From the IMG/VR virus record IMGVR_UViG_3300025770_000870, positions 1 to 64,000 of that record: 64,000 nucleotides of DNA, one strand, 5' to 3'. The position numbers were made by a program, and so were the translations under genes. This document shows positions 1 to 64,000 of this stretch, one piece after another. Under the pieces are notes generated by a model. That model was not told the origin of the DNA. It saw only the letters and a list, made by a program, of their open reading frames with translations, and did not search any database. The stretch's first letter is position 1, and every line of letters begins with the position of its first letter.

Positions 1-112
1 CACCACCTTTTGTCTCTGTTCTAATCCTTCTATCTATATAGAAAATTCCTTCGTTGGTTTCCACTTTTACAGTTCCACCATCTCTATATACGTCTATGTT
101 ATTTATTATCAT
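1..112 (-). CDS. Array micro-gene, truncated by window edge
   Basis: ATG from the repeat at 110-112; MIINNIDVYRDGGTVKVETNEG... stays open to position 1. Confidence 0.7.
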   Translation of the reverse strand, partial: MIINNIDVYRDGGTVKVETNEGIFYIDRRIRTETKGG

Positions 113-234
113 CTTTGTTTTGGTTTATTGAATTTAGCAAAGTATTCGAATCCCTCTTTTATAGTCTTAAAAAACATTGGTTTATTGAATGGTCCTTTTT
201 TAGGTTTCTCAAATAACTTTTTATTTGCCTTCAT
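109..234 (-). CDS. Array micro-gene, 41 aa, basic
   Basis: Manual translation MKANKK...FNKPKQR*; starts and stops in junction repeats. Confidence 0.65.
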   Translation of the reverse strand: MKANKKLFEKPKKGPFNKPMFFKTIKEGFEYFAKFNKPKQR

Positions 235-400
235 CTTTGTTTTGTTCGTATTCATAAAATTCTTTAATAAAAACTACTACTTCATTGGGTACAGGTATCA
301 TGTCACCATAACTTGTCTGATGCTCCATAAGACCTCTTTCTAGTAGAGAAGATATCCAACCTGAATATTCTTCTGGTATATTTAACGTTAATTTACTCAT
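221..400 (-). CDS. Array micro-gene, 59 aa
   Basis: Manual translation MSKLTLNIPEEYSGW...EQNKDEGK*. Confidence 0.65.
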   Translation of the reverse strand: MSKLTLNIPEEYSGWISSLLERGLMEHQTSYGDMIPVPNEVVVFIKEFYEYEQNKDEGK

Positions 401-642
401 CTTCGTTTTGGTTTAAATTCAATGTACTTATTAAATTGTCTTTTATATTCATCCCACTCTTCACTTGTTGGTGGTGTTTCTCTATCTAACCAACTCTTAA
501 TATCAATCTCTAACTTTAATCTAAGGTTGTTTGTTGCTTTGTCTATTCCTATGTCAATCATCTTTGTTTTGGTTAATTTATTGTATCTTTCGGCAATATC
601 AGACATTACTTCTCCTATATGTTTTGGTTCTCTTTTATTCAT
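397..642 (-). CDS. Array micro-gene; apparent read-through fusion of two units
   Basis: ORF track. Internal repeat at 559 lacks one A and reads LTKTKM. Ends KPKRR. Confidence 0.7.
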   Translation of the reverse strand: MNKREPKHIGEVMSDIAERYNKLTKTKMIDIGIDKATNNLRLKLEIDIKSWLDRETPPTSEEWDEYKRQFNKYIEFKPKRR

Positions 643-779
643 CTTTCGTTTGGTTTAATTTTCTTAAACTTTGCCTTACCATCTTTATCATAACCAATAA
701 ACTTCACATCTGGTATTGTGAAACAAAACTCTTTTATTGGTATGTGTGGTACATATTTGTAACCTTCTTTGCTCATCAT
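639..779 (-). CDS. Array micro-gene, 46 aa
   Basis: Manual translation MMSKEGYKYVPHIP...KIKPNER*. Confidence 0.65.
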   Translation of the reverse strand: MMSKEGYKYVPHIPIKEFCFTIPDVKFIGYDKDGKAKFKKIKPNER

Positions 780-1036
780 CTTTGTTTTGGTTTAATTATA
801 GGATTCGGTTCTTCAAATAAACAGAAACGTTTACATTTCCCACCTTCCACATCGACCATATCAAACCATTGGGATAATGGTCGAGTGTAATAACTACCGA
901 ATTCTTGCGATTGATAGACTACTGTTATTTCGTCATTTACTGTGTTTTTAGCTAAGTGTAAAACTTCATAAGTTCCACCTTTATAGTGTTGGTAGATTCT
1001 ATTAAATTGTGGATATGTTTCTCTTTTATTTTTCAT
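776..1036 (-). CDS. DUF1653-family protein (array unit)
   Basis: YQHYKGGTYEVLHLA...VVYQ...YYTRPLSQW matches the DUF1653 pattern; ends KPKQR. Confidence 0.75.
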   Translation of the reverse strand: MKNKRETYPQFNRIYQHYKGGTYEVLHLAKNTVNDEITVVYQSQEFGSYYTRPLSQWFDMVDVEGGKCKRFCLFEEPNPIIKPKQR

Positions 1037-1172
1037 CTTTGTTTTGGTTTAGTATGTGTCTAATAAAGAAATTAACTCTGTCTTCAATATCTTTATCATT
1101 ATCTCTTGGTTTGAATTTCATTCCATTATCTTCAACCCATTCTTTAATATCACAGGCACATCTTTTATTTCT

Positions 1173-1430
1173 CTACTCATCTTGTTTTGGTTTAAATGTT
1201 TTTATTATTTCACCTCTCTTATCTCCTATACCCATTTGATAGTATTCATAACTTCTCGGTGGTTTTGAAAATACGTGTTCTTCATTAGATTCACAATACT
1301 CCCATTGAGGTCCATCAAAAGTCATATCCATCCAATTTGATATAATATACAAATCAGAGTTGCATATCGGACATTTATCACTTGATAACGTTTTTTCCTC
1401 GTAATGACTTAAATTATCTAACTTACTCAT
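1173..1430 (-). CDS. Array micro-gene with CPIC...C-x4-H putative zinc ribbon
   Basis: ORF track; bounded by repeats. Confidence 0.65.
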   Translation of the reverse strand: MSKLDNLSHYEEKTLSSDKCPICNSDLYIISNWMDMTFDGPQWEYCESNEEHVFSKPPRSYEYYQMGIGDKRGEIIKTFKPKQDE

Positions 1431-1545
1431 CTTTGTTTTGGTTTTTATGTTTAACTTTAGTAGTTCTTTTTGCCAAATATCTATTTAACCATTTATCAGA
1501 CCACCATTTACCCTTAAACTTTTTTATAATGTCTTTTTTACTCAT
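1423..1545 (-). CDS. Array micro-gene, 40 aa, very basic
   Basis: Manual translation MSKKDIIKKFKGKWW...KNQNKDE*. Confidence 0.6.
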   Translation of the reverse strand: MSKKDIIKKFKGKWWSDKWLNRYLAKRTTKVKHKNQNKDE

Positions 1546-1625
1546 CTTCTTTGTTTTGGTTTAATAGCCACATTAAAACGTGGATTAACATTATTTAAAA
1601 ACCATTGAAACGGTTTTTATTTTTG

Positions 1626-1853
1626 TTACCTACAATTAAAAGTTTTTACAACTGTTTTTTTTGGTGGTCTACTATTTGTTTTATCAATTTCAATTAACTT
1701 TTCTGCTTCCTCAATAGTTCTGTATGTATTTATAGGGTATCTTTTTTCATTTTGTATTTGAAACCAAAATGGATAATACCATAGTCGTTTTTGCACTTCA
1801 AAACCACCAAATTTATCTGTTACTATCCTGTATTGTGTTTTACATATTCTCAT
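1626..1853 (-). CDS. Hypothetical phage protein (array)
   Basis: ORF track; YRIV...FEVQKR..FW pattern typical of small phage proteins. Confidence 0.7.
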   Translation of the reverse strand: MRICKTQYRIVTDKFGGFEVQKRLWYYPFWFQIQNEKRYPINTYRTIEEAEKLIEIDKTNSRPPKKTVVKTFNCR

Positions 1854-1899
1854 TATTTCTATATTTTCTTTTACTCATCTTTGTTTTGGTTTAAATATG

Positions 1900-1992
1900 T
1901 TATTTTTGTCTAAATCCAATAACCGTTACAAATATGGCTATGTATATTAATACACAGAATTGTAAATAATCTATTACTTCTTTCTCATTCAT
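1900..1992 (-). CDS. Array micro-gene, 30 aa, single TM
   Basis: MNEKEVIDYLQFCVLIYIAIFVTVIGFRQK*. Confidence 0.55.
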   Translation of the reverse strand: MNEKEVIDYLQFCVLIYIAIFVTVIGFRQK

Positions 1993-2158
1993 CTTCTTTG
2001 TTTTGGTTTAAGAGATCTATTAATTTCTTATCTTTTTTGTTTGGAATGAATTCGTTATTTCTGAATTTGCGTAATTCGTTTCTTCCATACATTTCTAAAA
2101 TATATCCTTCTACTCTTATAACATTAAATTCTTTGTTTGTCTTTATTACTTTACTCAT
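1985..2158 (-). CDS. Array micro-gene, 57 aa
   Basis: Manual translation MSKVIKTNKEF...LNQNKEDE*. Confidence 0.6.
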   Translation of the reverse strand: MSKVIKTNKEFNVIRVEGYILEMYGRNELRKFRNNEFIPNKKDKKLIDLLNQNKEDE

Positions 2159-2170
2159 CTTTGTTTTGGT

Positions 2171-2365
2171 TTAATATCTTAATTTTATTTGGTCATAGTC
2201 AGTATCGTAATACTCACCATTATCTTCTTTGTGTTTTCTTATTAGTTGGTCAAGTAAGATTTCACAAAGTCCCACTTCTGAACAATCACCTTTATCCCAA
2301 CCCATATAATTCTGTTTGGTTATGGTATCACCCATGTCTAATAGTTCTTCTATCTTATCTATCAT
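2171..2365 (-). CDS. Array micro-gene, paralog of 3378..3587
   Basis: Shares MIDKIEELLDMGDTIT...KGDCSEVGLCEILLDQLIRKHKE...IKLRY. Confidence 0.8.
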   Translation of the reverse strand: MIDKIEELLDMGDTITKQNYMGWDKGDCSEVGLCEILLDQLIRKHKEDNGEYYDTDYDQIKLRY

Positions 2366-2571
2366 CGTTCTTTAATTAAATAATCTTTTAACCCTTCTAT
2401 CCAAGTTGGAATCATACTATAATATTGGTGTGACGAAGAACTAAATCTCATATTCCTATTATCTTCATAGTATTGATATTTATCTTTTAGTTCTTGTATT
2501 TTACTTTCAACATCTTCTACGGTTGAAACTTTTATCATACTCACTATTTCTTCCTTAATTAATGTATTCAT
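2362..2571 (-). CDS. Array micro-gene, hypothetical
   Basis: ORF track; ATGA overlap with the next gene. Confidence 0.7.
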   Translation of the reverse strand: MNTLIKEEIVSMIKVSTVEDVESKIQELKDKYQYYEDNRNMRFSSSSHQYYSMIPTWIEGLKDYLIKER

Positions 2572-2827
2572 CTTTGTCTAAATTATCTTGAATATATTCT
2601 CTTATCATTTTAGGTGTTATATTACAACCACCATGTTCAATTTCATATTCACCGAATCCAAGTTCACTAAATTCTACTCTCTTTATAATTTGTTTAGTGC
2701 TGGGGTTATATATTCTCACCTCTGCTTTTTTATCTATATCATGTTCTATGATATATTTCCATTCCACACCTTTTACATTTATATTTCTGAGTTTAAGCAC
2801 TTTAATTCTAAAATTCTTCCGTTTCAT
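2555..2827 (-). CDS. Array micro-gene, hypothetical
   Basis: ORF track. Confidence 0.7.
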   Translation of the reverse strand: MKRKNFRIKVLKLRNINVKGVEWKYIIEHDIDKKAEVRIYNPSTKQIIKRVEFSELGFGEYEIEHGGCNITPKMIREYIQDNLDKDEYIN

Positions 2828-2901
2828 CTCTTTCTAATTTTTCTTCTTTCTTGGGAGTTTAGGTCTTGGTTCCCACTTTATATAGATTATTCCTTCTTTA
2901 C

Positions 2902-3186
2902 TCATCTTTGTTTTGGTTTAACTACCCATTGGTCTCTTGTTTCTTCGTACCTAACATACGTTCCTATATCTGTGTTAGTTATCCAAACCTTTTTTCTAGG
3001 TGTTTCTTTATTTGGCGAAAATAATACTTTATGGAATTGATATACCTTTCCATTAGTTAATGATTCATGGTTTCCTATATACTTTTTATAGATATATGTT
3101 GGATTAGGGTTATCGTCTGATGTTACATATCTAACATGAGGAAACACGAATACTTCTTCTATATTTATTTTATCTTCTTTACTCAT
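2902..3186 (-). CDS. Array micro-gene, hypothetical
   Basis: ORF track; MSKEDKI...KPKQR, repeat to repeat. Confidence 0.75.
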   Translation of the reverse strand: MSKEDKINIEEVFVFPHVRYVTSDDNPNPTYIYKKYIGNHESLTNGKVYQFHKVLFSPNKETPRKKVWITNTDIGTYVRYEETRDQWVVKPKQR

Positions 3187-3365
3187 CTTTGTTTTGGTTT
3201 AATCCATCCATTATTAGATATAGCTATTTTTGCTCCCATCATAAATGCATTCAATGTTGGTATAGTAGGTTCTGCACCAACCAAATCACACCATTGTTCT
3301 GCTATTTCTTTTAGTTCTTTATCTGAACATATAGGAATTAGTGGTAAATAATCAGTTTTCTTCAT
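3183..3365 (-). CDS. Array micro-gene, hypothetical
   Basis: ORF track; ends KPKQR. Confidence 0.75.
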   Translation of the reverse strand: MKKTDYLPLIPICSDKELKEIAEQWCDLVGAEPTIPTLNAFMMGAKIAISNNGWIKPKQR

Positions 3366-3377
3366 CTTTGTTTTGGT

Positions 3378-3587
3378 TTAGTATCTTAATTTAATTTCAT
3401 CATAATCCCTATCATACCACTCTCCATTCTCTTCCTTATGTTTTCTTATCAATTGGTCTAATAGTATTTCACATAAGCCTACTTCTGAACAATCACCCTT
3501 ATTCCAAATGGAAAATTTCCGTTCAGCAGAACAAAGATCAGTTATGGTGTCACCCATGTCTAATAGTTCTTCTATCTTATCTATCAT
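3378..3587 (-). CDS. Array micro-gene, paralog of 2171..2365
   Basis: Near-identical protein; repeat to repeat. Confidence 0.8.
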   Translation of the reverse strand: MIDKIEELLDMGDTITDLCSAERKFSIWNKGDCSEVGLCEILLDQLIRKHKEENGEWYDRDYDEIKLRY

Positions 3588-3599
3588 CTTTGTTTTGGT

Positions 3600-3815
3600 T
3601 TAATCCTTAAATACGGGTGTATAATTTCTATATTTTTTTCTTAGTACATCATAAGACATATCCCAGCCATCTTCTCTGATAACCTTACTGTGTAATATCG
3701 GAGGATGAGAAGAACCTATTTTATCTTCAACCCATTTTAATCTTTTCTTTAGTTCTTGATTTTCATACTCAAGTAACCTTACTCTTTCTTTTAATTCTTT
3801 ATTAAAAATCATCAT
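3600..3815 (-). CDS. Array micro-gene with N-terminal coiled coil
   Basis: ORF track; LKERVRLLEYENQELKKRL. Confidence 0.7.
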   Translation of the reverse strand: MMIFNKELKERVRLLEYENQELKKRLKWVEDKIGSSHPPILHSKVIREDGWDMSYDVLRKKYRNYTPVFKD

Positions 3816-3833
3816 CTTTGTTTTGGTTTATAA

Positions 3834-3929
3834 TTACAGTGAAACTCCTAATGCAAAACCTATTACAAAACCAATACTAATCCCTATTGATAAAGCTACG
3901 TCCATATGTTTACTAGTATATTTACTCAT
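3834..3929 (-). CDS. Array micro-gene, 31 aa, TM with GxxxG repeats
   Basis: MSKYTSKHMDVALSIGISIGFVIGFALGVSL*. Confidence 0.6.
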   Translation of the reverse strand: MSKYTSKHMDVALSIGISIGFVIGFALGVSL

Positions 3930-4147
3930 CTTTGTTTTGGTTTAACATATTTAATGTCTTCCTCATCTTTAATATCCAATACCCATTCCATTAAATCAAT
4001 CATACTGCATTGTTGGTTGAATTGTTCTCTTTTTTCAGATATACCCCACAAACCTTTATATGGTGGATTATTTAAAAAATGAGCTAATTCATCCTTATGT
4101 TTATTCATTTCTATTAACTTGTTATATATTTCTTCTCTACTTCTCAT
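3926..4147 (-). CDS. Array micro-gene, hypothetical
   Basis: ORF track; ends KPKQR. Confidence 0.75.
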   Translation of the reverse strand: MRSREEIYNKLIEMNKHKDELAHFLNNPPYKGLWGISEKREQFNQQCSMIDLMEWVLDIKDEEDIKYVKPKQR

Positions 4148-4418
4148 CTTTATTTTGGTTTATTTTAATAGAATAAATACATAATTCTTTATCCAAAAAT
4201 TCATTCAACTTTTTTTCTATCTTTTCTCTGTCTTTAATAGTATTGTCAACTCCGTTGTTAAAACTTTCCCACATTATCAGTAAGGATTTTATTTCTTCTT
4301 TATTCATATCTTATTTATTTCATTCCACCATATAATCTTTGGTCTAATATACTGTTGATGATGACTCCATTTGGCTTTTATCCTTATTATGTCACTTTCT
4401 GTTTTACTCATCTTTGTT

Positions 4419-4586
4419 TTATTTGTTAAATGAATCTAGATATCTGTTAACTTCTTCTTGGTGATTCGGTCCGAAGAAATCATCATATAGCTTTCTTATC
4501 TCATTAATCTCTTTTTGTAACTTTGCTGCCAATTTAAAGTCTTCGTTCTCTATTGATACTTTAAGTTTTTCTAATAAAATATTCAT
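4419..4586 (-). CDS. Array micro-gene, 55 aa, UVR (UvrB/UvrC) motif-like
   Basis: LKVSIENEDFKLAAKLQKEI resembles the UVR consensus A-x-x-x-EDFE-x-AA-x-LRD-x-I. Confidence 0.55.
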   Translation of the reverse strand: MNILLEKLKVSIENEDFKLAAKLQKEINEIRKLYDDFFGPNHQEEVNRYLDSFNK

Positions 4587-4599
4587 CTTTGTTTTAGTT

Positions 4600-4731
4600 T
4601 TAATAAGCTAATTCTAAAGTAAACTTTAGAAAGTGAAAGCTAAAACATTTATATTCTACGTGTAAATTAAATGTTGGTATCAAATACCAATCATCTTTTG
4701 CCCACCATTCTATATTAATTTCTTTAATCAT
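4600..4731 (-). CDS. Array micro-gene, 43 aa
   Basis: MIKEINIEWWAKDDWYLIPTFNLH...LAY*. Confidence 0.6.
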   Translation of the reverse strand: MIKEINIEWWAKDDWYLIPTFNLHVEYKCFSFHFLKFTLELAY

Positions 4732-5010
4732 CTTTGTTTTGGTTTAAATTTGAGCTCTTCTTCTATTATCTTCACCATTTCATCAAAAGTAACACCCTTT
4801 TCGTCTGCCTGTTGTTTATTAAATCTACTATCACCAAATATAAATTTCTGCTTTATTATGACCCGTTTTATCTGTACCCATTTTTGACATCAATATTAAC
4901 TTTCCACCACCATCAAATGTAATGGTAATTTTATTGTTTTTTGGGCTAGTCTTAATATCCTTTATCGTTTTACCTGAATATTCACCTTCTTTAATCATCT
5001 TTGTTTTGGT

Positions 5011-5229
5011 TTAATCTAAATCTAATTCATTTTTCATAAATGCTTCCCATATCAGTTCACGTAATGCTGTTTCTTGTAATGGTTTTGTACCAGGTTTTGT
5101 ATCAAATGTAGGAAGTACATCAATATCCAATATGGTCTTCAAGTCATCACTGATAGTTACGTGGTATTCTACTCCTTCGTGTACTACTTCTAATATGAAT
5201 CTTGTGTGTATTTTATTTACTTTACTCAT
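5011..5229 (-). CDS. Array micro-gene, hypothetical
   Basis: ORF track; stop is the TAA of the repeat. Confidence 0.75.
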   Translation of the reverse strand: MSKVNKIHTRFILEVVHEGVEYHVTISDDLKTILDIDVLPTFDTKPGTKPLQETALRELIWEAFMKNELDLD

Positions 5230-5401
5230 TGTTGTTTTGGTTTATTAATTCTTCTTTGAATTCTTTCCAATATGTTTGTGTTGAACTATATTGTTTCTCT
5301 AAAATGGTATCATTTACAATTTGTAATGCTTTTTTAAAACCTTCCCTTTGTAACATTATTGAGACTTGGTTTTCCATTGGTGATAATTTTCTTTTACTCA
5401 T
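5222..5401 (-). CDS. Array micro-gene, 59 aa
   Basis: MSKRKLSPMENQ...INQNNNE*. Confidence 0.65.
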   Translation of the reverse strand: MSKRKLSPMENQVSIMLQREGFKKALQIVNDTILEKQYSSTQTYWKEFKEELINQNNNE

Positions 5402-5525
5402 CTTTGTTTTGGTTTTTTCTCATTTGTATTTGAAATATATTACCTAAACAGAATCCTATCATCACACAAAATATCCCAATTGATATTAGTTGGGGGAATG
5501 TATATAAATCTATTTCACTCATCAT
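5394..5525 (-). CDS. Array micro-gene, 43 aa, single TM
   Basis: MMSEIDLYTFPQLISIGIFCVMIGFCLGNIFQIQMRKNQNKDE*. Confidence 0.6.
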   Translation of the reverse strand: MMSEIDLYTFPQLISIGIFCVMIGFCLGNIFQIQMRKNQNKDE

Positions 5526-5541
5526 CTTTGTTTTAGTTTAA

Positions 5542-5907
5542 TTAATCCCACCATCCTTGGATATTATGTTCAATATACTTCCATAGTAATTGGTGAGCTC
5601 TTTCTTGTTTTTCAATTGCTTCCTTTATGGTAAGTTTTCCTTTATAAAAATCTTCCATATACTCTTCATCATATACTTTATCCATCAATCTAATTGCAGT
5701 ACGAATCTTTTGAGCATGTATATTAGAATCAACAGTATATGATTTATCTGACTCTAATAAATCAGCAGTACGTTCTAATTGATATCTGAATAGTTCTATT
5801 GCATGAACATAATCAAAATCATATCCTTTCCAAATAATAGGTAGGAAATCCCATACACGTTTTAAGCGTCTAAAGAACCATGTTATGTTATTATAAATCT
5901 TCTTCAT
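5542..5907 (-). CDS. Hypothetical phage protein
   Basis: ORF track; WDFLPIIWK..DFDY...GWWD terminus typical of phage hypotheticals. Confidence 0.8.
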   Translation of the reverse strand: MKKIYNNITWFFRRLKRVWDFLPIIWKGYDFDYVHAIELFRYQLERTADLLESDKSYTVDSNIHAQKIRTAIRLMDKVYDEEYMEDFYKGKLTIKEAIEKQERAHQLLWKYIEHNIQGWWD

Positions 5908-6146
5908 CTTTTATACTTTCTTATCAGTTTGAAAATTTCTGTTATATCAGTAAACTGTATTTCTTGTCCTTGTTTAATCGGTGTAAATGCTACTGTGAAT
6001 CCATGATTAGCTTGAAATGTCTCAGTAACACTTTTACCATTTATGCGTTCTATGTAAATCCAAGGGTAGTTACCACTAAGCTTTACTTCTACACCTATCT
6101 TTTGTAGTCTTCCTATAAATACTGTTATTTTATCTTCTTTAATCAT
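5904..6146 (-). CDS. First gene of the array, hypothetical
   Basis: ORF track; GNYPWIY. Confidence 0.75.
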   Translation of the reverse strand: MIKEDKITVFIGRLQKIGVEVKLSGNYPWIYIERINGKSVTETFQANHGFTVAFTPIKQGQEIQFTDITEIFKLIRKYKR

Positions 6147-6195
6147 CTTTGTTTTAATTTCAGTAGTATTTCTTATTAAAATTCATCAATATCCA

Positions 6196-6228
6196 TAAAT
6201 ATACGGATATTATATTGGTTATACAAAA
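6196..6228 (-). promoter_or_regulatory. Putative early promoter driving the micro-gene array (Bacteroidota sigma70-like)
   Basis: Minus strand TTTGTATAACCAATATAATATCCGTATATTTA: TTTG (-33) and a TAnnTTTG-like (-7) box. The same 20-mer core recurs at 9938-9957. Confidence 0.6.
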
Positions 6229-6285
6229 ATATGTGATTAATTCTGTATAGTTTCTCCTCATTTCATATTTTATATATATGAAAAG

Positions 6286-7392
6286 ATGATTTTAGAAAAA
6301 GTAAGATTCACCAAAACAGGTGACAAGGAATTTTATAAAGTACTCAGAAAGCGTGTTAACGCTTACTTTAAAGAAAAAGGTATTTCAAAATTTGCAAACG
6401 TAAACATGGTATTGAAAACTATATTTATGTTGGCTTTATACTTAACACCTTTCATACTAATACTCACAACACTTTCTTCTTCTTTATTAATTATATTGAT
6501 GTGGATGTTGATGGGGTTTGGAATGGCAGGAATTGGCCTTTCAATAATGCACGATGCTAATCACAGCGCATACTCGAAGAATAAACACGTTAATTTATTT
6601 ATGGGAAAACTGATTTGGTTAGTTGGTGGTAGTGATGTAAACTGGAGGATTCAACATAATGTTTTACACCACACTTATACAAATGTACATGGAATGGATG
6701 AAGACATTGAAATTGATCCATTAATGCGTTTTTCACCAAATCAAAAATTGAGAAAGGGTCATAAGTTTCAGTTTATTTATGCATGGTTCCTTTATGGCAT
6801 GATGACTATGATGTGGGCAACAACTAAAGATTATTCTCAATGGAAAAGATATAAGAATAAAGATTTAATTAAAACACAGGGGTTATCAAGTAAGAGTTTT
6901 CTTTGGACTTTAATTTCAACAAAAACTATTTATTTAATACTTACTCTTGGTCTACCATTACTTATAGGGTCAATGCCTTGGCACCAAACAGTATTATGTT
7001 TCTTATTAATGCACTTTATTGCTGGTGTAACATTAGCATCAATTTTCCAACCAGCACACGTTGTTCCTTCATCAGATTATTCAAAGCCTGATGAAAACGG
7101 AAATGTAGAAGTATCTTGGGCAGAAAACCAATTAATGAACACAACGAACTTCGCACCAAAAGCACGTTTATTTTCTTGGTATGTAGGTGGGTTAAACTAT
7201 CAAATAGAACACCACTTATTTCCAAATATTTGTCATGTTCATTACCGTAAGATTTCAAAAATTGTAAGAGATACTGCATTTGAATACGAACTACCTTATC
7301 ATTCCTATAAAACATTTTATGAGGCTCTATCAAACCATACAAAGATGCTTTATACTTTAGGAAGAGTTGAAGACGCTCCAGTAATACATTAA
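6286..7392 (+). CDS. Membrane fatty acid (acyl-CoA) desaturase
   Basis: Three His boxes HDANH, HNVLHH, QIEHHLFP; TM segments. Confidence 0.93.
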   Translation: MILEKVRFTKTGDKEFYKVLRKRVNAYFKEKGISKFANVNMVLKTIFMLALYLTPFILILTTLSSSLLIILMWMLMGFGMAGIGLSIMHDANHSAYSKNKHVNLFMGKLIWLVGGSDVNWRIQHNVLHHTYTNVHGMDEDIEIDPLMRFSPNQKLRKGHKFQFIYAWFLYGMMTMMWATTKDYSQWKRYKNKDLIKTQGLSSKSFLWTLISTKTIYLILTLGLPLLIGSMPWHQTVLCFLLMHFIAGVTLASIFQPAHVVPSSDYSKPDENGNVEVSWAENQLMNTTNFAPKARLFSWYVGGLNYQIEHHLFPNICHVHYRKISKIVRDTAFEYELPYHSYKTFYEALSNHTKMLYTLGRVEDAPVIH

Positions 7393-7403
7393 ATAAACAG
7401 CAT

Positions 7404-7435
7404 AAAAAAGGTGTTATCATTATAATAACACCTTT
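7404..7435. terminator. Intrinsic terminator between convergent genes
   Basis: Inverted repeat AAAGGTGTTAT-N7-ATAACACCTTT with flanking A run. Confidence 0.7.
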
Positions 7436-7450
7436 CATTAATTCAATAAG

Positions 7451-8131
7451 TTATTTCAAAAATTGAACATGAATAACAGATTCTCCCGTTAAAGGTTTTG
7501 TTGGTGGACAAGCGGCTAAAGCTTCATCATATTCTATTTGTGCAGCGACTTCGTCTGATTTTGCATCACTAGCATTCCCACTTGTTATAGCTTTTGCTGC
7601 TCCAGCTCCAGTTGCAGCGGATGCTGCTAAAGCATTTGCCGCTGATGCTGCTGTTAAGGCTGTAGTACAAGTTGCTAGTGTAGCTGACGCGGTCACAAGT
7701 GCAGCAGATGTAATAGCTTCGGCCGCTACCGCAATTGCTTCTGTATCGGTCGCTCCTGCAAGCCATAATGCTGCGGCTGCCGTTGCCGCTTCAGATGGTC
7801 CAAAATCCCAAAATGGAATCCAATTTGATGCGGCTGCCGCGGTTACAGCTACTCCAGCTGCCGCAACATCTGCAGTTGCTGCTGTAAGTGTTGCTGTAGC
7901 TGCCGTCTCAGCTGTTACTGCTAATGCTTGTGCGGTAACAGCTGCTACTTGTGCACTGCTCGCAACTGCATTTGCGCTTGCTGCTAGTGTAGCAGCCGCA
8001 GAAGCTGCGATGAGTGTATCATTGGCAATACTATCAGCCTTTGATGCACTAACTAATTTTGACTTTGCTACTGCTAAAGCTTGTGTAGCATCAACCAAAC
8101 GTTCTTGTGGTGTTCTTTTATCTCCTGTCAT
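7451..8131 (-). CDS. Ala-rich heptad-repeat helical hairpin protein
   Basis: Ala at every 7th residue from 15 to 99; central WIPFWDFGP hinge. Confidence 0.8.
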   Translation of the reverse strand: MTGDKRTPQERLVDATQALAVAKSKLVSASKADSIANDTLIAASAAATLAASANAVASSAQVAAVTAQALAVTAETAATATLTAATADVAAAGVAVTAAAASNWIPFWDFGPSEAATAAAALWLAGATDTEAIAVAAEAITSAALVTASATLATCTTALTAASAANALAASAATGAGAAKAITSGNASDAKSDEVAAQIEYDEALAACPPTKPLTGESVIHVQFLK

Positions 8132-8237
8132 ATTTTTTTTTATTTTTATATATCTAATTATATTGTTTTTGTTCTTTCTTTATATTTGATTGTAAAATGA
8201 TTCTTATTTTGAATGGTAGATTATAATATATAATCTA

Positions 8238-8759
8238 ATGAAATATCTAATGAAATATTTAAAGACATACGAATCTATGGTTGATGCTCCTTCTGGGTAT
8301 AAACATAAACCTAAACTATCAAGTCTTACCAAACAAGAGATTAAAGATATCTTAGTTAATTTCTCTGATTGGGATAACTGTGATATTAAAATAGATGAAC
8401 TTCACAATAATAAATGGGGTGATTATGTTAGAAGTGGTTATGAATTTAGATTCGATATTAATATATCATCTGTTATCAGATACGGAGAAGATCTTGGCCA
8501 TACCAATCCAATAGAATTAAACAATGATTTACTTGATGATTTAGTTAGACTATATTCTATATTCAAGGAAGATAAGTGGGATTGTGATATAACACTAACA
8601 ATTAAAGGAAATAATAAGAATTATAAAGAAACAGTTTACACTGTACCAACAGCAGGATATTCGATAAGTGAAGATGGTATTTATTATCAATATGATAAGA
8701 TAGACTTGGATAAGATACCACCAATTATGAATATCGAATTACAATTAATATCATATTAA
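8238..8759 (+). CDS. MKYLK-leader family protein
   Basis: MKYLMKYLKTYES; EIKDILVNFSD motif; TAATATATA at 8224. Confidence 0.8.
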   Translation: MKYLMKYLKTYESMVDAPSGYKHKPKLSSLTKQEIKDILVNFSDWDNCDIKIDELHNNKWGDYVRSGYEFRFDINISSVIRYGEDLGHTNPIELNNDLLDDLVRLYSIFKEDKWDCDITLTIKGNNKNYKETVYTVPTAGYSISEDGIYYQYDKIDLDKIPPIMNIELQLISY

Positions 8760-8779
8760 TAAAATTAATATATAGTCTA

Positions 8780-9331
8780 ATGAAATATTTAAAGAAATTC
8801 AATGAGAGTTCTAATCTAGAACAAACCTCACTTAACTTAAAACAAACAATACAAGATATATTCTTAGACCTTACTGATGATGGGTATAAGATAAGTATTC
8901 AAACTCCAAAATCTCCGACACAGGTAGAGTCTAGTCGTGTAAATAAATTACATCCTAACTACGGAGATAAGATAACATTAATAATATCTTTAGAAAAGGT
9001 AGAATCTAATTATGAAAATATCCTTGGTAGAACTTTTAGTAATGTTCCATTTATATTTAGTGAGTGTATTGATAATTTTGATAGGGTATATGATTATGCT
9101 TCTTCTTATGGTGATGTAGTTACTAATCAAGTAGGTGCTTTATTAAACAATATTGTTGATGTCATCACCCCAATTAGCCATTCCGTTTTTTCTTATGGAC
9201 CAAATCATCCTTCACGTACAATCAAAGATAATAACTGGGGTTCATTTAAAGATAAGTTAATAAATGAATATGGTTTAGATACATTGGTTAGATTCCTTAC
9301 AATAAACCTTACTATTGTATTAGATACCTAG
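8780..9331 (+). CDS. MKYLK-leader family protein
   Basis: MKYLKKFNES; IQDIFLDLTDDGY; TAATATATA at 8766. Confidence 0.85.
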   Translation: MKYLKKFNESSNLEQTSLNLKQTIQDIFLDLTDDGYKISIQTPKSPTQVESSRVNKLHPNYGDKITLIISLEKVESNYENILGRTFSNVPFIFSECIDNFDRVYDYASSYGDVVTNQVGALLNNIVDVITPISHSVFSYGPNHPSRTIKDNNWGSFKDKLINEYGLDTLVRFLTINLTIVLDT

Positions 9332-9616
9332 ATTTTTTAATTTGAAATCTCTAATTTCTTGATTTGTTAAATCACAAGGCTTCCACGATGATTTATTTAA
9401 AAATATCACGTCCAAAAACCGTTTGCTTAGACTGGTTCTATTAATTTGTTTCTTATTACACCTTTTACATTTACGTATATCGTAAGTTTTGGTGCTTATA
9501 TTTTGATCCAATCTGTTCGAATTACCAACGATAGTGACCATACTTTTGTATACCACGGAATCTTTATAATATTCCCAGTTATGTTTTATCTTACACATCA
9601 TTTTCAACCTCATCAA
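9320..9616 (-). CDS. Hypothetical protein with C/H metal-binding residues
   Basis: CKIKH...CKRC; C-terminal IRDFKLKNLGI. Confidence 0.65.
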   Translation of the reverse strand: MMRLKMMCKIKHNWEYYKDSVVYKSMVTIVGNSNRLDQNISTKTYDIRKCKRCNKKQINRTSLSKRFLDVIFLNKSSWKPCDLTNQEIRDFKLKNLGI

Positions 9617-9917
9617 TAAACTTTAACATTCTATTTAAACAGTTATGTGGTGTGTTATCTGTGATTGATTTAGAATAAATCATAAAGTGTCTAAGTACAT
9701 AATCACCTTCACATTTATCATAAGATCTAGTACTAAATACTTCAACACCAGATTTGTACATTTCATTAATAAAATCTTCGAACCTGGTTCCATATTCTGT
9801 ATGTGTGTATGTGATAGTATCAAATTTATCTAATACAACGGCAGAATCTATCTTAAAGGTAATAACATAAGAGTTACCCTCTCTTCTAATAGTATGTATA
9901 ATCTTATCTGTTATCAT
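9591..9917 (-). CDS. Hypothetical protein
   Basis: ORF track; downstream of the ATCCGTATATTG promoter motif. Confidence 0.7.
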   Translation of the reverse strand: MITDKIIHTIRREGNSYVITFKIDSAVVLDKFDTITYTHTEYGTRFEDFINEMYKSGVEVFSTRSYDKCEGDYVLRHFMIYSKSITDNTPHNCLNRMLKFIDEVENDV

Positions 9918-10108
9918 TTAGTATAATTTACTTTCACAATATACGGATATTATATTGAAATAAAGACTTTCTGATGTTATATTATATAATATATACAAAA
10001 AAATTAAAAACAAAGGATAAAACAAACTGTTCTAGTGTAGGAATATGGTGTTGTTCTAGTCCTTTTGAAAAGTGGTAATATAAAATTGAGGTTTATATCA
10101 CTTACAAT

Positions 10109-10825
10109 CTATTGGGTGGTAAGTTTTAATTTAACCTTATATATTGATGGTTTTATTAAATCATTATTAACCTCACTCTTTAGTATTAAAACATATTCAA
10201 TAGAATATCTATCATATTCACTTATAAAAGTACCCAATCTACTATAATCACCCTTTCTCTTATAAAAGAAAGAATAATAATCTGTTGTATTATCTCTTTC
10301 TAGTAAAGTCATTTTTCTTGTACCACCACCCAATTCTCTGAATGATTGTTTAGTGTTTACTAAAATAGGTGTATTGGTTTTTTCGTTACGAATCATCTCC
10401 TTCTGTGTGATACTCCATCTAAATGATGGTAAACCCTTTGTCTTGATTAAGAATTCAGTTTGGTCAAGTGCATGTTCTGACATAAATGATTTCATATCTA
10501 TATCAGTAACCTTTCCTGTTAATACTGTTTTACCTGATGTTGGGTTAGTTAGAACACTTGACATCTTTTGTTGGTATTCAATTTCACCATCTAATACATA
10601 ATCACCAATAGATAATACTTGATCTATGATAGAGTTGATTTCATGTCTATCATCTTCATCAAAGATAGATTTAAGTACTGTCATACCAGAAGTTCTCTTC
10701 TTTGTAATACTAACCACATTATTTTTGACATCAAGTTTAAATTCATCATCATTTATACTACTAAATAATAATCTGATATCATCATCATTGGATTCGAATA
10801 GTTTATAACTGTTTAAAAACTTCAT
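10109..10825 (-). CDS. MKYLK-leader family protein
   Basis: MKFLNSYKLFES. Confidence 0.8.
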   Translation of the reverse strand: MKFLNSYKLFESNDDDIRLLFSSINDDEFKLDVKNNVVSITKKRTSGMTVLKSIFDEDDRHEINSIIDQVLSIGDYVLDGEIEYQQKMSSVLTNPTSGKTVLTGKVTDIDMKSFMSEHALDQTEFLIKTKGLPSFRWSITQKEMIRNEKTNTPILVNTKQSFRELGGGTRKMTLLERDNTTDYYSFFYKRKGDYSRLGTFISEYDRYSIEYVLILKSEVNNDLIKPSIYKVKLKLTTQ

Positions 10826-10943
10826 ATACTATATATAATAAACGTAATTCAATTTATGAATACACAAGAATTATTTAATTATGAAGTATTTAAAATTTGA
10901 GTTAAAAAGTTTAATATATATAAATAAGAAAAAAAAAGATAAT

Positions 10944-11480
10944 ATGAAACATTTAAAGAAGTATGAATCATTTCTAATATTAGAAGGTGATACTCACCAA
11001 ACAGTAAAAGAACTAAACGGTGAAAATAAATCAAAATTACTTAATGGTGTAGAGTTTTATGTTCATTCTATGAATGTATTAAAAGGTAGTGATGATACTA
11101 AATTAAGCGGATCTAAATTCAAAGTTAAGATTGTTGACGCTGGTCAATTTGATACTGGTGCTTCTGATACTATTACGTTAAAACCTAAATTAGAAGTTAG
11201 TGATATTCAATTGGGAGAAAACAACGAAGAAAATGAGCATCTACAAGGAAATTACGGAATGATTAAACAATTCAAAGATAGTAGTTTTATTATTTTTGCA
11301 AGAGATTCTAAAGGTGATGGAATTAATAATGAATTAAGATGTGATTATCCTTTGAATAGTCAATTTGTTATCGAAGCGGAAAGTAAATTAATACCGGCTC
11401 TGAATGAAGTTTTTGGAACTGAATTCAAATTCAGTCCTTTTGAGACAGATAAAAGATATGTCATCTTTAGTGCTAAATAA
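10944..11480 (+). CDS. MKYLK-leader family protein
   Basis: Preferred start MKHLKKYESFLILE, downstream of TAATATATA at 10912. Confidence 0.8.
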   Translation: MKHLKKYESFLILEGDTHQTVKELNGENKSKLLNGVEFYVHSMNVLKGSDDTKLSGSKFKVKIVDAGQFDTGASDTITLKPKLEVSDIQLGENNEENEHLQGNYGMIKQFKDSSFIIFARDSKGDGINNELRCDYPLNSQFVIEAESKLIPALNEVFGTEFKFSPFETDKRYVIFSAK

Positions 11481-11484
11481 ACAG

Positions 11485-11513
11485 AAACCTCTCAAAATTT
11501 GAGAGGTTTTTTT
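11485..11513 (+). terminator. Intrinsic terminator
   Basis: AAACCTCTCAAA-A-TTTGAGAGGTTT inverted repeat followed by a T run. Confidence 0.85.
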
Positions 11514-11863
11514 ATATCTATAAATTATTAATATAAGATTGATTAGTCAATGTATAAGAATAATAAATAATATTAAATAATGGGATAAAGCCATTGCTCT
11601 TTGTGAGAAACGAAGTGAACAACATGACCTTCTACAATTACGAGCTTAAATTCATTGATGAATCACAACCATTCAAATGGTCACAACAAAAAAAGTACAT
11701 ATATCTCAATAGTGAATCATTCACTAAACTAACACAACCAAGTAAAATAAATATCTCACCCAGATAGAATGGGAAAGATAATTTTATAAGACACATTTTC
11801 CTTTTCATTTGTTTATCTTTTTTTATGCAAAATTTAATATATAAACTAATAAAATAAAATTTT

Positions 11864-12745
11864 ATGAAATACTTAAAGTTATACGAACAATTTAGTCTTT
11901 TATTAGAGAAATTAGATACCAAAGGAAAACAACTATTTTTACTGTGTGGTCCAAGTGGTACAGGTAAAACTTACTTATCTGGTAAAATAGGAATCCGCCA
12001 TTGGACTGAATCATCAGATTTCGAAGGAGATTGTTTAATTACAACCGATGTCGTGGGAATTGAACAAGAAAAAATTACACAGTTATTAGAAGCTAAAGGT
12101 TGTCCTAAGTTAGCTGAGATATCAAAAACATTTAAAGAAGATGGAATATTTACTATAAAAGTATATTATCAAGATATTTATAAAAAGTGGGAAGATGAGT
12201 CTAGTGATGAGGAAAAAGAGATATTAAATCCGTTATGGGATATTTGTACAGAATCAAATAGTAAATGTCCTAATACAAATCAACAAGATACTAGAGTTTG
12301 GAAACTAGCTTTTGTTGGTTATTTATGGGGTACTGGTAGAATTGTTTTTGATGATGTTAGACCAACAATAAATAATTTTTATGATGGTATAAAAGAATAT
12401 ATAATTTATACTCCACTTATAACATACCTTAGTGATAATTTGATTAATAGACTTAAAAAGGATCCTAATATGAGTGTAGAAGATAAAATTAAAAAGTTTT
12501 TTGAGTGGTTTCAATTATCGGAAACAGTTGATAATTCATTTCCAGATGATATAAAATATACTATTCAAGAGATTGAAGAATCTATGAAAGGGTTAAATAT
12601 TAAAATAGAAGACTTTATAAACATTTCTAAAATTACAGATGAAATGAAAAATGATGGTTTCTACTTTATAAAAGGTGGGATTCAAGGAGATAAAGATAAT
12701 AGTCCGGTATTTAATTCAAGAAGTGGTCAGAAATTAAGCTTATGA
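11864..12745 (+). CDS. P-loop NTPase/kinase with MKYLK leader
   Basis: Walker A GPSGTGKT, RIVFDD Walker B-like; leader MKYLKLYEQFSLLLE. Confidence 0.8.
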   Translation: MKYLKLYEQFSLLLEKLDTKGKQLFLLCGPSGTGKTYLSGKIGIRHWTESSDFEGDCLITTDVVGIEQEKITQLLEAKGCPKLAEISKTFKEDGIFTIKVYYQDIYKKWEDESSDEEKEILNPLWDICTESNSKCPNTNQQDTRVWKLAFVGYLWGTGRIVFDDVRPTINNFYDGIKEYIIYTPLITYLSDNLINRLKKDPNMSVEDKIKKFFEWFQLSETVDNSFPDDIKYTIQEIEESMKGLNIKIEDFINISKITDEMKNDGFYFIKGGIQGDKDNSPVFNSRSGQKLSL

Positions 12746-13359
12746 AATATCTAAAGAAATTTGAAGAATTAAAGTTAAGAGATTATACCAATACTTTTAG
12801 TGAGAATTTTGTGCGTGATGTTAGAGATATAGTACAAGACTTAGAAGAAGACTCACCTTATACAATAGAATTAGATTTAACGTTCAATGGGTTAGAAGGT
12901 CGTAAAGGTAACCATTCACGTTTGGAAGGAGAAGATAAAAGACTATGGGATAGTGACTTACCAGCTATTACTGTATTCGTTAAAGATCCTGTTGAAAGAC
13001 CTGACTTATGGCAAGATGATAAGAAACGCTTTGTTACTAAGAGATGGGTTAATACAGATGGTTCATTAAGAGGTAAGGCTAGAAAGATTAAGATGTGGAA
13101 TCAAGAATGTATTAACGTAGCTAAACGATTAAAAGAATACTTAGGTGATAACTATTTATTATTCACTATAATTGATAGGGGTGATGAAAGGTCATTTGAT
13201 TTAGATACTATTAATAAACCAAGTGATATAGGTCAACCAAGTGGTGATGGATGGTGTTCTTTCCCTAGACTTAGTGTACGTAACTATCAACAAGGAGACA
13301 TAACAAGTTTTAGAATACTATACAAACCAGATGAATATATTGAATCAGAGATAGTATAG
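12742..13359 (+). CDS. MKYLK-leader family protein
   Basis: MKYLKKFEE; DVRDIVQDLEED. Confidence 0.8.
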   Translation: MKYLKKFEELKLRDYTNTFSENFVRDVRDIVQDLEEDSPYTIELDLTFNGLEGRKGNHSRLEGEDKRLWDSDLPAITVFVKDPVERPDLWQDDKKRFVTKRWVNTDGSLRGKARKIKMWNQECINVAKRLKEYLGDNYLLFTIIDRGDERSFDLDTINKPSDIGQPSGDGWCSFPRLSVRNYQQGDITSFRILYKPDEYIESEIV

Positions 13360-13363
13360 ATTG

Positions 13364-13696
13364 TTATTTCATCCCACCAGGCTTACAACATACTGGTAGT
13401 TTATCTACTGATGAAGATATCGCTTTCACGTTATCAGCGTCATATCCTGTTTCAGAAATAACTTTTTTAATTTGATCCAAAGAAATTTTCTTCGTGGAAT
13501 ACTTAACCGTTACTTTTTTATCTTTCAAATTTAATTCTGAAAATTTGATTCCTTTTGTATAATTCAATTTATCTTCAATTCTAATTTTACAAGAACCACA
13601 TTCTGCTGATGTTTGAATCACAGATGTTTTTGTTTGTGCATTAATAAATGTAGTGAAAAAGAGTGCTATCGATAATAATAATATTTTATATTTCAT
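13364..13696 (-). CDS. Secreted heavy-metal-associated (HMA) domain protein
   Basis: Signal peptide; CGSC metal motif; GYDAD; C-terminal LPVCCK. Confidence 0.85.
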   Translation of the reverse strand: MKYKILLLSIALFFTTFINAQTKTSVIQTSAECGSCKIRIEDKLNYTKGIKFSELNLKDKKVTVKYSTKKISLDQIKKVISETGYDADNVKAISSSVDKLPVCCKPGGMK

Positions 13697-13751
13697 TTTT
13701 TATATATTAGTTCTAACCAAAATATACAACTATTGTACCAAAATCAACTTT

Positions 13752-14096
13752 CTATTTCCAAAATATTTGTATGCAAATTAAACTACATGCTAAAGATAAT
13801 GATACAATAGTTTTTAAAGTAATACCTTCGCCTAGAAAGAACCAAGTTAAAAATGTGAATGATATTATACCTGAACCAAATGCAATAAACCTACCAGGCC
13901 ACAATAGACCATCATAATACTCTACTATAAATTTAGTACCATAAATTAATATGTAACTAATAGCAGTGCCAAAGATTATTGAAACTGCTAGTGGGTTTCT
14001 TTTAAACCAAGGCCATACAAATTGTCCATTGGTTTGAAACCATATTGCTGCTTGTCCAGTAAAGAATAGTAAAAACCCTAATAATAATTTATTCAT
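13752..14096 (-). CDS. Small 4-TM membrane protein (DMT/SMR-like)
   Basis: Four hydrophobic segments; FLGEGIT near the end. Confidence 0.6.
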   Translation of the reverse strand: MNKLLLGFLLFFTGQAAIWFQTNGQFVWPWFKRNPLAVSIIFGTAISYILIYGTKFIVEYYDGLLWPGRFIAFGSGIISFTFLTWFFLGEGITLKTIVSLSLACSLICIQIFWK

Positions 14097-14109
14097 CTAT
14101 TTTATTTAG

Positions 14110-14183
14110 TGAGCCCGAAAGGATTCGAACCTTTGACCGCCTCCTTAGAAGGGAGGTGCTCTATCCAGCTGAGCTACGGGCCC
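14110..14183 (-). tRNA. trnR: tRNA-Arg (anticodon TCT)
   Basis: GGGCCCGTAGCTCAGCTGGATAGAGCA-CCTCC CT TCT AA GGAGG-CGGTCAAAGGTTCGAATCCTTTCGGGCTCA forms a full cloverleaf; CCA not encoded. Confidence 0.96.
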
Positions 14184-14315
14184 TTTTTAATTGTTATACT
14201 TTATTATAAATCTAAATGTTTTGGTATATCATCTACCATATGTCGCTTCCACCAGGATTTAATTGATTTGATAATTTTTTTAATCATATTTATTCTTATT
14301 TATTTGTTTTAATTC

Positions 14316-15083
14316 TTATATCTCTTTTTTTACTTCATCTGAAAGAAAATAAGAGAAACCTCCAACAACAATTGGCCAATCATTTAAATGTATTAATGAA
14401 TCATGGAAATCCTCACTTGACATAGATAAGAACTTTTCATAAGATAAATTATGATTAATATCATCCGATATATTGGTTCTCATTATGGTCTCTAGTAATT
14501 TATGTCTATGTGGAGTAGCTCTTCTGTCTATCTTGTATAAATAACCATTTGTTGTTAATTTTGTAAATTTACCGAAATTGCTTTCGTTATATTTTTCCGA
14601 GGGTTGTGAAAAATCATATTCCATTGTATCGAATTGAACTTTTCCATCAATTATTTTTTTATATGAAGGTATTTTAATAAAAATCTGGTTGTCTTCTGTG
14701 ATTCTAGGAAATAACCAATCTTCAAAGGGTTTATCTTTATTGTATTCTATTAATTCACGTTTTGAAAATAAACTAAGTGGTTTACTTGTTACTGAAATAT
14801 CTAATAATAAACTATATCGATTTAAAGCAATATTATTAAGTGTATTCATATCCTCTTCTACTTGACTCCAATCTGTATTTTCATCATAATCATGTAAAAG
14901 ATATAAATCTAAATCCCATGTCGTTTTTTTATATAAGAATCCTCCAACAATTAATATTTTATATTTAATTGCTAATGGTGAGATTTCGTTATCCTGAAAA
15001 AACGCTCTTACAACTTCATATGATGGTTGAAACCATACGTTGTCTGTTGTTATACTACCAATTTGGTAAAAAAATGATTTCAT
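14316..15083 (-). CDS. Putative Pol-beta-superfamily nucleotidyltransferase
   Basis: VGGFL-x5-WDLDL resembles the hG[GS]...DxD motif. Confidence 0.5.
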   Translation of the reverse strand: MKSFFYQIGSITTDNVWFQPSYEVVRAFFQDNEISPLAIKYKILIVGGFLYKKTTWDLDLYLLHDYDENTDWSQVEEDMNTLNNIALNRYSLLLDISVTSKPLSLFSKRELIEYNKDKPFEDWLFPRITEDNQIFIKIPSYKKIIDGKVQFDTMEYDFSQPSEKYNESNFGKFTKLTTNGYLYKIDRRATPHRHKLLETIMRTNISDDINHNLSYEKFLSMSSEDFHDSLIHLNDWPIVVGGFSYFLSDEVKKEI

Positions 15084-15097
15084 CTTATTTACTTGTT

Positions 15098-15358
15098 TTA
15101 ATCTTTTAATTCAATCATTTCACATATCATATCAAACTGTTTTATACTATTGCACTTACCATTGTATTTAACTGAGTAATTTGGCCCATCTTGATTAAAT
15201 CCTTCATCTGTTGATGTTATAATAATCCTACCATTTGTAACACTAAGAAATGCTCCTTGTCCATTATCTTTCCATATATCACCCTTCTGAAATTTTTGTT
15301 CATTATGTATATCGTATTTGAATTCCCAACCTCTTTCTTCTATTTCTTCTTTACTCAT
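15098..15358 (-). CDS. Hypothetical, preceded by a variant junction repeat
   Basis: ORF track; TAAACCAAATGAAAGATG start context. Confidence 0.75.
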   Translation of the reverse strand: MSKEEIEERGWEFKYDIHNEQKFQKGDIWKDNGQGAFLSVTNGRIIITSTDEGFNQDGPNYSVKYNGKCNSIKQFDMICEMIELKD

Positions 15359-15370
15359 CTTTCATTTGGT

Positions 15371-15808
15371 TTAATATCCTATTCTACTTCCACGAACAAT
15401 ATATGTAATTTCATTCATTACTCTACCTGCTATGATTGCATCATGTCTCTGTTCTATAACCTGATAAACGTGTGTGAAATTGTCATTGATATGTTGTTCT
15501 AATTGTTTCTTTATCTCGTTGTTATCAGATACGCTTGAGAAGTTTTTTCTTAATTCACCTATTCTCTGTAATGGTGCCTTTCTCATATAAACTTCATGTG
15601 AACTACCTTTATACTTAAAGTTTGGACTATGAACAATCTTATCATTCAAATCCAATTCATTCATTGGTATGTCATATCGCCAAGGTTTGTTAGTATCATC
15701 AATCTCTGATGTTTGTTCTTCTTTGAACTTATCCCATGCTCCTGACCATTTTGGATCTGACCACATAGATTGGTTTCCAAACTTATCTTTAATTATTTCA
15801 CTGTTCAT
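15371..15808 (-). CDS. Hypothetical, preceded by an exact junction repeat
   Basis: Exact 18-mer at 15806-15823. Confidence 0.75.
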   Translation of the reverse strand: MNSEIIKDKFGNQSMWSDPKWSGAWDKFKEEQTSEIDDTNKPWRYDIPMNELDLNDKIVHSPNFKYKGSSHEVYMRKAPLQRIGELRKNFSSVSDNNEIKKQLEQHINDNFTHVYQVIEQRHDAIIAGRVMNEITYIVRGSRIGY

Positions 15809-15835
15809 CTTTGTTTTGGTTTATAATATTATAGA

Positions 15836-16078
15836 TTAATAATCTTTCCATTGTATTTCACCTTTGTCGGCTTTAACAGTGTAAAACATATGATCTGGAT
15901 CTCCGTATTCATCTAACAAATCTGCATCCATAAACTCATCTTCTACCTCATCAATATTCTCATCAATATATTCTTTAACAAATGCTTCGACATCTTCTGT
16001 TCCATCAGGAATCTCCAGTTCAATCGTTCTATTGTCTGTGTACATAATTTGAGTACTTCTTGTTACTTTTATTTTCAT
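15836..16078 (-). CDS. Small acidic hypothetical protein
   Basis: ORF track. Confidence 0.75.
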   Translation of the reverse strand: MKIKVTRSTQIMYTDNRTIELEIPDGTEDVEAFVKEYIDENIDEVEDEFMDADLLDEYGDPDHMFYTVKADKGEIQWKDY

Positions 16079-16197
16079 AATACTTTATTATATTAGTTCT
16101 ATATAATATTCCATTAATAGTTGTGGATATCTAAATGTGATAAGAAATTATACCTAAAGAATTCTATGATGCTAAAGTACAAATAGTTGGTAAAAGA

Positions 16198-17721
16198 TTA
16201 GTAAAATCTTATTAATTTTTTAATACTTCCATCTGAATATTGCTCAATAATAATACCTATATAATCATCATTAACTTCTTGTCCTAATAGATTAATAGAT
16301 CTAATCAATTCATTATCAATGTTAGTAGCATTGTATTGGATATCTGTAATTGTGTTTTTTAGTATAATATTAAACCTATGGTTATACCCTATGATATTAT
16401 TAATGAATGTATATGTTGGGTTTATTCCTGAATCATAAACAATACCAGTTAATATATCTTGGTAAAATACAGATTGTCCATTGAAATTAAGTTGACCAGA
16501 ACCTTTAACATACAAAGATGTTGTGTCTTTATCCTTTATAGTGTTTATGGAATATATATTAGTATCTATTTTTGTGTAAAGTTTTGATGATTGTGTGATA
16601 AATTTATGTGCGTCATAAGTATAATCATAAAAATTAGTAGAACCTGTATCTACAACAAATGCTATTTCATCTGAATTTAATGTTATTTTAGTAACTTTTG
16701 ATGTACCTAACCTTTTTAATTGGCTATTATCATTTACTATAACTTTTGATTTTGATTTCAGAGATGGGTTACTGATAATTGATTTAACCCAAAATGCTTG
16801 ACCAGATGATATAAACTCACTACCACCATTAACACCTACCCCGTTAATATAACTGGTGTAGTTTTTTGTACAAACGTCAAGTACCCAAATAGCATCTTCT
16901 ATATTTCTTTTCTTCCAGCCCTTTGCGTCCCAATTAATTGTACCTAACCAAGGATTTGAAACCATGTTCCAACCATTATTAACACTACTATCTAAACCAG
17001 AATATGTTATATTGTAATTAAAGTTTTCGGTTAAATCTGTTATACCAATAAGTTCAATAACTCTTGCGTCATTAGTTACTGATGAAGAAGAATCAAATAA
17101 AAAGAATCCTTGTCCCCTGTTGAGTATATCATTCACATTATTAGGAACAACCCACCCAATGTTTAAATCAACATCAGGTATTGTTTCGTCATAGAAATAG
17201 GTATTTACCCAAAATGTTGGCCAAGAAGTACCAGGAAAACCAGTGTGTATGAATCCTAAATCAACTAATGGGTTGTTAAATGGACTCCCATACATACCCC
17301 ATCCATCACATCGACTTATCCATTTCTGCCAAATTATATCACCGGTTATTGTTTTATTTTTTTTACACTTACCAATCCTTCCATTATTAATGGAATCATT
17401 TACTAACGTAAGTGGGGTATTTAAGATTAAATGATTTCCTATCTCAAGAACTCCGGTTACGTATAATGAATCATTACAAGTTGTTATCCCTTTTATGGTG
17501 ATATCATTTATAGTATCAATAATATCGAGTGTTACAAAATGTAGTATGATTACATTATCTCCTGTCGATGGTACACCTATATCCCAAGTAGTTGGGTCCG
17601 ACCAGACACCATTATTAATGGATGTTACTGTATTTTGTGATTTTAAAACTGGTGTTGATAATAATATTAATAATGTTGTTATCCAAAACAAGTGTTTGTT
17701 CAAAAATAAAAAATATTTCAT
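16198..17721 (-). CDS. Secreted Bacteroidota-type surface protein with T9SS-like C-terminus
   Basis: Signal peptide; GVWSDPTTW, GWNMVSNPW, GQAFWV; terminal INLLGQEV...YSDGSIKK. Confidence 0.7.
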   Translation of the reverse strand: MKYFLFLNKHLFWITTLLILLSTPVLKSQNTVTSINNGVWSDPTTWDIGVPSTGDNVIILHFVTLDIIDTINDITIKGITTCNDSLYVTGVLEIGNHLILNTPLTLVNDSINNGRIGKCKKNKTITGDIIWQKWISRCDGWGMYGSPFNNPLVDLGFIHTGFPGTSWPTFWVNTYFYDETIPDVDLNIGWVVPNNVNDILNRGQGFFLFDSSSSVTNDARVIELIGITDLTENFNYNITYSGLDSSVNNGWNMVSNPWLGTINWDAKGWKKRNIEDAIWVLDVCTKNYTSYINGVGVNGGSEFISSGQAFWVKSIISNPSLKSKSKVIVNDNSQLKRLGTSKVTKITLNSDEIAFVVDTGSTNFYDYTYDAHKFITQSSKLYTKIDTNIYSINTIKDKDTTSLYVKGSGQLNFNGQSVFYQDILTGIVYDSGINPTYTFINNIIGYNHRFNIILKNTITDIQYNATNIDNELIRSINLLGQEVNDDYIGIIIEQYSDGSIKKLIRFY

Positions 17722-17825
17722 ATTTTATATATAGATTAAATAATATACTTTTTTATTCAAAAATTTATATAAAGTTGTTTGTTTTATTTAATATTTAATA
17801 TATACACTATAAAGTAAATAATATT

Positions 17826-19070
17826 ATGGCAAGAAAGATAATATACAGAGAAAATGGATTAACTGGATCCAATAATACCCCAGGTGGTTATAAATATCTT
17901 GGTTATGATGGGTTAGTTTTATCAGAGAAAACAGGAGCAACTATAAGTGCAATTGGTGGAGGTGATTACTTACCTCTTAGTGGCGGAACGATGTCTGGGA
18001 ATATCGTCTTCGGATCGGCTGAAACTCAAATATCTAACGCCGGAGGTTACCTTACGTTAGAAGGATCTGCAGGAGGTAGAGGTACTATAATAACATTACC
18101 AAATGATTCAGGTATAGTAATGAGTGATTCTGCTGTTAGATTCACTGCTGGTCTTGCTGCTGCAAATCTTCAATTTAACATATTAACAAATACAGGTGGA
18201 TCAGCTAATGAGAAATTAAAAATAGAAGCAAAAGCAGCAACTAACTTTTTTGGTTATCTCAACTTTCCTGAAGTAACTGCGGAAAGAAATTGGTATTTAC
18301 CAAATGCTACTGGAACGATTGCTTTAACTAATCAACTACCAAATATATCTGGAACTGATAAGCATTTCCTACAATATAACACATCAGTCTTACCGACTGG
18401 ACTAATAGATTCTCCTCTGTCAATAGAACCAGGAGCTGGCTTTCCTCCAGACTACCATATTTTAAGTTGGAAACCTGGAGATGGGTCGATTGGAGAAGAT
18501 GCACCAATTTTTAAAGTTGAAAATTTTGCAGGTACTTCAAGATGGTTAACGATTGCTAGTAGTGGTCAAGGATCTCTTGAATGGAATAATGCAAGTTTCT
18601 ATGGTGGTATTTATATCAATTCAAATATCACATTAACAGGAAATAGAATTTGGGATATGCCCGATGCAAGTGGAACTGTTGCTTTAACACAGAACCAAGG
18701 GTATGATAATTTTATAGAAGTTTCAATATCTTCGGCTGAAATATTATCTCTTTCTACTACACCAAAGGATGTACTTCCAGTACTAACCGGATCTGATTAT
18801 TACGATTATAAAGTAATTTTCGAATACACTTATGGTACAACTCCATATAATAATGGAGGAGGAGGAAGCTTCTTAATAGTAGATAATCTCGGTAGAGGAT
18901 TAACAACCATGGAAAATTTAAATGCTGTTACTTACAGTTTCGCTAGTAATTACACATATGGGTCTAGGGTAAGACCAGCAACTGGGTTATCTTGTTCTAT
19001 TGTGTCTCCCACAACTTTAGGAGACGGTACTGTTAATTTGAAAGTATATTATACAACTCATACTCTTTAA
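17826..19070 (+). CDS. Putative tail-fibre/virion structural protein
   Basis: YLPLSGGTMSG and two R-x-W-x-(L/M)P(N/D)A(T/S)GT(I/V)ALT repeats typical of fibre proteins; TAATATATA at 17796. Confidence 0.55.
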   Translation: MARKIIYRENGLTGSNNTPGGYKYLGYDGLVLSEKTGATISAIGGGDYLPLSGGTMSGNIVFGSAETQISNAGGYLTLEGSAGGRGTIITLPNDSGIVMSDSAVRFTAGLAAANLQFNILTNTGGSANEKLKIEAKAATNFFGYLNFPEVTAERNWYLPNATGTIALTNQLPNISGTDKHFLQYNTSVLPTGLIDSPLSIEPGAGFPPDYHILSWKPGDGSIGEDAPIFKVENFAGTSRWLTIASSGQGSLEWNNASFYGGIYINSNITLTGNRIWDMPDASGTVALTQNQGYDNFIEVSISSAEILSLSTTPKDVLPVLTGSDYYDYKVIFEYTYGTTPYNNGGGGSFLIVDNLGRGLTTMENLNAVTYSFASNYTYGSRVRPATGLSCSIVSPTTLGDGTVNLKVYYTTHTL

Positions 19071-19074
19071 TCTA

Positions 19075-19575
19075 ATGAAATTAGAAAAGGTAGGTCATTT
19101 ATATGAACCACAGGAAACCGAAAATTACTTATTACGCCAACGTAATGGAAATGGTGTTATCATAGATAAGAGAACAAGTGAAAAAATAACATATGAGAAT
19201 AATAGGGTGATAGCGTTATATGAAAATTCAATATCTAACCTAAACATTAAAGGTGACATTCTTATTGTTGGTTTGGGTATCGGTCTATTACCACATAACT
19301 TTAAGAAGTTATCCGAAGTTAATAGTATAAGCGTCCTTGAAAAGAATATAGATGTGATTAACTTTGTGAAACCTATTATGCCTTGGATAGAATTTATACA
19401 TACAGATGCTTTTGAATATGATAGTGGAAGAAAGTGGGACACCATATTTTTAGATATCTACCATAACTTAACACCTGAATATAAAGTTGATCAATTAGTG
19501 TTAATTGAAAAATATTCGAAAATGGTTAAGGATAATAACATATCATATTTGAAAATACATAACATAATATTATGA
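19075..19575 (+). CDS. Class I SAM-dependent methyltransferase (spermidine-synthase-like)
   Basis: ILIVGLGIG, VLEKN, DAF, WDTIFLDI. Confidence 0.75.
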   Translation: MKLEKVGHLYEPQETENYLLRQRNGNGVIIDKRTSEKITYENNRVIALYENSISNLNIKGDILIVGLGIGLLPHNFKKLSEVNSISVLEKNIDVINFVKPIMPWIEFIHTDAFEYDSGRKWDTIFLDIYHNLTPEYKVDQLVLIEKYSKMVKDNNISYLKIHNIIL

Positions 19576-19637
19576 TAAACAAAAAAAACCCTTAGCTACA
19601 AATGTAGAATGGAATATTATATAGGTGGTGTGTCATA

Positions 19638-20324
19638 TTAGTTACCAGTTAATAAATTTGCACCACCAAATTTTAAAATTTCTCGTTTATATTGATCCCA
19701 TAGATATACCATCTCTTCCTCTTTTACACCATATTTAGATCTACAATATCTAATGAAAGGTGGAACCGGATACTCATTCTTTCTTCTTGGTGAATCGGAG
19801 AGGCAAATATAATGGTAAGGTGTTAAATGCGTAAAGGGATATGTCAATGGAAGATCATAACTACCCATAAAAGGAAAAGTAATTTCTTCTTTATCATAAT
19901 CTATTACAGTATCATTTACTAAATCTGATATTACGTTCTCTCTATCATTTTGTTTAGGTACATAAAACAAAGGTACAGAATTATATGTATTTTCTGATTT
20001 CTTTACGTTATCTATCCATTTATTAAAGTCATAGTTTCTATCACTTACTGTTGGATCTGAGTTTAGAACCCATCCCTGGTCTTCTAAGAAGTCATTAAGA
20101 TGGTTTAGTTCATCTAGGAATGGTGTTAATTTAAACCCATCTGAATTTCCATTTTTTAGAATGTATATCTCAATACCTGTCATTACACCACGTTTCTCTT
20201 TAGGTTGAGTATCTACTACTATACCATCATCAGATAACGGAGATAGTATATCATCTATATAATCTCTGATAGCATCGTTAGGATGTATTGATTCGAATAG
20301 TTTATATTTCTTTATATACTTCAT
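19638..20324 (-). CDS. MKYLK-leader family protein, paralog of 20321..20743
   Basis: MKYIKKYKLFES; DILSPLSDDGIVV; VPLFY. Confidence 0.8.
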   Translation of the reverse strand: MKYIKKYKLFESIHPNDAIRDYIDDILSPLSDDGIVVDTQPKEKRGVMTGIEIYILKNGNSDGFKLTPFLDELNHLNDFLEDQGWVLNSDPTVSDRNYDFNKWIDNVKKSENTYNSVPLFYVPKQNDRENVISDLVNDTVIDYDKEEITFPFMGSYDLPLTYPFTHLTPYHYICLSDSPRRKNEYPVPPFIRYCRSKYGVKEEEMVYLWDQYKREILKFGGANLLTGN

Positions 20325-20743
20325 ATTCCGAAAAATCTCCGTCTCTTATTATCTTTAGGTGTATAAAACAAAGGTACACGTACATATTTAGGATCCGGAC
20401 TTAATGCTGATATCCATTGATTGAATGGTGTCATTATGCTCCTTATTTCCGCCCAACCAAAAACCCTCATATCCTCACTAATAACCCATCCCTCTCCTTC
20501 CATGAAGTCGTTGAGGTGCTTTAGTTCATCTTTATAAGGTGTTAATGTAAACCCCTTTGAATTTACTGGTTTATTCATGTATATCTCAATGCCATAATAT
20601 TTTTCTGTTAAGGTTTTATCAGATGAAAGTACCTCTACTACTATACCATTATCAGATAAAGGAGATAGTATATCTTGTATAGTATCTTTGATAGCAGCAT
20701 GGTTAGTATGTTCAAATACTTTATATTTCTTTATGTGTTTCAT
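20321..20743 (-). CDS. MKYLK-leader family protein
   Basis: MKHIKKYKVFEH; DILSPLSDNGIVV. Confidence 0.8.
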   Translation of the reverse strand: MKHIKKYKVFEHTNHAAIKDTIQDILSPLSDNGIVVEVLSSDKTLTEKYYGIEIYMNKPVNSKGFTLTPYKDELKHLNDFMEGEGWVISEDMRVFGWAEIRSIMTPFNQWISALSPDPKYVRVPLFYTPKDNKRRRFFGI

Positions 20744-21180
20744 AAACCATATACTATTGTTATTTGTAATATATCTAAATTAAAATCATCTGATAATAAC
20801 TTATTAGATCCATCACTCTTAAATCTTGTTAATTGTTTTGGGTCATATAACATCTCAGTTCTATTCATAGAATCCACCTCATCTATTAATACATCAGCAT
20901 AAATGTATTTAACATCTCTACCCATCTCAATGAATCTTAACACATCATCTCTTACCTCATCAAGACTAAACACTTGTAAATCTTTTAAGTATTGAGTTTT
21001 CTTAGATCCACCTTTAGGTTTATATATTTTTATGTTAGATTGTATACCTGATGTTCTTCCTTTATTACCATCCTTTATATCAATGAAGAATCCTTCATCT
21101 TCTAATGAATAAAAGAATTGACCATTATCTACTTCTTGATCCAAACTCTCGAATATATTATATTTCTTTATATACTTCAT
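20740..21180 (-). CDS. MKYLK-leader family protein, paralog of 21664..22107
   Basis: Long identical peptide blocks shared with 21664..22107. Confidence 0.85.
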   Translation of the reverse strand: MKYIKKYNIFESLDQEVDNGQFFYSLEDEGFFIDIKDGNKGRTSGIQSNIKIYKPKGGSKKTQYLKDLQVFSLDEVRDDVLRFIEMGRDVKYIYADVLIDEVDSMNRTEMLYDPKQLTRFKSDGSNKLLSDDFNLDILQITIVYGL

Positions 21181-21662
21181 TTGTTATGTTTATATATTAA
21201 CAATATTAAATAATCGATGGGTGCTCTACCGATAAATTCAAATAAATCATTGATACTCGATATGTTATCACCAAGGTCACGATGATAATACTCTTGATGA
21301 GCAATAACATCAGTCTTACTTATAGCTTCCACTACTAACTTATAACCACTCTTTGATAGATAAGAACTAAGATGTTGTACAGTATCTAATATTGTATCGT
21401 TTACTAGATAAGGTTTTGAACGCTTATAATCATTCTCATCACCAACCATCTTTTCTATATGTATCGTAATACCTTCCATTTCCTTCATACGTTTTGTATC
21501 ATTATCAACGAAAAATATTGACTCTTTCTTACCGACTAAGAAATCCTCATCTTCTATACCGGATAGTATATCACTAACATCATCAAATATATCAGATGTA
21601 GATTCGAATCTCTTATATCCTTTTAAGTGTTCAAATACCATATATTTCTTTATGTACTTCAT
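21177..21662 (-). CDS. MKYLK-leader family protein (doubled leader)
   Basis: MKYIKKYMVFE-HLKGYKRFES. Confidence 0.8.
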   Translation of the reverse strand: MKYIKKYMVFEHLKGYKRFESTSDIFDDVSDILSGIEDEDFLVGKKESIFFVDNDTKRMKEMEGITIHIEKMVGDENDYKRSKPYLVNDTILDTVQHLSSYLSKSGYKLVVEAISKTDVIAHQEYYHRDLGDNISSINDLFEFIGRAPIDYLILLIYKHNK

Positions 21663-21663
21663 A

Positions 21664-22107
21664 TTATAAACCATACACTATTGTTATCTGTAATATATCT
21701 ATATTAAAGTTATCATCTAGTAACTTATTAGATCCATCCGTCTTATATCTTGTTAATTGTTTTGGGTCATATAACATCTCAACCTCATCTATCGTATATC
21801 TGCTTCCATCTGACACATCAGCATAAATGTATTTAATGTCACGACACATCTCAATGAATCTTAATACATCATCTCTTATCTCATCAATACTAAATCTCAC
21901 CCTTGTATAGCGCTCGTATGTGGTTTTCTTAGGTCCATCTTTAGGCTTATAGATTTTTATGTTAGATTGTATACCTGATGTTCTTCCTTTATTACTATCA
22001 AATACTTCAATGAAGAATCCTTCATCTTCTAATGAATAAAAGAATTGACCATCATCTACTAATTGGTCTAAACCCTCGAATAACTTATATTTCTTTAGAT
22101 ACTTCAT
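21664..22107 (-). CDS. MKYLK-leader family protein
   Basis: MKYLKKYKLFEG. Confidence 0.85.
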   Translation of the reverse strand: MKYLKKYKLFEGLDQLVDDGQFFYSLEDEGFFIEVFDSNKGRTSGIQSNIKIYKPKDGPKKTTYERYTRVRFSIDEIRDDVLRFIEMCRDIKYIYADVSDGSRYTIDEVEMLYDPKQLTRYKTDGSNKLLDDNFNIDILQITIVYGL

Positions 22108-22113
22108 TGGTTT

Positions 22114-22137
22114 TATATATTAATAATATAATATATA
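22114..22137. promoter_or_regulatory. Back-to-back TAATATATA putative late promoters
   Basis: TATATATTA (22114-22122) and TAATATATA (22129-22137) between divergent leader-family operons. Confidence 0.6.
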
Positions 22138-22141
22138 AACT

Positions 22142-22870
22142 ATGAAGTATTTAAGAACCTTTGAGGGGCATGACTTACCAAAACATTTCTGGGATGATTT
22201 AGGGATAGGTGGTCGTGGATATAGTACTAAGCCAAGTAGAGAAGAACAGAAAGAGATTAAAAAAAGAAAGATGATTTATGGTGTTAATAACCTAAGTGAT
22301 TGTAAAGAGTGTGGTGCTAGAAGTATATACCCAAAGAAACATAATTGTGATGGGGAGGATGAAGGAACTGGATACTTGGGATATTCATCTGATAAGGATG
22401 CGATAGTCCTTGGGGAGGATGAAGATTTACCATTAGAGTCAATGAAGTATTTAAGAACGTTTAATGAATCTATGGCAAGAGAAGATGTTATTGATTTAAT
22501 GTATGAGATATCTGATTTAGGATATAAATGTTCTGTGGATACTAAATGGAGTGGTGATGGTGAATCAACTGATCCTGGTCAAGACCAATGGGTATCTAAT
22601 CAAAACTATATACAATTACTATTAGTTGGTAGACCAATGGGTGATGAGGGTTATGATAAAGTAAAGTATTCTGAAATACTTCCTACTATAAATAGAATCG
22701 AATCTTTCTTAAAGGCAGAAGGCTATGAAATGGATGATATAACTGTTAGTAGTATAAATGGTACAGGTTGGGATAATATAACATTAAAGGAACTTAATGA
22801 TTATGTAGAAGATGGTACACTTGATATAGGATGGTATCAACATCGCTTTTTATTCAATAAAGTTAAATAA
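22142..22870 (+). CDS. MKYLK-leader protein with a second internal leader
   Basis: MKYLRTFEG at the start; in-frame MKYLRTFNES at 22442; CKECG. Confidence 0.8.
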   Translation: MKYLRTFEGHDLPKHFWDDLGIGGRGYSTKPSREEQKEIKKRKMIYGVNNLSDCKECGARSIYPKKHNCDGEDEGTGYLGYSSDKDAIVLGEDEDLPLESMKYLRTFNESMAREDVIDLMYEISDLGYKCSVDTKWSGDGESTDPGQDQWVSNQNYIQLLLVGRPMGDEGYDKVKYSEILPTINRIESFLKAEGYEMDDITVSSINGTGWDNITLKELNDYVEDGTLDIGWYQHRFLFNKVK

Positions 22871-22871
22871 T

Positions 22872-23309
22872 ATGAAATACTTAAAGACATTCGAATCTAT
22901 CTCTTACGTAAATACTGATTTAGAATATGATATTAAAGATATCTTCTTATCTGAGGTAGATGAAGATAGATTTGATTTAACACTTGTATCACCATATGGA
23001 AAGGATTATTTAATTTGTGGTGTATCATTAGGTGAAGTCTCGTTTGAAGATGATGAACATGAAGGATTTAGGTTAGGTGAGATAAAAGATTTTTTATTAA
23101 GGTTAAAAGATTATCTTGATAGTAATAACTTTACTTATACTCAACTTAGTATAATTATACATGATGGTATGGATACGGCGACTGTCCATAATTTAAGTGA
23201 GAAAAATATTGATGAGATTAATAATTGGTATAATAGAATAGATGCTCCTGGGTTATTAAAGGTGAAAACGAATATCTACTCACCAACACGACAATCGGTA
23301 ACAGACTGA
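22872..23309 (+). CDS. MKYLK-leader family protein
   Basis: MKYLKTFES; DIKDIF. Confidence 0.8.
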   Translation: MKYLKTFESISYVNTDLEYDIKDIFLSEVDEDRFDLTLVSPYGKDYLICGVSLGEVSFEDDEHEGFRLGEIKDFLLRLKDYLDSNNFTYTQLSIIIHDGMDTATVHNLSEKNIDEINNWYNRIDAPGLLKVKTNIYSPTRQSVTD

Positions 23310-23352
23310 TTATCTATTCTCCTTTATTAAAATAATATTTAATATATACATT

Positions 23353-23607
23353 ATGAAAAACTTAAAAACATTTGAAGATTATTCTGATCTCGATAAACAA
23401 GATGAAGAAAGATCTAAAAGAAATCAAATTTCTAACTTCCCACACATTGCTAAAGAAGATTCTAAGAATAAAGAGGAAAGGGAAAAGAAAGATCTTGAAG
23501 AAGATCCTGATGGAATGTATCCAAAAGATGATAAACGTTATGATGATGAAGATAACAATCAAGGGGGTTGGCAAGATGGTATGGGAAAACCACCTTGGTT
23601 AGGATAA
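23353..23607 (+). CDS. MKYLK-leader protein, charged/disordered
   Basis: MKNLKTFED; TAATATATA at 23340. Confidence 0.75.
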   Translation: MKNLKTFEDYSDLDKQDEERSKRNQISNFPHIAKEDSKNKEEREKKDLEEDPDGMYPKDDKRYDDEDNNQGGWQDGMGKPPWLG

Positions 23608-23608
23608 T

Positions 23609-23887
23609 TTACACTTTTTTCTTATCCTTAACAAATTCATTGATGATAGTCATAATGATTAAAGCTAACCACCATAAACCATCATATAAGATTGCTTGTC
23701 TTAAAAGGAATATAATAAGTGTTAGTTTGAGGAATGAACCGAACATACCTATCAATTTGTCTTTAGTAAAGAATTTGATTGTTTTTTTTCCTTTGAAATA
23801 ACTCACTGTGTTTGATATAGAGGTTATTATTAGTGTGATTGTTATTATCACAACAAAAATTATAAAGAAATCTATTAAGTGTATCAT
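23609..23887 (-). CDS. Small membrane protein
   Basis: Three hydrophobic segments. Confidence 0.6.
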   Translation of the reverse strand: MIHLIDFFIIFVVIITITLIITSISNTVSYFKGKKTIKFFTKDKLIGMFGSFLKLTLIIFLLRQAILYDGLWWLALIIMTIINEFVKDKKKV

Positions 23888-23894
23888 GTTAATT

Positions 23895-24107
23895 TTAGTT
23901 TAGTGTGTCTCCAATATCATACTTATCAATATCTGAAAACAATTTTTCGTGTCCATTCTTATCAGCATAAGTGTACTCTACCCACTCACTATTATATCTT
24001 GATTTATCCACTATGATAAATGGTTTCTCATAAACGGTTGGTTCACAACTGGTCAGTAATAAAATGGCTAATAAGGATAATATTAATAATATAATTGTTC
24101 TTTTCAT
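23895..24107 (-). CDS. Small lipoprotein
   Basis: Signal peptide with lipobox LTSC. Confidence 0.7.
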   Translation of the reverse strand: MKRTIILLILSLLAILLLTSCEPTVYEKPFIIVDKSRYNSEWVEYTYADKNGHEKLFSDIDKYDIGDTLN

Positions 24108-24275
24108 GATTTCATGATTTTGATTTATGTTATAAATATATGGAATTTATATTGATTATACAAATAATCGTGGTTAATTTATACCAATTTTGATGAATTT
24201 GGTGATATATCGATATATTTTCGACCAAATACACCATTTATTTACATTCATATGATATATTTTATATATAGTCTA

Positions 24276-24641
24276 ATGAAACATCTTAGGTTATTTGAAC
24301 GGAGTCATAACTATGGCGATAATGAGTTACAAAAAATAGAAACAACTTTATTAGAAGATGTTAGATCTATCTTCGCTGACTTTAATGATACTGATAGTAT
24401 ATCTATATCTAATTATTATATTGCTAGAGGTTTTATAGAAGTCAGTATAGGATATGAAGAAGATGACAGCTCTTCCGTCTCGGGATTAGATGATCATATT
24501 GATTGGAAAAGAAGAAACATAGAAGTTTTGGAAGAGATATCAGTTGGTGTTAAAAGACTAAAGGATATGTATAGTGACCTAGTAATACAAGCAGATAATT
24601 GGAATTCAATCCATTGTGTTAAAATAAGAATATCTTTATAA
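24276..24641 (+). CDS. MKYLK-leader family protein
   Basis: Preferred start MKHLRLFER; DVRSIFADFND. Confidence 0.75.
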   Translation: MKHLRLFERSHNYGDNELQKIETTLLEDVRSIFADFNDTDSISISNYYIARGFIEVSIGYEEDDSSSVSGLDDHIDWKRRNIEVLEEISVGVKRLKDMYSDLVIQADNWNSIHCVKIRISL

Positions 24642-25156
24642 TGAAACATCTAAAGAAATTTAATGAGGACTCAGGGAATATAGGAGCAATAGGTAATGAT
24701 GTGGTAGAAGATATAAAAGATATCTTTGTGGAATTAAAGGATGACGGATATGATATAAGACATCGTTATTTTAGTGACCGAAATACGAATGGTTTACCAC
24801 CCTATGATGTTTATCAATACAAGATAATAGTTAATATATTTAAAGATCATAATGCTGCCGCTAAAGGATCAAGTTTACGAATCGATGATATATATGATTA
24901 TATAGAAAGAACATATGAATATTTAGGTAAAGATTATATTATGTATGTTCATATGTCAAGCACTATTAAAGATTTTAGAATTGGTGATAGATGGAATTTC
25001 AATCATAACTGGGAATGGCCTAAGTTAAAAGAAATATATCTTAAAGGTGGTGATACTTCAGCGTCAACATTTACACCTGCGCTAGGTAAACATCTACAAG
25101 GTGATTTTAGTTCAGTCACAATTAATATAATACAAAGACAAAAATATCATATATAA
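24641..25156 (+). CDS. MKYLK-leader family protein
   Basis: MKHLKKFNED; DIKDIFVELKDDGY. Confidence 0.8.
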   Translation: MKHLKKFNEDSGNIGAIGNDVVEDIKDIFVELKDDGYDIRHRYFSDRNTNGLPPYDVYQYKIIVNIFKDHNAAAKGSSLRIDDIYDYIERTYEYLGKDYIMYVHMSSTIKDFRIGDRWNFNHNWEWPKLKEIYLKGGDTSASTFTPALGKHLQGDFSSVTINIIQRQKYHI

Positions 25157-25193
25157 TTATATTTATATATAAACTATAAAAAAATTATATCAT

Positions 25194-25466
25194 ATGAATC
25201 ATATTAAATTATTTGAAAATTTTCAAGCTCCTATACACAATGTTACAGATAAAAATCAAGTCATTGTTGGTACACACCAATATGGAGTAGGGTTTGTTCC
25301 AAATGAATCAGGTGAAAAATTAGGACTTAAATCTCACCCAACATCAATACCAGATGGTGGATATAACATTGATAATGGTGATGAGGGTGTACAAGATGAA
25401 CACCAGATGGATATGGAAGATGGTGCAAAAGTTAACGGTAAATGGGTAAACGGATACGGAAGTTAG
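25194..25466 (+). CDS. MKYLK-leader family protein
   Basis: MNHIKLFENF. Confidence 0.75.
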   Translation: MNHIKLFENFQAPIHNVTDKNQVIVGTHQYGVGFVPNESGEKLGLKSHPTSIPDGGYNIDNGDEGVQDEHQMDMEDGAKVNGKWVNGYGS

Positions 25467-25468
25467 TT

Positions 25469-25948
25469 ATGAATCATTTAAAGAATATACAAGATTGGGA
25501 TAATGATTTATCTGATATGATAGAAGATATAAAGGATATCTTTGTAGAATTGAAGGATGAAGGTTACTACAATATATATTTCCAGGATCAACCTATATCT
25601 AATGCTGCAGGAGTTCCTATAAACCCACCCAATTCGATATCTAAGATATTAATTAATATCCGAAATCCGGAGACAGACGAATATGATATTCCACTTGCGG
25701 TTGCGTCAAGTTTCCCAATCAATGATATATATGAATATATAGAAAGAACATCCGAATATTTAAGTAAAGATTATATTTTGTATGTTAGAGCTTTTCCATG
25801 TCCAGAAACGGGACCTTTATTCTCTACTTCTGGTTTCAATGATAGTTTTCATGATGAATGGTCTAAAATAAAAGATAAGATTCTTAAAGAAGATAGATTG
25901 AACGCCTTAATAAATAAAATCACAATTAATATAATACGAGTTAAATAG
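25469..25948 (+). CDS. Leader-family protein, paralog of 24641..25156
   Basis: DIKDIFVELKDEGY; DIYEYIERT.EYL.KDYI. Confidence 0.8.
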   Translation: MNHLKNIQDWDNDLSDMIEDIKDIFVELKDEGYYNIYFQDQPISNAAGVPINPPNSISKILINIRNPETDEYDIPLAVASSFPINDIYEYIERTSEYLSKDYILYVRAFPCPETGPLFSTSGFNDSFHDEWSKIKDKILKEDRLNALINKITINIIRVK

Positions 25949-26255
25949 GTGATTCAGTACCTAGTATTTGTTCGTGAAAGTTATCCATTAAATTTAAATT
26001 GGTGACGATACATTCTTTAACGTTATCTAACGTAATAATAGGTGAGTTACCATCACTAACAACAACTTCTAATTCCCACCAGTAACCCTCAGTATCAATT
26101 TCCCAATGGGCTGAAATGATATTGATAACATCTCTATTACCAACTTCTAAATCAATAAAAATCTTATCTACTCCACAGATATTACAAACAACATCTTTAC
26201 CTACAATAGTTTCTTGTACTACTTTGGGTTTATATTTACCTTCGTTAAAATTCAT
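25941..26255 (-). CDS. Hypothetical protein
   Basis: ORF track; CNICG. Confidence 0.65.
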   Translation of the reverse strand: MNFNEGKYKPKVVQETIVGKDVVCNICGVDKIFIDLEVGNRDVINIISAHWEIDTEGYWWELEVVVSDGNSPIITLDNVKECIVTNLNLMDNFHEQILGTESPI

Positions 26256-26265
26256 TTACACTTGT

Positions 26266-27924
26266 TTACACTTTTGTTGGAGCGTATTTAATTAAAAGTT
26301 CTTGTTTCTTTTCCAGAATAAAATCACTAGCTGGGTAGTTATGATTAGATGATGTTTTAAGGGTTAGAGGCATCTTTTTCATTTGATCCTTTATTCTGTT
26401 CTTAATAACGATGAAATCATCGTCCTGTCCTTCTCCAAATGGTTTATAAATATTCTCACCATTGAAATAGTTAATCATCATATCAACACCATCTTCGGTA
26501 TTAAATACAATTGTTTGTTTGTTGTGCAAAGCTTCTTTTGTTCTTAGTAATTTGAATGGTCCTGGTAATGTACCTTTACCTAAACTCTCACTAAACTTAA
26601 CAACTGGTTTGTCTTCGTGACCAACAGAAGACAATGCGTATTTAGCAGATAAGTTATCACGTTTCAAATCGTTACGTAATCCCCCACCTTGTCCGAACAA
26701 TCCCCAAGTGTAGAAAGCGTATCCATTATCAATTAAGAAATCCATTTCATCTAAAATGTCTTCGAAATTTTTACCATCACCATCTAAGAAGTGTAGTAAA
26801 GTACCACATTTCCAATTTCCTGTTTTGGTTTTCATTTCTGTATATAATCCAGATTCAACACCGATTTCACAAATTTCTAAAATTTGGTCTTTTGTTGTAT
26901 ATCCCTCTTTAGAAGAATCGGGTCTGGCGACAATTACTTTATTAGTACCTTCTGATTTACTTTTAAGTGCTAATGGTAATAGGTAGTTTCTAACTGCGAA
27001 TTTCGCGTCATAACAATCATCAACCATTGAGATAATCTCACCATCACCACAACTATCATAAATTGCTTTATAACAATCAAATTCTTTTTCGAATGATTGA
27101 ACATTTCGGTGTGCTAATGCGTTTACTGATGAAAATATTCCCTCTATTTCTCCAGAGTTTTTCCAAGCTTGATATGCTCCTGAGAACGTGTCAGTACCAG
27201 GGAATGTATATAAATGAACCATTCCTAATTCTTCTGATTCATTAGATGTCATACCAGCTCTGTCTCCAAAGTCAGTAATCATAATAGATGCGTAGAAGTT
27301 AAGATCAGCCTCAGACATATCTGGATCAACTCTTAAAATTCTTTCTTTGATTCTATTTAGAAAGTGTTCATCTTGTGTAACTCTTTCACTCTTTGACCAA
27401 ACTTGTAAAATTTTAGATTCAAACCAAGCTCCCAATACACCCATACCATCAACGGTTGATGTGATTTCGATTGCTGGTTCATTTGGATATAGAACAGAAC
27501 CTTCTTTGACTGCTCTAATCTGAATTGGTGGTCTACCGTTAAATTCATCAACGACTCTTCTCCAAATTTCTTCTGGAAATTCATATTCTCTAAATCCAGT
27601 GGTTGTTACTTTAGCGTGTGTTAAAAAACGTTTAGTTTCATCAATCTCATCATGTGTGATTGGTTCGTAGAACAACTCTTCTAGTATTCTTTGTAACCCA
27701 ATAAAGACAATTCTATTGTCTCCTTCTGAGAAGATAACTGGGTTAATTTTATTCAACTCTCTTCTGAAAGTTACGTAATAAACTGATTTTTCCTTTGCTT
27801 CAGGACTTTCAAATTTATTAGACCCTATTGTGTAGGCATCACCCAAGAGTAATCTTGGTGTTTTGTGTATTTTACGACCAGGTAAAACAACTTTTCTTTC
27901 TTTTACTTCTTCTTGTAAGTACAT
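26266..27924 (-). CDS. nadV: Nicotinamide phosphoribosyltransferase (NAMPT)
   Basis: LLGDAY, FIGLQ, DFGDRA, FPGTDT, ARPDS, GQGGGL, KYA motifs of the NAMPT family. Confidence 0.9.
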   Translation of the reverse strand: MYLQEEVKERKVVLPGRKIHKTPRLLLGDAYTIGSNKFESPEAKEKSVYYVTFRRELNKINPVIFSEGDNRIVFIGLQRILEELFYEPITHDEIDETKRFLTHAKVTTTGFREYEFPEEIWRRVVDEFNGRPPIQIRAVKEGSVLYPNEPAIEITSTVDGMGVLGAWFESKILQVWSKSERVTQDEHFLNRIKERILRVDPDMSEADLNFYASIMITDFGDRAGMTSNESEELGMVHLYTFPGTDTFSGAYQAWKNSGEIEGIFSSVNALAHRNVQSFEKEFDCYKAIYDSCGDGEIISMVDDCYDAKFAVRNYLLPLALKSKSEGTNKVIVARPDSSKEGYTTKDQILEICEIGVESGLYTEMKTKTGNWKCGTLLHFLDGDGKNFEDILDEMDFLIDNGYAFYTWGLFGQGGGLRNDLKRDNLSAKYALSSVGHEDKPVVKFSESLGKGTLPGPFKLLRTKEALHNKQTIVFNTEDGVDMMINYFNGENIYKPFGEGQDDDFIVIKNRIKDQMKKMPLTLKTSSNHNYPASDFILEKKQELLIKYAPTKV

Positions 27925-27938
27925 AGTATATGTTTTAG

Positions 27939-28943
27939 TTAGTTTCTATAGGAAAAGACTGTTTCAACCATTTCCCTTTCAAAATAATTTACCAAATTAG
28001 AGAAAAATTCTATATGTTCTTCTATAATAATTTTGGAGTATTGTTTTTTTGTTAATAGGTCATTAATAGGAACCCATTTAATTTCTTCTACATCATCCGA
28101 TGCTTTAGCGTGACCCCATTGTTTCTTATATAAGAATAGTGTACTAAATATTTCACTATCTTCGTTTTTATGTCTCCAATCTTTAATTTTACCGCTACAA
28201 ATATAAACACCATCAGTAGATATACCTACTTGTAAGTTTCCTCCGGTTTCCTCCCTTAGTTCCCTAAGACCAGCAGATTCATAATCTTTATCAGTAACAT
28301 CAACGTGTCCACCAATAAATCTGAATTTATCTTCTAAAGGTTTCCTCCCTAATAATATTGTATTATTTGTTTTATCCCAAACGACAACATCTACACAAGG
28401 CATTATTACAGGGTATCTTCCGAAGTTAGCGTAAACAACACCTTTTCTAAAATCTTCTGTGTGTCCTACTTCTCTAGCTACTTCTTCTCTTATCGAACTA
28501 CCAGAAATTTTATCTTGGTCATTATTGCCAATAAGTTCTACTGTTTTATATTTACCCTTATAAAATGGGATAAATGAATCTCTAGCACCATATAATAGTG
28601 TAGTTCTGTTTCCGAAAGGTTCTTGTATTTTACCATCTAAGATGGTTGACCAAGTCTCGTTGTTACGTTGGTCTCTGATTGGAAGTATTGTTACGTCAGG
28701 ATATTCTTGTTGTATCATTGATTTCCTTGTTGCGAAATCCAATGGGTTTCTTTTAGTTTGCTCCACAACTGGAACTCCTAAAAATATAATAACTTTTTTA
28801 TGATTTGCACAAACCGTATCAATTAAATGTTTATGAACATCGTGTAGCTTTGGTAATTGCATTCTAGCCACCAATACACCAACTTCAAAATCAGAAACAT
28901 TAATAACACTCGGTATGTTTAATTCTATCTTTTCTACCATCAT
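27939..28943 (-). CDS. nadM: Bifunctional NMN adenylyltransferase / Nudix ADP-ribose pyrophosphatase (NadM-Nudix, NatV-like)
   Basis: ARMQ...HDVH, RNPLDF..R, SGSSIRE; Nudix box GGHVD...RELREETG. Confidence 0.88.
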   Translation of the reverse strand: MMVEKIELNIPSVINVSDFEVGVLVARMQLPKLHDVHKHLIDTVCANHKKVIIFLGVPVVEQTKRNPLDFATRKSMIQQEYPDVTILPIRDQRNNETWSTILDGKIQEPFGNRTTLLYGARDSFIPFYKGKYKTVELIGNNDQDKISGSSIREEVAREVGHTEDFRKGVVYANFGRYPVIMPCVDVVVWDKTNNTILLGRKPLEDKFRFIGGHVDVTDKDYESAGLRELREETGGNLQVGISTDGVYICSGKIKDWRHKNEDSEIFSTLFLYKKQWGHAKASDDVEEIKWVPINDLLTKKQYSKIIIEEHIEFFSNLVNYFEREMVETVFSYRN

Positions 28944-28960
28944 TTAAATTTAATTTATAA

Positions 28961-28992
28961 TACAAATATAGTTATTTTTTAACTAATTAACC
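28961..28992 (-). promoter_or_regulatory. Bacteroidota sigma70-type promoter of the NAD operon
   Basis: Minus strand TATATTTG -7 box about 20 nt upstream of the start. Confidence 0.55.
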
Positions 28993-29020
28993 GCCTTTAA
29001 TATAAAATAACTTAATCAAG

Positions 29021-29057
29021 TTGATATATTATGTTTGATATATTATGTTTGATATAT
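29021..29057. repeat. 14-bp tandem repeat TTGATATATTATGT x2.6
   Basis: Read directly from the sequence. Confidence 0.8.
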
Positions 29058-29313
29058 CTCCTAAAAGCGATACTTTCAGACATTATACTTACCTTATATA
29101 TTAGTGATATTTATATTCTAATTTTTATTTTTGTTTTATTTTCTAATTTTATAATTAGCAATTATTATAAACAATAAACCCATTATTGTGGCATAATACC
29201 AAGGTATATCTTTAACAAGTCCCTGTTGGGACCAAGCTAATATCAATGATCCAATTACACACAGAATCAAAAACACTATTAACTTTATTAAATATTCTTT
29301 ATTCATTTATTTT

Positions 29314-29760
29314 TTAATATTTATTATTATTCTTTAATGGAAATTCTATTTGACAATGCCATTTACAAAATGGTTTAAATGTGTGGTGAGTAATTTGTAT
29401 TTCATTTAAAACACTTATTGCATCATCACCTTTAATATAACCAATATGAATACTTTTGGTGTTTCTTTTCATGGAGTATAACGCACCCATTATTAACAAT
29501 GGTATTTGTTGGTAATGTAATGGTGATTCACTAGACTCATTAGGTTTCAAATAATGAATTTCTAATTGAGTACATTGGTTCGGGTATTTTTCCATAAAGT
29601 CTATAACAATGTTATTAGCCATAACCAATTCATCTTCAGCATTTGGTTGATTCATTTGAATATGTACCGGTAAGATAGTGTTGCCATCATTTATATTCCA
29701 TTCCATTAATTTACGAGAATCAATACCTCCACTCAATAACACTATATTATGATTCTTCAC
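29314..29760 (-). CDS. Short QueC-like PP-loop protein (lacks C-terminal Cys cluster)
   Basis: LLSGGIDS PP-loop; only 148 aa. Confidence 0.65.
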   Translation of the reverse strand: MKNHNIVLLSGGIDSRKLMEWNINDGNTILPVHIQMNQPNAEDELVMANNIVIDFMEKYPNQCTQLEIHYLKPNESSESPLHYQQIPLLIMGALYSMKRNTKSIHIGYIKGDDAISVLNEIQITHHTFKPFCKWHCQIEFPLKNNNKY

Positions 29761-30181
29761 CTTTATCGTTTTTTATTTTATTAACATTTAATTCATTTTG
29801 TTTAGACTCATCACCAATAAAATGTTTATCCATTAACTCTTTCAAAACCACACATTTTTCATAATCTTCGTTTTTCTGGAAGTGTTCTAACATCCATTGT
29901 AATTCTAATCTTTTCCAAACTCCATCAGAATCTAAGCAAAATTTACATATCTCAACATTATTAGTTTCTGTAATAAGTTTATAGTAATCATCAAAAGATA
30001 AATATGTTTTCGATATTTCACCAAGGTGATGAAATTCCTTTAAAACACCCACTAGTTTATTGATGTTAGGTACTTTAATATCAAGTTTTAGACTTGTAGT
30101 TATTTTATTATTACAAAGTAAACATCTACCAGTACCATTGTATTTATCTTTAGGGTATCTACATTTACATATATCACTCAT
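29747..30181 (-). CDS. Hypothetical protein
   Basis: ORF track; EDYEKC UVR-like C-terminal segment. Confidence 0.65.
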   Translation of the reverse strand: MSDICKCRYPKDKYNGTGRCLLCNNKITTSLKLDIKVPNINKLVGVLKEFHHLGEISKTYLSFDDYYKLITETNNVEICKFCLDSDGVWKRLELQWMLEHFQKNEDYEKCVVLKELMDKHFIGDESKQNELNVNKIKNDKGEES

Positions 30182-30194
30182 ATTTTCATCATTT

Positions 30195-31016
30195 TTAAAT
30201 TCTTTTTAAGATATCACTTATTCTAGAATACATTTCAACACCAACCGGTATTGATAGTAAAGAAATTAAGAATTGATTAACATATGAGTATGTTGTAATC
30301 ATGCCTCCAAAGGTTAATGTTTCAGAACTTGCTGCTAATAACAGTATAGACATTATCAAGAATATATGTTTTATTGTGCCTATAAGAAGCCAATTTTTGC
30401 CTTGTAAAGTCGATTCATATATAGATAATTTGCGATTTCTTTCAAAAAACGAAACTGATTCGGTATATCCTTTTTGTAAATCGGTAAGCTTATTTTCTAA
30501 ATGATTATGTTTAACATTTATAGATTGTTTAATTTTTTTATATAAAATCATTACCGCACTTAATATGAAAATGAAAGCTACACTTACTACAATTCCAACT
30601 CGGTAGTTTTCTAAATAAATGAATGAAATGGATCCTATCACAGTTACGATAGTTGCTATATAATAATGAACATATCCTGCAAGAACTTCAACAACTTGAT
30701 CTGCCATATCCGTTCTAGCAATCTTTGAAGATATATCAGCATCTGAATTTTTGAGAAATTTTAGTACAATATCGTTATAGATTTTTGTATATACTTTAGT
30801 GTCGTATACCATTCTTTTATAATTGAAAAAGCTTGATACTAAATACGATACACCTAACAATAACAACCAAAAATAACTATTATCGATTAAACCGTCAATA
30901 CTTTTACCTAACAAAAATGGTTGAGATAGTATAGACAATTCAGCCAATAACATAAACAAGTAAATGAGCAACAGTTTATACTTATATTGTTTGAACACTT
31001 GGTATAATTTATTCAT
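30195..31016 (-). CDS. ABC transporter six-TM-domain protein (no ATPase)
   Basis: PFLLGKSIDGL, RMVYDTKVYTKIY; TM segments. Confidence 0.75.
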   Translation of the reverse strand: MNKLYQVFKQYKYKLLLIYLFMLLAELSILSQPFLLGKSIDGLIDNSYFWLLLLGVSYLVSSFFNYKRMVYDTKVYTKIYNDIVLKFLKNSDADISSKIARTDMADQVVEVLAGYVHYYIATIVTVIGSISFIYLENYRVGIVVSVAFIFILSAVMILYKKIKQSINVKHNHLENKLTDLQKGYTESVSFFERNRKLSIYESTLQGKNWLLIGTIKHIFLIMSILLLAASSETLTFGGMITTYSYVNQFLISLLSIPVGVEMYSRISDILKRI

Positions 31017-31037
31017 TTATTTGTAGTTTATTTTATG

Positions 31038-31358
31038 TTATTTACCTTTTTTACCTTTTTTCGATGTAACCTCCACATATTCATGTATGATAGTTTCTTT
31101 TATAGGTCCTATCTCATTTTTGATATCTTGTCTTATTCTTCTATGTGCTCCATTGATGTCTAGATACTTTTCTTTCACCCAAGTCTGCTGGCAATTATAA
31201 GGAAATTCCATTGTCGCCAATATCGGATCCGGTAACTCAAAACTTCCAAAATACTGATAATCATATGATCCTGGTGTGCCATCATCTTCTATATACTGTG
31301 GGTAGAAATGACTAACATCCTCATATTTCTCTTCCACCACTCGATATTTTCTGGACAT
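31038..31358 (-). CDS. Hypothetical phage protein
   Basis: KYRVVE...FYPQ motif, also seen in 59877..60194. Confidence 0.7.
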   Translation of the reverse strand: MSRKYRVVEEKYEDVSHFYPQYIEDDGTPGSYDYQYFGSFELPDPILATMEFPYNCQQTWVKEKYLDINGAHRRIRQDIKNEIGPIKETIIHEYVEVTSKKGKKGK

Positions 31359-31718
31359 TTTTATTATTATTTATTACACTTATATAAAATACTGTATGAT
31401 ATGTTGTGAGAAAATTTATGAGTTCATATCATCATCTGATTTGAACCAACCAGTTAGATATCCTATACACATTATAAAATTAAATATAAGCCACTCTTTT
31501 TTAATCCAAGCAAAGTATATTATATAACATATAATGGCTACTATTAAGTATTCTTCTTTAATCATCTTAGCTTTATTTTTTTATTGATTTTTCTAATTTT
31601 ATTATCTCTTCTTTTAACTGATCAATTAAGTCTTGAACTTCATCAGGTTCCATTGTTATTGCACAGCAAGTTCCTATGTGTTCTGATATTTCATCTAATA
31701 ACTTTAAGGCTTTTTGCA

Positions 31719-31958
31719 TTATTCTTCTGTGATAAATCCACCGATTGCCATCTTACCGTTTTGATTCTTTCCTGTATAATTCATACGCCCTTCGTATATA
31801 GTTAATGTTTTACACTTGGATTGCTCAAATAAAGTTTCTACGTCTGATACCATTTGAGCAGAATAAATCTTCCCATCTATTCTCATAGTATTACTACTAG
31901 TGTATAATACTTGTTTAACTCCGTGCTTTTCAGCTAATGCTATATGTTTACTATTCAT
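31719..31958 (-). CDS. Hypothetical protein
   Basis: ORF track. Confidence 0.65.
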   Translation of the reverse strand: MNSKHIALAEKHGVKQVLYTSSNTMRIDGKIYSAQMVSDVETLFEQSKCKTLTIYEGRMNYTGKNQNGKMAIGGFITEE

Positions 31959-32190
31959 TATCTTGTTGTTTTATAACTGGTTTTAAATGTGTAAAACCTA
32001 ATTCTTTGTTAAGGTCAATATTATATCCTTTCATTTTCCTAAACATCATTTCTGAAAGTGTTTCTTCGTTCAAATCAAGCATATCTTCCTCTCCTTCTTT
32101 ACAGTTATCTTGTAATTTGAGGTAATCTAATATAGACAACATACAAGCTGCCATATTATGTTTCTCTTCTAATATTTTTTCTTTACTCAT
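31951..32190 (-). CDS. Hypothetical protein
   Basis: ORF track. Confidence 0.65.
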   Translation of the reverse strand: MSKEKILEEKHNMAACMLSILDYLKLQDNCKEGEEDMLDLNEETLSEMMFRKMKGYNIDLNKELGFTHLKPVIKQQDNE

Positions 32191-32351
32191 TGTTGTTTAA
32201 GTTAAGTTTTGATTTTTATTATAACTGATTAGCTAGTATTAATCTTGCTAATCTAAAGTCTTTAACTTGATTTAATTTAAGTCCAAATCTTTGAGCAATT
32301 GGATTTAAGTGCTTATAAGCCTCTGTTATCGTCATCTTCCCTATACACATC

Positions 32352-32624
32352 TTATTTATTTTGCTTTAATTCCATTTCTCCTAAGAACGAAGAAAGTATT
32401 TGATTATCATCGTTCAAGAATTCTATTACGGTATCTTGCATTTGGATTTCATATTCCAAATCCTCGATAACATTCGATTGTTCGTAATATTTCTCACAAT
32501 ATTCTACCTTTTCTTTTTCAGATTTTTGGTAAGCTATCCTTAGATTGTTGTATTTACTTCCTATAAAAAGAAATAGAATTGATACTATCACTATATTAAT
32601 TATGGCTGATCCGTTATTTTTCAT
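32352..32624 (-). CDS. Membrane-anchored coiled-coil protein
   Basis: N-terminal TM followed by heptads. Confidence 0.6.
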   Translation of the reverse strand: MKNNGSAIINIVIVSILFLFIGSKYNNLRIAYQKSEKEKVEYCEKYYEQSNVIEDLEYEIQMQDTVIEFLNDDNQILSSFLGEMELKQNK

Positions 32625-32706
32625 GTTTAGTTTTTATAATTTAATCTTTTACTTTTTTTATAATGTTTATCTGATAGAAAGTTGAGTATATTGGATGTAT
32701 TTAACT

Positions 32707-32997
32707 TTACCTTTCTATTTGTTTACAAGCTTGTGATTTTGCATATGATTTACAAGCTGATTCGTCTTGTCCCCAGCCATCCTTTGAACTCTCCATACAA
32801 CCAACGAATACATATCTGTATATGATTGAATCACATGTATAATATTTTAACTCAGCATCAGATGAACTTAAATATTTGGGGTTGTTAGTATTAGATTTTA
32901 AATCTATTTTAACTTCTTCTTTGATTGTTTCTGTTGTCTTACATGAAGTGAGACACAATACCAACAATGGTATTAAATATATTATTTTTTTCATCAT
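32707..32997 (-). CDS. Lipoprotein
   Basis: Lipobox LTSC. Confidence 0.7.
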   Translation of the reverse strand: MMKKIIYLIPLLVLCLTSCKTTETIKEEVKIDLKSNTNNPKYLSSSDAELKYYTCDSIIYRYVFVGCMESSKDGWGQDESACKSYAKSQACKQIER

Positions 32998-33023
32998 CTT
33001 TAATTTACTTGTTTATAATAAGA

Positions 33024-34025
33024 TTAAATACCGTATGGTGTTGAGGAGAAGGTAATTTCTTCAACACATTGACATTTCGAATTAATGACATTTCGAATAT
33101 GTTCTTCCATATCACTACTATTCAAATATGTTTTCTCTTTTCCATCTATAATAGATTTAAAAACTCCCACCTCTTCCAAGACATCAATCTTATTAATGAT
33201 TAGTTTATTCACACCATTAATATTGATAGCCTTAATTAAATCATTAATGTTAACCCAATCAATTTGTCGGGATCTACCAGTTGTTGCTCCGAACTCACCA
33301 CCTACTTCTCTAATCTTACTAAAGTGTTCTGAACTACCTTCAAACTTTTTGGAACCAACATAGGTTCTATAAGCCTTAGCGATACCTAAAACGTTTCTAA
33401 TCTTTTGTGGTGGAACACCATTTAAGATTGCGGAACCAACCGTACAATGTGAAGATGTAACATATGGGTAATCACCCCAATCAATATCCAATTCAAAACC
33501 CTGTGCTCCTTCAAATAATATAGATACCTTATTATCTGAATAAAACTCTTCATATACATCAATCAATAAGTTTTCTGGTAAGTAATCTTCAGCACGAACA
33601 CCACTACGATTATATTTGTTACGATATACAGGACCATTACCTGTTTTAGTAGTTCCAATTGTGGTATCAAGAGAATCCTCCTCGATATGTATCGGTAGTA
33701 TCATATGAACTCTCTTATCAATGAATAAGTAACTTCTTACATCTACCCCACCACTTTCCAATTCTTTGATTTCACTTTCCAGCTTTAGTATATCAACTAC
33801 ACAACCCGGGCCGATTATGGACTTAATACCATACATCACACCAACTGGTATAAAGTGAGTTACAAACTTATTTCCGTTGTGGTAAATGGTATGTCCTGCA
33901 TTACCACCCCCATTATATCTAACCACATGAGTGTATTCACCACTCTTAGCTAATGCATGTGCAACCTTTCCTTTACCAGTATCTCCTGCTTGGAGATCAA
34001 CAATAACGTCTGCTAAATCAATCAT
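33024..34025 (-). CDS. purA: Adenylosuccinate synthetase (short form)
   Basis: GDTGKGK, GGGNAGHT, EGAQG..LDIDWGDYPYVTSS, EFGATTGR. Confidence 0.93.
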   Translation of the reverse strand: MIDLADVIVDLQAGDTGKGKVAHALAKSGEYTHVVRYNGGGNAGHTIYHNGNKFVTHFIPVGVMYGIKSIIGPGCVVDILKLESEIKELESGGVDVRSYLFIDKRVHMILPIHIEEDSLDTTIGTTKTGNGPVYRNKYNRSGVRAEDYLPENLLIDVYEEFYSDNKVSILFEGAQGFELDIDWGDYPYVTSSHCTVGSAILNGVPPQKIRNVLGIAKAYRTYVGSKKFEGSSEHFSKIREVGGEFGATTGRSRQIDWVNINDLIKAININGVNKLIINKIDVLEEVGVFKSIIDGKEKTYLNSSDMEEHIRNVINSKCQCVEEITFSSTPYGI

Positions 34026-34042
34026 TATTTTAAATTATTATT

Positions 34043-34354
34043 TTATTTGTTTTTAGTTTCATATGCCATAGGTGAAGGTAAATCACTGTAATGGCAGTAG
34101 GTATCATCACTTTTTGGTTTAATTAATATCCCCATATTATCACCTATAATATCAAATGACTTTTTAAATAACTCTACACCTCTAACTTCGTATAATTGAT
34201 TATCTACTTGATTATCTCGTTCCCTTATTAGTTGTGTGATTGAATCACCTTTTTTAATCTCTCTACAATTATTATCTTTCCACCGAACAGTAATCGTATC
34301 ACCTCTTCCGGTGATATTAAATCTATCTTCATATCTTAATTTAAATTCACTCAT
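34043..34354 (-). CDS. Hypothetical, preceded by a variant junction repeat
   Basis: ORF track; TAAACCAAAACGAAGATAATG start context. Confidence 0.7.
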   Translation of the reverse strand: MSEFKLRYEDRFNITGRGDTITVRWKDNNCREIKKGDSITQLIRERDNQVDNQLYEVRGVELFKKSFDIIGDNMGILIKPKSDDTYCHYSDLPSPMAYETKNK

Positions 34355-34514
34355 TATCTTCGTTTTGGTTTAGTAGTTTATAAACTTGACAATACTCTCC
34401 ATGTTCTAGTTTCTCTGTGTGATTTTTCCATTTAAGAATTTATACACATTTTTGGTGTATTTGTTTACTCTCTAATCAATATTTTGAATGGTGATGAGTA
34501 AAGGTTACCAACAC

Positions 34515-35447
34515 CTAAATATTATTAACACCATATAATCTTTTAATTAAGTCTTTATCCATTTGGTTATAATCTAATGAACCATCAGTTTTAATTTCGG
34601 TTGGTGATGATGCAGACCCATCTAATCGAACTTGCCATCTCCAATTGGTCATTGGTTTATAATTTTCAATCTCTAGTAAAGTAACTGTCTTATCTCTACA
34701 AAGAAGTCTAAATAATAGATTACTATCTTCTGTATAAAATTTTAATAAAAACGTTTCCAACCATCTCTTAATAATATTATCTCCAGTCGTATATATGTGC
34801 CAACACATTAAATGTTGGGCATATCCCGGCCACATTAAAGAATACATAAATTTTTGAACTTTATTCCATCCCTTCTTCTTATCTTGGTATAAATAAGGTT
34901 GGTAATCTCTTTGATCAATTGATTTGTTGAATCCAAGCATAGGTTCAAATATCTTATTTAATGATACTGATACAAGAACTTCTAACAAAGCAAGTATTGA
35001 ACAAAAATAATCAGCCCATCTATTTCCTCTCAATGAATATGTCCATACCCACATTGTCGGTGTCATTATAAACCTTCTAGATATTCTATATGGAAAATGA
35101 TTTAATATTTCGTTTAATTCTTCTTGGTCACCATTCACTTTCAAGGCTGAGAAAGCTAAAAGTGTTTGATCCCTTGAAACATCATCTTCTTTATATCTAC
35201 CGGTATATCTTGATGCTTGATACCAATATTTATCCAGACCAATCATATCGAATTTTCTAAAACATCCTAAGATACCCTCTTTCATATCAGGTAATTTCCA
35301 AGTCATATAAGCTAAAGATGTTCTCCAAAGAGCATCACCTTTACCATCACCACCATCTATCTTCCAAGGTGGATCTTTACTTAACATCATTTTATCTTTT
35401 TCTACAAAATAGTTGTGATACTTATTACCTTTCTTGAATGTGCTCAT
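34515..35447 (-). CDS. Hypothetical protein
   Basis: 310-aa ORF; GDALWRT, SRDQ. Confidence 0.75.
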   Translation of the reverse strand: MSTFKKGNKYHNYFVEKDKMMLSKDPPWKIDGGDGKGDALWRTSLAYMTWKLPDMKEGILGCFRKFDMIGLDKYWYQASRYTGRYKEDDVSRDQTLLAFSALKVNGDQEELNEILNHFPYRISRRFIMTPTMWVWTYSLRGNRWADYFCSILALLEVLVSVSLNKIFEPMLGFNKSIDQRDYQPYLYQDKKKGWNKVQKFMYSLMWPGYAQHLMCWHIYTTGDNIIKRWLETFLLKFYTEDSNLLFRLLCRDKTVTLLEIENYKPMTNWRWQVRLDGSASSPTEIKTDGSLDYNQMDKDLIKRLYGVNNI

Positions 35448-35561
35448 AATATTAAAGTCTTTTGATTTTAATTGTATATATTTTTAAAAATAAAGTCTAT
35501 TATACTTAATAATTAAATGATAGAAAAATAAACTTTTGATAAACTTTCAATTATAATTAAT

Positions 35562-36353
35562 ATGAATGGAATAGTTTACCCATATGGATCATCTAACTTA
35601 ATAGAAACTGGTAATCATTATCGCACGTTACAGAACGGAACTACCATGTCAACACCTGGTAATAATGAAATACAAGCAACTACTTTAATACAATTTAGTG
35701 GTGGTGTTGACTCAACATATGTTTTATGGAAATGGTTAGTTGATAATCCAGATGAATATTGTTTAGTTCATCATATAAAATTAATAAATTATCAACAAAG
35801 ACATGATTTTGAATTAGAAGCTGTTGATAAAATATTAAGATGGTTAGATAATAAAGGTCTTAAAAATTATTTTTATGTACAAAATACATTTGATTATGGT
35901 AATTTTTCATCGGTTATACCAGATTCAGAGATATGTGGATTTCATGCAGGTATTCTTTTAAGACTTCCAAGATGGAAAAGTATAAATAAAGTTATTTTAC
36001 CAATTTATGATAATGCACCTTTATCACTTCTGTGGCACAATAATAGATTGAAAATAATGGAAATTGCATCCAAAAGATCCGTACCATTGTTTAGTCCTGA
36101 AAAAGGATGCTACTCAGTCCAAAACAGATATGAAGTTATTCATCCATTAGTAGGTCTGTGTAAAACAGATGTAATAAGGGCAATTCCTAGAGAACTATTA
36201 AACTTATGTTGGTATTGTAGAACACCATTAAATAATAAAATATGTGGTACATGTCATGCTTGTAGCGAAGTTGAAAAATCACTTGAAAAGGTAGATAATG
36301 ATCTTTTATTAAATTTTATTACACAATCAGAATTAAAAAATAAAAAAGATTAA
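35562..36353 (+). CDS. QueC-like PP-loop ATP pyrophosphatase
   Basis: SGGVDS; YQQRHDFELEA; CWYCR...CGTCHAC. Confidence 0.8.
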   Translation: MNGIVYPYGSSNLIETGNHYRTLQNGTTMSTPGNNEIQATTLIQFSGGVDSTYVLWKWLVDNPDEYCLVHHIKLINYQQRHDFELEAVDKILRWLDNKGLKNYFYVQNTFDYGNFSSVIPDSEICGFHAGILLRLPRWKSINKVILPIYDNAPLSLLWHNNRLKIMEIASKRSVPLFSPEKGCYSVQNRYEVIHPLVGLCKTDVIRAIPRELLNLCWYCRTPLNNKICGTCHACSEVEKSLEKVDNDLLLNFITQSELKNKKD

Positions 36354-36370
36354 CTATTTAGACAAATAAT

Positions 36371-37093
36371 GTGAACAAGATTTTATATGGATCATCCAAT
36401 TTAATAGAAACTGGTAAGGATAATGAAATACAAGCAACTACTTTAATACAATTGAGTGGTGGTATTGATTCAGTATATGTCTTATGGAAATGGTTAGTTG
36501 ATAATCCAGATGAATATTGTTTAGTTCATCACATCAAGTTAATAGATTTTGAACAAAATTATAATTTTGAATTAGAAGCTGTTGATAAAATATTAAGATG
36601 GTTAGATAATAAAGGTCTTAAAAATTATTTTTATGTACAAAATACATTTGATTATGGTAATTTTTCATCGTGTATACCAGATTCGGAGATATGTGGATTT
36701 CATGCGGGTATTCTTTTAAGACTTCCAAGGTGGTATAGTATAAATAAAGTTCTTTTACCAATTTATAACATTCGATCAGATGCGGAGAAGCTGCAAAAAG
36801 GAGGAAGAGAATATAATAGATTAGAATTAATGAAAACTATTTCTATGCGAGATGATTATGAATCTATTTACACATTTGGTATATATCCCGACCATATGGA
36901 TAAAACAGATGTAATAAAGGCAATTCCTAAAGAACTATTAAACTTATGTTGGTATTGTAGAACACCATTAAATAATAAAAGATGTGGTATTTGTTTTACT
37001 TGTGAATCAGTAGATAAATCACTTGAAAAGGTAGATAATGATCTTTTATTAAATTTTATTACACAATCAGAATTAAAAAATAAAAAAGATTAA
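36371..37093 (+). CDS. QueC-like protein, tandem paralog
   Basis: SGGIDS; CWYCR...CGICFTC; long identity with the upstream gene. Confidence 0.8.
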   Translation: MNKILYGSSNLIETGKDNEIQATTLIQLSGGIDSVYVLWKWLVDNPDEYCLVHHIKLIDFEQNYNFELEAVDKILRWLDNKGLKNYFYVQNTFDYGNFSSCIPDSEICGFHAGILLRLPRWYSINKVLLPIYNIRSDAEKLQKGGREYNRLELMKTISMRDDYESIYTFGIYPDHMDKTDVIKAIPKELLNLCWYCRTPLNNKRCGICFTCESVDKSLEKVDNDLLLNFITQSELKNKKD

Positions 37094-37294
37094 CTCCTAT
37101 AATTATAATACAAGGTAAGATATAAACACTCCAAACTAAATAAGGTTCTCCAGAGATATACTCATTGTAAAACTACCATACTTATTCAAAAATTTTGATA
37201 TCATAATATTAAAATTATTTTTATTTATTACCAATCGGAATCATCTTGATCTTAATCCATTGAAGAATATTCTATTTAACTATAAACAAGTTTA

Positions 37295-38056
37295 TCACAC
37301 ACCTAACATTTCTTTTAATTTACCCAACATTTCTTGGATTTCTGGAACATCAGCCATATCAATGAATAAACGTTTACTTTTGATATAATCAAATGCACTC
37401 ATCTTATCAACATAACTAAAATCATCAAATTTCTTACCAACATGACCTTCTATATCAGCAATGAATTCTTCATTACTTTGCCACAAATCATCTAATGGGT
37501 CATAATTATCTTGATCCGGATCAGTTGAAGGATCATAATCCATATCATCATCTACCCAACTAGCCATAGAATCGGCTACTGTTTGTTTATATACCCACGA
37601 ATCATCCATTCTATAATCATTAATATCCTTTTTAAAATATTCCAATGTTCTTATAGCACTCCGAGAACCATCAAAATCTCTTCTAACAATAGCGCGGAAT
37701 GAACTAACAATGTCATCCAATATACCAAACATAGATTCATCCATATATTCACCGGATTCATCATCAGGTATACCAAATTCATTCTTTTGATATAATTCCT
37801 TTTCATATTTTCTAATAATACTTAAATAATCTTCTGCCATTACATTTTCTTTATTTAACATTTTCTTAGAAAATTCTTTAATACCCTTAATAAATTCTGG
37901 ATTAGTAGATATCTTAACATCTTTATAATAATGTTGTTCATGTATCTCAACCATTCTCAATATATATTTTTCATACTGAGGTATCATTGCTAAGAATTCA
38001 AACTTAGCATCATCGCTCTCTTTTATAAATTCAATATGTTCTTTTAAATATTTCAT
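37295..38056 (-). CDS. MKYLK-leader family protein, acidic
   Basis: MKYLKEHIEFIKES. Confidence 0.8.
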   Translation of the reverse strand: MKYLKEHIEFIKESDDAKFEFLAMIPQYEKYILRMVEIHEQHYYKDVKISTNPEFIKGIKEFSKKMLNKENVMAEDYLSIIRKYEKELYQKNEFGIPDDESGEYMDESMFGILDDIVSSFRAIVRRDFDGSRSAIRTLEYFKKDINDYRMDDSWVYKQTVADSMASWVDDDMDYDPSTDPDQDNYDPLDDLWQSNEEFIADIEGHVGKKFDDFSYVDKMSAFDYIKSKRLFIDMADVPEIQEMLGKLKEMLGV

Positions 38057-38318
38057 AGTTCTTTTTTGTTTAATACTTAAACAATCATAACATATATATT
38101 TAATTGAAATGTTCTTTATCTAACTCTTTAGTGAGTGCGAACTTTATAGGCATATAATAACCATTTTTAATTTTATTGATAGCATTACTATGTCAACGGT
38201 ATCGATAGGAGTGGCGTTGAAGGTACCCTTCAATCTTATCGGAATAAATAGACACATTTATTCATTTAAAGTGTAAATACGCGTGTAATTCTGTTTAATA
38301 TATGTTATATATACATAT

Positions 38319-38747
38319 ATGGAATACTTAAAGACATTTGAATCTAATTATAATGATATTGATTATGTAGATTCAACTTTATATAATAAAAATGTAAATC
38401 AAACTCCTGAAGGTACAGAATTTATAAATGTGTATAGAGCAGAAGGAGATACTGTATCCAGAGAAAAACTACCTCTTTCTTCAAGAGGAAATGCTGGATC
38501 TTGGTTTACACCTTTCAAATCAGAAGCTGAAAGATATGCTGGGATGGGAAATAGAAAAATATATAAAATTGCTATTCCTAAAGCACTTTATGACAACATA
38601 CTAAAGAGTAGAGAAGGTGGGGTGTCGATGTCTAAAGGAGAAATTCAATTACCAGAAAACATAACTTCTTTAAAGACCGAAGTATCTACTCAGATAGATA
38701 TGAAATATTTAAAAACATCCGAAAATATTAATCTTCATCCTCGATAG
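38319..38747 (+). CDS. Leader-family protein, putative ADP-ribosyltransferase-like fold
   Basis: VYRAE...GSWFT...AERYA...GEI (R-S-E-like order). Confidence 0.5.
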   Translation: MEYLKTFESNYNDIDYVDSTLYNKNVNQTPEGTEFINVYRAEGDTVSREKLPLSSRGNAGSWFTPFKSEAERYAGMGNRKIYKIAIPKALYDNILKSREGGVSMSKGEIQLPENITSLKTEVSTQIDMKYLKTSENINLHPR

Positions 38748-39681
38748 GTTTTAATTTATTTGCTAACCAAGCATGATAATCAAAGTCTATGATAACTCCT
38801 TGTAATCCTAAGTATCTATCAGTGAAATATTCTAATCCTTTTTTATCATAACCTTTATTAATTTTCATTAATCTTTCTAAATCATCTTTAGTTATCTCTC
38901 TTAACTCACATGAATGTAATTCACTTAGATAATGGTGTGTTGAATTCACCATATATTCTATACGTGAAATATTCTTATTAAGAACTTGCTTTCTAATACC
39001 CTCTGTATTGATTGGTATAATAAGAAACCCTTGTTCTTCTCTACCTAGATATCCCCAAACACCTTCACCTAATTTATTCTTAAATGCTGTTTTGTCGAAA
39101 GCTGGTGTACCGCCATGTATTCGGTCCCTATATCTTCTTAGAGAATTATCTATACTATCAATAGAATCTTCTCTCCTTTTTTTATTATAAGCTTCTAAAC
39201 GAGTATCATCACCAACAACTGATGATATAATAAATCTAACAACCCAAACACCACTAGTGAGTGTAAGGTTATATTTACAATCTTCGAAGTGTTCGCTAAA
39301 AGAAGCTATAGATTCCATAATGGTTTCAACAGTATTATCATACTTTATAAAGTATAAAACTTTAGTATCTCTACCATATGATTCTTTTTTAACATGTCTG
39401 TATTCAGTATCTTCTTTATTAATACTCATTGATAATGAAAATTCTACAATAGCTTTTTTTGCATCAGTTAATTTCACATATTGATGTGGACTGTTTTGGT
39501 AACCATTCTCATCTTCAAAGTATTGTTTCTTATCATCGTTATAAATAAACCCCTCATCTGTAAGATAATAAAGTCTATCCTTTATAAAGTTATTAGAATA
39601 CTTAAATCCTTTACTAACTAATTCATCATAATCTTCATCATCAGATGATTCAAATAACTTATATGTGTTTATGTGTTTCAT
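38728..39681 (-). CDS. MKYLK-leader family protein
   Basis: MKHINTYKLFES; IKDRLYYLTDEGF. Confidence 0.8.
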   Translation of the reverse strand: MKHINTYKLFESSDDEDYDELVSKGFKYSNNFIKDRLYYLTDEGFIYNDDKKQYFEDENGYQNSPHQYVKLTDAKKAIVEFSLSMSINKEDTEYRHVKKESYGRDTKVLYFIKYDNTVETIMESIASFSEHFEDCKYNLTLTSGVWVVRFIISSVVGDDTRLEAYNKKRREDSIDSIDNSLRRYRDRIHGGTPAFDKTAFKNKLGEGVWGYLGREEQGFLIIPINTEGIRKQVLNKNISRIEYMVNSTHHYLSELHSCELREITKDDLERLMKINKGYDKKGLEYFTDRYLGLQGVIIDFDYHAWLANKLKPIEDED

Positions 39682-39776
39682 TATTAATTATTAATTATAT
39701 ATTAATATATATAATCTAAAATTTAAATATATTATGTATATTTGTATAAATAATAAACTAAATAATAAACTAAATT

Positions 39777-39974
39777 ATGGATTATAAAATAGGAGAAGAA
39801 TATGAATTTGGGAAATACCTTGGTATTTTAACTGTATTTCCTTATAATAAAGATTATGTAAATAAAGTACATAAGTTTGCTAAGCCTAGTGGTAATAGTA
39901 GAAAGTGTGCAACTATCACTGAGATATTCATAGAAAAGATATCAAGAAAGGAATATGGCGTCAAAGAAGCATAG
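39777..39974 (+). CDS. Hypothetical protein
   Basis: ORF track; TATATTTG promoter box upstream. Confidence 0.6.
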   Translation: MDYKIGEEYEFGKYLGILTVFPYNKDYVNKVHKFAKPSGNSRKCATITEIFIEKISRKEYGVKEA

Positions 39975-40122
39975 AAAACGTTGTAAACAAAATAGGAATC
40001 AAATTTTAGTTTTGAGTATAAATTCTGGAATACCACCCATCTTCAAATAACTTATATGTGTTTATGTTCATTTATATAGTATATATAAACCCAACAAAAC
40101 ATTATAACATTATATAACCATT

Positions 40123-40392
40123 ATGGATATTATTATAAATATAATAGGACTTGCTTGTGTCGGTGTCTTGTGGATTGTAAGTGAACCAACAATCAGATTA
40201 AGAAACTGGATATTTAAAGGTAAAAATAATATGATTAGTCGTTTATTGGGGTGTGCTATGTGTTCAACATTTCATATCTATCTATGGACACAACTTATAG
40301 TCACTCATGAGTTTGATATATTGGGAGCGGCTATAGCTTCTGTATTAGCGGAGTTTATATCCAGAAAATTAAATAGTGGTAGTGTATTATGA
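40123..40392 (+). CDS. Small membrane protein with CxxC (DUF1360-like)
   Basis: LLGCAMCSTFH between TM segments. Confidence 0.55.
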   Translation: MDIIINIIGLACVGVLWIVSEPTIRLRNWIFKGKNNMISRLLGCAMCSTFHIYLWTQLIVTHEFDILGAAIASVLAEFISRKLNSGSVL

Positions 40393-40688
40393 ATATAGAG
40401 AAGAAAGTAATAGAGGATAATCAATACAAAGACTATCTATTCAAACGTGTAGATACGGTAATGCAATCAATAATATGTAATGAAGGAGGTAATCATCACC
40501 CTCATATAATAGAAGAATTGTTTAATACATATAATGAAATATTCGAGGTTAAAGAATATGCAAGAGCTTGTGGAGATTGTCGTAAGAGAGTGTTTAGTGG
40601 TCTTAAAGAGTGGTGGGATAATAATGGTGGTAAGAATAATTTTCCGCCGCCTAAACAGACTGTAAAAGTACGTAAAATAAGAAAGTGA
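40389..40688 (+). CDS. Hypothetical protein with CGDC
   Basis: ORF track; ATGA overlap. Confidence 0.7.
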   Translation: MNIEKKVIEDNQYKDYLFKRVDTVMQSIICNEGGNHHPHIIEELFNTYNEIFEVKEYARACGDCRKRVFSGLKEWWDNNGGKNNFPPPKQTVKVRKIRK

Positions 40689-40696
40689 TATTTATT

Positions 40697-41299
40697 TTAG
40701 TATGGACCTTTCTTTATAGAACTTCCATAATATGGTTTGATATTGTATCCATATTTTGAATAATTAAAATTATTTTTAATAGTAATTATTATATTTTTTA
40801 TTTCAGCATTTTTGAGATCATACTCTTCAAGTCCTTCGGTTAAATTCTGATCCTCACCTATTTCATAACCATACAAAAGCACGTTTTTTATTTTAGACCA
40901 TTCCCAATCAACTTCTTTAGTTAATAACTTATTAAGTGAAATTGCTATAAAGGGTGAGTTATAAATAACGTGTACATACATTTCTTTATAACCATTTTCT
41001 TTTAAAAATTTCTCTGAATCTAAATAGTTATCTGTTCTATCGATGCAATCATAAACATCAGACATAATAAAGTTTTGATCGTTACCTTTGTTTATATTGA
41101 TAGTGACTTTACCAGGTACTCGGGAATCACCAAATACAGAATTCTGTACACGAACATCATAATTATCATCCTGTAATTCTACAAAGATATCTTTAATATT
41201 ATTGATAACGGTGTTTGGTATTTTATAAGGCACTCCAGCCTCAGACAGAGACATATTGCTATATTCATTTTCTTCGTTAAATTTTCTTAAATACTTCAT
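40697..41299 (-). CDS. MKYLK-leader family protein
   Basis: MKYLRKFNEE; IKDIFVELQDDNY. Confidence 0.8.
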   Translation of the reverse strand: MKYLRKFNEENEYSNMSLSEAGVPYKIPNTVINNIKDIFVELQDDNYDVRVQNSVFGDSRVPGKVTININKGNDQNFIMSDVYDCIDRTDNYLDSEKFLKENGYKEMYVHVIYNSPFIAISLNKLLTKEVDWEWSKIKNVLLYGYEIGEDQNLTEGLEEYDLKNAEIKNIIITIKNNFNYSKYGYNIKPYYGSSIKKGPY

Positions 41300-41333
41300 A
41301 TATTATATATTAAAAATAGTTAATATATAATAT

Positions 41334-42173
41334 ATGAAAATACACTGGGTTATAATATTACTATCTCTACTTAATTCTTGTAAATTAACCGATGTTGTTG
41401 AACATAATCAAGATACTGACATAGTTATTGAAGTTGTTGATACTACTCACGTAGAATTTCCTCCTTCGCCAATAATTACACTTGATACTATTAATGTATC
41501 AAATATTGAAGAATATATAGATTCTAAAGAAATTGAGGAGTATGTTTATGTCGAATATATCAAGTCTGTTATATTAGATATAGAAGACCAAACATCTGAT
41601 ACACCAAAGAATACTGAGGGTATGGTAGCATATTCTGTACCAAATGAGATGCAAGTGGGTAACCCATATACTATTAAGCTAAGAATAACTAAAATAAAGG
41701 ACAATTCATCTAAAATAGACCTTATACTTGGTGAAAGAAGTAATAATACGATATATGAAGGTGATGTTGATACAAAAGTCATTATAGAGAACATAAGAGT
41801 TGAATCTTTAATGTCAGCATCTTTAATAGGTGATGAAGAGAAGTTTTATATCAATGAGATGAGCACTAAGACACAGGTGTTAGAAGATTCATCATATACT
41901 GAATGGAGTTGGGTTGTTAATCCATTAAAGGGTGGAAACAATCATTTGAAGATGATTATAACGGTTGTTATCAACGATGATGGTTATTCTAAAGATATAG
42001 TTGTGTTTGATAAATCAATAGAGGTGAGGTCTAATATAAAGTTCTCTGTCAATACATGGTTCTCAAGTTATTGGCAATGGTTGATGACAACTATAATAAT
42101 ACCAATTACTATATGGATTTACAGAAAACGGAAAAAGAAAAGGGAAAGTAAAAACTTCACTATTGAATTATAA
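41334..42173 (+). CDS. Putative lipoprotein with C-terminal TM anchor
   Basis: LNSC lipobox; EWSWVVNP; C-terminal TM plus basic tail. Confidence 0.7.
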   Translation: MKIHWVIILLSLLNSCKLTDVVEHNQDTDIVIEVVDTTHVEFPPSPIITLDTINVSNIEEYIDSKEIEEYVYVEYIKSVILDIEDQTSDTPKNTEGMVAYSVPNEMQVGNPYTIKLRITKIKDNSSKIDLILGERSNNTIYEGDVDTKVIIENIRVESLMSASLIGDEEKFYINEMSTKTQVLEDSSYTEWSWVVNPLKGGNNHLKMIITVVINDDGYSKDIVVFDKSIEVRSNIKFSVNTWFSSYWQWLMTTIIIPITIWIYRKRKKKRESKNFTIEL

Positions 42174-42200
42174 TGTGTACATCTTTAGATTTTATATATC

Positions 42201-42908
42201 TCATACCAATTCTACTGCAATTTCAACATAAGAATATCCTGATCCATTTGGTTTCCCATTTTTTTCTTTTTGATAAGAATCAACTTCTTTTTGGTATCCA
42301 AGTTCCCCCTTTAATAAAATTAAATCAGAGTAGTTATCATGATTGTGTTCATGATAAGAATATGGATTACCAGGTATAGATGTTGAGCTATCCACTAAGT
42401 ACTTAGCCTTTAGTCTATATTCTAAACCTAAAACTTCTTTTATCCTTTCTAGTGTTGATTCTAACTCATCAATAAAATCATCAAGTTCATCTCTCTCTTC
42501 ATATAAACGATAACCACTATCATCAGCACTGAACTTACATCTTAAATCATATTTTATTAAAAATAAACTTTGAACATCAATTCTTTTACTAAGGCCTGAT
42601 GTTCTTCTATTATGATACCATTGAGTTATATCACTTTGACCATCCCAATCAGAATGTTTTATTAAGTAAAAAACAGGTTCATCATTAATTTGTATACCAT
42701 TGGTCCAATTTATTGCCTCTGCTCTGTTCATAGGGTTTACGATTTTATCAATCGCGTTAGGATTATTATATGAATCAGTTAAACTAAACATATACTCATC
42801 AACAGTTTCCTTTGTCTTATTAATAAGGTCTATACTTTTTTGCTTAACCTCTTTCATCTCTTTATCGAAGTCTTGTCTCAATGATTCATATGTCTTTAAA
42901 TATTTCAT
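42201..42908 (-). CDS. MKYLK-leader family protein
   Basis: Preferred start MKYLKTYES. Confidence 0.8.
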   Translation of the reverse strand: MKYLKTYESLRQDFDKEMKEVKQKSIDLINKTKETVDEYMFSLTDSYNNPNAIDKIVNPMNRAEAINWTNGIQINDEPVFYLIKHSDWDGQSDITQWYHNRRTSGLSKRIDVQSLFLIKYDLRCKFSADDSGYRLYEERDELDDFIDELESTLERIKEVLGLEYRLKAKYLVDSSTSIPGNPYSYHEHNHDNYSDLILLKGELGYQKEVDSYQKEKNGKPNGSGYSYVEIAVELV

Positions 42909-42909
42909 A

Positions 42910-43353
42910 TTACCAGTCTCCTTTTGCCATTCCCTTATCATATTCCCTTCTACATCTATCAGAACAAAATATATCATATCTTGATTTTTTCATAAATGTA
43001 TTATTACATCCACCATTATTACAGTATTTCATACTTGGTTTAAATGATATATCATTGTATATTCTTCCTAATTCACCCATAATATGTTCTCTATACTCAC
43101 CATCCTGTAAATACATAGGAAACCATTCTTCCTCGGCGGTTGGTGGGGAATCATAATATGATTCTAATCGTTTTCTTATAGTAGTTTCCTTTGTGTTCCA
43201 TTCTTCTGCAACATCTGATATAGAAATATAATAATCTATAAATGAAAACATCTCATCAAAGTTATTAAAGATATACTCACTAGCCAATTGCTTATAGGCT
43301 TCATCTTTCCATGAATCTTTATTGAAATTTTCAAATAATTTTACATATCTCAT
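42910..43353 (-). CDS. Leader-family protein with C-terminal zinc finger
   Basis: MRYVKLFENF; CNNGGC...FCSDRC. Confidence 0.75.
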   Translation of the reverse strand: MRYVKLFENFNKDSWKDEAYKQLASEYIFNNFDEMFSFIDYYISISDVAEEWNTKETTIRKRLESYYDSPPTAEEEWFPMYLQDGEYREHIMGELGRIYNDISFKPSMKYCNNGGCNNTFMKKSRYDIFCSDRCRREYDKGMAKGDW

Positions 43354-43435
43354 AATCATATATATTAAAAACCTTGTATGATTAAAATATTAATATATTA
43401 TAAAATATCACTTGGAGTTTTGATGATTTTTAGAA

Positions 43436-44020
43436 TCAAACAGAGATCATTTTTTTCTCTAAATAACTATAAAATGATTTACCAGACGTATCCCCATCAG
43501 CATATATCTCTTCGTCATTATAATGTATGGTTGTAATTAAAGAATTCTCATAATCATTAAATAATATATCTTTAATCCCCACTCTCAAATTAGACATATC
43601 AAACTCTTCCCCATCTTTTAAATTTATCGTACCAGACATAATCCACCCTTTTTCATTAGATATTGTAGTGATTATGTTTTCAGTACCATCATAATGACAT
43701 ATCTCTTCACTATCTATTTTAGCGTTATATGGTTCATCCTCTAGTTCCCAAATATTATCTATTTTAATCTCTTTATCACCATCGATAATATATAAAGTGG
43801 TACCATCTACATTAGCACCGTAAACATGTAGGCAATCATCACGATCATACCAATCATAACTATCTGGTAGTAATTCTTCTATATCCCAAATGACATTACC
43901 CAGAGTTTCGTCATCTTTCGTCATCTTATTTTCTAATATTTCCACTTCCTCATCGGTGAATTTTCCCTGGACTAACTCCATACCATAACCTACTACTCTA
44001 ATTTCTACTGTTTTACTCAT
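43436..44020 (-). CDS. Acidic hypothetical protein
   Basis: ORF track. Confidence 0.75.
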   Translation of the reverse strand: MSKTVEIRVVGYGMELVQGKFTDEEVEILENKMTKDDETLGNVIWDIEELLPDSYDWYDRDDCLHVYGANVDGTTLYIIDGDKEIKIDNIWELEDEPYNAKIDSEEICHYDGTENIITTISNEKGWIMSGTINLKDGEEFDMSNLRVGIKDILFNDYENSLITTIHYNDEEIYADGDTSGKSFYSYLEKKMISV

Positions 44021-44030
44021 CTTATTGTTT

Positions 44031-44303
44031 TTAATTCACATCAATTATTGAGGTAATTGGCATGTAAAGGTTTTCTTTTAATAAAACATATTCATCACCA
44101 ACCATCCATATAGTTGTATCAATTTTCATTTGGCCATTATTAGTAGCAAATGTTATTTTGTATTTACTTCTTTCATTATTTCCGTTTTTACTTGCTCGTT
44201 TTAATTTATCAACGATAGCAATCATGTCATTATTCCCGGATTCACTAAATGTAACTTCTGTTAAATCCCTCATCGGTATTATTGGTATGTATTTATTCAT
44301 CAT
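44031..44303 (-). CDS. Hypothetical protein
   Basis: ORF track; LKRASKNGN..R.K..I.F...IDTTIW. Confidence 0.7.
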   Translation of the reverse strand: MMNKYIPIIPMRDLTEVTFSESGNNDMIAIVDKLKRASKNGNNERSKYKITFATNNGQMKIDTTIWMVGDEYVLLKENLYMPITSIIDVN

Positions 44304-44344
44304 CTTTGTTTTTTTTTAATTTTATATCCATAAATATAACTTTT

Positions 44345-45085
44345 TTATCTTCTTGATAACATAAATTTTCTACTTCTTCCACATGCTGAGTTAGCCATTG
44401 TAAATCCTAAGTCATAATTGAATTCCAATACGAACATAATTGTTACATCAGTAGTTTCGATTGGTCTATCATCCATTGCGTAAATATTACTTCCACTTAC
44501 TTTCGGTGAATTAGTTAAATCAGCAAAGTTGTATCTTAATCGAAATCCAGTTGATATACCCCAATTACCTACACCAAAAGCATAACCTCCTACTCCAAGC
44601 AAAAATCCCCGCCTCTTTGTATTGTATAGACTGGTATAATCAGTACTAACACCATTCAGTGTTTCTGTAACTGATTTCGTATTACCAAAGACAATTCCGG
44701 TTTCGATGTACGTGTCATTTTCTTTATTGAATCGTAACATCAATGGTATTTCACTTCCTATTGATTGTATTTCCAAACTATTACTATCAACTCTGTATAT
44801 CTGATTGTTTTTTGAATATAAATACTCAACTACGACTGCAAAGTTATCGTTGAAATTGAACGCAAACTTACCACCGGCATTTAATCTCATTGAATTAAGT
44901 TTATGTAAATAGGGTGTGCTTTCTGTATCGTTAAAAGGGGTTGATACCTCATTATTAAACCAACTCGGTCCAACTGATAATTTAGGCCCAAAGTCAATAA
45001 AGAATTTACTGTCTTTAAATAGTCCTTGTGTGAACCCTGTAATTGTTATTATTACAGCGATTAGAATTAATCCAATTTTCTTCAT
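44345..45085 (-). CDS. Outer-membrane beta-barrel protein (Bacteroidota porin/PorT-like)
   Basis: Signal peptide; alternating beta strands; EIPLMLRF. Confidence 0.7.
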   Translation of the reverse strand: MKKIGLILIAVIITITGFTQGLFKDSKFFIDFGPKLSVGPSWFNNEVSTPFNDTESTPYLHKLNSMRLNAGGKFAFNFNDNFAVVVEYLYSKNNQIYRVDSNSLEIQSIGSEIPLMLRFNKENDTYIETGIVFGNTKSVTETLNGVSTDYTSLYNTKRRGFLLGVGGYAFGVGNWGISTGFRLRYNFADLTNSPKVSGSNIYAMDDRPIETTDVTIMFVLEFNYDLGFTMANSACGRSRKFMLSRR

Positions 45086-45333
45086 ATTTCTTCTTTTTTT
45101 TATTTGTTTACTTTATAGATGATGTATAATTTTATTACACATTTTTTAACATAATGGAGTCATTAAGTTTGATTTGCTGAAGAGTCGTGAATGATTTACT
45201 CTTCATTTCCAATTATATGGATATATAATATAATGTTTTAATATAGAGGTTACTTTTTTTTCATTGGGTTGTATTTCTTTCAAGTAAGATAAGTGAGTCA
45301 AAGTTTCGGGATTAGTTTTTAATATATAAGTTT

Positions 45334-46752
45334 ATGTCATTAATCAATAAATATAACGAATTTATTTTAGAAAGAAAATTAGAATTGTTATTCGAATCTA
45401 GAATACACATATCGGATGATTTATCAAATATGTTAGGATCAAAATATATGTTTAATAATGTTATCTCTAGAATAATAACAAGTGCATCAGCTCATATTGA
45501 TACTGATACTAAGGTAAATTTTATTGATGTTAGTGATACTAATGATAGACTATCGTTTATTAATGATGATAAAGGTATGGATATTTATAACGATGATGGA
45601 GATGTTTATAAATCAACTAGCAGAAATGAGGTGAAAGTTGGTAAGATAATAAGAAAGTTATTATCTTCATTAGAAAAATCTGATATTTCTAAATCATCCA
45701 AAGATGTTATTAAGTTATTAACTGATAAAGATATAGAAGATTTTGTTAACTTATATAAATCAACACATGATATACAAAAAGGTAAAATGGATAGATTCGA
45801 ATTAGTCGAAGGAGATGATGTTAAGAAGTATTACTTAGAAATGAATTACCTCAGTGAGGGTGGTATATTGGGAAGTTCTTGTATGAGATATAATTCTTGT
45901 CAAGAGTATATTGAATTTTATACAAAGAATAATGTTAAATTATTAATATTGTTTGCTGATGATAATGAAAAAATGATAATTGGTAGAGCCATTATCTGGG
46001 AGGATATTGAAATTTCTGGTATTGGGAATGGTACATTCATGGATAGAATATACACCACTAATGATAGTGATACTAGTTTATTTAAGAAATATGCTAAAGA
46101 TAATAAGTGGTGGTATAAATCAACCCAAGATTCATCTGAAGGTACTGATTTATATGGTCCTGTTGATGACTATGAAAGTGATGAATATTACGATTTAAAA
46201 TTTTATGTTAAGAAGCTATCTAAGCACTACTCCAACAAATATCCTTATATGGATACATTAAAATTCTATTATTATAGAGATGGATACATATCGAATAATG
46301 AAGATTCTTCATCTAATTTAATAGAGTTAGTATCTGTTGATGGGAGATATGAATGTGATTGTGATGGTCGAGGAGAAAGAGACTGTTATGATTGTGATGG
46401 TCGAGGAGAAATAGAATGTAGAGATTGTGATGGATATGGTAAAAATGATTGTGGTGAATGTAATGATGGTTCTTTAACTTGTGGTGAATGTGATGGAGAA
46501 TCTTATATCACTTGTCCAGAATGTGATGGTGATAATGATGATTGTGATCATTGTGGTGGTGAGAAAGTAGTATCTTGTGAAAAATGCTCAGATGGTGAAG
46601 TTAGATGTGATGATTGTGATGGAGAAGGTATAATAGAATGTAGTGAATGTGAGTCTTACGGAGAAGTTAGATGTGAAGAGTGTAGTTCTAATGGAGAAAT
46701 TGAATGTGTTGATTGTGAAGACTACCAATCATGGAACAAAGTCCGGTTCTAG
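45334..46752 (+). CDS. Phage protein with SCMRY/GRAIIW/MDRIY/YPYMDT domain plus a long CxxCxGxG array
   Basis: Motifs read from the translation; about 11 CxxC units at the C-terminus; leader-like MSLINKYNEFILE. Confidence 0.8.
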   Translation: MSLINKYNEFILERKLELLFESRIHISDDLSNMLGSKYMFNNVISRIITSASAHIDTDTKVNFIDVSDTNDRLSFINDDKGMDIYNDDGDVYKSTSRNEVKVGKIIRKLLSSLEKSDISKSSKDVIKLLTDKDIEDFVNLYKSTHDIQKGKMDRFELVEGDDVKKYYLEMNYLSEGGILGSSCMRYNSCQEYIEFYTKNNVKLLILFADDNEKMIIGRAIIWEDIEISGIGNGTFMDRIYTTNDSDTSLFKKYAKDNKWWYKSTQDSSEGTDLYGPVDDYESDEYYDLKFYVKKLSKHYSNKYPYMDTLKFYYYRDGYISNNEDSSSNLIELVSVDGRYECDCDGRGERDCYDCDGRGEIECRDCDGYGKNDCGECNDGSLTCGECDGESYITCPECDGDNDDCDHCGGEKVVSCEKCSDGEVRCDDCDGEGIIECSECESYGEVRCEECSSNGEIECVDCEDYQSWNKVRF

Positions 46753-46771
46753 CTCAGTTGGTAGAGCAGTA
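46743..46771 (+). pseudogene. tRNA 5'-half-like remnant
   Basis: CCGGTTCTAGCTCAGTTGGTAGAGCA is an acceptor 5' strand plus D arm; no T arm follows. Confidence 0.5.
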
Positions 46772-46824
46772 GCCAAAATCGTTTGCAGTACTATGCTTAT
46801 AAGCATTTAGATAAATATAATATT

Positions 46825-46850
46825 AAAAAACCTCAGATATGAGGTTTTTT
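46825..46850. terminator. Bidirectional terminator
   Basis: AAAAAACCTCA-GATA-TGAGGTTTTTT between convergent genes. Confidence 0.85.
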
Positions 46851-46853
46851 AAT

Positions 46854-47213
46854 TTACACTTTTTCGGATTTAATTTCATTAAGAACATCAATAGTATAAT
46901 CAAATTCATCATAAACATCTTTCGAATCTTTGAAAAGAACTTTAGTATAGAAAAACTTATACAATAAGAAGTGAGTTACAATTAATATTAAACTAGTTGA
47001 TACGATAACACCAGAATCAACACTTGAGAATTGCGAAAATACATACATTAACATAATGAAGAAAGGTATAAAAGAAGCAAAAAATATAGTTGATTCGCTA
47101 TATAAAAATCTCATAACTTTTGAAAGATTAATAGCAATATTTATATTTTTAATAGTTTCGTTATCGAAGTCTTTTTGAATTTCTGTTCTAAGTGTTAATT
47201 TATCTTTTTTCAT
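46854..47213 (-). CDS. Two-TM membrane protein
   Basis: ORF track. Confidence 0.7.
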   Translation of the reverse strand: MKKDKLTLRTEIQKDFDNETIKNINIAINLSKVMRFLYSESTIFFASFIPFFIMLMYVFSQFSSVDSGVIVSTSLILIVTHFLLYKFFYTKVLFKDSKDVYDEFDYTIDVLNEIKSEKV

Positions 47214-47568
47214 AGTGGTTGTGTTTTAATGATTTATATATACTATAATATACGGATAATATACCAATTAACCTAATTTTATTAGTTTTAATTTAACTTT
47301 ATTTTCTTGTTATCTTTATAATCTAACATTATATAAATATAATAAAAAATACATTGAATTCCTAAATAATTTTTTATATAAAACTATAATATTGGTTTTA
47401 TCACGTTGTGAAAGAGAATGTCTGTGTTGGGAAAACCCACTAGGTAAAAGAATCTAAGTGTTTTCTACATGATTGGTGAAAACACGTATTTATTTTTTTA
47501 CGTGTTAAAAAACAGCACTTTTTGTGGTTATGTTAATATATAACATAACTAAAAACAACAAAAATATT

Positions 47569-48099
47569 ATGAAAACATTTATCAACAAATACACAATTAC
47601 TGCACTTTTAATTATCATAGGGTTTATAAACTTAAATTATGTGTCTTATCAATCAAATGCATTTGACTTATTAATGGATATAAACGAAAACAATGCCAAT
47701 TTATTAAACGATGGAGACCCAATACCTGGACTTGATTTTAGTGCAAGTTACAGAGTTACTGCCGTTAATAAAATTGATAATGATATTTGTAGTGTATCAA
47801 ATACCGTCAAAGTAAATCCAGGATTATATATGTACGTTCCAAACGCATTTACACCGAACGAAGACGGATTAAATGATTCATTTGGAGCACTTGGTTATGG
47901 TGTGAAAGAATATCACTTAATAATATATAACAGATGGGGACAATTAATATTTGAATCCGACAGACAAGATAATCAATGGGACGGTACGTATCACGGACAA
48001 AAAGCTCCGGTTGGAAGTTATGTGTACACTATTGATTCAACAGGGTATTATAATCAAGATTTCCATAAAGAAGGTATGGTGAGCATTATTAAAGTATAA
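47569..48099 (+). CDS. Protein with gliding-motility-associated C-terminal (CHU_C, T9SS type B) domain
   Basis: YVPNAFTPNEDGLNDSF, IYNRWGQLIFE, WDGTYHG...GSYVY. Confidence 0.9.
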   Translation: MKTFINKYTITALLIIIGFINLNYVSYQSNAFDLLMDINENNANLLNDGDPIPGLDFSASYRVTAVNKIDNDICSVSNTVKVNPGLYMYVPNAFTPNEDGLNDSFGALGYGVKEYHLIIYNRWGQLIFESDRQDNQWDGTYHGQKAPVGSYVYTIDSTGYYNQDFHKEGMVSIIKV

Positions 48100-48211
48100 T
48101 AAAAACAAATAAAAAATATAGCATATTTACAGTATATGGCGGGTTAATGAATTATCCGAGGATTTAGAAACTACATTAAAAACTGAGTAATAAACAGTCT
48201 ATTCTCGAACC

Positions 48212-48430
48212 TCACTCCGAAAATAATATTGTTACATCTTGGTTAAACATTTGTTCTAGTCCTTTTTTAGTAATTCTATATGGTCCATCAGTTTGTCGCT
48301 TAGGGTTCTCATTGATTAAAATATACTGAGTTCCGATTTCAACATCATCTTTACATGTTTGTAAAACTGTCCAATGATTGTTATCATCGAATATATTTAC
48401 TACTTTTATATTTCTAGTTTTAATCATCAT
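48212..48430 (-). CDS. Hypothetical protein
   Basis: ORF track. Confidence 0.6.
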   Translation of the reverse strand: MMIKTRNIKVVNIFDDNNHWTVLQTCKDDVEIGTQYILINENPKRQTDGPYRITKKGLEQMFNQDVTILFSE

Positions 48431-48720
48431 ATAACAAATTCTTTTCGTAATCTATCAATTCTCCATTTACCAATTAAAAGCTCTTTGTTATTTCGTGATA
48501 ATTGTTTAATACGATATTCTTCTTTTGAAGCGCTTGTCATATCAGGAAATTCTAAAGATTCTTCTAATACAACTGGTAATCTCCCCTTTGTGTATTTTGC
48601 ACCTTTACCAGTATTATGTTCGTTAAGTCTTCTATCAATATCAGTTGTTATGCCAGTATAGTAACTGTTATCTGAACATTGTATTATATAAACGAACCAA
48701 CTTTGTTTTTTATTTGTCAT
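48427..48720 (-). CDS. GIY-YIG nuclease (UPF0213-like)
   Basis: FVYIIQCSDNSYYTGITTDIDRRLNEHNTGKGAKYT. Confidence 0.92.
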   Translation of the reverse strand: MTNKKQSWFVYIIQCSDNSYYTGITTDIDRRLNEHNTGKGAKYTKGRLPVVLEESLEFPDMTSASKEEYRIKQLSRNNKELLIGKWRIDRLRKEFVI

Positions 48721-48869
48721 GTGTGTGTTTTATTTATATATTGTTATATATAATAAAAGTTTTATTTTAATAACACTTATGAGTTCTATTTTTATCGGAT
48801 TACCACAACTATAAATTCCTGTGTTATGGATTGGGAAGTGTAAATTGTTTAAGTATTTTATAATAAAAA

Positions 48870-49670
48870 TCATTCTTTATTATCCTTTGGTGCTTTATTT
48901 TCTAAACTTCTTCTATAACTATCATTTAAGTCCTTACTAGCAAACTTAGCACCTACTAATCCGAAGAAAATCATCATAATCATTATTGGTGTTGATGATA
49001 CATCAGAAATTTCTCCCGCGGATCCACAAAAACATACATATGCGTTATTGGCAACTAAAAGGTTATAATTCCATAAGCCGTGATATCCAATTGCGGCTAA
49101 CCACCCAATCAAAACATGTATCCATCTTTTGATTGGTAAGTTCTTAGACATCAGTACACCGAAGACCGAACGATTACCTCGCCCATTCTGTATATTGCCT
49201 TTAGCAATCCAATACCCCATGAACACACCAAATAACATATGTGCGATGGTGGCAGTTACTACACGTATTGGTAATACTTGTTCACCGTAAATACTAACAT
49301 ACTGTGCGTTCTCAATTAAAGCGAAACCCAAACCGACCATACTCATATAGAACATAGTGGCTACAGGGTGTTCTTTGGACCTATTAGACACAGTACCCAA
49401 TATAATAAACATAATCAACTTAACCAGTTCCTCCCTAGGTGCTATGAAGAAGAATGTATTAAAGAACTCTATCGGGTTTGAGTCCCAATTAGGTATCAGA
49501 ATAGATATAAACCCCAATAATATAACAGAAGTAACACCAGCCATTATATGGTTTAGTCCACGTTTGATTTTTATGGTTCCAAATGGTGATGTTAGGTATA
49601 CAATTAGCGCGTAAAGTAGAGGTGGTAATATCAACCCTAATAATAAACCTATGTTTATTCCTAGTATCAT
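48870..49670 (-). CDS. prsW: PrsW-family glutamic intramembrane protease
   Basis: PREELVK, GLGFALIEN, AHMLF, YHGLWN. Confidence 0.88.
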   Translation of the reverse strand: MILGINIGLLLGLILPPLLYALIVYLTSPFGTIKIKRGLNHIMAGVTSVILLGFISILIPNWDSNPIEFFNTFFFIAPREELVKLIMFIILGTVSNRSKEHPVATMFYMSMVGLGFALIENAQYVSIYGEQVLPIRVVTATIAHMLFGVFMGYWIAKGNIQNGRGNRSVFGVLMSKNLPIKRWIHVLIGWLAAIGYHGLWNYNLLVANNAYVCFCGSAGEISDVSSTPIMIMMIFFGLVGAKFASKDLNDSYRRSLENKAPKDNKE

Positions 49671-49690
49671 AATTTTCCCATTAACTTATT

Positions 49691-50248
49691 TTAATTTTCC
49701 AAGAAATCCAAACATTTTTGATATAAGGTCTTGTTTCCTCTATTCATATATCTTAAAATATTTTCTTTTTCTTTTAGATAAACCTTTGCGAACTTTGGGT
49801 CATTTACAAGAACGTCTTTTCCGTTATCCAAAAGGTCAGCGTATTTAATTGTTTGAGCTTTAGGTGAGATTCTACCCATTCTAATGGCTTCCATTTCTTT
49901 TCTCCCAGATCTATTCATATCAGGATAACTTTCATGTGTAAAAATATCGGTAAGTTCCTTAACTAATCTAACAACAGCCATAGCAACACCTGGTTCAACA
50001 ATCACTAACATTTCGTTCAGTAATTCAGATTCAGTTGTTGGTGTATCTTCCAAAACATCATGTAGAATTGCCGCATAAACCATAGATTCATCACCTCCAT
50101 TTTCTTTTACGGTATCTGAAACTCTAAATGTGTGTGAAACATAAGGATCACCAGAATATTTTCTTTTTTGGTCACCGTGAAGCCTTGTTGCCAATTCTTT
50201 CACCTTTTCTATTATATCAAAGGACTTATGTGTTTTAACATATCTCAT
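49691..50248 (-). CDS. Stand-alone HD-domain (p)ppGpp hydrolase (Mesh1/SAH-like)
   Basis: HGDQKRKYSGDPYVSH, AAILHDVLEDT, IKYADLLDN. Confidence 0.88.
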   Translation of the reverse strand: MRYVKTHKSFDIIEKVKELATRLHGDQKRKYSGDPYVSHTFRVSDTVKENGGDESMVYAAILHDVLEDTPTTESELLNEMLVIVEPGVAMAVVRLVKELTDIFTHESYPDMNRSGRKEMEAIRMGRISPKAQTIKYADLLDNGKDVLVNDPKFAKVYLKEKENILRYMNRGNKTLYQKCLDFLEN

Positions 50249-50390
50249 TTTCTAAAATTTATTCTTATATTTTACCAAATCTATACAATGTATATATTAA
50301 ATATAAACTTTATTTATATAGTTAAATATTTAAAAGTATGAAATTTTTTGACAGTTTGTTATTTTATATATAAAAATAAAAAATATATCG

Positions 50391-50762
50391 GTGAAGAAAA
50401 TATTGATAATAGAAGATGATGTAGATATAAGAGATACTATTGCCTCCATTCTTACAGTTAGTTCTTTCGATGTTTATACTGCTGCTAATGGTAAATCTGG
50501 TGTTGAAATGGTGATGAGTAAAAAACCAAACCTTATAATTTGTGATGTTAACATGCCAATTATGAGTGGGTTTGGGGTATTATCAAAATTAAAAAAAGAA
50601 TTATCTGAAAATGATATGCCAATATTTTTATTTCTAACCGCTAGTATTGGTCAAGAAAATATTGATAAGGGTATGTGCCTCGGCGCTGATGGTTATATTT
50701 CGAAACCATTTAAGGTTTCTGAGTTATTGAACTCTATAAACAATAATTTTGAAAAAATATAA
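50391..50762 (+). CDS. Single-domain response regulator (receiver)
   Basis: ILIIEDD, ICDVNMP, FLTA, GADGYISKPF. Confidence 0.93.
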   Translation: MKKILIIEDDVDIRDTIASILTVSSFDVYTAANGKSGVEMVMSKKPNLIICDVNMPIMSGFGVLSKLKKELSENDMPIFLFLTASIGQENIDKGMCLGADGYISKPFKVSELLNSINNNFEKI

Positions 50763-50766
50763 ATAT

Positions 50767-51366
50767 TTAACAAAAAAGATTTTTATCTATTTTTTTATTT
50801 AATCTTCTCATAGCCCGTTTAATTCTTTGGTTACAAGTCCTAGGTGTTATGTCGTGTTTTTCCTCTATTTCTTTTTCGGTATACCCATAAACATATTTGT
50901 CTATAACCATCCTAACTTCTAGTGGATCTAACTCTTTATATAATAACCTAACTAATGTTATGAAAGGAACCTTATCGGTTTGATCATATGTTTTATCCTC
51001 AATGTCCCATTTACGTTGTGTTGAAATATCATCTATGCTTGTGGTGATAACCCTTTTCTTACGTCTATTTATTGATAAAATGTGGTTATTAAAACAATAT
51101 GTTAACCAAGAACCAAAAGAAGATTTCAATTTATCAAATTTCGATAAGTCCTTAGTTAAAATCCTAGTCAAAAATATCAACACTTCATCTTCCATCTCTT
51201 CCTTAGATAGATTAACTAGAGTTGTGTTTTTAATTTTGTTGTATAATATAGGTTTAAACTTATTGAATAACCTAGTGATAGATTTTTGGTCACCTTTTTT
51301 AGATTTTTCAACAAATAGATTTGTTTCATCAATAGTAAAATAAAAAAATTTATTTAAAATAATCAT
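50767..51366 (-). CDS. Sigma-70/ECF-like RNA polymerase sigma factor
   Basis: KGDQKSITRLF, FDKLKSSFGSWL (region 2), GYTEKEIEE...RIKRA (region 4 HTH). Confidence 0.75.
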   Translation of the reverse strand: MIILNKFFYFTIDETNLFVEKSKKGDQKSITRLFNKFKPILYNKIKNTTLVNLSKEEMEDEVLIFLTRILTKDLSKFDKLKSSFGSWLTYCFNNHILSINRRKKRVITTSIDDISTQRKWDIEDKTYDQTDKVPFITLVRLLYKELDPLEVRMVIDKYVYGYTEKEIEEKHDITPRTCNQRIKRAMRRLNKKIDKNLFC

Positions 51367-51371
51367 ACTAA

Positions 51372-51614
51372 TTATTTGAACATTGATTCGGGAATAATCA
51401 CTATATGTGATTGTCGTATTTTATATCTAGTATAAGTATCAGATTGATCATAGAAATTTTCTGGTTCTTCTCCAGGTAATAACGGACGCTCACTAAATTG
51501 ATTTTTGCAATATTTAACTAATGAACTATGAGAAGTAGAAACAGCTTTAACTTTTTCAAAAACTTCATCCATAACATCATCATAGGTAATTTCAACTAAT
51601 TCTAAATTTATCAT
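51372..51614 (-). CDS. Hypothetical protein
   Basis: ORF track. Confidence 0.6.
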   Translation of the reverse strand: MINLELVEITYDDVMDEVFEKVKAVSTSHSSLVKYCKNQFSERPLLPGEEPENFYDQSDTYTRYKIRQSHIVIIPESMFK

Positions 51615-51618
51615 ATTT

Positions 51619-51858
51619 TTATCTCTTTTTTATCAAAATAGTTATTCCGGCGGCCCCACAAGATAAACTATATGTATTAGATTTATTCTCGTTTATAAAA
51701 CCATAATCTTTGAACCTAAATATTATAATATCATTACCCTCAAACCAACCATGAATAGCGTTAGTAGCATAATCAATTGATGGTGATTTTATTAATCCTG
51801 ATTTCCAATTATCACGGAACTCTTCCTCAAACTCTTCTATACTAATATATATTAACAC
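51619..51858 (-). CDS. Hypothetical protein
   Basis: ORF track. Confidence 0.6.
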   Translation of the reverse strand: MLIYISIEEFEEEFRDNWKSGLIKSPSIDYATNAIHGWFEGNDIIIFRFKDYGFINENKSNTYSLSCGAAGITILIKKR

Positions 51859-51978
51859 TTAAATAACTTTTTAAATCTAAAACTTGCTTTGTCCATATTA
51901 TTAAAAATTATATAGATAAATGGATGAATGTTTAATAAAATTTTAAATAATTCATATAATTCACATAATATATACTTA

Positions 51979-52419
51979 ATGAGGTATCTAAGAACTAAAT
52001 GGAGTAAATATCTTCCCAGAAAAGTGTTTACCCCACTCGATAAACCAGAAACGTATGGGTCATTTGGGGATGTATTGTTTGTGATAAATAATAACTATAA
52101 TAATCAACATACATCTAGAAACTTACCTTACAATGGAATACACGCCTGGTGTGTGTGGGAAAAAGACTTAGATAGGTTTTGGGAGTTATCAGAATCAGAA
52201 GGCCTCAATAAGGATGATTTTTACTTCATGGAGGGGGGGGATATAATAAACATTAAAGCTCTAAGATGGGAATCCGTAGAATTCTACGTGAAAGGAAAAA
52301 ATTATGATATTCCTAAATTAGAAGACTTTGATATTGATAAACACACACTAAAATGGTTAGAAGAATCTGATAATTATGGATTAACACATCAACTATTAAT
52401 AGAAGTGGATAAAAATTAG
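51979..52419 (+). CDS. Hypothetical protein (leader-like start)
   Basis: Preferred start MRYLRTKW after TAATATATA at 51966. Confidence 0.7.
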   Translation: MRYLRTKWSKYLPRKVFTPLDKPETYGSFGDVLFVINNNYNNQHTSRNLPYNGIHAWCVWEKDLDRFWELSESEGLNKDDFYFMEGGDIINIKALRWESVEFYVKGKNYDIPKLEDFDIDKHTLKWLEESDNYGLTHQLLIEVDKN

Positions 52420-52424
52420 TGATA

Positions 52425-52754
52425 TTATTGTCCTATTGTTATTGTAATTCCTACTATTAATAGACTTGATCCTGTTATCACAGCTAATAAATGCGCTGGT
52501 TGTTTGTATATTGGTCTTTGTTGATATTTTCCATTTACAAATTCACCTTCATTGGGTGTTGCCAACCCTAGTAATGTAAACATCCCACCAGCAACCATTA
52601 AAGCATATCCAGAATGGACATCCATTTGTCTGTGAGTTGTTTTTTGTTGAAGGTGTAAATTTACGTTATAAAGATTGTCCGGAAGTTCCTCTTTAGACAT
52701 TTGAGCCATTGTGAGTAATGGTAAGAACATTAATATACATAATATTTTTTTCAT
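52425..52754 (-). CDS. Membrane protein with signal peptide
   Basis: Signal peptide plus two TM segments. Confidence 0.7.
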   Translation of the reverse strand: MKKILCILMFLPLLTMAQMSKEELPDNLYNVNLHLQQKTTHRQMDVHSGYALMVAGGMFTLLGLATPNEGEFVNGKYQQRPIYKQPAHLLAVITGSSLLIVGITITIGQ

Positions 52755-53734
52755 TTGAGTTGTTTTTTAAATTGACGACCACCTATTTGACCAAGTGGAT
52801 TAAAATATACATAGTTTGGTTCATGTAGTCCTTTGGTAGGAACCGTAACTTCGATAATATCAAACTCTTCTTCATTTCCATCATAATCAATTTGTCGGAG
52901 CATATAGTAATTAGTTTGTGATTCGGGTCGATGACTTGATTGATATTTAATGGTAGTGTTACTGTTTCCAGCACCATTCTTTCTTTCTATTATTTCCCAT
53001 ATTCTACCATCTTCTGAATGTAGAATTTCAAACTTATCGTTATTAATTTCACTAGCGGTTATCCAAGTTAATACAACTATATTGTTATCTTCATTATAAG
53101 CACCATACCAATTAGTTAATGCTATTGGTAATGTACCATTCGGAGCGTCAAATGAAAAAGAAGTAATATCATAATAATAAACTAGAACTTGTCTAGGGTT
53201 TCCTCCAACATAAGAGTTAGAAATGTCAACAGGAGTCTGAAATGGCCCTCCTTGATTATAACTCCAAGAACTAAGATTAGAACGATACCAAATAACAAAT
53301 GTAGGGTCCGTTATTAATTGAAATCTAACTTGAGTTGTTGTATTGGGTACCCTTGTGTCAACTACACCAGAGAATCCTGCTGTATATGTAGCGTCATTAA
53401 CCCAAGCTCCTTGGTCAAAATAATCAAATGTCATGAAATCCCAACCATTTTCAATATATCCTGATAAAGGATATGATACATCTACATTACCTATAACATT
53501 GGAAAAGTCTAGTATTGGACTCATTATGGTAATCGTATCGTTATTTAGGTAAGGTGTACTTCCCAAATTAAAACTTGCGTAATTTTCAGTTCCACCATAA
53601 TTCTGTGTTCCGGATCCATTATCAGCGGTCCATTCACCAACCCCATTAAAGGAATCAAACTCTTCAATTAAGGGGTATTGAGCAAACACAATGTTTACCC
53701 ATAATATTAGTAATATGTTAATAATGTGTTTCAT
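52751..53734 (-). CDS. Secreted Bacteroidota-type protein (LPI-x-L / W.TASE.NND module)
   Basis: Signal peptide; LPIALTNW, WITASEINNDKFEI, YYMLRQIDYDG. Confidence 0.8.
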   Translation of the reverse strand: MKHIINILLILWVNIVFAQYPLIEEFDSFNGVGEWTADNGSGTQNYGGTENYASFNLGSTPYLNNDTITIMSPILDFSNVIGNVDVSYPLSGYIENGWDFMTFDYFDQGAWVNDATYTAGFSGVVDTRVPNTTTQVRFQLITDPTFVIWYRSNLSSWSYNQGGPFQTPVDISNSYVGGNPRQVLVYYYDITSFSFDAPNGTLPIALTNWYGAYNEDNNIVVLTWITASEINNDKFEILHSEDGRIWEIIERKNGAGNSNTTIKYQSSHRPESQTNYYMLRQIDYDGNEEEFDIIEVTVPTKGLHEPNYVYFNPLGQIGGRQFKKQLK

Positions 53735-53905
53735 CTCTACATGTTTATCGATTTATTCGTCCTTGATTTGATCCTTTGGATCAGTAATTATAGCCTTTTT
53801 AATCACCATCCATACACATATTATGAACGCAAATATCCAACTAAATATTACTATTTCTACCATTTCTTATATTATATATTAAATTCTATTAAGTCTTATT
53901 TTCTA

Positions 53906-54145
53906 TTATAAATTATCTGGATTAGATTTATTCAATTTAACACCTCTTAATATACCAAGCTCAATTCTTAACTTATCAACCTCATCACGCAAACATTGGT
54001 CACCATCTTGGTTATTGGGTTGATATTTCCCGCCTCTGTTTGATATAATTTTGGATGTTAAGTAATTTTCAATATCTATAATTCTACTCAATTTATCTTC
54101 TTTTGTTTTAGCGTCACAGTTATCCATTGGTCTTTTTCCAATCAT
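53906..54145 (-). CDS. Hypothetical protein
   Basis: ORF track. Confidence 0.55.
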   Translation of the reverse strand: MIGKRPMDNCDAKTKEDKLSRIIDIENYLTSKIISNRGGKYQPNNQDGDQCLRDEVDKLRIELGILRGVKLNKSNPDNL

Positions 54146-54609
54146 CTTTCTTTAGTTTAATTTTATCTTCTTCCTCTTGAATTCCTCGGACTTGTTGTTG
54201 ATTGTCCATATGTGAATCGTTTACTTTTATTCCTTTTCTTACGGGTTGGGTGAGTCCATAGAAATGAAACTTTCTTTTTACTTCGCCATTTCCTCGACCT
54301 TTCTGCATTCTTGAAGGTTTTCATTTCCCATTTGTACATTTGTCCATGTACTTGTAATGAAATTATTATTAATATAAGTATAAGTATAATTCGAAACAAT
54401 TTAATATCTTTTAATTTATTATAAATAATATCATTACCAATAGTATGATAGAAAATATTAAAATTAACACACCATGTTGGATTTTAATATCTCTTAACAT
54501 TCCATCTATGAGTATTTTATCTTCTTCTTTGTATTTTTTATCTTGTTCTTTCTCTCTTCCGTTTTTAAAATACAATTCATTATCTTTTTTTGGTATCATT
54601 TTATTATTT

Positions 54610-55131
54610 TTAATTCAAGATATCATCTATTATAGAATCTCTTATATGTGATTTGGTTAAGTATTTAGATAATATCTTAGTTAGATTTAAGCTTTCAAAT
54701 ACTTCATAATCTAATCTATGCTCTGTATAACTTTGTTCAGGCTCATTAACATGATATGAATACATATCAAATCTAGTTGATTTAATACCAGCATCTGAAT
54801 AAATTAAATCAGATTTCCATAGATTAGATGCTCCTGTGTTGTAAATTATAACAACTGAATAAGAATAACCCAGCCGATTAATTCTACCAAACCCACCAGA
54901 CATATTAAAAGCATTTAACTTTGATTTATCATTTTCATTACGTATGAATTCACCTTTAGTAATAACTGAGAAGGTGTTTAATATAGTCACAGGTACTTTT
55001 TCACTATAATAACCTTCTTCACCATCATAATCATCATAGTGTCGTATGTTAATACACCCATCTTTGATCTGATAATCTCTGATTATTTTAAGTGTGTCTT
55101 CACACTCAACGATATGTATCTTGGTTTTCAT
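54610..55131 (-). CDS. Hypothetical protein
   Basis: ORF track; C-terminal IRDSIIDDILN. Confidence 0.7.
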   Translation of the reverse strand: MKTKIHIVECEDTLKIIRDYQIKDGCINIRHYDDYDGEEGYYSEKVPVTILNTFSVITKGEFIRNENDKSKLNAFNMSGGFGRINRLGYSYSVVIIYNTGASNLWKSDLIYSDAGIKSTRFDMYSYHVNEPEQSYTEHRLDYEVFESLNLTKILSKYLTKSHIRDSIIDDILN

Positions 55132-55168
55132 CTCCTAAAATATAATAAATTTTAAACTTTTCATTATT

Positions 55169-55426
55169 TTATTTTTCACCTTTGTTACATTTCTTGTGAT
55201 GTCTATAATCCTTAATTCCTATTATTAAGGTGAGTATTCCAACGAAAGCCCAGATTATTGCAAAAACAGGACTGTGCATAACCTTATCAAACCAACTATC
55301 ATGATTGTGTGTATTCTCAACAGAATACGCGACAAGTATCATCGATTGTATAAATTGAATTATGTGGAACATTCCATGTAGAAAATTCAACACACCTACG
55401 GATATCAGAATCAAAGACCTTTTCAT
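55169..55426 (-). CDS. Small His-rich membrane protein
   Basis: Two TM segments. Confidence 0.65.
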   Translation of the reverse strand: MKRSLILISVGVLNFLHGMFHIIQFIQSMILVAYSVENTHNHDSWFDKVMHSPVFAIIWAFVGILTLIIGIKDYRHHKKCNKGEK

Positions 55427-55495
55427 AATTTATTTTTAATTTGTCACAAAATACACATAATATAATTATTATACAAATAAATACTGAACTATATA

Positions 55496-55801
55496 TCAAA
55501 GTCGTGTTTCAAAACCAGATAATATATCGGCACATCTATCATTAACCTGTTTTTCGGTGAATTTTGGAAATTTAACATGTAAAAGTTCGTGTAAAATATA
55601 TTCATCTGTTAATTTTCTATCATGGTATATTGTGGCAATTTTATTTTCAATATCTATATATACACCCACGAAATATCTATCTTCTTTAGGTATAGATTTA
55701 TCATATAAAACTTGTTCCTTATCTATGCTTTCAGATGATATAAACCACTCTGTTAGACACAATTGTTTTTTCCAAAACAAGATATTATCATTATTCCTCA
55801 T
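55496..55801 (-). CDS. Small HExxH metallopeptidase-like protein
   Basis: ILHELLH motif with downstream E. Confidence 0.55.
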   Translation of the reverse strand: MRNNDNILFWKKQLCLTEWFISSESIDKEQVLYDKSIPKEDRYFVGVYIDIENKIATIYHDRKLTDEYILHELLHVKFPKFTEKQVNDRCADILSGFETRL

Positions 55802-56118
55802 CGTTATATTGTTCTGAATCGGTTAATTCTATTTCATCTTCCTTTTTTAATTGACAAGTAGCACAACAATTCTCTGTACCATGATTAACTTCCATAGGAG
55901 CGTACATTGTCATTAAAGCTGTTATTAACAAGGCTATTGTGTGTATTATTTTTTTTATTATTTTCATTCTTATTATTTTCAATAAATATAGGTATTTTTC
56001 CGGATAAAAACAAAAAAATCCTTGTAAACATTACAATATTTATCATAATATATTAATACATGTTTGGTGTGGTACCAAATGGGATAGAAATGGTAAGAGG
56101 TTGTATGTAGAATTAGTC

Positions 56119-56469
56119 TTAGTTAAGATTGTCAAGAAATCCTTTCTCAACCTTACTCAAAGATTCAACACCATACTTAGAAATTTTCTCTAGTATCGAA
56201 TCTATATCAAGGTTCTTTGATTTCTTAGTTGGTGAAAAAGAATCCATTTCTTTTAACTTATCAGAAAAAGAATTAAGAAAAATAATATTGTCTTTATCTT
56301 TCTTAGCTGTGAATGCTATTAATCTACTACCATCTAGGAAAAGTTTAGCGAATCCTTTCCCCTTATTTCCTAAAAGGATATCCATATCAAGGTTAAGTTG
56401 TTTAGCAACCTCGATGAGTTTCTCGTTATTGAATTTAGTAAGGTCGATACAGATTATATTAGTTTTCAT
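56119..56469 (-). CDS. Hypothetical protein
   Basis: ORF track; LDIDSILEKISKYGVESLS (DUF6576-like tail). Confidence 0.7.
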   Translation of the reverse strand: MKTNIICIDLTKFNNEKLIEVAKQLNLDMDILLGNKGKGFAKLFLDGSRLIAFTAKKDKDNIIFLNSFSDKLKEMDSFSPTKKSKNLDIDSILEKISKYGVESLSKVEKGFLDNLN

Positions 56470-56532
56470 GAGTGATTTGTTTAATTATAATACAATATAC
56501 GGATAATATACGGATAAACAAGCATTATTACC

Positions 56533-56554
56533 AAAAAACCCAAGTTGGGTTTTT
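56533..56554. terminator. Intrinsic terminator
   Basis: AAAAAACCCAA-G-TTGGGTTTTT inverted repeat. Confidence 0.7.
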
Positions 56555-56561
56555 ATGTTTA

Positions 56562-57191
56562 TTATTTTCTTGTAGTTGTTACGAATCTGTAATGAGATAC
56601 CATCTGAACTCCATTAACCCATATCGCTCTTGCGTGGAATGTAGTATCTTCTACTTTGATTAGAACTTCGAATTCATTCCAAGAGTTAGATAGCTCTTCA
56701 ATATCAATTCTAAAGTGGTTCCCTTTAGGTGTAATACTCTTACACATCTTATCAATCATCTTGTTAAAACGGTTGTCGAAACCCTCTTTAACCTCACCTA
56801 ACCAGTTTAGTCTATGAATGTCTAATAAGCTCATAACACTTCTTGAACGTGCAATATCTCTCATAACACCAGAGATACTTGGTTTAGTTACTAATTTAGT
56901 ATTAGCAGCCATCTGAGCCACTATTAAATCTTGTGATGTCTTATACTTATACTTATTAATTCTATTAACCAACCCTAAGTCATTATAAGATTTATCTTTA
57001 ACCGCTTCGTAAGCATCAACAACGTTATCAAACTTACCCCACATAGAATCTAAGTTCTTTTGGTGAGGTGCTATCTGAGAGTTAACATACGATGTGTAGT
57101 TATGGTTTCTGAATGGATTAAATAAAACGTTTAATCTATTAGTTAATGATGATCTGAATTGTGAATTTCTTTTTTCTTGTGCTTTTGACAT
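56562..57191 (-). CDS. Hypothetical protein
   Basis: Preferred start MSKAQ after a TTG...TATATTTG promoter. Confidence 0.75.
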   Translation of the reverse strand: MSKAQEKRNSQFRSSLTNRLNVLFNPFRNHNYTSYVNSQIAPHQKNLDSMWGKFDNVVDAYEAVKDKSYNDLGLVNRINKYKYKTSQDLIVAQMAANTKLVTKPSISGVMRDIARSRSVMSLLDIHRLNWLGEVKEGFDNRFNKMIDKMCKSITPKGNHFRIDIEELSNSWNEFEVLIKVEDTTFHARAIWVNGVQMVSHYRFVTTTRK

Positions 57192-57669
57192 AGTTCTTTC
57201 GTTTTTGTAGTGTGATACAAATATAAGGAATTTATTAAACACATACAAGGTTATTACACATTATATTTAATATAATAAATAAGATTATATCATCTTAAAC
57301 AAAATAAATATAGCTACAAGAACTAAAGCTATTTTGAATACTCCTTTGAATAAGTTAACTATAATCAAAACAATACCAACGGTAATTAAAAACTTGATTA
57401 GTTTAGGGATTAAGTAGAATGTGATTGCTATCAGAATAAGTGGAAGTAAGAGTGTCATGTCGTAGTGGTTTAATGATTTATATATACTACAATATACGGA
57501 TAATATACTGATTATACAAGTTTATTTGGATAATTATCAATTATTTCTTAAAATAAATGATATTTATGAATAAAATCGTATAAAACCAACAGTATAATTG
57601 TGTTATTTTACTTAATATATATCTCTGAAAGCCTTATTACATAAGGTTATATAAAAAAAAATTTATAAT

Positions 57670-57894
57670 ATGGAAATTTTAAACACAATTAAAGGATGGG
57701 TTACTGGTATCACTGCGGTACTAGGATCACTATTCGGACTTGCGATCTTCGCAGAATTACTTTTTGGCCAATTCCTAGGTGATGTTAGTGTTATTGCTAA
57801 CGTTCTCGTTTTGATGGAAACTCTTGGTGATAAGGGATTTGTTGGGTTATTAGCAATGATTGTTGTCCTTTCAGTAATGAAAAAAGATAACTAA
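57670..57894 (+). CDS. Small membrane protein
   Basis: Hydrophobic; followed by a strong terminator. Confidence 0.75.
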   Translation: MEILNTIKGWVTGITAVLGSLFGLAIFAELLFGQFLGDVSVIANVLVLMETLGDKGFVGLLAMIVVLSVMKKDN

Positions 57895-57915
57895 AATATT
57901 AATCAGTCGATTAAT

Positions 57916-57948
57916 AAAAAGGGGGAGACTAAGGTCTCCCCTTTTTTT
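57916..57948 (+). terminator. Intrinsic terminator
   Basis: GGGGAGAC-TAAG-GTCTCCCC plus T7. Confidence 0.9.
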
Positions 57949-57994
57949 ATTCACAAACTTAATATATAAATATGAAAAAATTAAAACAACTCAT

Positions 57995-58177
57995 ATGAGT
58001 CATAAAGTATTTATAAGACATACATATATTTATAAGTGTTCTTCTTGTTCTGGGGAATGGAAAATAAACGAAGCATCGGATATTGAAAAATTGAGTTGTC
58101 CTCACTGTGGTAAAAATGATGTTGTGGATTACGTTAGTAAAGATCAAAGAATGAAATACATTTCTAAATGGGGATAA
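57995..58177 (+). CDS. Zinc-ribbon protein
   Basis: CSSC...CPHC. Confidence 0.7.
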   Translation: MSHKVFIRHTYIYKCSSCSGEWKINEASDIEKLSCPHCGKNDVVDYVSKDQRMKYISKWG

Positions 58178-58222
58178 GACATTTTATTATTTTAATATAT
58201 AGAATATAAAAAAACAATTAAT

Positions 58223-58444
58223 ATGGGATTTTTAAAAGGATTAGCAGAAGTAGTAAATTCAACAATGTCTATACCAGGTGCAGTTATTCATGACGTAGTA
58301 CATGCTCCAACAAATATATTTGTTACAAAATCAGACAAGTCAATAATTAAAAGCGTTGCACCTAAGACAACAGGAGCAATAATCGATGCGGTGGATTCAG
58401 GAAAATCTGCGGTTACTGATTTATTATCAGGTAAACTTTATTAG
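58223..58444 (+). CDS. Hypothetical protein
   Basis: ORF track; TAATATATA at 58193. Confidence 0.7.
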   Translation: MGFLKGLAEVVNSTMSIPGAVIHDVVHAPTNIFVTKSDKSIIKSVAPKTTGAIIDAVDSGKSAVTDLLSGKLY

Positions 58445-58913
58445 AATATTTTCGGTTTCAATGGTTACTTTTACTTGAACTGGTAATGTTATAAGGTATA
58501 GTTGAGGTGTTTTATTAAAACCTCATTAGTGATTAAACTATTTTGAATAATTATTCAGTTCAATTTCCGGTAAATTCCACAACTTTAAGGTATCACCTTC
58601 TTTTAAATCTTTATCAGATTTAATTAATCGGAATTCTTTTGTTTTTGCATTTTCAAGATGGTAAATATTAATTTTAAGTTTTTGTACAACCACATATTTA
58701 GATACGCATCCAAATAAAGAACATATAAAAAATGATATTATGGTGACTTTCATTATAATTACATTCATTATGTATATATTATACACACCAATCCGAAAAT
58801 ATTTTAATTAATTTATAACTTGTATCTTTTTAGTTTCGGTAATATCACCTTGTGATATAATAAATATCAGTACAAAATTCTTGAACTTATTTTATTATTC
58901 TTATATAAAAACT

Positions 58914-59276
58914 ATGAAAAAATCGGAAATAGCAAAAAAATTAATTCAGATAGTTAATAATTCAGATAATAACTATGATGCTTATGACGATGTTCTAGAA
59001 CACTTAGAACAATCATTACCGAAAGAAAAGGTAACCAAAACAAAATCTAATAAAGTTTATATCGCAATGTCAGGATCAATGGAGTGTAGAATTGATGGTG
59101 TTTATGATAGCAAAGAGGATATGATAAATCGTTATAGAAAAGATTGGGGTGTAGAAGGAACTGATGATGAAGTATTGGAATATCTAGAAGAAGGTGAATG
59201 GAAATACGAAACAGGAACACACTATAAATCGATACAAGTATCGGAAGATAATAAATTAAATGTGATAGTTGGATAA
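58914..59276 (+). CDS. Hypothetical protein
   Basis: Preferred start MKKSE. Confidence 0.7.
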   Translation: MKKSEIAKKLIQIVNNSDNNYDAYDDVLEHLEQSLPKEKVTKTKSNKVYIAMSGSMECRIDGVYDSKEDMINRYRKDWGVEGTDDEVLEYLEEGEWKYETGTHYKSIQVSEDNKLNVIVG

Positions 59277-59277
59277 G

Positions 59278-59661
59278 ATGGAAGGAATCGTAAATATAGA
59301 TTACAATGCTGTTAAGGTAACTATTAACACATTACCTGGAATAGGTGGGTTATTAATTACAACAAACCATGGTGATGATAGTCAAGTTCAAAATACTTTT
59401 GAATTAAATGCAGAAGGTATTCTGATTAAATCAGAAGGTTCTAGTATAGCTATGAATGATGATTTCATAGAAATTAAGAGTTATGATAATATCGTAACGA
59501 TGTCAGACGATTCGATAGTGTTAGAAAACGGATATAACTCAATAACTGTAAGTGATGATGTTATGATATTAGATAATGATAATAGTAACAACACAATTGA
59601 GATAAGTGATAGTGGTATATTGATATGTGGTGATGTGACAATTAATGACAAAAAATATTAA
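59278..59661 (+). CDS. Acidic protein with short beta-strand repeats (spike/beta-helix-like)
   Basis: Repeated I-x-(M/V/I)-S/N-DD-x-I units; terminal GDVTIN. Confidence 0.55.
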   Translation: MEGIVNIDYNAVKVTINTLPGIGGLLITTNHGDDSQVQNTFELNAEGILIKSEGSSIAMNDDFIEIKSYDNIVTMSDDSIVLENGYNSITVSDDVMILDNDNSNNTIEISDSGILICGDVTINDKKY

Positions 59662-59670
59662 ATTAAAAGT

Positions 59671-59871
59671 ATGATAATAGATAAAATTAAAACAAGAAAA
59701 ACCAAAGAATTTACCTTAGTATGTGGATACTGTCGTGAAAAAATAATGAGACATAGTTTAGTAGAATTGGGAGAATCGGTTATACATAACCGAAAGCTTA
59801 ATTGTAGAATATGTAAAGACTGTAACAGAGAAATGACAATCAATAACGTATTAGATAAAAATAAATATTAA
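59671..59871 (+). CDS. Small Cys-rich protein
   Basis: CGYC...CKDC. Confidence 0.6.
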   Translation: MIIDKIKTRKTKEFTLVCGYCREKIMRHSLVELGESVIHNRKLNCRICKDCNREMTINNVLDKNKY

Positions 59872-59876
59872 AATAG

Positions 59877-60194
59877 ATGGAATATAGAATAAAAGAAGAA
59901 TTTAACAAATTTTACCCACAGGTAAAGATTATTAAAAATAGAAGTTTTTTCACCAGAACTTATTTGTTTCTGAAAAACATTGGGAAACGATCCCTGAGTA
60001 CACCCAAGACTAAAGAATGGGTTCATATGAATGTTAGTACAAATAAAAGATCACTCATTCGGAACCGGTATGTAGTTTTTAGTACTTTAAGAGAATCTAA
60101 ATTATACATACTATCTTTAGATAAAGGTGTAGTGTATCATAAGTGGTATGAAAAAAAAAGATTAAGTAATCATGAATATAGAGGTATTAAATAA
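59877..60194 (+). CDS. Hypothetical phage protein
   Basis: YRIKEE..KFYPQ. Confidence 0.65.
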   Translation: MEYRIKEEFNKFYPQVKIIKNRSFFTRTYLFLKNIGKRSLSTPKTKEWVHMNVSTNKRSLIRNRYVVFSTLRESKLYILSLDKGVVYHKWYEKKRLSNHEYRGIK

Positions 60195-61380
60195 CGTATC
60201 AGATAGACTAAATAGGCTATCTGAGTCAGCAACTATTGCGATGGCTAGAAAGGCTACAGAGCTAAAGTCACAAGGAGTAGATGTGATTAGTTTGAGTTTA
60301 GGAGAACCTGATTTTTTCACTCCTGATTTTATCAAAAAAGCTGCTTTCGAAGGTATAGAACAAAATTATTCTAAATATACTCCTGTGAATGGTTATTTAG
60401 ATTTACGAGAGGCGATAAGTAATAAATTTAAAAGAGATAACAATTTAAATTACCAACCAAGTCAGATTGTAGTTTCTAACGGGGCTAAGCAATCCATATC
60501 AAATGTTGTGATGAGTATTGTTAATCCGGGAGATGAGGTAATAATCCCAGCGCCATATTGGGTTACTTATGTAGAAATTGTGAAAATGGCAGAAGGAATA
60601 CCTGTTATCATTGAAACTTCTATTGATAATGATTTTAAGATAACTCCTCAGGAATTATCCGATGCTATTACCGATAAAACAAGGATGATGATTTATAGCT
60701 CGCCTTGTAATCCAACAGGAACAGTATATAATAGACAAGAGTTAGAATCTATTTCCGAAGTTATTGCAAATCATCCACAAGTGATAGTGATAAGTGATGA
60801 AATTTACGAACATATTAATTTTGTTGGACACCACACTTCTTTAGGTGAATTTCAAAATGTTTATGATCAAGTTGTAACTGTTAATGGTGTATCAAAAGCT
60901 TTTGCGATGACGGGGTGGAGATTGGGTTATATAGGAGCACCTGAATGGATAGCTAATGCTTGTACTAAAATACAAGGTCAGTTTACCTCTGGTCCATCTA
61001 GTATATCACAGCGTGCTGCTATTGCAGCTGTGAATGCAGATCCAAGCGTAACTCATAATATGCGTGAATCATTTAGATCAAGAAGAGAGTTAGTTTTAAC
61101 AGAGTTAAATAAAATACCCGGTATAAAATCCAATATACCCGAAGGTGCTTTTTATGTTTTCCCGGATATTAGCTTTTTCTTTGGTAAATCAGATGGTGAA
61201 TTTATGGTTAATAATGCGGATGATTTAAGTTTATACATTTTAAATAAAGTAAATGTTGCGTTGGTTACTGGATCAGCATTTGGTGATCCAAAATGTTTGC
61301 GTATATCATATGCGGCAAGTGAGAATGAATTAAGAAAAGCTTTAAAAAGAATTGAAGAGGCATTATTATTACTTAGATAA
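60172..61380 (+). CDS. aspC: Aspartate aminotransferase (PLP class I/II)
   Basis: GEPDF, NGAKQ, SPCNPTG, SDEIY, SKAFAMTGWRLGY. Confidence 0.93.
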   Translation: MNIEVLNNVSDRLNRLSESATIAMARKATELKSQGVDVISLSLGEPDFFTPDFIKKAAFEGIEQNYSKYTPVNGYLDLREAISNKFKRDNNLNYQPSQIVVSNGAKQSISNVVMSIVNPGDEVIIPAPYWVTYVEIVKMAEGIPVIIETSIDNDFKITPQELSDAITDKTRMMIYSSPCNPTGTVYNRQELESISEVIANHPQVIVISDEIYEHINFVGHHTSLGEFQNVYDQVVTVNGVSKAFAMTGWRLGYIGAPEWIANACTKIQGQFTSGPSSISQRAAIAAVNADPSVTHNMRESFRSRRELVLTELNKIPGIKSNIPEGAFYVFPDISFFFGKSDGEFMVNNADDLSLYILNKVNVALVTGSAFGDPKCLRISYAASENELRKALKRIEEALLLLR

Positions 61381-61574
61381 TAATAAAAATAATTTTATTT
61401 TTTATCATATAGTACTTAATAAGACTATGTATAAAGGGAAATAATGAAAACAAAGAATCAATTTATAATATATAATATATGAAGCGCCCCGTATTTGATC
61501 CAAATATTTAATGTAATATTGGATCTTATATATCTACACAATAACTATTATTGTGGAAAATAACAAATAATACC

Positions 61575-63146
61575 ATGGAAAATAAAAAAAGATTTAGTTT
61601 TAAAACTTTATTACTGATAATGATGACCTTCGTATTTAGTGGTCACGTTTACGCACAACCAACAACATTAATGCCAGTAGATGGGTTATGGTATACCTGG
61701 ACTACTGATGATGGAATATTATATGATGACGGAGACTTCGGTGGTGATTATACAAATGATGGATTAGGGACTTTAACAATATACCCTACCGACCAAGCTA
61801 ATGACAAAATATATTTACAATTCGTTGAGTTTAGAATAGAAAATCAAGCAACGTGTAGTTATGACTATTTAGAAATTTATGATGGAGATGATTTATCTAA
61901 TCTAATTGGAAAGTATTGTGGTACAACATCACCAAACTCTGTACAATCAACTCATTCAACTGGAGCTGTAACATTGGTTTGGTCATCTGATATTTCGGTA
62001 GTTGATGCCGGATTTGAAATTGATGTAAGTGTAGTGTCACCAGCAACAACAGTGCAGTTAGGTGATCCAAACTCAACTACCACTGATGGAAGAGTCCCAG
62101 CATATGGGTATTATGACTATTCATGGTCAGCATTAATATATGGAGCAGCTGAGGTAGGTGTACCGATTATCATAGATGAAATACAATTTGATGTTGATAA
62201 CAATATCAATACAACTATGAATAATCAAAAGATTTTCATGGCCCATACAACCATGAATACGTTTCCTAATGGAAGCGAACCGGTAGATGGAGATATTGAA
62301 ATATCTGATTGGACATTAGTTTATACTGGAGATATAACTTGGACCCATGGATGGAATTCAATACCGTTAGACGCTACATTTATGTATAATGGACTCGGAA
62401 ACTTACTTATTAAAACAATTAATGAACATGGGTCATGGACTTTTGATTATCCTGAATTTAGGTACACTGCAAAAGCTAACACAGTAGTATATAATTATGC
62501 TGACGGTGGAATGCCTGGCCCATTAGGTTGGAGAAATAACCTCAGACCTAATATGAGGCTTGGGTTTGGTGGCGGTGGTGGTTCACTACCAATTGAATTA
62601 TTATCCTTTGGTGTTGAGTCTAACGATGCAAATGATGTGGTGGTTGAATGGACTACAGCATCACAGAGCAACAATGACTACTTTACAGTTCAACGAAGTG
62701 TTGATGGATATGAGTGGGAGGAAGTAACTAAAATCACTGGTTGTGGTAACTGTAATAGTCAGATAGATTACACATATTTAGACAGGAATCCATATACTGG
62801 CGTTTCATATTATAGATTGATGCAAACAGATTATGATGGAGTATTTGAAATATTTGCACCACAGTCCGTTACTATCGCAAACAATCAAACAATAGGATTA
62901 CATATTATACCTAATCCTGCAATAGATAACATCCAATTAGAGTTAGTATATCCAGATCCATTACATCGAGACTATAATCATGATGTACGAATATACAATT
63001 CTGATGGAGTAGAAGTTTATAAGAAGTTTTATATGGGTGAGTTAGAGGATTTTAACATTGATATTAAGAAACTTAAAACTGGATATTATATCATAAACAC
63101 TAAAGGCGATCGAGTTAAAGGTACTGGAAAGTTTATAAAAGAATAG
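61575..63146 (+). CDS. Secreted CUB-domain protein with T9SS type A sorting domain
   Basis: Signal peptide; CSYDYLEIYDG...GKYCG (CUB); LPIELLSF; IPNPA...GYYII C-terminal domain. Confidence 0.85.
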   Translation: MENKKRFSFKTLLLIMMTFVFSGHVYAQPTTLMPVDGLWYTWTTDDGILYDDGDFGGDYTNDGLGTLTIYPTDQANDKIYLQFVEFRIENQATCSYDYLEIYDGDDLSNLIGKYCGTTSPNSVQSTHSTGAVTLVWSSDISVVDAGFEIDVSVVSPATTVQLGDPNSTTTDGRVPAYGYYDYSWSALIYGAAEVGVPIIIDEIQFDVDNNINTTMNNQKIFMAHTTMNTFPNGSEPVDGDIEISDWTLVYTGDITWTHGWNSIPLDATFMYNGLGNLLIKTINEHGSWTFDYPEFRYTAKANTVVYNYADGGMPGPLGWRNNLRPNMRLGFGGGGGSLPIELLSFGVESNDANDVVVEWTTASQSNNDYFTVQRSVDGYEWEEVTKITGCGNCNSQIDYTYLDRNPYTGVSYYRLMQTDYDGVFEIFAPQSVTIANNQTIGLHIIPNPAIDNIQLELVYPDPLHRDYNHDVRIYNSDGVEVYKKFYMGELEDFNIDIKKLKTGYYIINTKGDRVKGTGKFIKE

Positions 63147-63163
63147 GACGGTATATAATAACT

Positions 63164-63454
63164 TTATAAAGTTTTGATTATATTTGATTGTTTTAAAATT
63201 TCACTTATATCTTTTTGATTATACCAAATATATTCACTATTGGGATAACTAACACCGAAAAAGGGACCAGTACCTTCCTTATCCGTTCTTTTATATAATG
63301 GTAGGTTTTTCCCACTTTGTAATATCACTCCTTCTTTATCTTTGTGAATAAATCTAATACCTATCCTCGGTCTCAATACTTCTATATTCATCATTATATT
63401 TCTTTTACTATATGAAAAGCCAACCCACAATATCCAGATTAGTATCATTATCAA
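63164..63454 (-). CDS. Hypothetical protein (start uncertain)
   Basis: ORF track. Confidence 0.5.
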   Translation of the reverse strand: MIMILIWILWVGFSYSKRNIMMNIEVLRPRIGIRFIHKDKEGVILQSGKNLPLYKRTDKEGTGPFFGVSYPNSEYIWYNQKDISEILKQSNIIKTL

Positions 63455-63602
63455 TTTTTTCTTCTTTAAACTTCAAGAAGCTTTCTTTGTTTGCAAATTG
63501 AGCAACTGATTGGTTACCATTAGTTTTATTTTTAAAGTGAATATAACCCACCATGCTATTCTTTTTAAGTTCTTCTACGTTTGGTATTTTTACTATCATC
63601 AT
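63408..63602 (-). CDS. Hypothetical protein
   Basis: ORF track. Confidence 0.6.
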   Translation of the reverse strand: MMIVKIPNVEELKKNSMVGYIHFKNKTNGNQSVAQFANKESFLKFKEEKIDNDTNLDIVGWLFI

Positions 63603-64000
63603 ATATTATTTTTATTTCGGAGAATTAATAGATTTTCCATTCTCATTCGAAGTTCTATAATCTTATACTCATCTGTCTCAGATTCTATCATTTCTTCTAC
63701 TATATCGATAGAAGAATCTATCATCATTGATGATAATGCTTCATCTACTTCTTCATCTGTTAGTTGTTTCATATTATTATATATTACTTAGTTCTGAAAG
63801 ATGTTAAATTACATTTCTCCTTTAAGTGTTTCTAATTGGTTACTGACCTCAGTAAGTCTTAGATTTGAATCTTCGAATATACCATCAAAGTGTTCTTCTG
63901 ATACTAAGGTTTGGTTCTTATCAACTCCAGTAGTGATAGTTTCGATGTTATATTCTATTTCAGATAAGTTAGTCCATATCTTGTTTAGTGACTCTCCTAA

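What the first reader, a model, noticed from the sequence alone, without database searches (positions are those of the whole stretch)
1..6230. Repeat-punctuated micro-gene cassette array: about 35 tiny genes joined by one conserved 18-nt junction
Seen: from a promoter at about 6200 leftward past the window edge, almost every minus-strand gene (mostly 30-120 aa, mutually unrelated) begins at the ATG of TAAACCAAAACAAAGATG. I count 13 exact and about 15 variant copies, mostly 80-400 bp apart. The layout is repeat/unit/repeat like a CRISPR or integron array, but each unit is a protein-coding mini-gene, and the repeat is short and non-palindromic. The rest of the window has only 3 clear copies, so it is not a generic start context. 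Inference: a modular gene-shuffling system in which the repeat is the crossover point for gain, loss and reordering of early host-takeover or anti-defence micro-genes. Known loose analogues are the PeSL cassettes of T4-type phages and mycobacteriophage start-associated sequences; both differ in structure. No recombinase is visible in this window.
Basis: partly seen in the sequence, partly recalled or inferred. Interest (0 to 1): 0.92.

Follow-up and report, generated by a model that had tools for sequence, protein, structure and literature searches.

The report
Shared start-junction repeat shuffles phage micro-genes
A giant uncultivated phage, probably of Bacteroidota, joins about 45 tiny genes with one 18-base stop-and-restart sequence that many other uncultivated phages share, and natural strain variants show genes lost, swapped and moved by crossovers inside that sequence.

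Summary
TAAACCAAAACAAAGATG occurs 13 times exactly and about 15 times as variants on the minus strand of 1..6161, against 0 expected. The array runs 4.2 kb past the window edge: about 10.3 kb, 44-47 genes and 31 copies in all.

The repeat is tied to the start codon. It has the adenines that favour Shine-Dalgarno-free initiation in Flavobacterium. It also offers a stop codon in all three frames, so any upstream gene ends within a few bases of the next ATG.

It is not private to this phage. The exact 18-mer is in at least 120 stretches of roughly 100 viral contigs, which carry different polymerase types. In 185,579 cellular genomes it is at chance level, and GenBank phages hold no real match.

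Strain variants of this phage, with 99.9-100% identical flanks, show a deletion, replacements and a relocation. At least 8 of 13 breakpoint ends lie in repeat copies (P about 2e-6). Between different phages, 29 of 40 shared cassettes end at the repeats on both sides.

Best reading: a translational stop-restart adaptor that also serves as the homology patch for cassette shuffling. It combines the ideas of mycobacteriophage start-associated sequences and T4-type PeSL cassettes. No dedicated recombinase is shown, and the micro-gene functions are unknown.

The parts
1..6161 (-). Window part of the micro-gene array: about 33 ORFs of 12-121 aa, tightly packed. It continues 4.2 kb beyond base 1 (L176 6872-11047).
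   Evidence: ORF list and start contexts. Full array in L176, 100% identical to the window. Third-codon-position excess in 38 homologue pairs, 201/128/367 differences by position, shows the ORFs are coding.
6196..6227 (-). Candidate Bacteroidota-type promoter (TTTG, 20 nt, TATATTTA) in front of the first array gene.
   Evidence: It is the only such match on the array strand in 1..6300. A near-identical 32-mer lies at 24133-24164, and its 15-nt core is repeated exactly at 44324-44338. This is a consensus match only.
6144..6161 (-). First junction, degenerate: the distal TAAACC is lost and AAAACAAAGATG is kept.
   Evidence: 3 mismatches.
4996..5013 (-). Exact junction copy. The other 12 exact copies are at 110, 777, 1034, 1876, 2156, 2903, 3184, 3363, 3585, 3813, 3927 and 4729 (start positions, each 18 nt).
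398..415 (-). Variant junction copy (1 mismatch). Other variants start at 559, 640, 1428, 1546, 1993, 4145, 4584, 5227, 5399 and 5523. Degenerate or indel copies lie at 232-249, 1178-1194 and 4409-4426.
1432..1996 (-). 565-nt segment holding the 30-, 12/75- and 40-aa genes. It is absent from strain variants L181 and L186. The deletion joins the repeat copies at 1993-2010 and 1428-1445 through 13 shared bases.
   Evidence: L176 4876-5440; window coordinate = 6872 minus L176 coordinate.
1872..2141 (-). Segment replaced in variants L182 and L183 by 730 nt carrying 47-, 55- and 97-aa genes. The left breakpoint lies in the repeat plus ATGAGTAAAG. The right breakpoint is a microhomology outside a repeat in the variant.
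   Evidence: The 97-aa gene is 84-85% identical to cassettes in L112, L090, L036 and L030.
3613..3781 (-). 169-nt deletion inside the 71-aa gene in variant L181. It is not at a repeat, and so serves as a counter-example.
1546..1563 (-). Repeat copy with a 3-nt AAG insertion before the ATG. In variants L184 and L182 the 40-aa gene behind it is replaced by a copy of the 57-aa cassette (window 1985..2158), with the junction inside the repeat/ATGAGTAAA.
397..642 (-). 81-aa ORF that fuses two units. Its internal repeat at 559-576 has TAA changed to TTA. The homologue in L047 covers only the downstream 54 aa and starts at the repeat.
1840..1878 (-). 12-aa ORF behind an exact repeat, overlapping the start of the 75-aa gene (1626..1853). 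It is a scar of a junction placed 21 nt upstream of that gene's own ATG.
   Evidence: boundary c2.
2834..2905 (-). 23-aa ORF behind an exact repeat. It is the 5' remnant of a 98-aa gene that is intact in variant L191.
2171..2365 (-). 64-aa paralogue of the 69-aa gene at 3378..3587.
   Evidence: families D7, D12.
15356..15823 (-). Second, small cluster outside the array: an exact copy at 15806-15823 leading a 145-aa gene and a variant at 15356-15373 leading an 86-aa gene. The 86-aa protein is 68% identical to a gene in L047.
44301..44318 (-). Variant copy (2 mismatches) leading a 90-aa gene, 5 nt downstream of the repeated promoter-like 15-mer.

Best explanation
The 18-mer, in extended form T-TAAACCAAAACAAAG-ATG-A-GTAAA, is a portable stop-restart adaptor for a host that does not use Shine-Dalgarno sequences.

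As RNA (inferred). The array is read as one or a few long transcripts from a promoter near 6200. Whatever frame the upstream micro-gene is in, it runs into a stop supplied by the adaptor: TAA at -15, TGA in ATGA, or T(A/G)(A/G) at +5. The ribosome then starts again at the adaptor's ATG, which sits in an open, A-rich context with A at -3, -6, -12 and -13.

As DNA (shown by comparison). Every unit carries the same 18-30 nt at both ends, so general homologous recombination between copies does two things. Within a genome it deletes, duplicates and moves units. Between co-infecting phages it swaps units. The new neighbour stays correctly terminated and translated.

Spread (inferred). The adaptor travels with its cassettes, so a common pool of micro-genes and one adaptor sequence have spread over several phage lineages. 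No dedicated recombinase is needed.
For: Tied to translation.
- The core AAACCAAAACAAAG is followed by ATG directly in 193 and after 3 nt in 19 of 214 unique copies in other phages.
- There is one copy per gene, always on the sense strand.
- A-3, A-6, A-12 and A-13 are experimentally positive determinants in F. johnsoniae (PMC6847099).
- Predicted unpaired probability is 0.68-0.79 over -15..-1, against 0.54 for the array as a whole.

Three-frame stop.
- In the window the upstream ORF ends at TGA +1 (9 junctions), TAA -15 (4), TAA +5 (3) or close by.
- In 155 unique exact copies elsewhere, 141 have an upstream ORF ending in the junction. The frames are used about equally: 36, 31 and 50.
- In those copies +4 is A in 96% and +5 is T in 70%.

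Host type. There is no G-rich Shine-Dalgarno signal at any gene start. The window encodes two proteins with type IX secretion sorting domains.

Recombination.
- Strain variants with 99.9-100% identical flanks differ by a 565-nt deletion between two copies, by replacements and by a relocation. At least 8 of 13 breakpoint ends lie in junctions, which make up about 8% of the array (P about 2e-6).
- The same junctions recur in independent assemblies, several built at k=141.
- Across contigs there are 40 cassette-limited homologies of at least 85% identity; 29 are bounded by junctions at both ends, for example L112/L090 at 98.8% over 335 nt from -14 to +24.
- Two cassettes adjacent in L010 lie 3 kb apart in the window.

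Spread. At least 120 viral stretches hold the exact 18-mer. The contigs carry PolA, PolB or BT4734-type primase modules. Cellular genomes give 49 hits, most of them not ORF starts.
Against: - No expression data exist. Polycistronic transcription and reinitiation are inferred from anatomy only.
- A generic need for an open A-rich leader does not explain the fixed C's at -11, -10 and -5 and the G at -1, nor why hosts do not use the sequence. A specific reader, protein or RNA, may exist.
- In homologous cassette pairs the 18-mer diverges about as fast as the coding sequence (8.2% against 9.2%). Constraint on each single copy is therefore moderate.
- Not all indels use the repeat: the 169-nt deletion and one replacement boundary do not.
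- Breakpoints at gene borders are also what selection on random recombinants would leave.
- Only 64 kb of a genome of at least 551 kb was read for recombination or translation genes.
Confidence: 0.62

Rival explanations
1. The repeat is the binding or cleavage site of a phage-encoded RNA-binding factor. This could be a translational repressor or activator, or an endoribonuclease, in the manner of T4 RegA or RegB. It would switch the whole class of genes on or off together. Shuffling would then be a by-product. This could hold together with the best explanation.
For: Specific bases (C-11, C-10, C-5, G-1) are kept in hundreds of copies in front of unrelated genes. The sequence is virus-specific and not used by cellular genomes. 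In other contigs it marks a gene class: micro-ORFans plus thymidylate synthase and a PD-(D/E)XK nuclease. RegA and RegB are cited from general knowledge of T4, not tested here.
Against: No candidate factor was found in the 64 kb read. The contigs that carry the repeat belong to different lineages, so all of them would need the same factor. Single copies tolerate 1-3 changes.
Confidence: 0.15
2. The repeat is a compact promoter for a phage-specific RNA polymerase or sigma factor. Transcription would start at or just before the ATG, giving leaderless mRNAs, and each micro-gene would be its own transcription unit.
For: Its length and asymmetry (about 17 nt followed by G) recall single-subunit polymerase promoters; this is from memory and is a lead only. 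The repeat is virus-specific. The window encodes a protein with sigma-70 region 4.
Against: There is one copy per 60-aa gene, and upstream ORFs overlap it in all three frames. The ATG lies at fixed distance 0 or +3. No conservation is seen upstream of -16. No phage polymerase was seen in the window. The first gene, behind a host-type promoter-like site, keeps the ATG-proximal half.
Confidence: 0.08
3. The repeat matters only for expression. The breakpoints at it are the survivors of random illegitimate recombination filtered by selection for intact genes, or are joins made by assemblers at repeats.
For: Phage mosaic boundaries commonly fall at gene borders (general knowledge). Many assemblies break inside the array. 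Some events do not use the repeat.
Against: The 565-nt deletion joins two copies through 13 shared bases and leaves a hybrid copy. Several junctions fall inside the repeat plus ATGAGTAAA, not merely between genes. Identical junctions recur in independent assemblies at k=141, far longer than the 18-30 nt repeat. The enrichment has P about 2e-6.
Confidence: 0.1
4. A dedicated site-specific cassette-capture system, integron-like, uses the repeat as its recombination site.
For: The repeat-unit-repeat layout and the single-cassette exchanges between genomes.
Against: The repeat is not palindromic and no hairpin is predicted. No integrase family was found among the window's proteins. The repeat is locked to the start codon. 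Crossovers also occur in the adjoining ATGAGTAAA and at plain microhomologies.
Confidence: 0.04

Closest known systems
Start-associated sequences (SAS) of Cluster K mycobacteriophages (Pope et al. 2011, PMC3203893)
   Same: Both are short asymmetric repeats in one orientation, just upstream of start codons with a preference for ATG, in front of unrelated non-structural genes. The upstream stop sometimes lies inside the repeat. Both are almost absent from host genomes, and a translational role is proposed but unproven.
   Different: SAS is 13 bp, contains the Shine-Dalgarno core AGGAG, sits 3-7 bp from the start, has 11-19 copies per genome, and about half the copies have an inverted-repeat extension. 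It is confined to one phage cluster and has not been linked to shuffling. The repeat here has no Shine-Dalgarno core, includes the ATG at fixed distance, supplies stops in three frames, is far denser (31 copies in 10 kb), spans several lineages, and is a documented crossover point.
PeSL (promoter-early stem-loop) cassettes of T4-type phages (Arbiol et al. 2010, PMC2839356)
   Same: Both are repeated regulatory junctions that flank ORFans in hyperplastic regions. They span the upstream stop to the downstream start. Recombination between copies deletes, inserts and replaces single genes while keeping them expressed.
   Different: A PeSL is about 100 bp and is built from a sigma-70 promoter, a G/C stem-loop terminator and a Shine-Dalgarno sequence, so each unit is its own transcription unit. 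The repeat here is 18-27 nt with no promoter and no hairpin, which makes the module translational. Mini-circles were shown for PeSL and are untested here.
Kozak-like, Shine-Dalgarno-free initiation regions of Bacteroidia (Baez et al. 2019, PMC6847099)
   Same: A at -3, -6, -12 and -13, low secondary structure, and no Shine-Dalgarno sequence.
   Different: Host initiation regions are a loose preference, not a fixed 18-mer. The exact sequence is at chance level in cellular genomes.
Integron gene cassettes
   Same: Promoterless small units in one orientation, apparently behind one candidate promoter, exchanged one at a time.
   Different: No attC-type palindrome, no integrase seen, and the repeat is part of the coding and translation signal.

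Membership tests
Start-associated sequences (Cluster K type) | Short asymmetric repeat, one orientation, immediately upstream of start codons of unrelated genes | tested here: met
Start-associated sequences (Cluster K type) | Rare or absent in host and cellular genomes | tested here: met
   49 stretches in 185,579 species genomes, most of them not ORF starts. The actual host is unknown.
Start-associated sequences (Cluster K type) | Contains the Shine-Dalgarno core (AGGAG) complementary to the 16S rRNA tail | tested here: not met
   The repeat has a single G and no Shine-Dalgarno core. It works like a SAS but is not a member of that family.
Start-associated sequences (Cluster K type) | Confined to non-structural genes | tested here: inconclusive
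   The repeat leads micro-ORFans, thymidylate synthase and a nuclease. Structural modules of these genomes were not available.
PeSL regulatory cassettes | Sigma-70-type promoter in each repeat | tested here: not met
   No promoter-like match sits at the junctions. Counts are below shuffled expectation, and there is one Bacteroidota-type match, at the array head only.
PeSL regulatory cassettes | Stem-loop terminator in each repeat | tested here: not met
   No local inverted repeats. The junction is predicted to be the least structured part of the array.
PeSL regulatory cassettes | Recombination between copies causes gain, loss and replacement of the flanked ORFans | tested here: met
   cross-contig comparisons.
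PeSL regulatory cassettes | Excised mini-circles carrying one unit and one hybrid repeat | not testable with these tools
   This needs reads or PCR.
Integron | attC sites: imperfect palindromes of about 60-140 bp at each cassette end | tested here: not met
   The repeat is an 18-nt non-palindromic sequence.
Integron | intI tyrosine recombinase next to the array | tested here: inconclusive
   No integrase family was found among the window ORFs scanned. The rest of the genome of at least 551 kb was not read.
CRISPR array | Non-coding spacers of uniform length between repeats of 23-47 nt | tested here: not met
   The units are coding ORFs of 12-121 aa with a third-codon-position excess. Rfam finds nothing.
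Bacteroidia Shine-Dalgarno-free initiation region | A at -3, -6, -12 and -13 and an unstructured leader | tested here: met
   Sequence set against PMC6847099; accessibility. Function in vivo is not testable here.

The most novel reading that the evidence does not exclude
The adaptor is the address label of a cassette commons shared across phage lineages. A phage-encoded factor would read it: either a specialised translation or RNA factor that gives adaptor-led genes priority on host ribosomes, or an annealing protein tuned to it. Huge Bacteroidota phages would then capture and express new micro-genes in an integron-like way, but at the level of a translational junction.
Probability: 0.12. Interest if true: 0.85.

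Novelty: new variant of a known kind. Interest (0 to 1): 0.64.

Why it matters
- It would be the first start-associated sequence described for phages of hosts that lack Shine-Dalgarno sequences. It gives a concrete 18-nt element for testing how internal cistrons are started on Bacteroidia ribosomes.
- The three-frame stop plus restart design explains how a gene can be dropped behind any neighbour and still be expressed.
- Strain variants show this working in nature in a phage of at least 551 kb. This suggests one route by which huge phages could build and turn over large sets of small accessory genes.
- The motif is a simple search key for early or accessory gene arrays in uncultivated phages, and for phage contigs wrongly binned into cellular MAGs.

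Tried and rejected
- GenBank phages. Megablast of 1..6300 found nothing. A 37-nt junction query gave only chance-level hits. There is therefore no deposited relative with the repeat.
- Literature. The motif string occurs only in unrelated virus papers. The phi14:2 study found no common motif upstream of early transcripts. The phage bS21 paper mentions no motif.
- Desaturase neighbours as syntenic relatives. L171 and L172 share only that one gene with the window.
- The 634-kb phage LR745206, hit by one window protein at 34% identity. The 41 kb around the hit hold no repeat.
- Rfam on the array: no match.
- The idea that the repeat is the generic start context: rejected.
- The idea that it is a host leader sequence: rejected.
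- The idea that all carriers are one phage clade: weakened by their different polymerase types.
- Absolute conservation of the repeat: rejected. It diverges 8.2% in homologous pairs.
- Not tried: protein searches of the large databases, structure prediction for the micro-proteins, and a metagenome-wide scan. They would not have decided between the readings.

Full report
**1.

TAAACCAAAACAAAGATG occurs 14 times exactly in the window, always on the minus strand. Thirteen copies lie between 110 and 5013 and one at 15806; shuffles give none. With up to three mismatches there are 29 copies, 25 of them between 110 and 6161, against 0.32 expected.

Every copy ends in the ATG of an ORF of 12-121 aa. 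The sequence upstream of the repeat is not conserved. The sequence downstream is often ATGAGTAAA. The repeat finder recovers the same family and finds no local inverted repeats. The other 66 long ORFs of the window have only a generic A/T-rich start context, without the C's and with T at -1. So the repeat is not the genome's ordinary start context.

**2. Where the window comes from.**

The window is the first 64 kb of IMG/VR contig 3300025770_000870, which is 241,918 bp long. The same sequence is listed in more than 160 blocks of the assembly collection, and the contigs read were 99.8-100% identical over the shared range. One of them is a 551,101-bp contig that also ends inside the array. The phage is therefore megaphage-sized.

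Many assemblies break inside the array. One contig (L176) crosses it. The array runs from window 6161 leftwards for about 10.3 kb, 4.2 kb beyond the window edge, up to a convergent gene. It has 44-47 genes and 31 repeat copies, 16 of them exact.

G+C is 29%. No gene start shows a Shine-Dalgarno signal. Two proteins carry type IX secretion sorting domains. A Bacteroidota host is the reasonable inference.

**3. The repeat is tied to translation.**

- In other phage loci the 14-nt core is followed by ATG directly in 193 and after three bases in 19 of 214 unique copies.
- It has A at -3, -6, -12 and -13. These positions were shown to raise initiation in Flavobacterium johnsoniae, which lacks Shine-Dalgarno sequences (PMC6847099).
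- It is predicted to be the least structured part of the transcript: unpaired probability 0.68-0.79 against a mean of 0.54.
- Only one Bacteroidota-type promoter-like site lies on the array strand, at 6196-6227 in front of the first gene. There are no terminator-like hairpins at the junctions.
- Rfam finds nothing.

**4. The repeat stops every frame.**

In the window the upstream ORF ends at the TGA of ATGA (9 junctions), at the TAA at -15 (4), at the TAA of ATGAGTAA (3), or within -21..+11. Among 155 unique exact copies in other phages, 141 have an upstream ORF that ends in the junction. The three frames are used about equally: 36, 31 and 50. In those copies +4 is A in 96% and +5 is T in 70%.

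Proteins in frames 1 and 2 therefore end in repeat-encoded tails (KPKQR, NQNKDE). The junction is a frame-independent stop followed at once by a start. This is the anatomy of termination-reinitiation coupling; the coupling itself is inferred.

**5. The repeat is shared by many phages and is not used by cells.**

The copies are often in same-strand clusters.
- The ORFs behind it have a median of 63 aa.
- 364 repeat-led genes fall into 252 clusters, 189 of them singletons.
- The repeat also leads a thymidylate synthase and a PD-(D/E)XK nuclease.
- The contigs carry different replication modules: PolA, PolB and a BT4734-type primase. They therefore appear to belong to several lineages.
- In one genome for each of 185,579 species there are 49 stretches. 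Most are not ORF starts. A few look like phage contigs binned into MAGs.
- GenBank phages hold no real match, and the literature search found no description.

**6. The units are real genes of unknown function.**

Thirty-eight homologue pairs show 201, 128 and 367 differences at codon positions 1, 2 and 3. Pfam finds only DUF1653 and a UVR motif. PHROGs gives three significant families of unknown function. 'Host takeover' and 'anti-defence' remain guesses.

**7. The repeat is a crossover point.**

Within this phage, contigs with 99.9-100% identical flanks differ as follows.

| Variant | Change | Breakpoints |
|---|---|---|
| L181, L186 | 565 nt missing (window 1432-1996) | Join two repeat copies through 13 shared bases |
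| L182 | Sequence unrelated to the reference to the left | Exactly at a repeat |
| L182, L183 | 270 nt replaced by 730 nt with three other genes | Left: in the repeat plus ATGAGTAAAG. Right: microhomology, not in a repeat |
| L184, L182 | Copy of the 57-aa cassette where the reference has the 40-aa gene | Junction inside the repeat/ATGAGTAAA |
| L191 | Diverges from the reference | 6 nt after a repeat's ATG |
| L190 | Diverges from the reference | 18 nt after a repeat's ATG |
| L181 | 169-nt deletion inside a gene | Not at a repeat |

At least 8 of 13 breakpoint ends fall in junctions, which cover about 8% of the array (P about 2e-6). The same junctions recur in independent assemblies, several built at k=141. 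Repeat-induced misjoins are therefore unlikely.

Between phages, 40 cassette-limited homologies of at least 85% identity were found, and 29 are bounded by junctions at both ends. Two cassettes that are adjacent in a 380-kb contig lie 3 kb apart here. The alternative cassettes of the strain variants are 84-90% identical to cassettes of other contigs.

Scars of such events are visible in the window:
- a 12-aa ORF at 1840..1878;
- a 23-aa remnant at 2834..2905;
- a fusion ORF made by TAA to TTA at 397..642;
- a headless C-terminal fragment at about 4732..4830.

**8. Interpretation.**

The best reading is a translational stop-restart adaptor that also serves as the homology patch for cassette shuffling. 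General recombination would be enough, and no recombinase is implied.

The exact identity across lineages, together with absence from cells, is best explained by the adaptor travelling with its cassettes. It would also stay uniform because only like copies recombine. A specific reader of the sequence is not excluded; the fixed C's and G are not explained by a need for an open leader alone. Single copies do drift (8.2% in homologous pairs).

**9. Comparison with known systems.**

It works like mycobacteriophage start-associated sequences but lacks their Shine-Dalgarno core. It shuffles genes like T4-type PeSL cassettes but has neither promoter nor hairpin. It is not an integron or a CRISPR array.

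I file it as a new variant of known kinds: apparently undescribed, moderately surprising, and directly testable.

Noticed in passing
L193 (ERZ27237634 k141_874280, 551,101 bp) and window 1..64000: The same phage is assembled elsewhere as a 551-kb contig that also ends inside the array. The 242-kb source contig is therefore a fragment of a megaphage-sized genome. A 507-aa protein (16198..17721) is 34% identical to one in the 634-kb uncultured phage LR745206.
   Followed up: partly
window 6286-7392, 26266-28943, 33024-34025, 60172-61380: Auxiliary metabolic genes: a fatty-acid desaturase, a NAMPT-like gene next to a NUDIX gene (NAD salvage), adenylosuccinate synthetase and a class I/II aminotransferase. 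Elsewhere among the 59 ORFs scanned are two QueC hits, a response-regulator receiver, PrsW, HD_4, HMA, an ABC membrane protein and a sigma-70 region 4 protein; these were not mapped to genes.
   Followed up: partly
window 61551-63146 and one unmapped ORF: Two proteins carry type IX secretion C-terminal sorting domains (CUB plus Por_Secre_tail; CHU_C). This is unusual cargo for a phage and a pointer to a Bacteroidota host.
   Followed up: no
window 6196-6227 and 24133-24164 (minus); 15-mer also at 44324-44338: A near-identical 32-mer with the Bacteroidota promoter layout (TTTG, 20 nt, TATATTTA) occurs twice, and its 15-nt core a third time, each upstream of a minus-strand gene. This is possibly the phage's own promoter class.
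   Followed up: partly
window 14109-14183 (minus): tRNA-Arg (anticodon TCT), just downstream of the small repeat-led cluster at 15823..14316.
   Followed up: no
window 55496-55801 (minus): This 101-aa protein has homologues (42-56% identity) in 11 repeat-bearing loci, where at least several of them (L028, L057, L015, L095, L065) are led by the repeat. Here the gene lacks the repeat. The same gene family can therefore occur with or without the adaptor, as reported for SAS.
   Followed up: partly
L139/L143 (Promethearchaeia MAG), L141/L166 (Campylobacteraceae MAG), L151 (Chlamydiales MAG), L155 (Aenigmatarchaeota MAG), L124, L130: Contigs in cellular MAGs carry phage-style copies of the repeat, several of them more than one (ATGAGTAAA or ATGATTAAAGAA after it, with variants nearby). 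They are probably phage contigs binned into the wrong genomes.
   Followed up: partly
window 4732-4830 (minus): An open frame without a start codon runs through the repeat to end at the TGA of its ATGA (about 4729). It is about 81% identical to the 3' end of genes in L034, L012 and L041. It is likely the remnant of a truncated cassette.
   Followed up: partly
window 1563-1626 (minus): This is the only sizeable non-coding gap in the array and holds two small hairpin-like inverted repeats before a repeat copy with the AAG insertion. It is a possible internal terminator or processing site.
   Followed up: no

What the first reader, a model, noticed from the sequence alone, without database searches (positions are those of the whole stretch)
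110..5540. The junction is a three-frame stop plus restart adaptor
Seen: TAAACCAAAACAAAGATGAGTAA has a stop in every frame. Frame 0 is TAA (genes 2171, 3378, 3600, 5011). Frame +1 is AAA CCA AAA CAA AGA TGA, giving the C-terminus KPKQR* (109, 776, 2902, 3183, 3926; KPKRR at 397). Frame +2 is AAC CAA AAC AAA GAT GAG TAA, giving NQNKDE* (1423, 5394; NQNNNE at 5222). All three are actually used, and the ATG AGT AAA extension explains the many MSK starts. Established: Bacteroidota initiation uses no SD and favours A at -3, -6, -12 and -13; the repeat has A at all four. Inference: any DNA placed between two repeats is translated, terminated whatever its frame, and coupled to the next unit, which would favour gene capture or de novo gene birth.
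Basis: partly seen in the sequence, partly recalled or inferred. Interest (0 to 1): 0.88.

Follow-up and report, generated by a model that had tools for sequence, protein, structure and literature searches.

The report
Phage gene-junction repeat: stop plus restart
A 24-base sequence sits at almost every boundary in a row of about 30 tiny genes of an uncultured giant phage, ending the upstream gene in any reading frame and starting the next. The same sequence marks gene boundaries in dozens of other uncultured phage contigs, so it looks like a phage-private start signal and a seam for swapping genes.

Summary
On the minus strand of window 1-6146, about 25 of 34 small co-oriented ORFs start at TAAACCAAAACAAAG-ATG-AGTAA (23 copies, 0 expected). 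Upstream genes end at the TAA at -15, at ATGA, or at ATGAGTAA, which produces the KPKQR and NQNKDE tails.

The window is the end of a 242-kb IMG/VR phage contig with no Shine-Dalgarno sites, probably infecting Bacteroidota. The motif is not private to this genome:
- At least 78 other viral stretches carry two or more copies, and all three stop frames are used there (58/60/93).
- It is almost absent from 596 Gbp of bacterial genomes and was not found in cultured phages.
- Homologues of the same protein carry the +1 tail, the +2 tail or no tail, so the tails come from the junction.
- Cassettes occur in different orders in different contigs, and homology blocks end at the motif about ten times more often than chance.
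- Cassette families are under purifying selection.

Best reading: a phage-specific start-associated sequence, that is a Kozak-like, SD-free initiation site fused to three-frame stops. It serves internal cistrons of a long early transcript and also acts as a recombination seam. The translation and coupling roles, gene capture and de novo birth remain untested. It is a new variant of known kinds (mycobacteriophage SAS, T4 PeSL).

The parts
1..6146 (-). Array of 34 small co-oriented ORFs (12-121 aa), cut by the contig end at position 1. About 25 of them start at the junction motif.
   Evidence: No terminator-like hairpin on the sense strand and no excess of promoter-like sites.
6224..6231 (-). 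TATTTTTG, a match to the Bacteroidota -7 promoter element TAnnTTTG, about 80 nt upstream of the first array gene. Candidate promoter of a polycistronic transcript.
   Evidence: Consensus taken from PMC6847099. Inference only.
6139..6161 (-). Degenerate junction (3 mismatches) before the first array gene, 5904-6146.
5518..5540 (-). Junction with 1 mismatch. The upstream gene stops 4 nt before the motif.
5394..5416 (-). Junction. The upstream gene ends in frame +2 at ATGAGTAA (tail NQNKDE).
5222..5244 (-). Junction with 2 mismatches. The upstream gene ends in frame +2 (tail NQNNNE).
4991..5013 (-). Junction. The upstream gene ends at the frame-0 TAA (-15).
4724..4746 (-). Canonical junction preceded by about 100 nt with no long ORF, possibly a decayed cassette.
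   Evidence: HSPs to L037, L015 and L044 cover 4708-4816.
4579..4601 (-). Junction variant (2 mismatches). The upstream stop is at -16.
4404..4426 (-). Degenerate junction (4 mismatches).
4140..4162 (-). Junction with 1 mismatch. The upstream gene is in frame +2 and runs to a stop at +8 (tail NQNKDEK).
3922..3944 (-). Junction. The upstream gene ends in frame +1 at ATGA (tail KPKQR).
3808..3830 (-). Canonical junction. The upstream stop is at -21.
3580..3602 (-). Junction. The upstream gene ends at the frame-0 TAA.
3358..3380 (-). Junction. The upstream gene ends at the frame-0 TAA.
3179..3201 (-). Junction. The upstream gene ends in frame +1 (tail KPKQR).
2898..2920 (-). Junction. The upstream 94-aa gene ends in frame +1 (tail KPKQR). 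Its homologues carry other tails or none.
2171..2827 (-). Three-gene block without the motif, joined by ordinary overlaps (ATGA and others). The copy at 2171-2365 is a paralogue of 3378-3587, which does have the motif upstream.
   Evidence: D8, D13
2151..2173 (-). Junction. The upstream gene ends at the frame-0 TAA.
1985..2010 (-). +3 variant of the junction (…CAAAG-AAG-ATG). The upstream gene ends in frame +2 (tail NQNKEDE).
1840..1893 (-). Canonical junction that opens only a 12-codon ORF. That ORF overlaps the start of gene 1626-1853, which has no motif of its own and has a homologue in Nonlabens phage P12024L.
1538..1563 (-). +3 variant of the junction before gene 1423-1545.
1423..1445 (-). 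Junction. The upstream gene ends in frame +2 (tail NQNKDE).
1173..1194 (-). Junction copy with a 1-nt deletion. The upstream gene therefore ends …KPKQDE.
1029..1051 (-). Junction. The upstream gene is in frame +2 with its stop at +8 (tail NQNKDEK).
772..794 (-). Junction. The upstream DUF1653 gene ends in frame +1 (tail KPKQR).
635..657 (-). Junction with 2 mismatches. The upstream gene ends in frame +1 (tail KPNER).
554..576 (-). Junction copy whose frame-0 TAA reads TTA. Two units are fused into one 81-aa ORF (397-642), with the motif read as …LTKTKM….
393..415 (-). Junction with 1 mismatch. The upstream gene ends in frame +1 (tail KPKRR).
227..249 (-). Degenerate junction. The upstream gene is in frame +2 with its stop at +11 (tail QNKDEGK).
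105..127 (-). Junction. The upstream gene ends in frame +1 (tail KPKQR). The downstream ORF is cut by the contig end.
15351..15373 (-). Junction copy outside the array, before an 86-aa gene.
15801..15823 (-). Junction copy outside the array, before a 145-aa gene.

Best explanation
Window 1-6146 (minus strand) is the end of an early-type region of small genes in an uncultured jumbo phage. The phage lacks Shine-Dalgarno sites and probably infects Bacteroidota. Nearly every gene boundary is one conserved unit, (T)TAAACCAAAACAAAG-ATG-A(G/n)TAAA.

I read this unit as a phage-specific start-associated sequence with three parts:
- An unstructured, A-rich, Kozak-like initiation site. It has A at -3, -6, -12 and -13, and the Cs keep A-runs to 4 or fewer.
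- A start codon.
- A stop in each of the three frames within 23 nt.

On a long polycistronic transcript this lets each cistron end, and the next begin, within about 20 nt, whatever the upstream frame. The restart could be termination-reinitiation or fresh internal initiation. The KPKQR and NQNKDE tails are harmless read-through of the motif.

Because the same 24-30 nt lies at every boundary in many phages, it is also where homology between genomes starts and ends. Cassettes are therefore exchanged and reordered by recombination at the junction.

Shown: the anatomy, the frame usage, that the tails come from the junction, that the motif is specific to phages, and that cassettes are mosaic. Inferred: the translation role, the coupling, the polycistronic early transcript and the recombination mechanism.
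For: - Repeat is real and strand-specific: 23 copies against 0 expected.
- Position relative to ATG is fixed. Of 133 copies in other loci that were not selected through the ATG-containing search pattern, 74 have ATG directly after the core, 40 have it at +3 and 2 at another offset. The +3 variant keeps all frame relations.
- 93% of 306 copies in other loci open ORFs of at least 25 codons, median 59.
- Stop usage is 58 / 60 / 93 for frames 0 / +1 / +2. In the window it is 4 / 7 / 5, plus 3 with later stops.
- The stops are conserved whether or not they are used.
- Tails vary within protein families.
- A at -3, -6, -12 and -13 matches the experimentally shown determinants (PMC6847099).
- Predicted unpaired probability peaks at 0.77 over -10..-1, against a mean of 0.54.
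- Only 1 of 89 other genes in the window has an SD-like tetramer. In the other motif-bearing loci the figure is 7%.
- The array has no sense-strand terminator. A host-type -7 box lies at its head.
- Larger genes led by the motif are ThyA, DnaB, a PD-(D/E)XK nuclease and a C5 methylase. None is structural.
- Cassette mosaicism: families occur in different orders. Two cassettes 2.9 kb apart in the window are adjacent in L012, with HSP ends inside the motifs.
- Across loci, both ends of an HSP fall in a motif in 26% of cases against 2.7% in the null.
- Enrichment: at least 120 IMG/VR stretches, 78 with two or more copies. Same-composition controls gave 25 and 60 stretches that were nearly all single-copy.
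Against: - No expression data of any kind.
- Host genomes do not use this sequence. The 19-mer occurs in only 25 stretches of 596 Gbp, so the ribosome does not need these exact bases.
- The other 89 genes of the same phage start without it, and C is rare upstream of them (3-12%). The invariant C at -11, -10 and -5 and G at -1 are not explained by an A-rich rule. They hint at a specific reader, whether protein, RNA or polymerase.
- Three-frame stops in one consensus are only a 3-8% event by chance.
- HSP ends at gene boundaries are expected for any whole-gene exchange, so recombination at the motif itself is not proven.
Confidence: 0.6

Rival explanations
1. The motif is mainly a recognition site on early mRNAs for a phage-encoded factor. 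Candidates are a RegA-like translational repressor, a RegB-like endoribonuclease, or a phage ribosomal protein (bS21 or bS1) that gives phage messages priority. The start and stop anatomy would be secondary.
For: - Exact conservation of non-A positions across many phages, while cassette coding sequence diverges (dS 0.4-1.5).
- The motif is phage-specific and absent from hosts.
- Only one gene class in this phage uses it.
- Huge phages predicted on Bacteroidetes encode S1, S21 and initiation factors, proposed to favour phage mRNAs (PMC7162821).
- The same suggestion was made for mycobacteriophage SAS (PMC3203893).
Against: No candidate factor was identified. A quick pattern scan found no S21-like ORF in the 64-kb window, though 178 kb of the contig was not seen. 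This reading is compatible with the best explanation rather than exclusive of it.
Confidence: 0.2
2. The motif is a promoter or initiator for a phage RNA polymerase or sigma-like factor. Each cassette would then be its own near-leaderless transcript.
For: - T4-type hyperplastic regions give each small ORF its own early promoter (PeSL; PMC2839356, PMC4122927).
- The same window has a second start class, AATATATA-N3-7-ATG, that looks like a promoter abutting the ATG.
- Jumbo phages often carry their own RNA polymerases (established knowledge).
Against: - There is no match to the host -33/-7 consensus and no conservation upstream of -16.
- Spacing to the ATG is 0 or +3 only, which preserves frame. 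That makes sense for coding frames, not for a promoter.
- The motif extends into codons 2-3.
- No RNA polymerase was recognised in the window.
Confidence: 0.1
3. One reading: the repeat is an adaptor whose selected function is to capture foreign DNA or give birth to new genes by translating whatever lies between two copies.
For: - 227 families from 327 motif-led ORFs, most of them singletons.
- A canonical motif at 1871-1893 opens only a 12-codon ORF. That ORF overlaps the start of gene 1626-1853, whose homologue is a stand-alone, motif-less gene in cultured Nonlabens phage P12024L. This looks like a captured gene.
- Frame changes among orthologues are tolerated.
Against: - Cassette families with relatives are under purifying selection: median dN/dS 0.26, with 35 of 40 below 0.5.
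- Some are known domains (DUF1653).
- No case of non-coding DNA turned into an ORF was found.
- Selection for evolvability is hard to separate from a by-product of a shared start signal.
Confidence: 0.12
4. The array is an integron-like or other site-specific recombination cassette array, with the repeat as the recombination site.
For: Promoterless, co-oriented small cassettes are separated by a repeat, and cassettes are shuffled between genomes.
Against: The repeat is 17-24 nt with no dyad symmetry or hairpin, unlike attC. It is welded to the ATG. No Rfam family matches. No integrase was seen among the proteins scanned, although this was not an exhaustive search.
Confidence: 0.03

Closest known systems
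Start-Associated Sequences (SAS) of Cluster K mycobacteriophages (Pope et al. 2011, PMC3203893)
   Same: Both are short asymmetric repeats in one orientation, immediately upstream of ATG starts of non-structural genes. Both are found next to unrelated gene families, sometimes contain the upstream stop codon, and are absent from the host genome. A translation role is suspected for both, and the function is untested.
   Different: SAS is a 13-bp G+C-rich sequence with a Shine-Dalgarno core, 3-8 bp from the start, 11-19 copies per genome, confined to one phage cluster. The motif here has no SD. It is contiguous with the ATG and runs into codons 2-3. It has stops in all three frames that are all used. 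It reaches about 25 copies in 6 kb and is shared by dozens of divergent uncultured contigs.
PeSL (promoter-early stem-loop) cassettes of T4-type phages (Arbiol 2010, PMC2839356; Comeau 2014, PMC4122927)
   Same: Both are conserved short units flanking small ORFan genes in plastic early regions. In both, homology between genomes begins and ends at the unit, which has been proposed to mediate modular shuffling by recombination.
   Different: PeSL is a transcription unit boundary made of a sigma-70 early promoter plus a terminator hairpin. The motif here has no hairpin and no host promoter consensus. It is a stop/start junction inside coding sequence.
Kozak-like A-rich initiation regions of Flavobacterium johnsoniae (Baez et al. 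2019, PMC6847099)
   Same: Neither uses an SD. Both have A at -3, -6, -12 and -13, low secondary structure and an AUG start.
   Different: Host initiation regions are a loose preference, not a fixed word. The 19-mer is essentially absent from 596 Gbp of bacterial and archaeal genomes. The invariant Cs and G-1 are not part of the host rule.
Overlapping stop/start translational coupling (ATGA, TAATG) in bacterial and phage operons
   Same: The frame +1 junction is a classic ATGA overlap. The stop-to-start distances of -15, +1 and +5 are all short enough for reinitiation.
   Different: Ordinary overlaps serve one frame and have no conserved 15-nt context. This junction serves all three frames.
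Integron attC cassette arrays
   Same: Both are arrays of promoterless, co-oriented, exchangeable small cassettes separated by a repeat.
   Different: No attC-type imperfect inverted repeat is present and no integrase was seen. The repeat here carries the start codon.

Membership tests
Mycobacteriophage SAS | Short asymmetric repeat, nearly always in one orientation | tested here: met
   33 minus-strand hits against 1 plus-strand hit. In every other locus the copies are on one strand.
Mycobacteriophage SAS | Lies within a few nt upstream of predicted start codons, mostly ATG | tested here: met
   ATG follows at +0 or +3 in 86% of copies not selected through the ATG-containing pattern.
Mycobacteriophage SAS | Restricted to non-structural genes | tested here: inconclusive
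   Larger motif-led genes are ThyA, DnaB, a nuclease and a methylase, with no structural hits among 37 scanned. Most cassettes have no annotation.
Mycobacteriophage SAS | Absent or nearly absent from host genomes | tested here: met
   25 stretches in 596 Gbp, mostly single copies in MAGs.
Mycobacteriophage SAS | Consensus GGGATAGGAGCCC with an SD core; Cluster K lineage | tested here: not met
   The sequence is different and has no SD (direct reading). This is therefore an analogue, not a member.
T4-type PeSL | Contains a host early (sigma-70-type) promoter | tested here: not met
   No -33/-7 Bacteroidota consensus in the motif and no conservation upstream of -16. Sigma-70-like sites are not enriched.
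T4-type PeSL | Contains a stem-loop (terminator) | tested here: not met
   No local inverted repeat at the junctions and no sense-strand terminator-like site.
T4-type PeSL | Marks the breakpoints of indels and replacements between related genomes | tested here: met
   HSP ends fall in the motif zone: start 57%, end 40%, both 26%, against 15%, 15% and 2.7% in the null.
Translational coupling junction | Stop of the upstream cistron overlaps or lies within a few nt of the downstream start | tested here: met
   Offsets of -15, +1 and +5 dominate.
Translational coupling junction | Downstream translation depends on upstream translation | not testable with these tools
   Needs bicistronic reporters or ribosome profiling.
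Bacteroidota Kozak-like initiation region | No SD; A at -3, -6, -12 and -13; low structure | tested here: met
   Direct reading; PMC6847099; accessibility profile.
Bacteroidota Kozak-like initiation region | Enhances initiation by host ribosomes | not testable with these tools
   Needs reporter or toeprint assays.
Integron cassette array | attC site: imperfect inverted repeats that fold into a hairpin | tested here: not met
   No dyad symmetry and no Rfam hit.
Integron cassette array | Adjacent tyrosine-recombinase integrase | not tested
   Only 20 larger proteins of the window were scanned, and none was an integrase. The array runs off the contig end.

The most novel reading that the evidence does not exclude
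The junction is a phage-private ribosome-recruitment code for SD-blind Bacteroidota. In this reading, a specific reader recognises the fixed word AAACCAAAACAAAG-AUG. This would give early phage cistrons priority over host mRNAs. The three-frame stops and the shared word would at the same time make it a universal plug, letting a large pool of small genes circulate among otherwise unrelated phages.
Probability: 0.2. Interest if true: 0.85.

Novelty: new variant of a known kind. Interest (0 to 1): 0.62.

Why it matters
How Bacteroidota ribosomes choose start sites without Shine-Dalgarno pairing is still open. Only loose A-rich preferences are known.

This finding offers a fixed 15-nt word welded to the ATG. 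It is conserved across dozens of uncultured phage contigs, absent from bacteria, and used for only one class of genes. That gives a sharp, mutable test object for reporter, toeprint and cryo-EM work in F. johnsoniae.

It could also serve as a compact, frame-independent intercistronic part for building operons in Bacteroidota. It gives a simple sequence tag for finding the plastic early regions of an uncultured phage group. Finally, it extends the idea that conserved regulatory junctions are the seams of phage mosaicism, from T4-type PeSLs and mycobacteriophage SAS to SD-less hosts.

Tried and rejected
- **DNA similarity of the array to cultured and deposited phages:** no match. A 38-nt junction query gave only chance hits, so no isolate carrying the motif was found.
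- **The 634,780-bp uncultured phage LR745206.1:** it shares NAMPT at 91% amino-acid identity (83% nucleotide identity across the NAMPT-NUDIX block). The 200 kb I read has no motif copy, and I did not fetch the remaining 435 kb.
- **PHROG and Pfam scans:** 18 of the 20 larger window proteins had no informative hit. Of 10 cassettes, 3 hit PHROGs of unknown function. Of a partly overlapping set of 10, one hit Pfam DUF1653.
- **Rfam:** nothing at the junctions.
- **Hairpins or dyad symmetry at the repeat:** none. This rejects attC-like and PeSL-like structure.
- **Host promoter consensus inside the motif:** absent.
- **Contig-specific motif variants, as a sign of concerted evolution or co-evolving readers:** not seen. 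Every array has the same consensus, although the loci were selected through the exact word.
- **S21-like ORF in the window:** none by a crude pattern scan.
- **Literature search for the motif string:** no paper. A broader keyword search for a described Bacteroidota-phage start motif found nothing relevant.
- **Complementarity of the motif to host 16S rRNA:** could not be tested because no host rRNA was at hand.

Full report
**What is there**

The window is the first 64 kb of the 241,918-bp IMG/VR contig IMGVR_UViG_3300025770_000870. Locus L100 equals window 1-6529 and L066 equals window 15677-17457.

Several results point to an uncultured jumbo phage of a Bacteroidota host:
- G+C is about 29%.
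- The window encodes NAMPT, a NUDIX hydrolase, adenylosuccinate synthetase, a fatty-acid desaturase, a tRNA-Arg, and a CUB-domain protein with a type-IX-secretion sorting tail.
- Most proteins have no Pfam or PHROG match.
- Only 1 of 89 genes outside the array has an SD-like tetramer upstream.
- NAMPT is 91% identical to that of a 634,780-bp uncultured phage, LR745206.1. Genomes of that size were predicted to infect Bacteroidetes (PMC7162821). Linking that record to the paper is my inference.
- One cassette has a 57%-identical homologue in a cultured Flavobacteriaceae phage.

**The observation**

On the minus strand of 1-6146 lie 34 small co-oriented ORFs of 12-121 aa.
- The 23-mer TAAACCAAAACAAAGATGAGTAA occurs 23 times with up to 3 mismatches, against 0 in shuffles.
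- The 16-mer core gives 33 hits on the minus strand and 1 on the plus strand.
The frame-0 TAA at -15 ends 4 genes. ATGA ends 7 (tails KPKQR, KPKRR, KPNER). ATGAGTAA or its +3 variant ends 5 (NQNKDE, NQNNNE, NQNKEDE, KPKQDE). Three more run a few codons further. Six stop before the motif.
- A at -3, -6, -12 and -13 is there by direct reading and matches the determinants shown experimentally in F. johnsoniae (PMC6847099).
- Stops in all three frames within 23 nt are seen in 1-2% of random 23-mers of this genome, 2.6% of motif shuffles with ATG fixed, and 8% of i.i.d. flanks. This is unusual, but as a single consensus it is not overwhelming by itself.

**It is not a private repeat of this genome**

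- The exact 17-mer occurs in at least 120 stretches of IMG/VR. The contigs range from 4 to 380 kb.
- 78 stretches carry two or more copies and 29 carry five or more.
- Two same-composition control words gave 25 and 60 stretches. Nearly all were single-copy, and none had three or more.
- In 596 Gbp of bacterial and archaeal genomes the 19-mer occurs in only 25 stretches, mostly single copies in MAGs.
- No deposited phage genome matched the array DNA, and a 38-nt junction query gave only chance hits.
- The motif-bearing loci have 27-44% G+C, and only 7% of their long ORFs have SD-like tetramers upstream.

**Anatomy across phages**

- In 306 copies from 118 other stretches, 93% open an ORF of at least 25 codons, with a median of 59.
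- Conservation covers T-15 through A+9 and is nil upstream of -16.
- To avoid circularity I searched the core without the ATG. Of 133 copies not selected through the ATG-containing pattern, 74 have ATG directly after the core, 40 have it three bases later (mostly an added AAG) and 2 have another offset. The +3 form preserves all frame relations and gives the tails KPKQRR and NQNKEDE.
- Upstream genes end at the frame 0, +1 and +2 stops 58, 60 and 93 times.
- The stops are kept even when unused. TAA at -15 is present in about 80% of copies whose upstream gene is in another frame, A+4 in 95-100%, and a stop at +6..+8 in 52-67% in every frame class.

**The tails are by-products of the junction**

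- The 94-aa protein of window 2902-3186 has 14 relatives with full-length alignments and a conserved core ending …QW. After the core they carry KPKQR, KPKQRR, NQNKDE, unrelated short ends or nothing.
- The DUF1653 cassette (776-1036) has relatives that lack the tail.
- In the locus set, one family ends …INLLTKRIKYD where no motif follows and …INLLNQNKEDE where it does. Another ends in three different ways according to frame.

**The cassettes are real genes and are shuffled**

- 327 motif-led ORFs fall into 227 families, most of them singletons.
- The 40 families with informative pairs have a median dN/dS of 0.26, and 35 of 40 are below 0.5.
- Shared families occur in different orders in different contigs.
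- Two window cassettes 2.9 kb apart (229-419 and 3183-3375) are adjacent in the 380-kb contig of L012, at 92% and 89% identity, with alignment ends inside the motifs.
- Over all locus pairs, alignments of 100-700 nt start in a motif zone in 57% of cases, end there in 40%, and do both in 26%. Random placement gives 15%, 15% and 2.7%.
- Any whole-gene exchange would end near gene boundaries, so this fits recombination at the seam but does not prove it.

**Which genes use it**

- Larger motif-led genes are thymidylate synthase, DnaB-like helicase, PD-(D/E)XK nuclease, C5 methylase and similar. None is structural.
- In this window the other 89 genes do not use the motif. Many instead have AATATATA 3-7 nt before the ATG.
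- C is rare upstream of those genes, at 3-12%. The invariant Cs of the motif are therefore not explained by A-richness alone.

**Transcription context**

- The array has no sense-strand terminator-like hairpin and no excess of promoter-like sites.
- A match to the Bacteroidota -7 box lies about 80 nt upstream of its first gene.
- Predicted accessibility peaks over -10..-1, at 0.77 against a mean of 0.54.
- There is no hairpin at the repeat and no Rfam family.

**Interpretation**

The best-supported reading is a phage-specific start-associated sequence. It is an SD-free, Kozak-like initiation site fused to stops in all three frames. It serves internal cistrons of a long early transcript, and its shared identity also makes it the seam at which cassettes recombine.

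Shown: the anatomy, the frame usage, the origin of the tails, the phage specificity, the association with one gene class, and the mosaicism. Inferred: the initiation and coupling function, the single transcript, and recombination at the motif.

Rivals:
- A site for a phage-encoded regulator or ribosomal protein. This is compatible with the best reading and would explain the exact conservation and the absence from hosts.
- A phage-polymerase promoter that makes leaderless messages. The frame-preserving spacing and the extension into codons 2-3 argue against it.
There is one suggestive case at 1840-1893 with 1626-1853. The families are nevertheless under constraint, and no de novo case was seen.
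- An integron-like site, rejected on structure.

**Comparison with what is known**

It works like the Start-Associated Sequences of Cluster K mycobacteriophages (PMC3203893) and like T4-type PeSLs (PMC2839356, PMC4122927), but it is a member of neither. It has no SD core, no promoter and no hairpin. It is welded to the ATG, carries three used stops, and is shared by many divergent contigs. I found no paper that holds the motif string and none that describes such a motif in Bacteroidota phages. I file it as a new variant of a known kind.

Noticed in passing
window 8225-63785, e.g. 8225-8242, 22130-22146, 41295-41338: A second class of gene starts: AATATATA, then 3-7 nt, then ATGAA. There are 12 copies against 0.36 expected. 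Many of these genes begin MKYL(K/R)xF(N/E)E although the proteins are otherwise unrelated. This may be a late-type promoter abutting the start. From memory, the shared N-terminus recalls the capsid-targeting sequences of T4 internal proteins.
   Followed up: partly
window 2171-2365 and 3378-3587: A paralogous cassette pair at 81-95% nucleotide identity. One copy has the motif upstream. The other is joined to its neighbour by a plain ATGA overlap, and identity breaks right at the start codon.
   Followed up: partly
window 554-576 (inside ORF 397-642): A junction copy whose TAA has become TTA. Two units are fused into one 81-aa ORF and the motif is read as …LTKTKM….
   Followed up: no
window 1840-1893 and 1626-1853: A canonical motif opens only a 12-codon ORF that overlaps the start of the next gene. 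That gene has a 57%-identical, motif-less homologue (gp07) in cultured Nonlabens phage P12024L, and weaker ones next to primase genes of enterobacterial podophages.
   Followed up: partly
window 2568-2794: 227 nt are 97.8% identical to L044, from a 103-kb contig. The segment lies inside a gene of the motif-less block, with ends that are not at motifs. This looks like a recent exchange of another kind.
   Followed up: no
window 26265-28979: The NAMPT-NUDIX pair is 83% identical at DNA level to the 634,780-bp uncultured phage LR745206.1, while the rest of the window barely matches the 200 kb of that genome examined. This suggests a transferred metabolic module.
   Followed up: partly
loci L009, L014, L026, L033, L040, L044, L074, L091, L100, L120: Motif arrays lie at or near contig ends in roughly 10 of 23 contigs of 30 kb or more, by a hand count from the locus table. 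Either assemblies break in these variable arrays or the arrays sit near genome termini.
   Followed up: no
window 61551-63146: A 531-aa protein with a CUB domain and a type-IX-secretion C-terminal sorting domain, encoded by the phage. It serves as a clue to a Bacteroidota host.
   Followed up: no
L146 (Tara Oceans contig, 24.5% G+C), 5281-8134: A related small-gene array uses looser versions of the junction (…AAACCAAAAAGAAG-ATGAGTAAA, …AAACCAAACCG-ATGAGTAAA) with one canonical copy. The motif therefore grades into a wider family.
   Followed up: partly

What the first reader, a model, noticed from the sequence alone, without database searches (positions are those of the whole stretch)
2171..3587. 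Duplicated array unit with a swapped internal segment
Seen: 2171..2365 and 3378..3587 encode near-identical proteins, both ending at the repeat TAA, and are separated by five unrelated units. They differ mainly in one block (KQNYMGWD vs DLCSAERKFSIWN). Inference: a non-tandem copy bounded by the junction is internal evidence that units move as discrete cassettes, possibly two alleles acquired from relatives.
Basis: partly seen in the sequence, partly recalled or inferred. Interest (0 to 1): 0.65.

Follow-up and report, generated by a model that had tools for sequence, protein, structure and literature searches.

The report
Two mosaic alleles in phage cassette array
An uncultured giant phage carries two diverged, recombinant versions of one tiny gene inside a long row of mini-genes, and comparison with related metagenome contigs shows that these mini-genes are swapped as whole units at a short repeat that sits at nearly every gene boundary.

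Summary
2171-2365 (64 aa) and 3378-3587 (69 aa), both on the minus strand, are the only paralogues in a unidirectional array of at least 31 mini-genes (1-6261). Most boundaries in the array are an 18-23 nt stop/start junction (TTAAACCAAAACAAAG-ATGA-nTAA).

The pair is not an assembly chimera. Four other contigs from independent assemblies carry both copies in the same order.

It is not a recent local duplication either:
- The 3' 120 nt differ at 25 sites (dN 0.08, dS saturated).
- The 5' 46 nt differ at 1 site.

Metagenomic alleles show a three-part mosaic:
- Copy A has the 5' 72 nt of the common 'P0003' allele and the 3' 120 nt of the L027/L028 allele.
- Copy B has the P0003 backbone with a replaced 26-nt block plus a 15-nt insertion.
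- On contig L017, which shares copy B's two downstream units (100% aa identity), the gene is the P0003 allele and carries copy A's block.

Near-identical strains (99.4-100% over the shared stretches) differ by whole-unit deletions and replacements, and the breakpoints lie inside the junction. The family gene has 41 different upstream and 44 different downstream neighbour families.

The closest known mechanism is PeSL-mediated shuffling in T4-type phages, but this junction has neither a promoter nor a terminator. The protein's function is unknown: it is predicted as a small helical bundle with no fold match.

The parts
1..6261 (-). Unidirectional array of at least 31 mini-genes (29-121 aa) that runs off the left end of the contig. 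It holds 25 of the 30 junction-repeat copies found in the genome.
2171..2365 (-). Copy A, 64 aa. It is a chimeric allele with a P0003-type 5' 72 nt and an L027/L028-type 3' 120 nt.
3378..3587 (-). Copy B, 69 aa. It has the P0003-type backbone with a replaced block and a 15-nt insertion. The exact protein is indexed in 94 blocks of the public collection.
2320..2365 (-). Segment S1 of copy A (first 46 nt). It differs at 1 of 46 sites from S1 of copy B (3542-3587).
2294..2319 (-). Block (S2) of copy A, encoding KQNYMGWD. It is identical (0/26) to the block of the P0003 allele.
3501..3541 (-). Block (S2) of copy B, encoding DLCSAERKFSIWN. Against copy A it has 11/26 differences plus the 15-nt insertion; against the P0002 allele (L018), which lacks the insertion, it has 2/26.
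3527..3541 (-). 15-nt insertion specific to copy B. Twelve nt (3527-3538) are 92% complementary to the gene's own leader junction (3586-3597). This is one of only two local inverted repeats found in the 6.4-kb array.
2174..2293 (-). Segment S3 of copy A (last 120 coding nt). It differs at 25/120 sites from copy B and at 0/120 from L027/L028.
3381..3500 (-). Segment S3 of copy B. It is identical (0/120) to the P0003 and P0002 alleles.
2156..2173 (-). Junction repeat after copy A. Its TAA is copy A's stop. Contig L020 diverges from the window just past this junction.
3363..3380 (-). Junction repeat after copy B. Its TAA is copy B's stop. Contigs L098 and L099 diverge from the window here.
3585..3602 (-). 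Junction repeat that forms copy B's leader and start codon. Homology between L017 and the window begins here.
2362..3365 (-). Four unrelated units between the copies: 3183-3365, 2902-3186, 2555-2827 and 2362-2571. The last two and copy A lack a canonical junction upstream.

Best explanation
The two ORFs are two anciently diverged alleles of one small ORFan protein family. The family encodes 64-72 aa proteins predicted as a small helical bundle, and it was found here only on metagenomic contigs, several of them over 100 kb, from uncultured phages (samples include Tara Oceans marine ones). Both alleles now sit in the same mini-gene array of a roughly 270-kb myovirus. Array units behave as cassettes. 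Almost every gene boundary is the same 18-23 nt stop/start junction. It is one-orientation and specific to the array. All 31 starts read ATGA, which gives a stop in the +1 frame; stops lie in the other two frames at 22 and 21 of the 31 junctions. This short identical sequence serves as the crossover point for homologous or microhomology recombination, which deletes, inserts and replaces whole units. Because the junction ends translation in any frame and restarts it, a swapped-in unit would remain expressed. Recombination also occurs inside the cassette: copy A is a crossover product of a P0003-type allele (5' 72 nt) and an L027-type allele (3' 120 nt). At copy B's locus the population carries at least three block variants on one otherwise identical backbone (KQNYMGWD, KRKFSIWN, DLCSAERKFSIWN). 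The block lies in helix 2, on the most variable stretch of the protein. Shown here: the coordinates, the mosaic structure, the breakpoints in the junction, the diversity of contexts, and the independent assemblies. Inferred: that the junction is the recombination substrate rather than merely marking selected gene borders; that it mediates termination and reinitiation; and that the block is a target-contact surface under diversifying pressure.
For: Array and junction: 29 matches in the window against 0.24 expected, all in one orientation; 30 in the genome, 25 of them within 1-6161; consensus and frame-stop counts. The junction is array-specific: other genes have generic A/T-rich leaders, 4.8% have an SD-like motif, and G at -1 occurs in only 8%. 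Segment table: A vs B 1/46, 11/26 plus a 15-nt gap, 25/120; P0003 vs B 0/46 and 0/120 but P0003 vs A 0/26 in the block; L027/L028 vs A 0/120 but 6/46 and 6/26. S3 dN 0.08 with dS saturated. L017 carries the P0003 allele followed by units 100% identical (aa) to 3183-3365 and 2902-3186. Strain variants: L095/L097 delete about 1445-1996, with the crossover inside the AAACCAAAACAAA core; L098 shares only 3362-3823 at 100%; L099 diverges at 3359; L020 replaces about 1872-2141. Homology ends: median 9 nt from a unit ATG, 90% within 25 nt against 26% at random. Neighbour families: 41 in 73 upstream, 44 in 77 downstream. Both copies lie on L095, L096, L097 and L100. Only this lineage shows two copies. 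Family entropy is 1.37 bits in the block against 0.65 elsewhere. AF2 models: copy A pLDDT 92.8 with the block in helix 14-27; copy B pLDDT 73.1 with the same helix order and a longer loop between helices 1 and 2.
Against: Breakpoints at gene borders can also arise from random illegitimate recombination followed by selection for intact genes. The end-points counted are not independent events, and many involve the same family gene. Copy A has no canonical junction upstream, so its 5' border is not junction-bounded. No recombinase was found on the contig: no RecA/UvsX, no tyrosine integrase. The source of the KRKFSIWN block was not found anywhere. The protein's function is unknown.
Confidence: 0.75

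Rival explanations
1. An ordinary local duplication within this genome, followed by divergence. Under this reading, positive selection concentrated amino-acid change in the block, and later gene conversion homogenised the 5' end. No cassette exchange with other phages is needed.
For: Two copies lie 1 kb apart in the same array and orientation. The 5' 46 nt are nearly identical, as intragenomic gene conversion would produce. The block is the most variable part of the family.
Against: Copy A's 3' 120 nt are identical to alleles on L027/L028 in unrelated contexts, and copy B's backbone is identical to P0003 alleles in several other contexts. dS between the 3' parts is saturated, although relatives with up to 4-8 kb of flank on each side show a single copy. 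Homology excludes all flanks.
Confidence: 0.12
2. The copy-B block was made in place by template-switch (quasi-palindrome) mutagenesis rather than imported. The KRKFSIWN block is a near-perfect 23-nt palindrome at a site that is already quasi-palindromic in other alleles. The extra 15 nt would have been copied from the complementary strand of the gene's own leader junction.
For: Arm complementarity at the same 23-nt position is 10/11 in the KRKFSIWN allele, 9/11 in the KSNYMIWD allele and 7/11 in the KQNYMGWD allele. Genome-wide frequencies per position are 7e-5 for at least 10/11 and about 7e-4 for at least 9/11. The 9-11 substitutions sit in 26 nt, while the other 166 nt of the backbone are identical or nearly so. 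The insertion (3527-3538) is 92% complementary to 3586-3597, one of only two local inverted repeats in 6.4 kb. No donor for the block exists in the contig or in 90 related loci.
Against: This is a post hoc pattern with look-elsewhere corrections of order 0.005-0.05. Across 36 family alleles the hairpin is hardly better than controls: 55.6% of cells paired against 52% when shuffled. The RNA fold of copy B's 5' region is not significant (z -1.8) and the minimum-energy structure does not use the leader-insertion pairing. About 11% of the genome is missing, so a donor could lie there.
Confidence: 0.25
3. The assembly is a chimera of two co-occurring strains, so that one real locus appears twice.
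For: Contigs L020 and L089, from other samples, break exactly at the edge of copy B's block (3494, 3487). This shows strain polymorphism there.
Against: L095, L096, L097 and L100, from different samples and assemblers, span both copies and the four units between them at 99.4-100% identity to the window. The two copies have different flanks and differ at 25/120 sites in S3.
Confidence: 0.01
4. The block is a variable region written by a diversity-generating retroelement or another targeted hypermutation system.
For: Clustered nonsynonymous change in a short patch of an otherwise conserved gene.
Against: There is no reverse transcriptase on the contig and no template-like second copy of either block. 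The substitutions are not adenine-specific (alignment). The patch is only 26 nt.
Confidence: 0.02

Closest known systems
PeSL (promoter-early stem-loop) cassettes of T4-type phages (Arbiol et al. 2010, PMC2839356; Comeau et al. 2014, PMC4122927)
   Same: Short repeated motifs lie at the borders of small, mostly ORFan genes in hyperplastic regions of large myoviruses. Insertions, deletions and replacements between closely related phages have their breakpoints in the motif. This phage also has a T4-like portal.
   Different: A PeSL is a sigma-70 promoter plus a stem-loop terminator followed by an SD. Here the motif is 18-23 nt and abuts the ATG directly. It has no -35/-10 pair, no stem-loop and no SD. 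Promoter-like sites in the array are fewer than in shuffles, and terminator-like sites are at background. The units look like one long operon joined by stop/start junctions.
Start-associated sequences (SAS) of Cluster K mycobacteriophages (Pope et al. 2011, PMC3203893)
   Same: A short asymmetric repeat, in one orientation, lies a few nt upstream of the start codons of a subset of non-structural genes. It has a strong ATG preference, the upstream gene's stop sometimes lies inside the repeat, and its function is unknown but thought to involve translation initiation.
   Different: The SAS (GGGATAGGAGCCC) contains an SD core and is scattered across half the genome. It was not reported as a recombination breakpoint. 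The motif here is A-rich, has no SD, is concentrated in one contiguous array and demonstrably marks exchange points.
Integron gene-cassette arrays
   Same: A unidirectional array of small, apparently promoter-less ORFs that are gained, lost and reordered as units at a repeated boundary sequence.
   Different: There is no attC-like imperfect palindrome and no tyrosine recombinase on the contig. The boundary here overlaps the stop and start codons.
Boundary/linker-sequence model of phage mosaicism (Susskind and Botstein modular theory; lambdoid boundary sequences). Cited from my own knowledge, not retrieved here.
   Same: Short conserved sequences at gene borders are proposed as sites of homologous exchange between otherwise unrelated modules.
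   Different: Here the linker is nearly identical at about 25 consecutive borders of one array, and the exchange is documented among near-identical strains.

Membership tests
PeSL cassette (T4-type phages) | Sigma-70-like early promoter inside the repeated motif | tested here: not met
   26 promoter-like sites in 1-6500 against 39.4 +/- 6.2 in shuffles, none tied to the junction. The junction consensus has no -35/-10 pair.
PeSL cassette (T4-type phages) | Stable stem-loop terminator/attenuator in the motif | tested here: not met
   2 terminator-like sites against 1.8 expected, none at a junction. Only 2 local inverted repeats in 6.4 kb.
PeSL cassette (T4-type phages) | The motif flanks small ORFan genes, and the indels or replacements between close relatives break inside it | tested here: met
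   No Pfam or PHROG family for most units.
PeSL cassette (T4-type phages) | Excised mini-circles formed by recombination between neighbouring motifs | not testable with these tools
   Needs reads or PCR across circle junctions.
Start-associated sequence (Cluster K mycobacteriophages) | Asymmetric short repeat in one orientation, within a few nt of ATG starts of non-structural genes | tested here: met
   30 of 30 genome copies lie on one strand. The repeat abuts the ATG, and all 31 unit starts are ATG.
Start-associated sequence (Cluster K mycobacteriophages) | Contains a Shine-Dalgarno core able to pair with 16S rRNA; sequence GGGATAGGAGCCC | tested here: not met
   The junction is AAACCAAAACAAAG with no GGAG/AGGA. 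Only 4.8% of long ORFs in the genome have an SD-like motif.
Integron cassette array | attC recombination site (imperfect inverted repeats) at each cassette end | tested here: not met
   No inverted repeats at the junctions.
Integron cassette array | IntI-type tyrosine recombinase next to the array | tested here: not met
   PF00589 is absent from the 241,918-bp contig, which is 89% complete. The ten ORFs next to the array have no Pfam family.
Diversity-generating retroelement target | Reverse transcriptase plus template repeat; adenine-specific differences | tested here: not met
   No RVT_1, no second copy of the block, and the differences are not A-specific.

The most novel reading that the evidence does not exclude
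The junction is a dedicated cassette-docking element of a phage-borne shuffling system that resembles an integron in outcome but needs no integrase. In this reading it is a roughly 20-nt sequence that does three jobs at once: (i) it stops translation in all three frames, (ii) it restarts translation without an SD, and (iii) it provides the homology for unit exchange. Any mini-gene captured from a relative would then be expressed at once from one operon. On top of this, the family studied here would diversify a helix-2 contact patch through quasi-palindrome-templated mutation. That would give a two-level diversification scheme (unit shuffling plus in-place patch rewriting) for what are probably host-takeover or counter-defence proteins.
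Probability: 0.2. Interest if true: 0.75.

Novelty: new variant of a known kind. Interest (0 to 1): 0.5.

Why it matters
Large phages carry long runs of tiny genes of unknown function, and these are thought to be a reservoir of host-takeover and anti-defence proteins. How such genes turn over is documented mainly for PeSLs in T4-type coliphages and vibriophages.

This locus gives a clean natural record of the same process in an uncultured, SD-independent jumbo phage, but through a different boundary element. Near-identical strains differ by whole units, crossovers fall inside a 13-18 nt core, and one gene family is caught as two co-resident mosaic alleles.

The junction motif also offers a simple sequence handle. 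It could be used to harvest this class of cassette genes from metagenomes and to define unit borders without gene prediction.

Tried and rejected
- **Phage record searches.** DNA and the protein against the phage collection found no match to the array or the family. Related metagenomic loci were found by other routes.
- **Family scans.** Pfam and PHROGs on both copies and eight neighbouring units gave nothing significant, except phrog_38683 for 5904-6146.
- **Fold searches.** The confident copy-A model was searched against PDB (Foldseek), a wide PDB search with VIA-align, BFVD and the ESM Atlas. Only generic helical-bundle hits came back (best Z 4.6, TM below 0.6), so there is no functional lead. 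The Atlas feature search gave no usable hit.
- **RNA hairpin between copy B's insertion and its leader.** The fold z-score was -1.8 (11 of 200 shuffles fold as well) and the minimum-energy structure uses other pairs. The result is inconclusive.
- **Conserved hairpin over the block across the family.** 55.6% of cells paired against 52% when shuffled, and slid controls were similar. Not supported as a family-wide structure.
- **Donor search for either block.** Nothing was found in the genome or in 90 loci beyond 9-mers that match the junction.
- **Rfam.** Only one tRNA in the window.
- **Enzymes.** RecA/UvsX, reverse transcriptase and tyrosine integrase are all absent from the contig.
- **Junction pattern in other records.** It is absent from LR745206.1 and from three IMG/VR relatives, so the motif is lineage-specific.
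- **A close-relative check.** LR745206.1 has a portal 92.5% identical in protein sequence, but it shares almost no DNA similarity with 16-24 kb of the window. It is therefore not a close relative.
Full report
**Context**

The window is the first 64 kb of a single 241,918-bp virus contig (29.9% GC, linear, CheckV estimate 89% complete). It appears in the metagenome collection as Ga0209362_1000008.

It encodes a T4-like portal (Pfam Portal_T4, E 2e-56) and baseplate and tail-lysozyme domains. The portal is 92.5% identical in protein sequence to one in the 634,780-bp uncultured phage record LR745206.1 and about 31% identical to those of Prevotella Lak phages. DNA similarity to LR745206.1 elsewhere is negligible.

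Only 4.8% of long ORFs have a Shine-Dalgarno-like motif, and leaders are A/T-rich. The host therefore probably initiates translation without SD pairing. A Bacteroidota-like host is my inference and was not tested.

**The array**

From 6261 down to base 1, and off the contig end, the minus strand carries at least 31 tightly packed ORFs of 29-121 aa.

- The 18-mer CATCTTTGTTTTGGTTTA (plus strand) occurs 29 times in the window with up to 3 mismatches, against 0.24 expected, and always in one orientation.
- The whole genome holds 30 copies, 25 of them within 1-6161.
- On the coding strand the consensus is TTAAACCAAAACAAAG-ATGA-nTAA.
- All 31 unit starts read ATGA, which gives a stop in the +1 frame. 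22 have a stop in frame 0 just upstream and 21 have a stop in frame +2 just downstream.
- The repeat is read in all three frames by upstream genes, producing the tails KPKQR*, NQNKDE* or a stop at the TAA. It is therefore conserved as nucleic acid, not as protein.
- It is not the genome's general leader: G at -1 occurs in 8% of other long ORFs.
- Sigma-70-type promoter-like sites are fewer than in shuffles, terminator-like sites are at background, and Rfam finds nothing in the array.

The simplest reading is one leftward operon with stop/start coupling at each junction. This is inferred.

**The observation**

Copy A (2171-2365, 64 aa) and copy B (3378-3587, 69 aa) are real ORFs at the stated coordinates.

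- They align over 234 nt at 77% identity (E 4e-48), the only substantial paralogy in the region.
- They are the only two hits of the family profile in the whole contig.
- Homology covers the CDS and the junction that follows it, and nothing else.
- Four ORFs lie between them, not five.
- Copy A has no canonical junction upstream; it overlaps the preceding gene by ATGA.

**Not an assembly artefact**

The exact copy-B protein, insertion included, is indexed in 94 blocks of the public collection. Contigs L095, L096, L097 and L100, from other samples and assemblers, carry copy B, the four intervening units and copy A in the same order. They are 99.4-100% identical to the window.

**The family**

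A word search found 45 homologues of 54-102 aa in metagenomes, with no Pfam domain and no name. Contig scans then returned 5 viral and 75 metagenomic loci, several on contigs of 108-272 kb.

The AlphaFold2 model of copy A is confident (pLDDT 92.8) and shows helices at 2-8, 14-27, 30-52 and 55-59. The block (residues 17-24) lies in helix 2 and is the most variable stretch of the family: mean column entropy is 1.37 bits against 0.65 elsewhere. The WDKGDCSEVGLCEILL core is almost invariant.

Copy B models with lower confidence (pLDDT 73.1), the same helix order and a longer loop between helices 1 and 2. No structural or sequence search gave a functional lead.

**The mosaic**

I split the gene into three segments: S1 (first 46 nt), S2 (the block) and S3 (last 120 coding nt). 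Differences between alleles are as follows.

| Comparison | S1 | S2 | S3 |
|---|---|---|---|
| Copy A vs copy B | 1/46 | 11/26 + 15-nt indel | 25/120 |
| P0003 allele vs copy B | 0/46 | 11/26 + 15-nt indel | 0/120 |
| P0003 allele vs copy A | 1/46 | 0/26 | 25/120 |
| L027/L028 allele vs copy A | 6/46 | 6/26 | 0/120 |
| P0002 allele (L018) vs copy B | 2/46 | 2/26, no insertion | 0/120 |

- In S3, dN between the copies is 0.08 and dS is saturated. The two backbones are therefore old and under purifying selection. S1 is far too similar for the same age: about 10 differences would be expected and 1 is seen.
- The 'P0003' allele was found on nine contigs (L015-L017, L021-L026).
- Copy A is therefore a crossover product of a P0003-type 5' part and an L027-type 3' part. 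The switch falls in the conserved core just after the block.
- Copy B is the P0003 backbone with a different block.
- L017 carries the P0003 allele followed by units 100% identical (aa) to 3183-3365 and 2902-3186. The block is thus polymorphic at the locus that shares copy B's downstream context.
- Contigs L020 and L089 from other samples end exactly at the edge of the block (3494, 3487). Assembly graphs fork in this way at a polymorphic site.

**Cassette behaviour**

Among strains 99.4-100% identical to the window over the shared stretches:

- L095 and L097 lack about 1445-1996 (three units). The two flanks overlap by 13 nt inside the AAACCAAAACAAA core.
- L098 shares only 3362-3823 (unit 3600-3815 plus copy B) at 100%. 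Both ends fall in junctions.
- L099 follows the window from 6587 to 3359, then continues with the units that follow the P0003 allele on L015.
- L020 replaces about 1872-2141.

Across all loci, 125 internal homology end-points lie a median of 9 nt from a unit start. 90% are within 25 nt, against 26% for random positions. These end-points are not independent events.

The family gene has 41 distinct upstream neighbour families in 73 contigs and 44 distinct downstream families in 77 contigs. The identical P0003 allele alone has at least 3 upstream and 5 downstream contexts.

Within the flanks available, only the window's lineage carries two copies. The more distant IMG/VR loci (L001-L003) use a variant junction, AAACCAAAACAA-TAGAAAGTT-ATGA, which again has stops in three frames. 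The exact motif is absent from LR745206.1 and from three IMG/VR relatives.

**Origin of copy B's block**

This is unresolved. No donor was found in the contig or in 90 loci. Two observations point to templated mutation rather than import.

- The KRKFSIWN block is a 23-nt near-palindrome (10/11 arm pairs). The KSNYMIWD and KQNYMGWD alleles score 9/11 and 7/11 at the same position. Genome-wide frequencies are about 7e-5 and 7e-4 per position for at least 10 and at least 9 pairs.
- Twelve nt of the copy-B insertion (3527-3538) are 92% complementary to the gene's own leader junction (3586-3597). This is one of only two local inverted repeats in the 6.4-kb array.

Both are post hoc patterns. The family-wide hairpin test is weak and the RNA fold is not significant. 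I rate this origin at about 0.25.

A DGR is excluded as far as the contig goes: there is no RT, no template copy, and the changes are not A-specific.

**Comparison with known systems**

The closest mechanism is PeSL-mediated modular shuffling in T4-type phages (PMC2839356, PMC4122927). However, the two defining parts of a PeSL, a sigma-70 promoter and a stem-loop terminator, were tested and are absent.

In position and orientation the junction resembles the start-associated sequences of Cluster K mycobacteriophages (PMC3203893), but it has no SD core. It resembles an integron array in outcome, but has no attC-like palindrome and no integrase.

I therefore class it as a new variant of a known kind. 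The duplicated unit is a good internal witness of that variant, not a new phenomenon in itself.

**Limits**

- No reads could be examined.
- No expression data are available.
- The host and the protein's function are unknown.
- About 11% of the genome is missing.
- The role of the junction as recombination substrate and as reinitiation signal is inferred from position and breakpoints, not shown.

Noticed in passing
window 1-6261 (all unit starts): All 31 unit starts read ATGA, against 62% of other long ORFs. The junction carries stops in all three frames, so upstream ORFs end in it whatever their frame (tails KPKQR*, NQNKDE*).
   Followed up: partly
window 15098-15823: A second mini-array: junction copies at 15356-15373 and 15806-15823 flank minus-strand ORFs 15098-15358 and 15371-15808. 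On contig L024 the homologue of 15081-15375 (88% nt) lies about 200 nt downstream of the P0003-type family gene, so units also move between the main array and this site. Further degenerate junction copies lie at 34355 and 44301, and at 148143 outside the window.
   Followed up: partly
window 1876-1893 and 1854-1875: An 'orphan' junction: a perfect repeat followed by ATG and a mini-ORF of only about 12 codons. The next real gene (1626-1853) starts from a non-canonical leader. This may be the scar of a unit deletion.
   Followed up: no
window 6286-7392 (+): A fatty-acid desaturase gene (PF00487 in the precomputed annotation of L094) lies divergently next to the head of the array. It is a possible auxiliary metabolic gene.
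   Followed up: no
window 7451-8131 (-): A 226-aa ORF extremely rich in Ala, Thr and Ser, in a 30% GC genome. It has no Pfam family and its composition is out of keeping with its surroundings.
   Followed up: no
window 14110-14183 (-): One tRNA gene (Rfam tRNA, 70 bits). DNA about 77% identical to this stretch also occurs on contigs L011 and L012 a few kb downstream of the family gene.
   Followed up: no
L033:328-783; L005:7983-8190 (G001:C1:233197-233383): On L033 the family gene has lost its stop at the junction and is fused in frame to the next unit (151 aa). On the 251-kb IMG/VR contig the gene is split by a frameshift or stop. Both show what happens when the junction frames are disturbed.
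   Followed up: no
L001, L002, L003 (e.g. L001:454-477): The more distant IMG/VR loci L001-L003 use a longer variant junction (AAACCAAAACAA-TAGAAAGTT-ATGA), again with stops in three frames. L005 has yet another (…AAAAATAGAAGTTT-ATGA). The junction appears to evolve as a lineage-specific signal.
   Followed up: partly
L001:1014-1971 vs G000:C1:231629-232565: In these distant relatives the family gene sits next to a 364-aa gene. Its homologue in this genome lies at about 231.6 kb, near the other contig end. This suggests the array and the right end are neighbours across the unassembled gap.
   Followed up: no
G000:C1 about 241,800-241,900 (outside the window): The contig ends in four tandem copies of an 18-nt unit (GATGCTGAAGAGTCGGGT) inside an acidic ORF. 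This may be why the assembly stopped there.
   Followed up: no
window 776-1036 and 5904-6146: These are the only array units with any family label: DUF1653 (precomputed annotation) and phrog_38683 (E 2e-20, unknown function).
   Followed up: no
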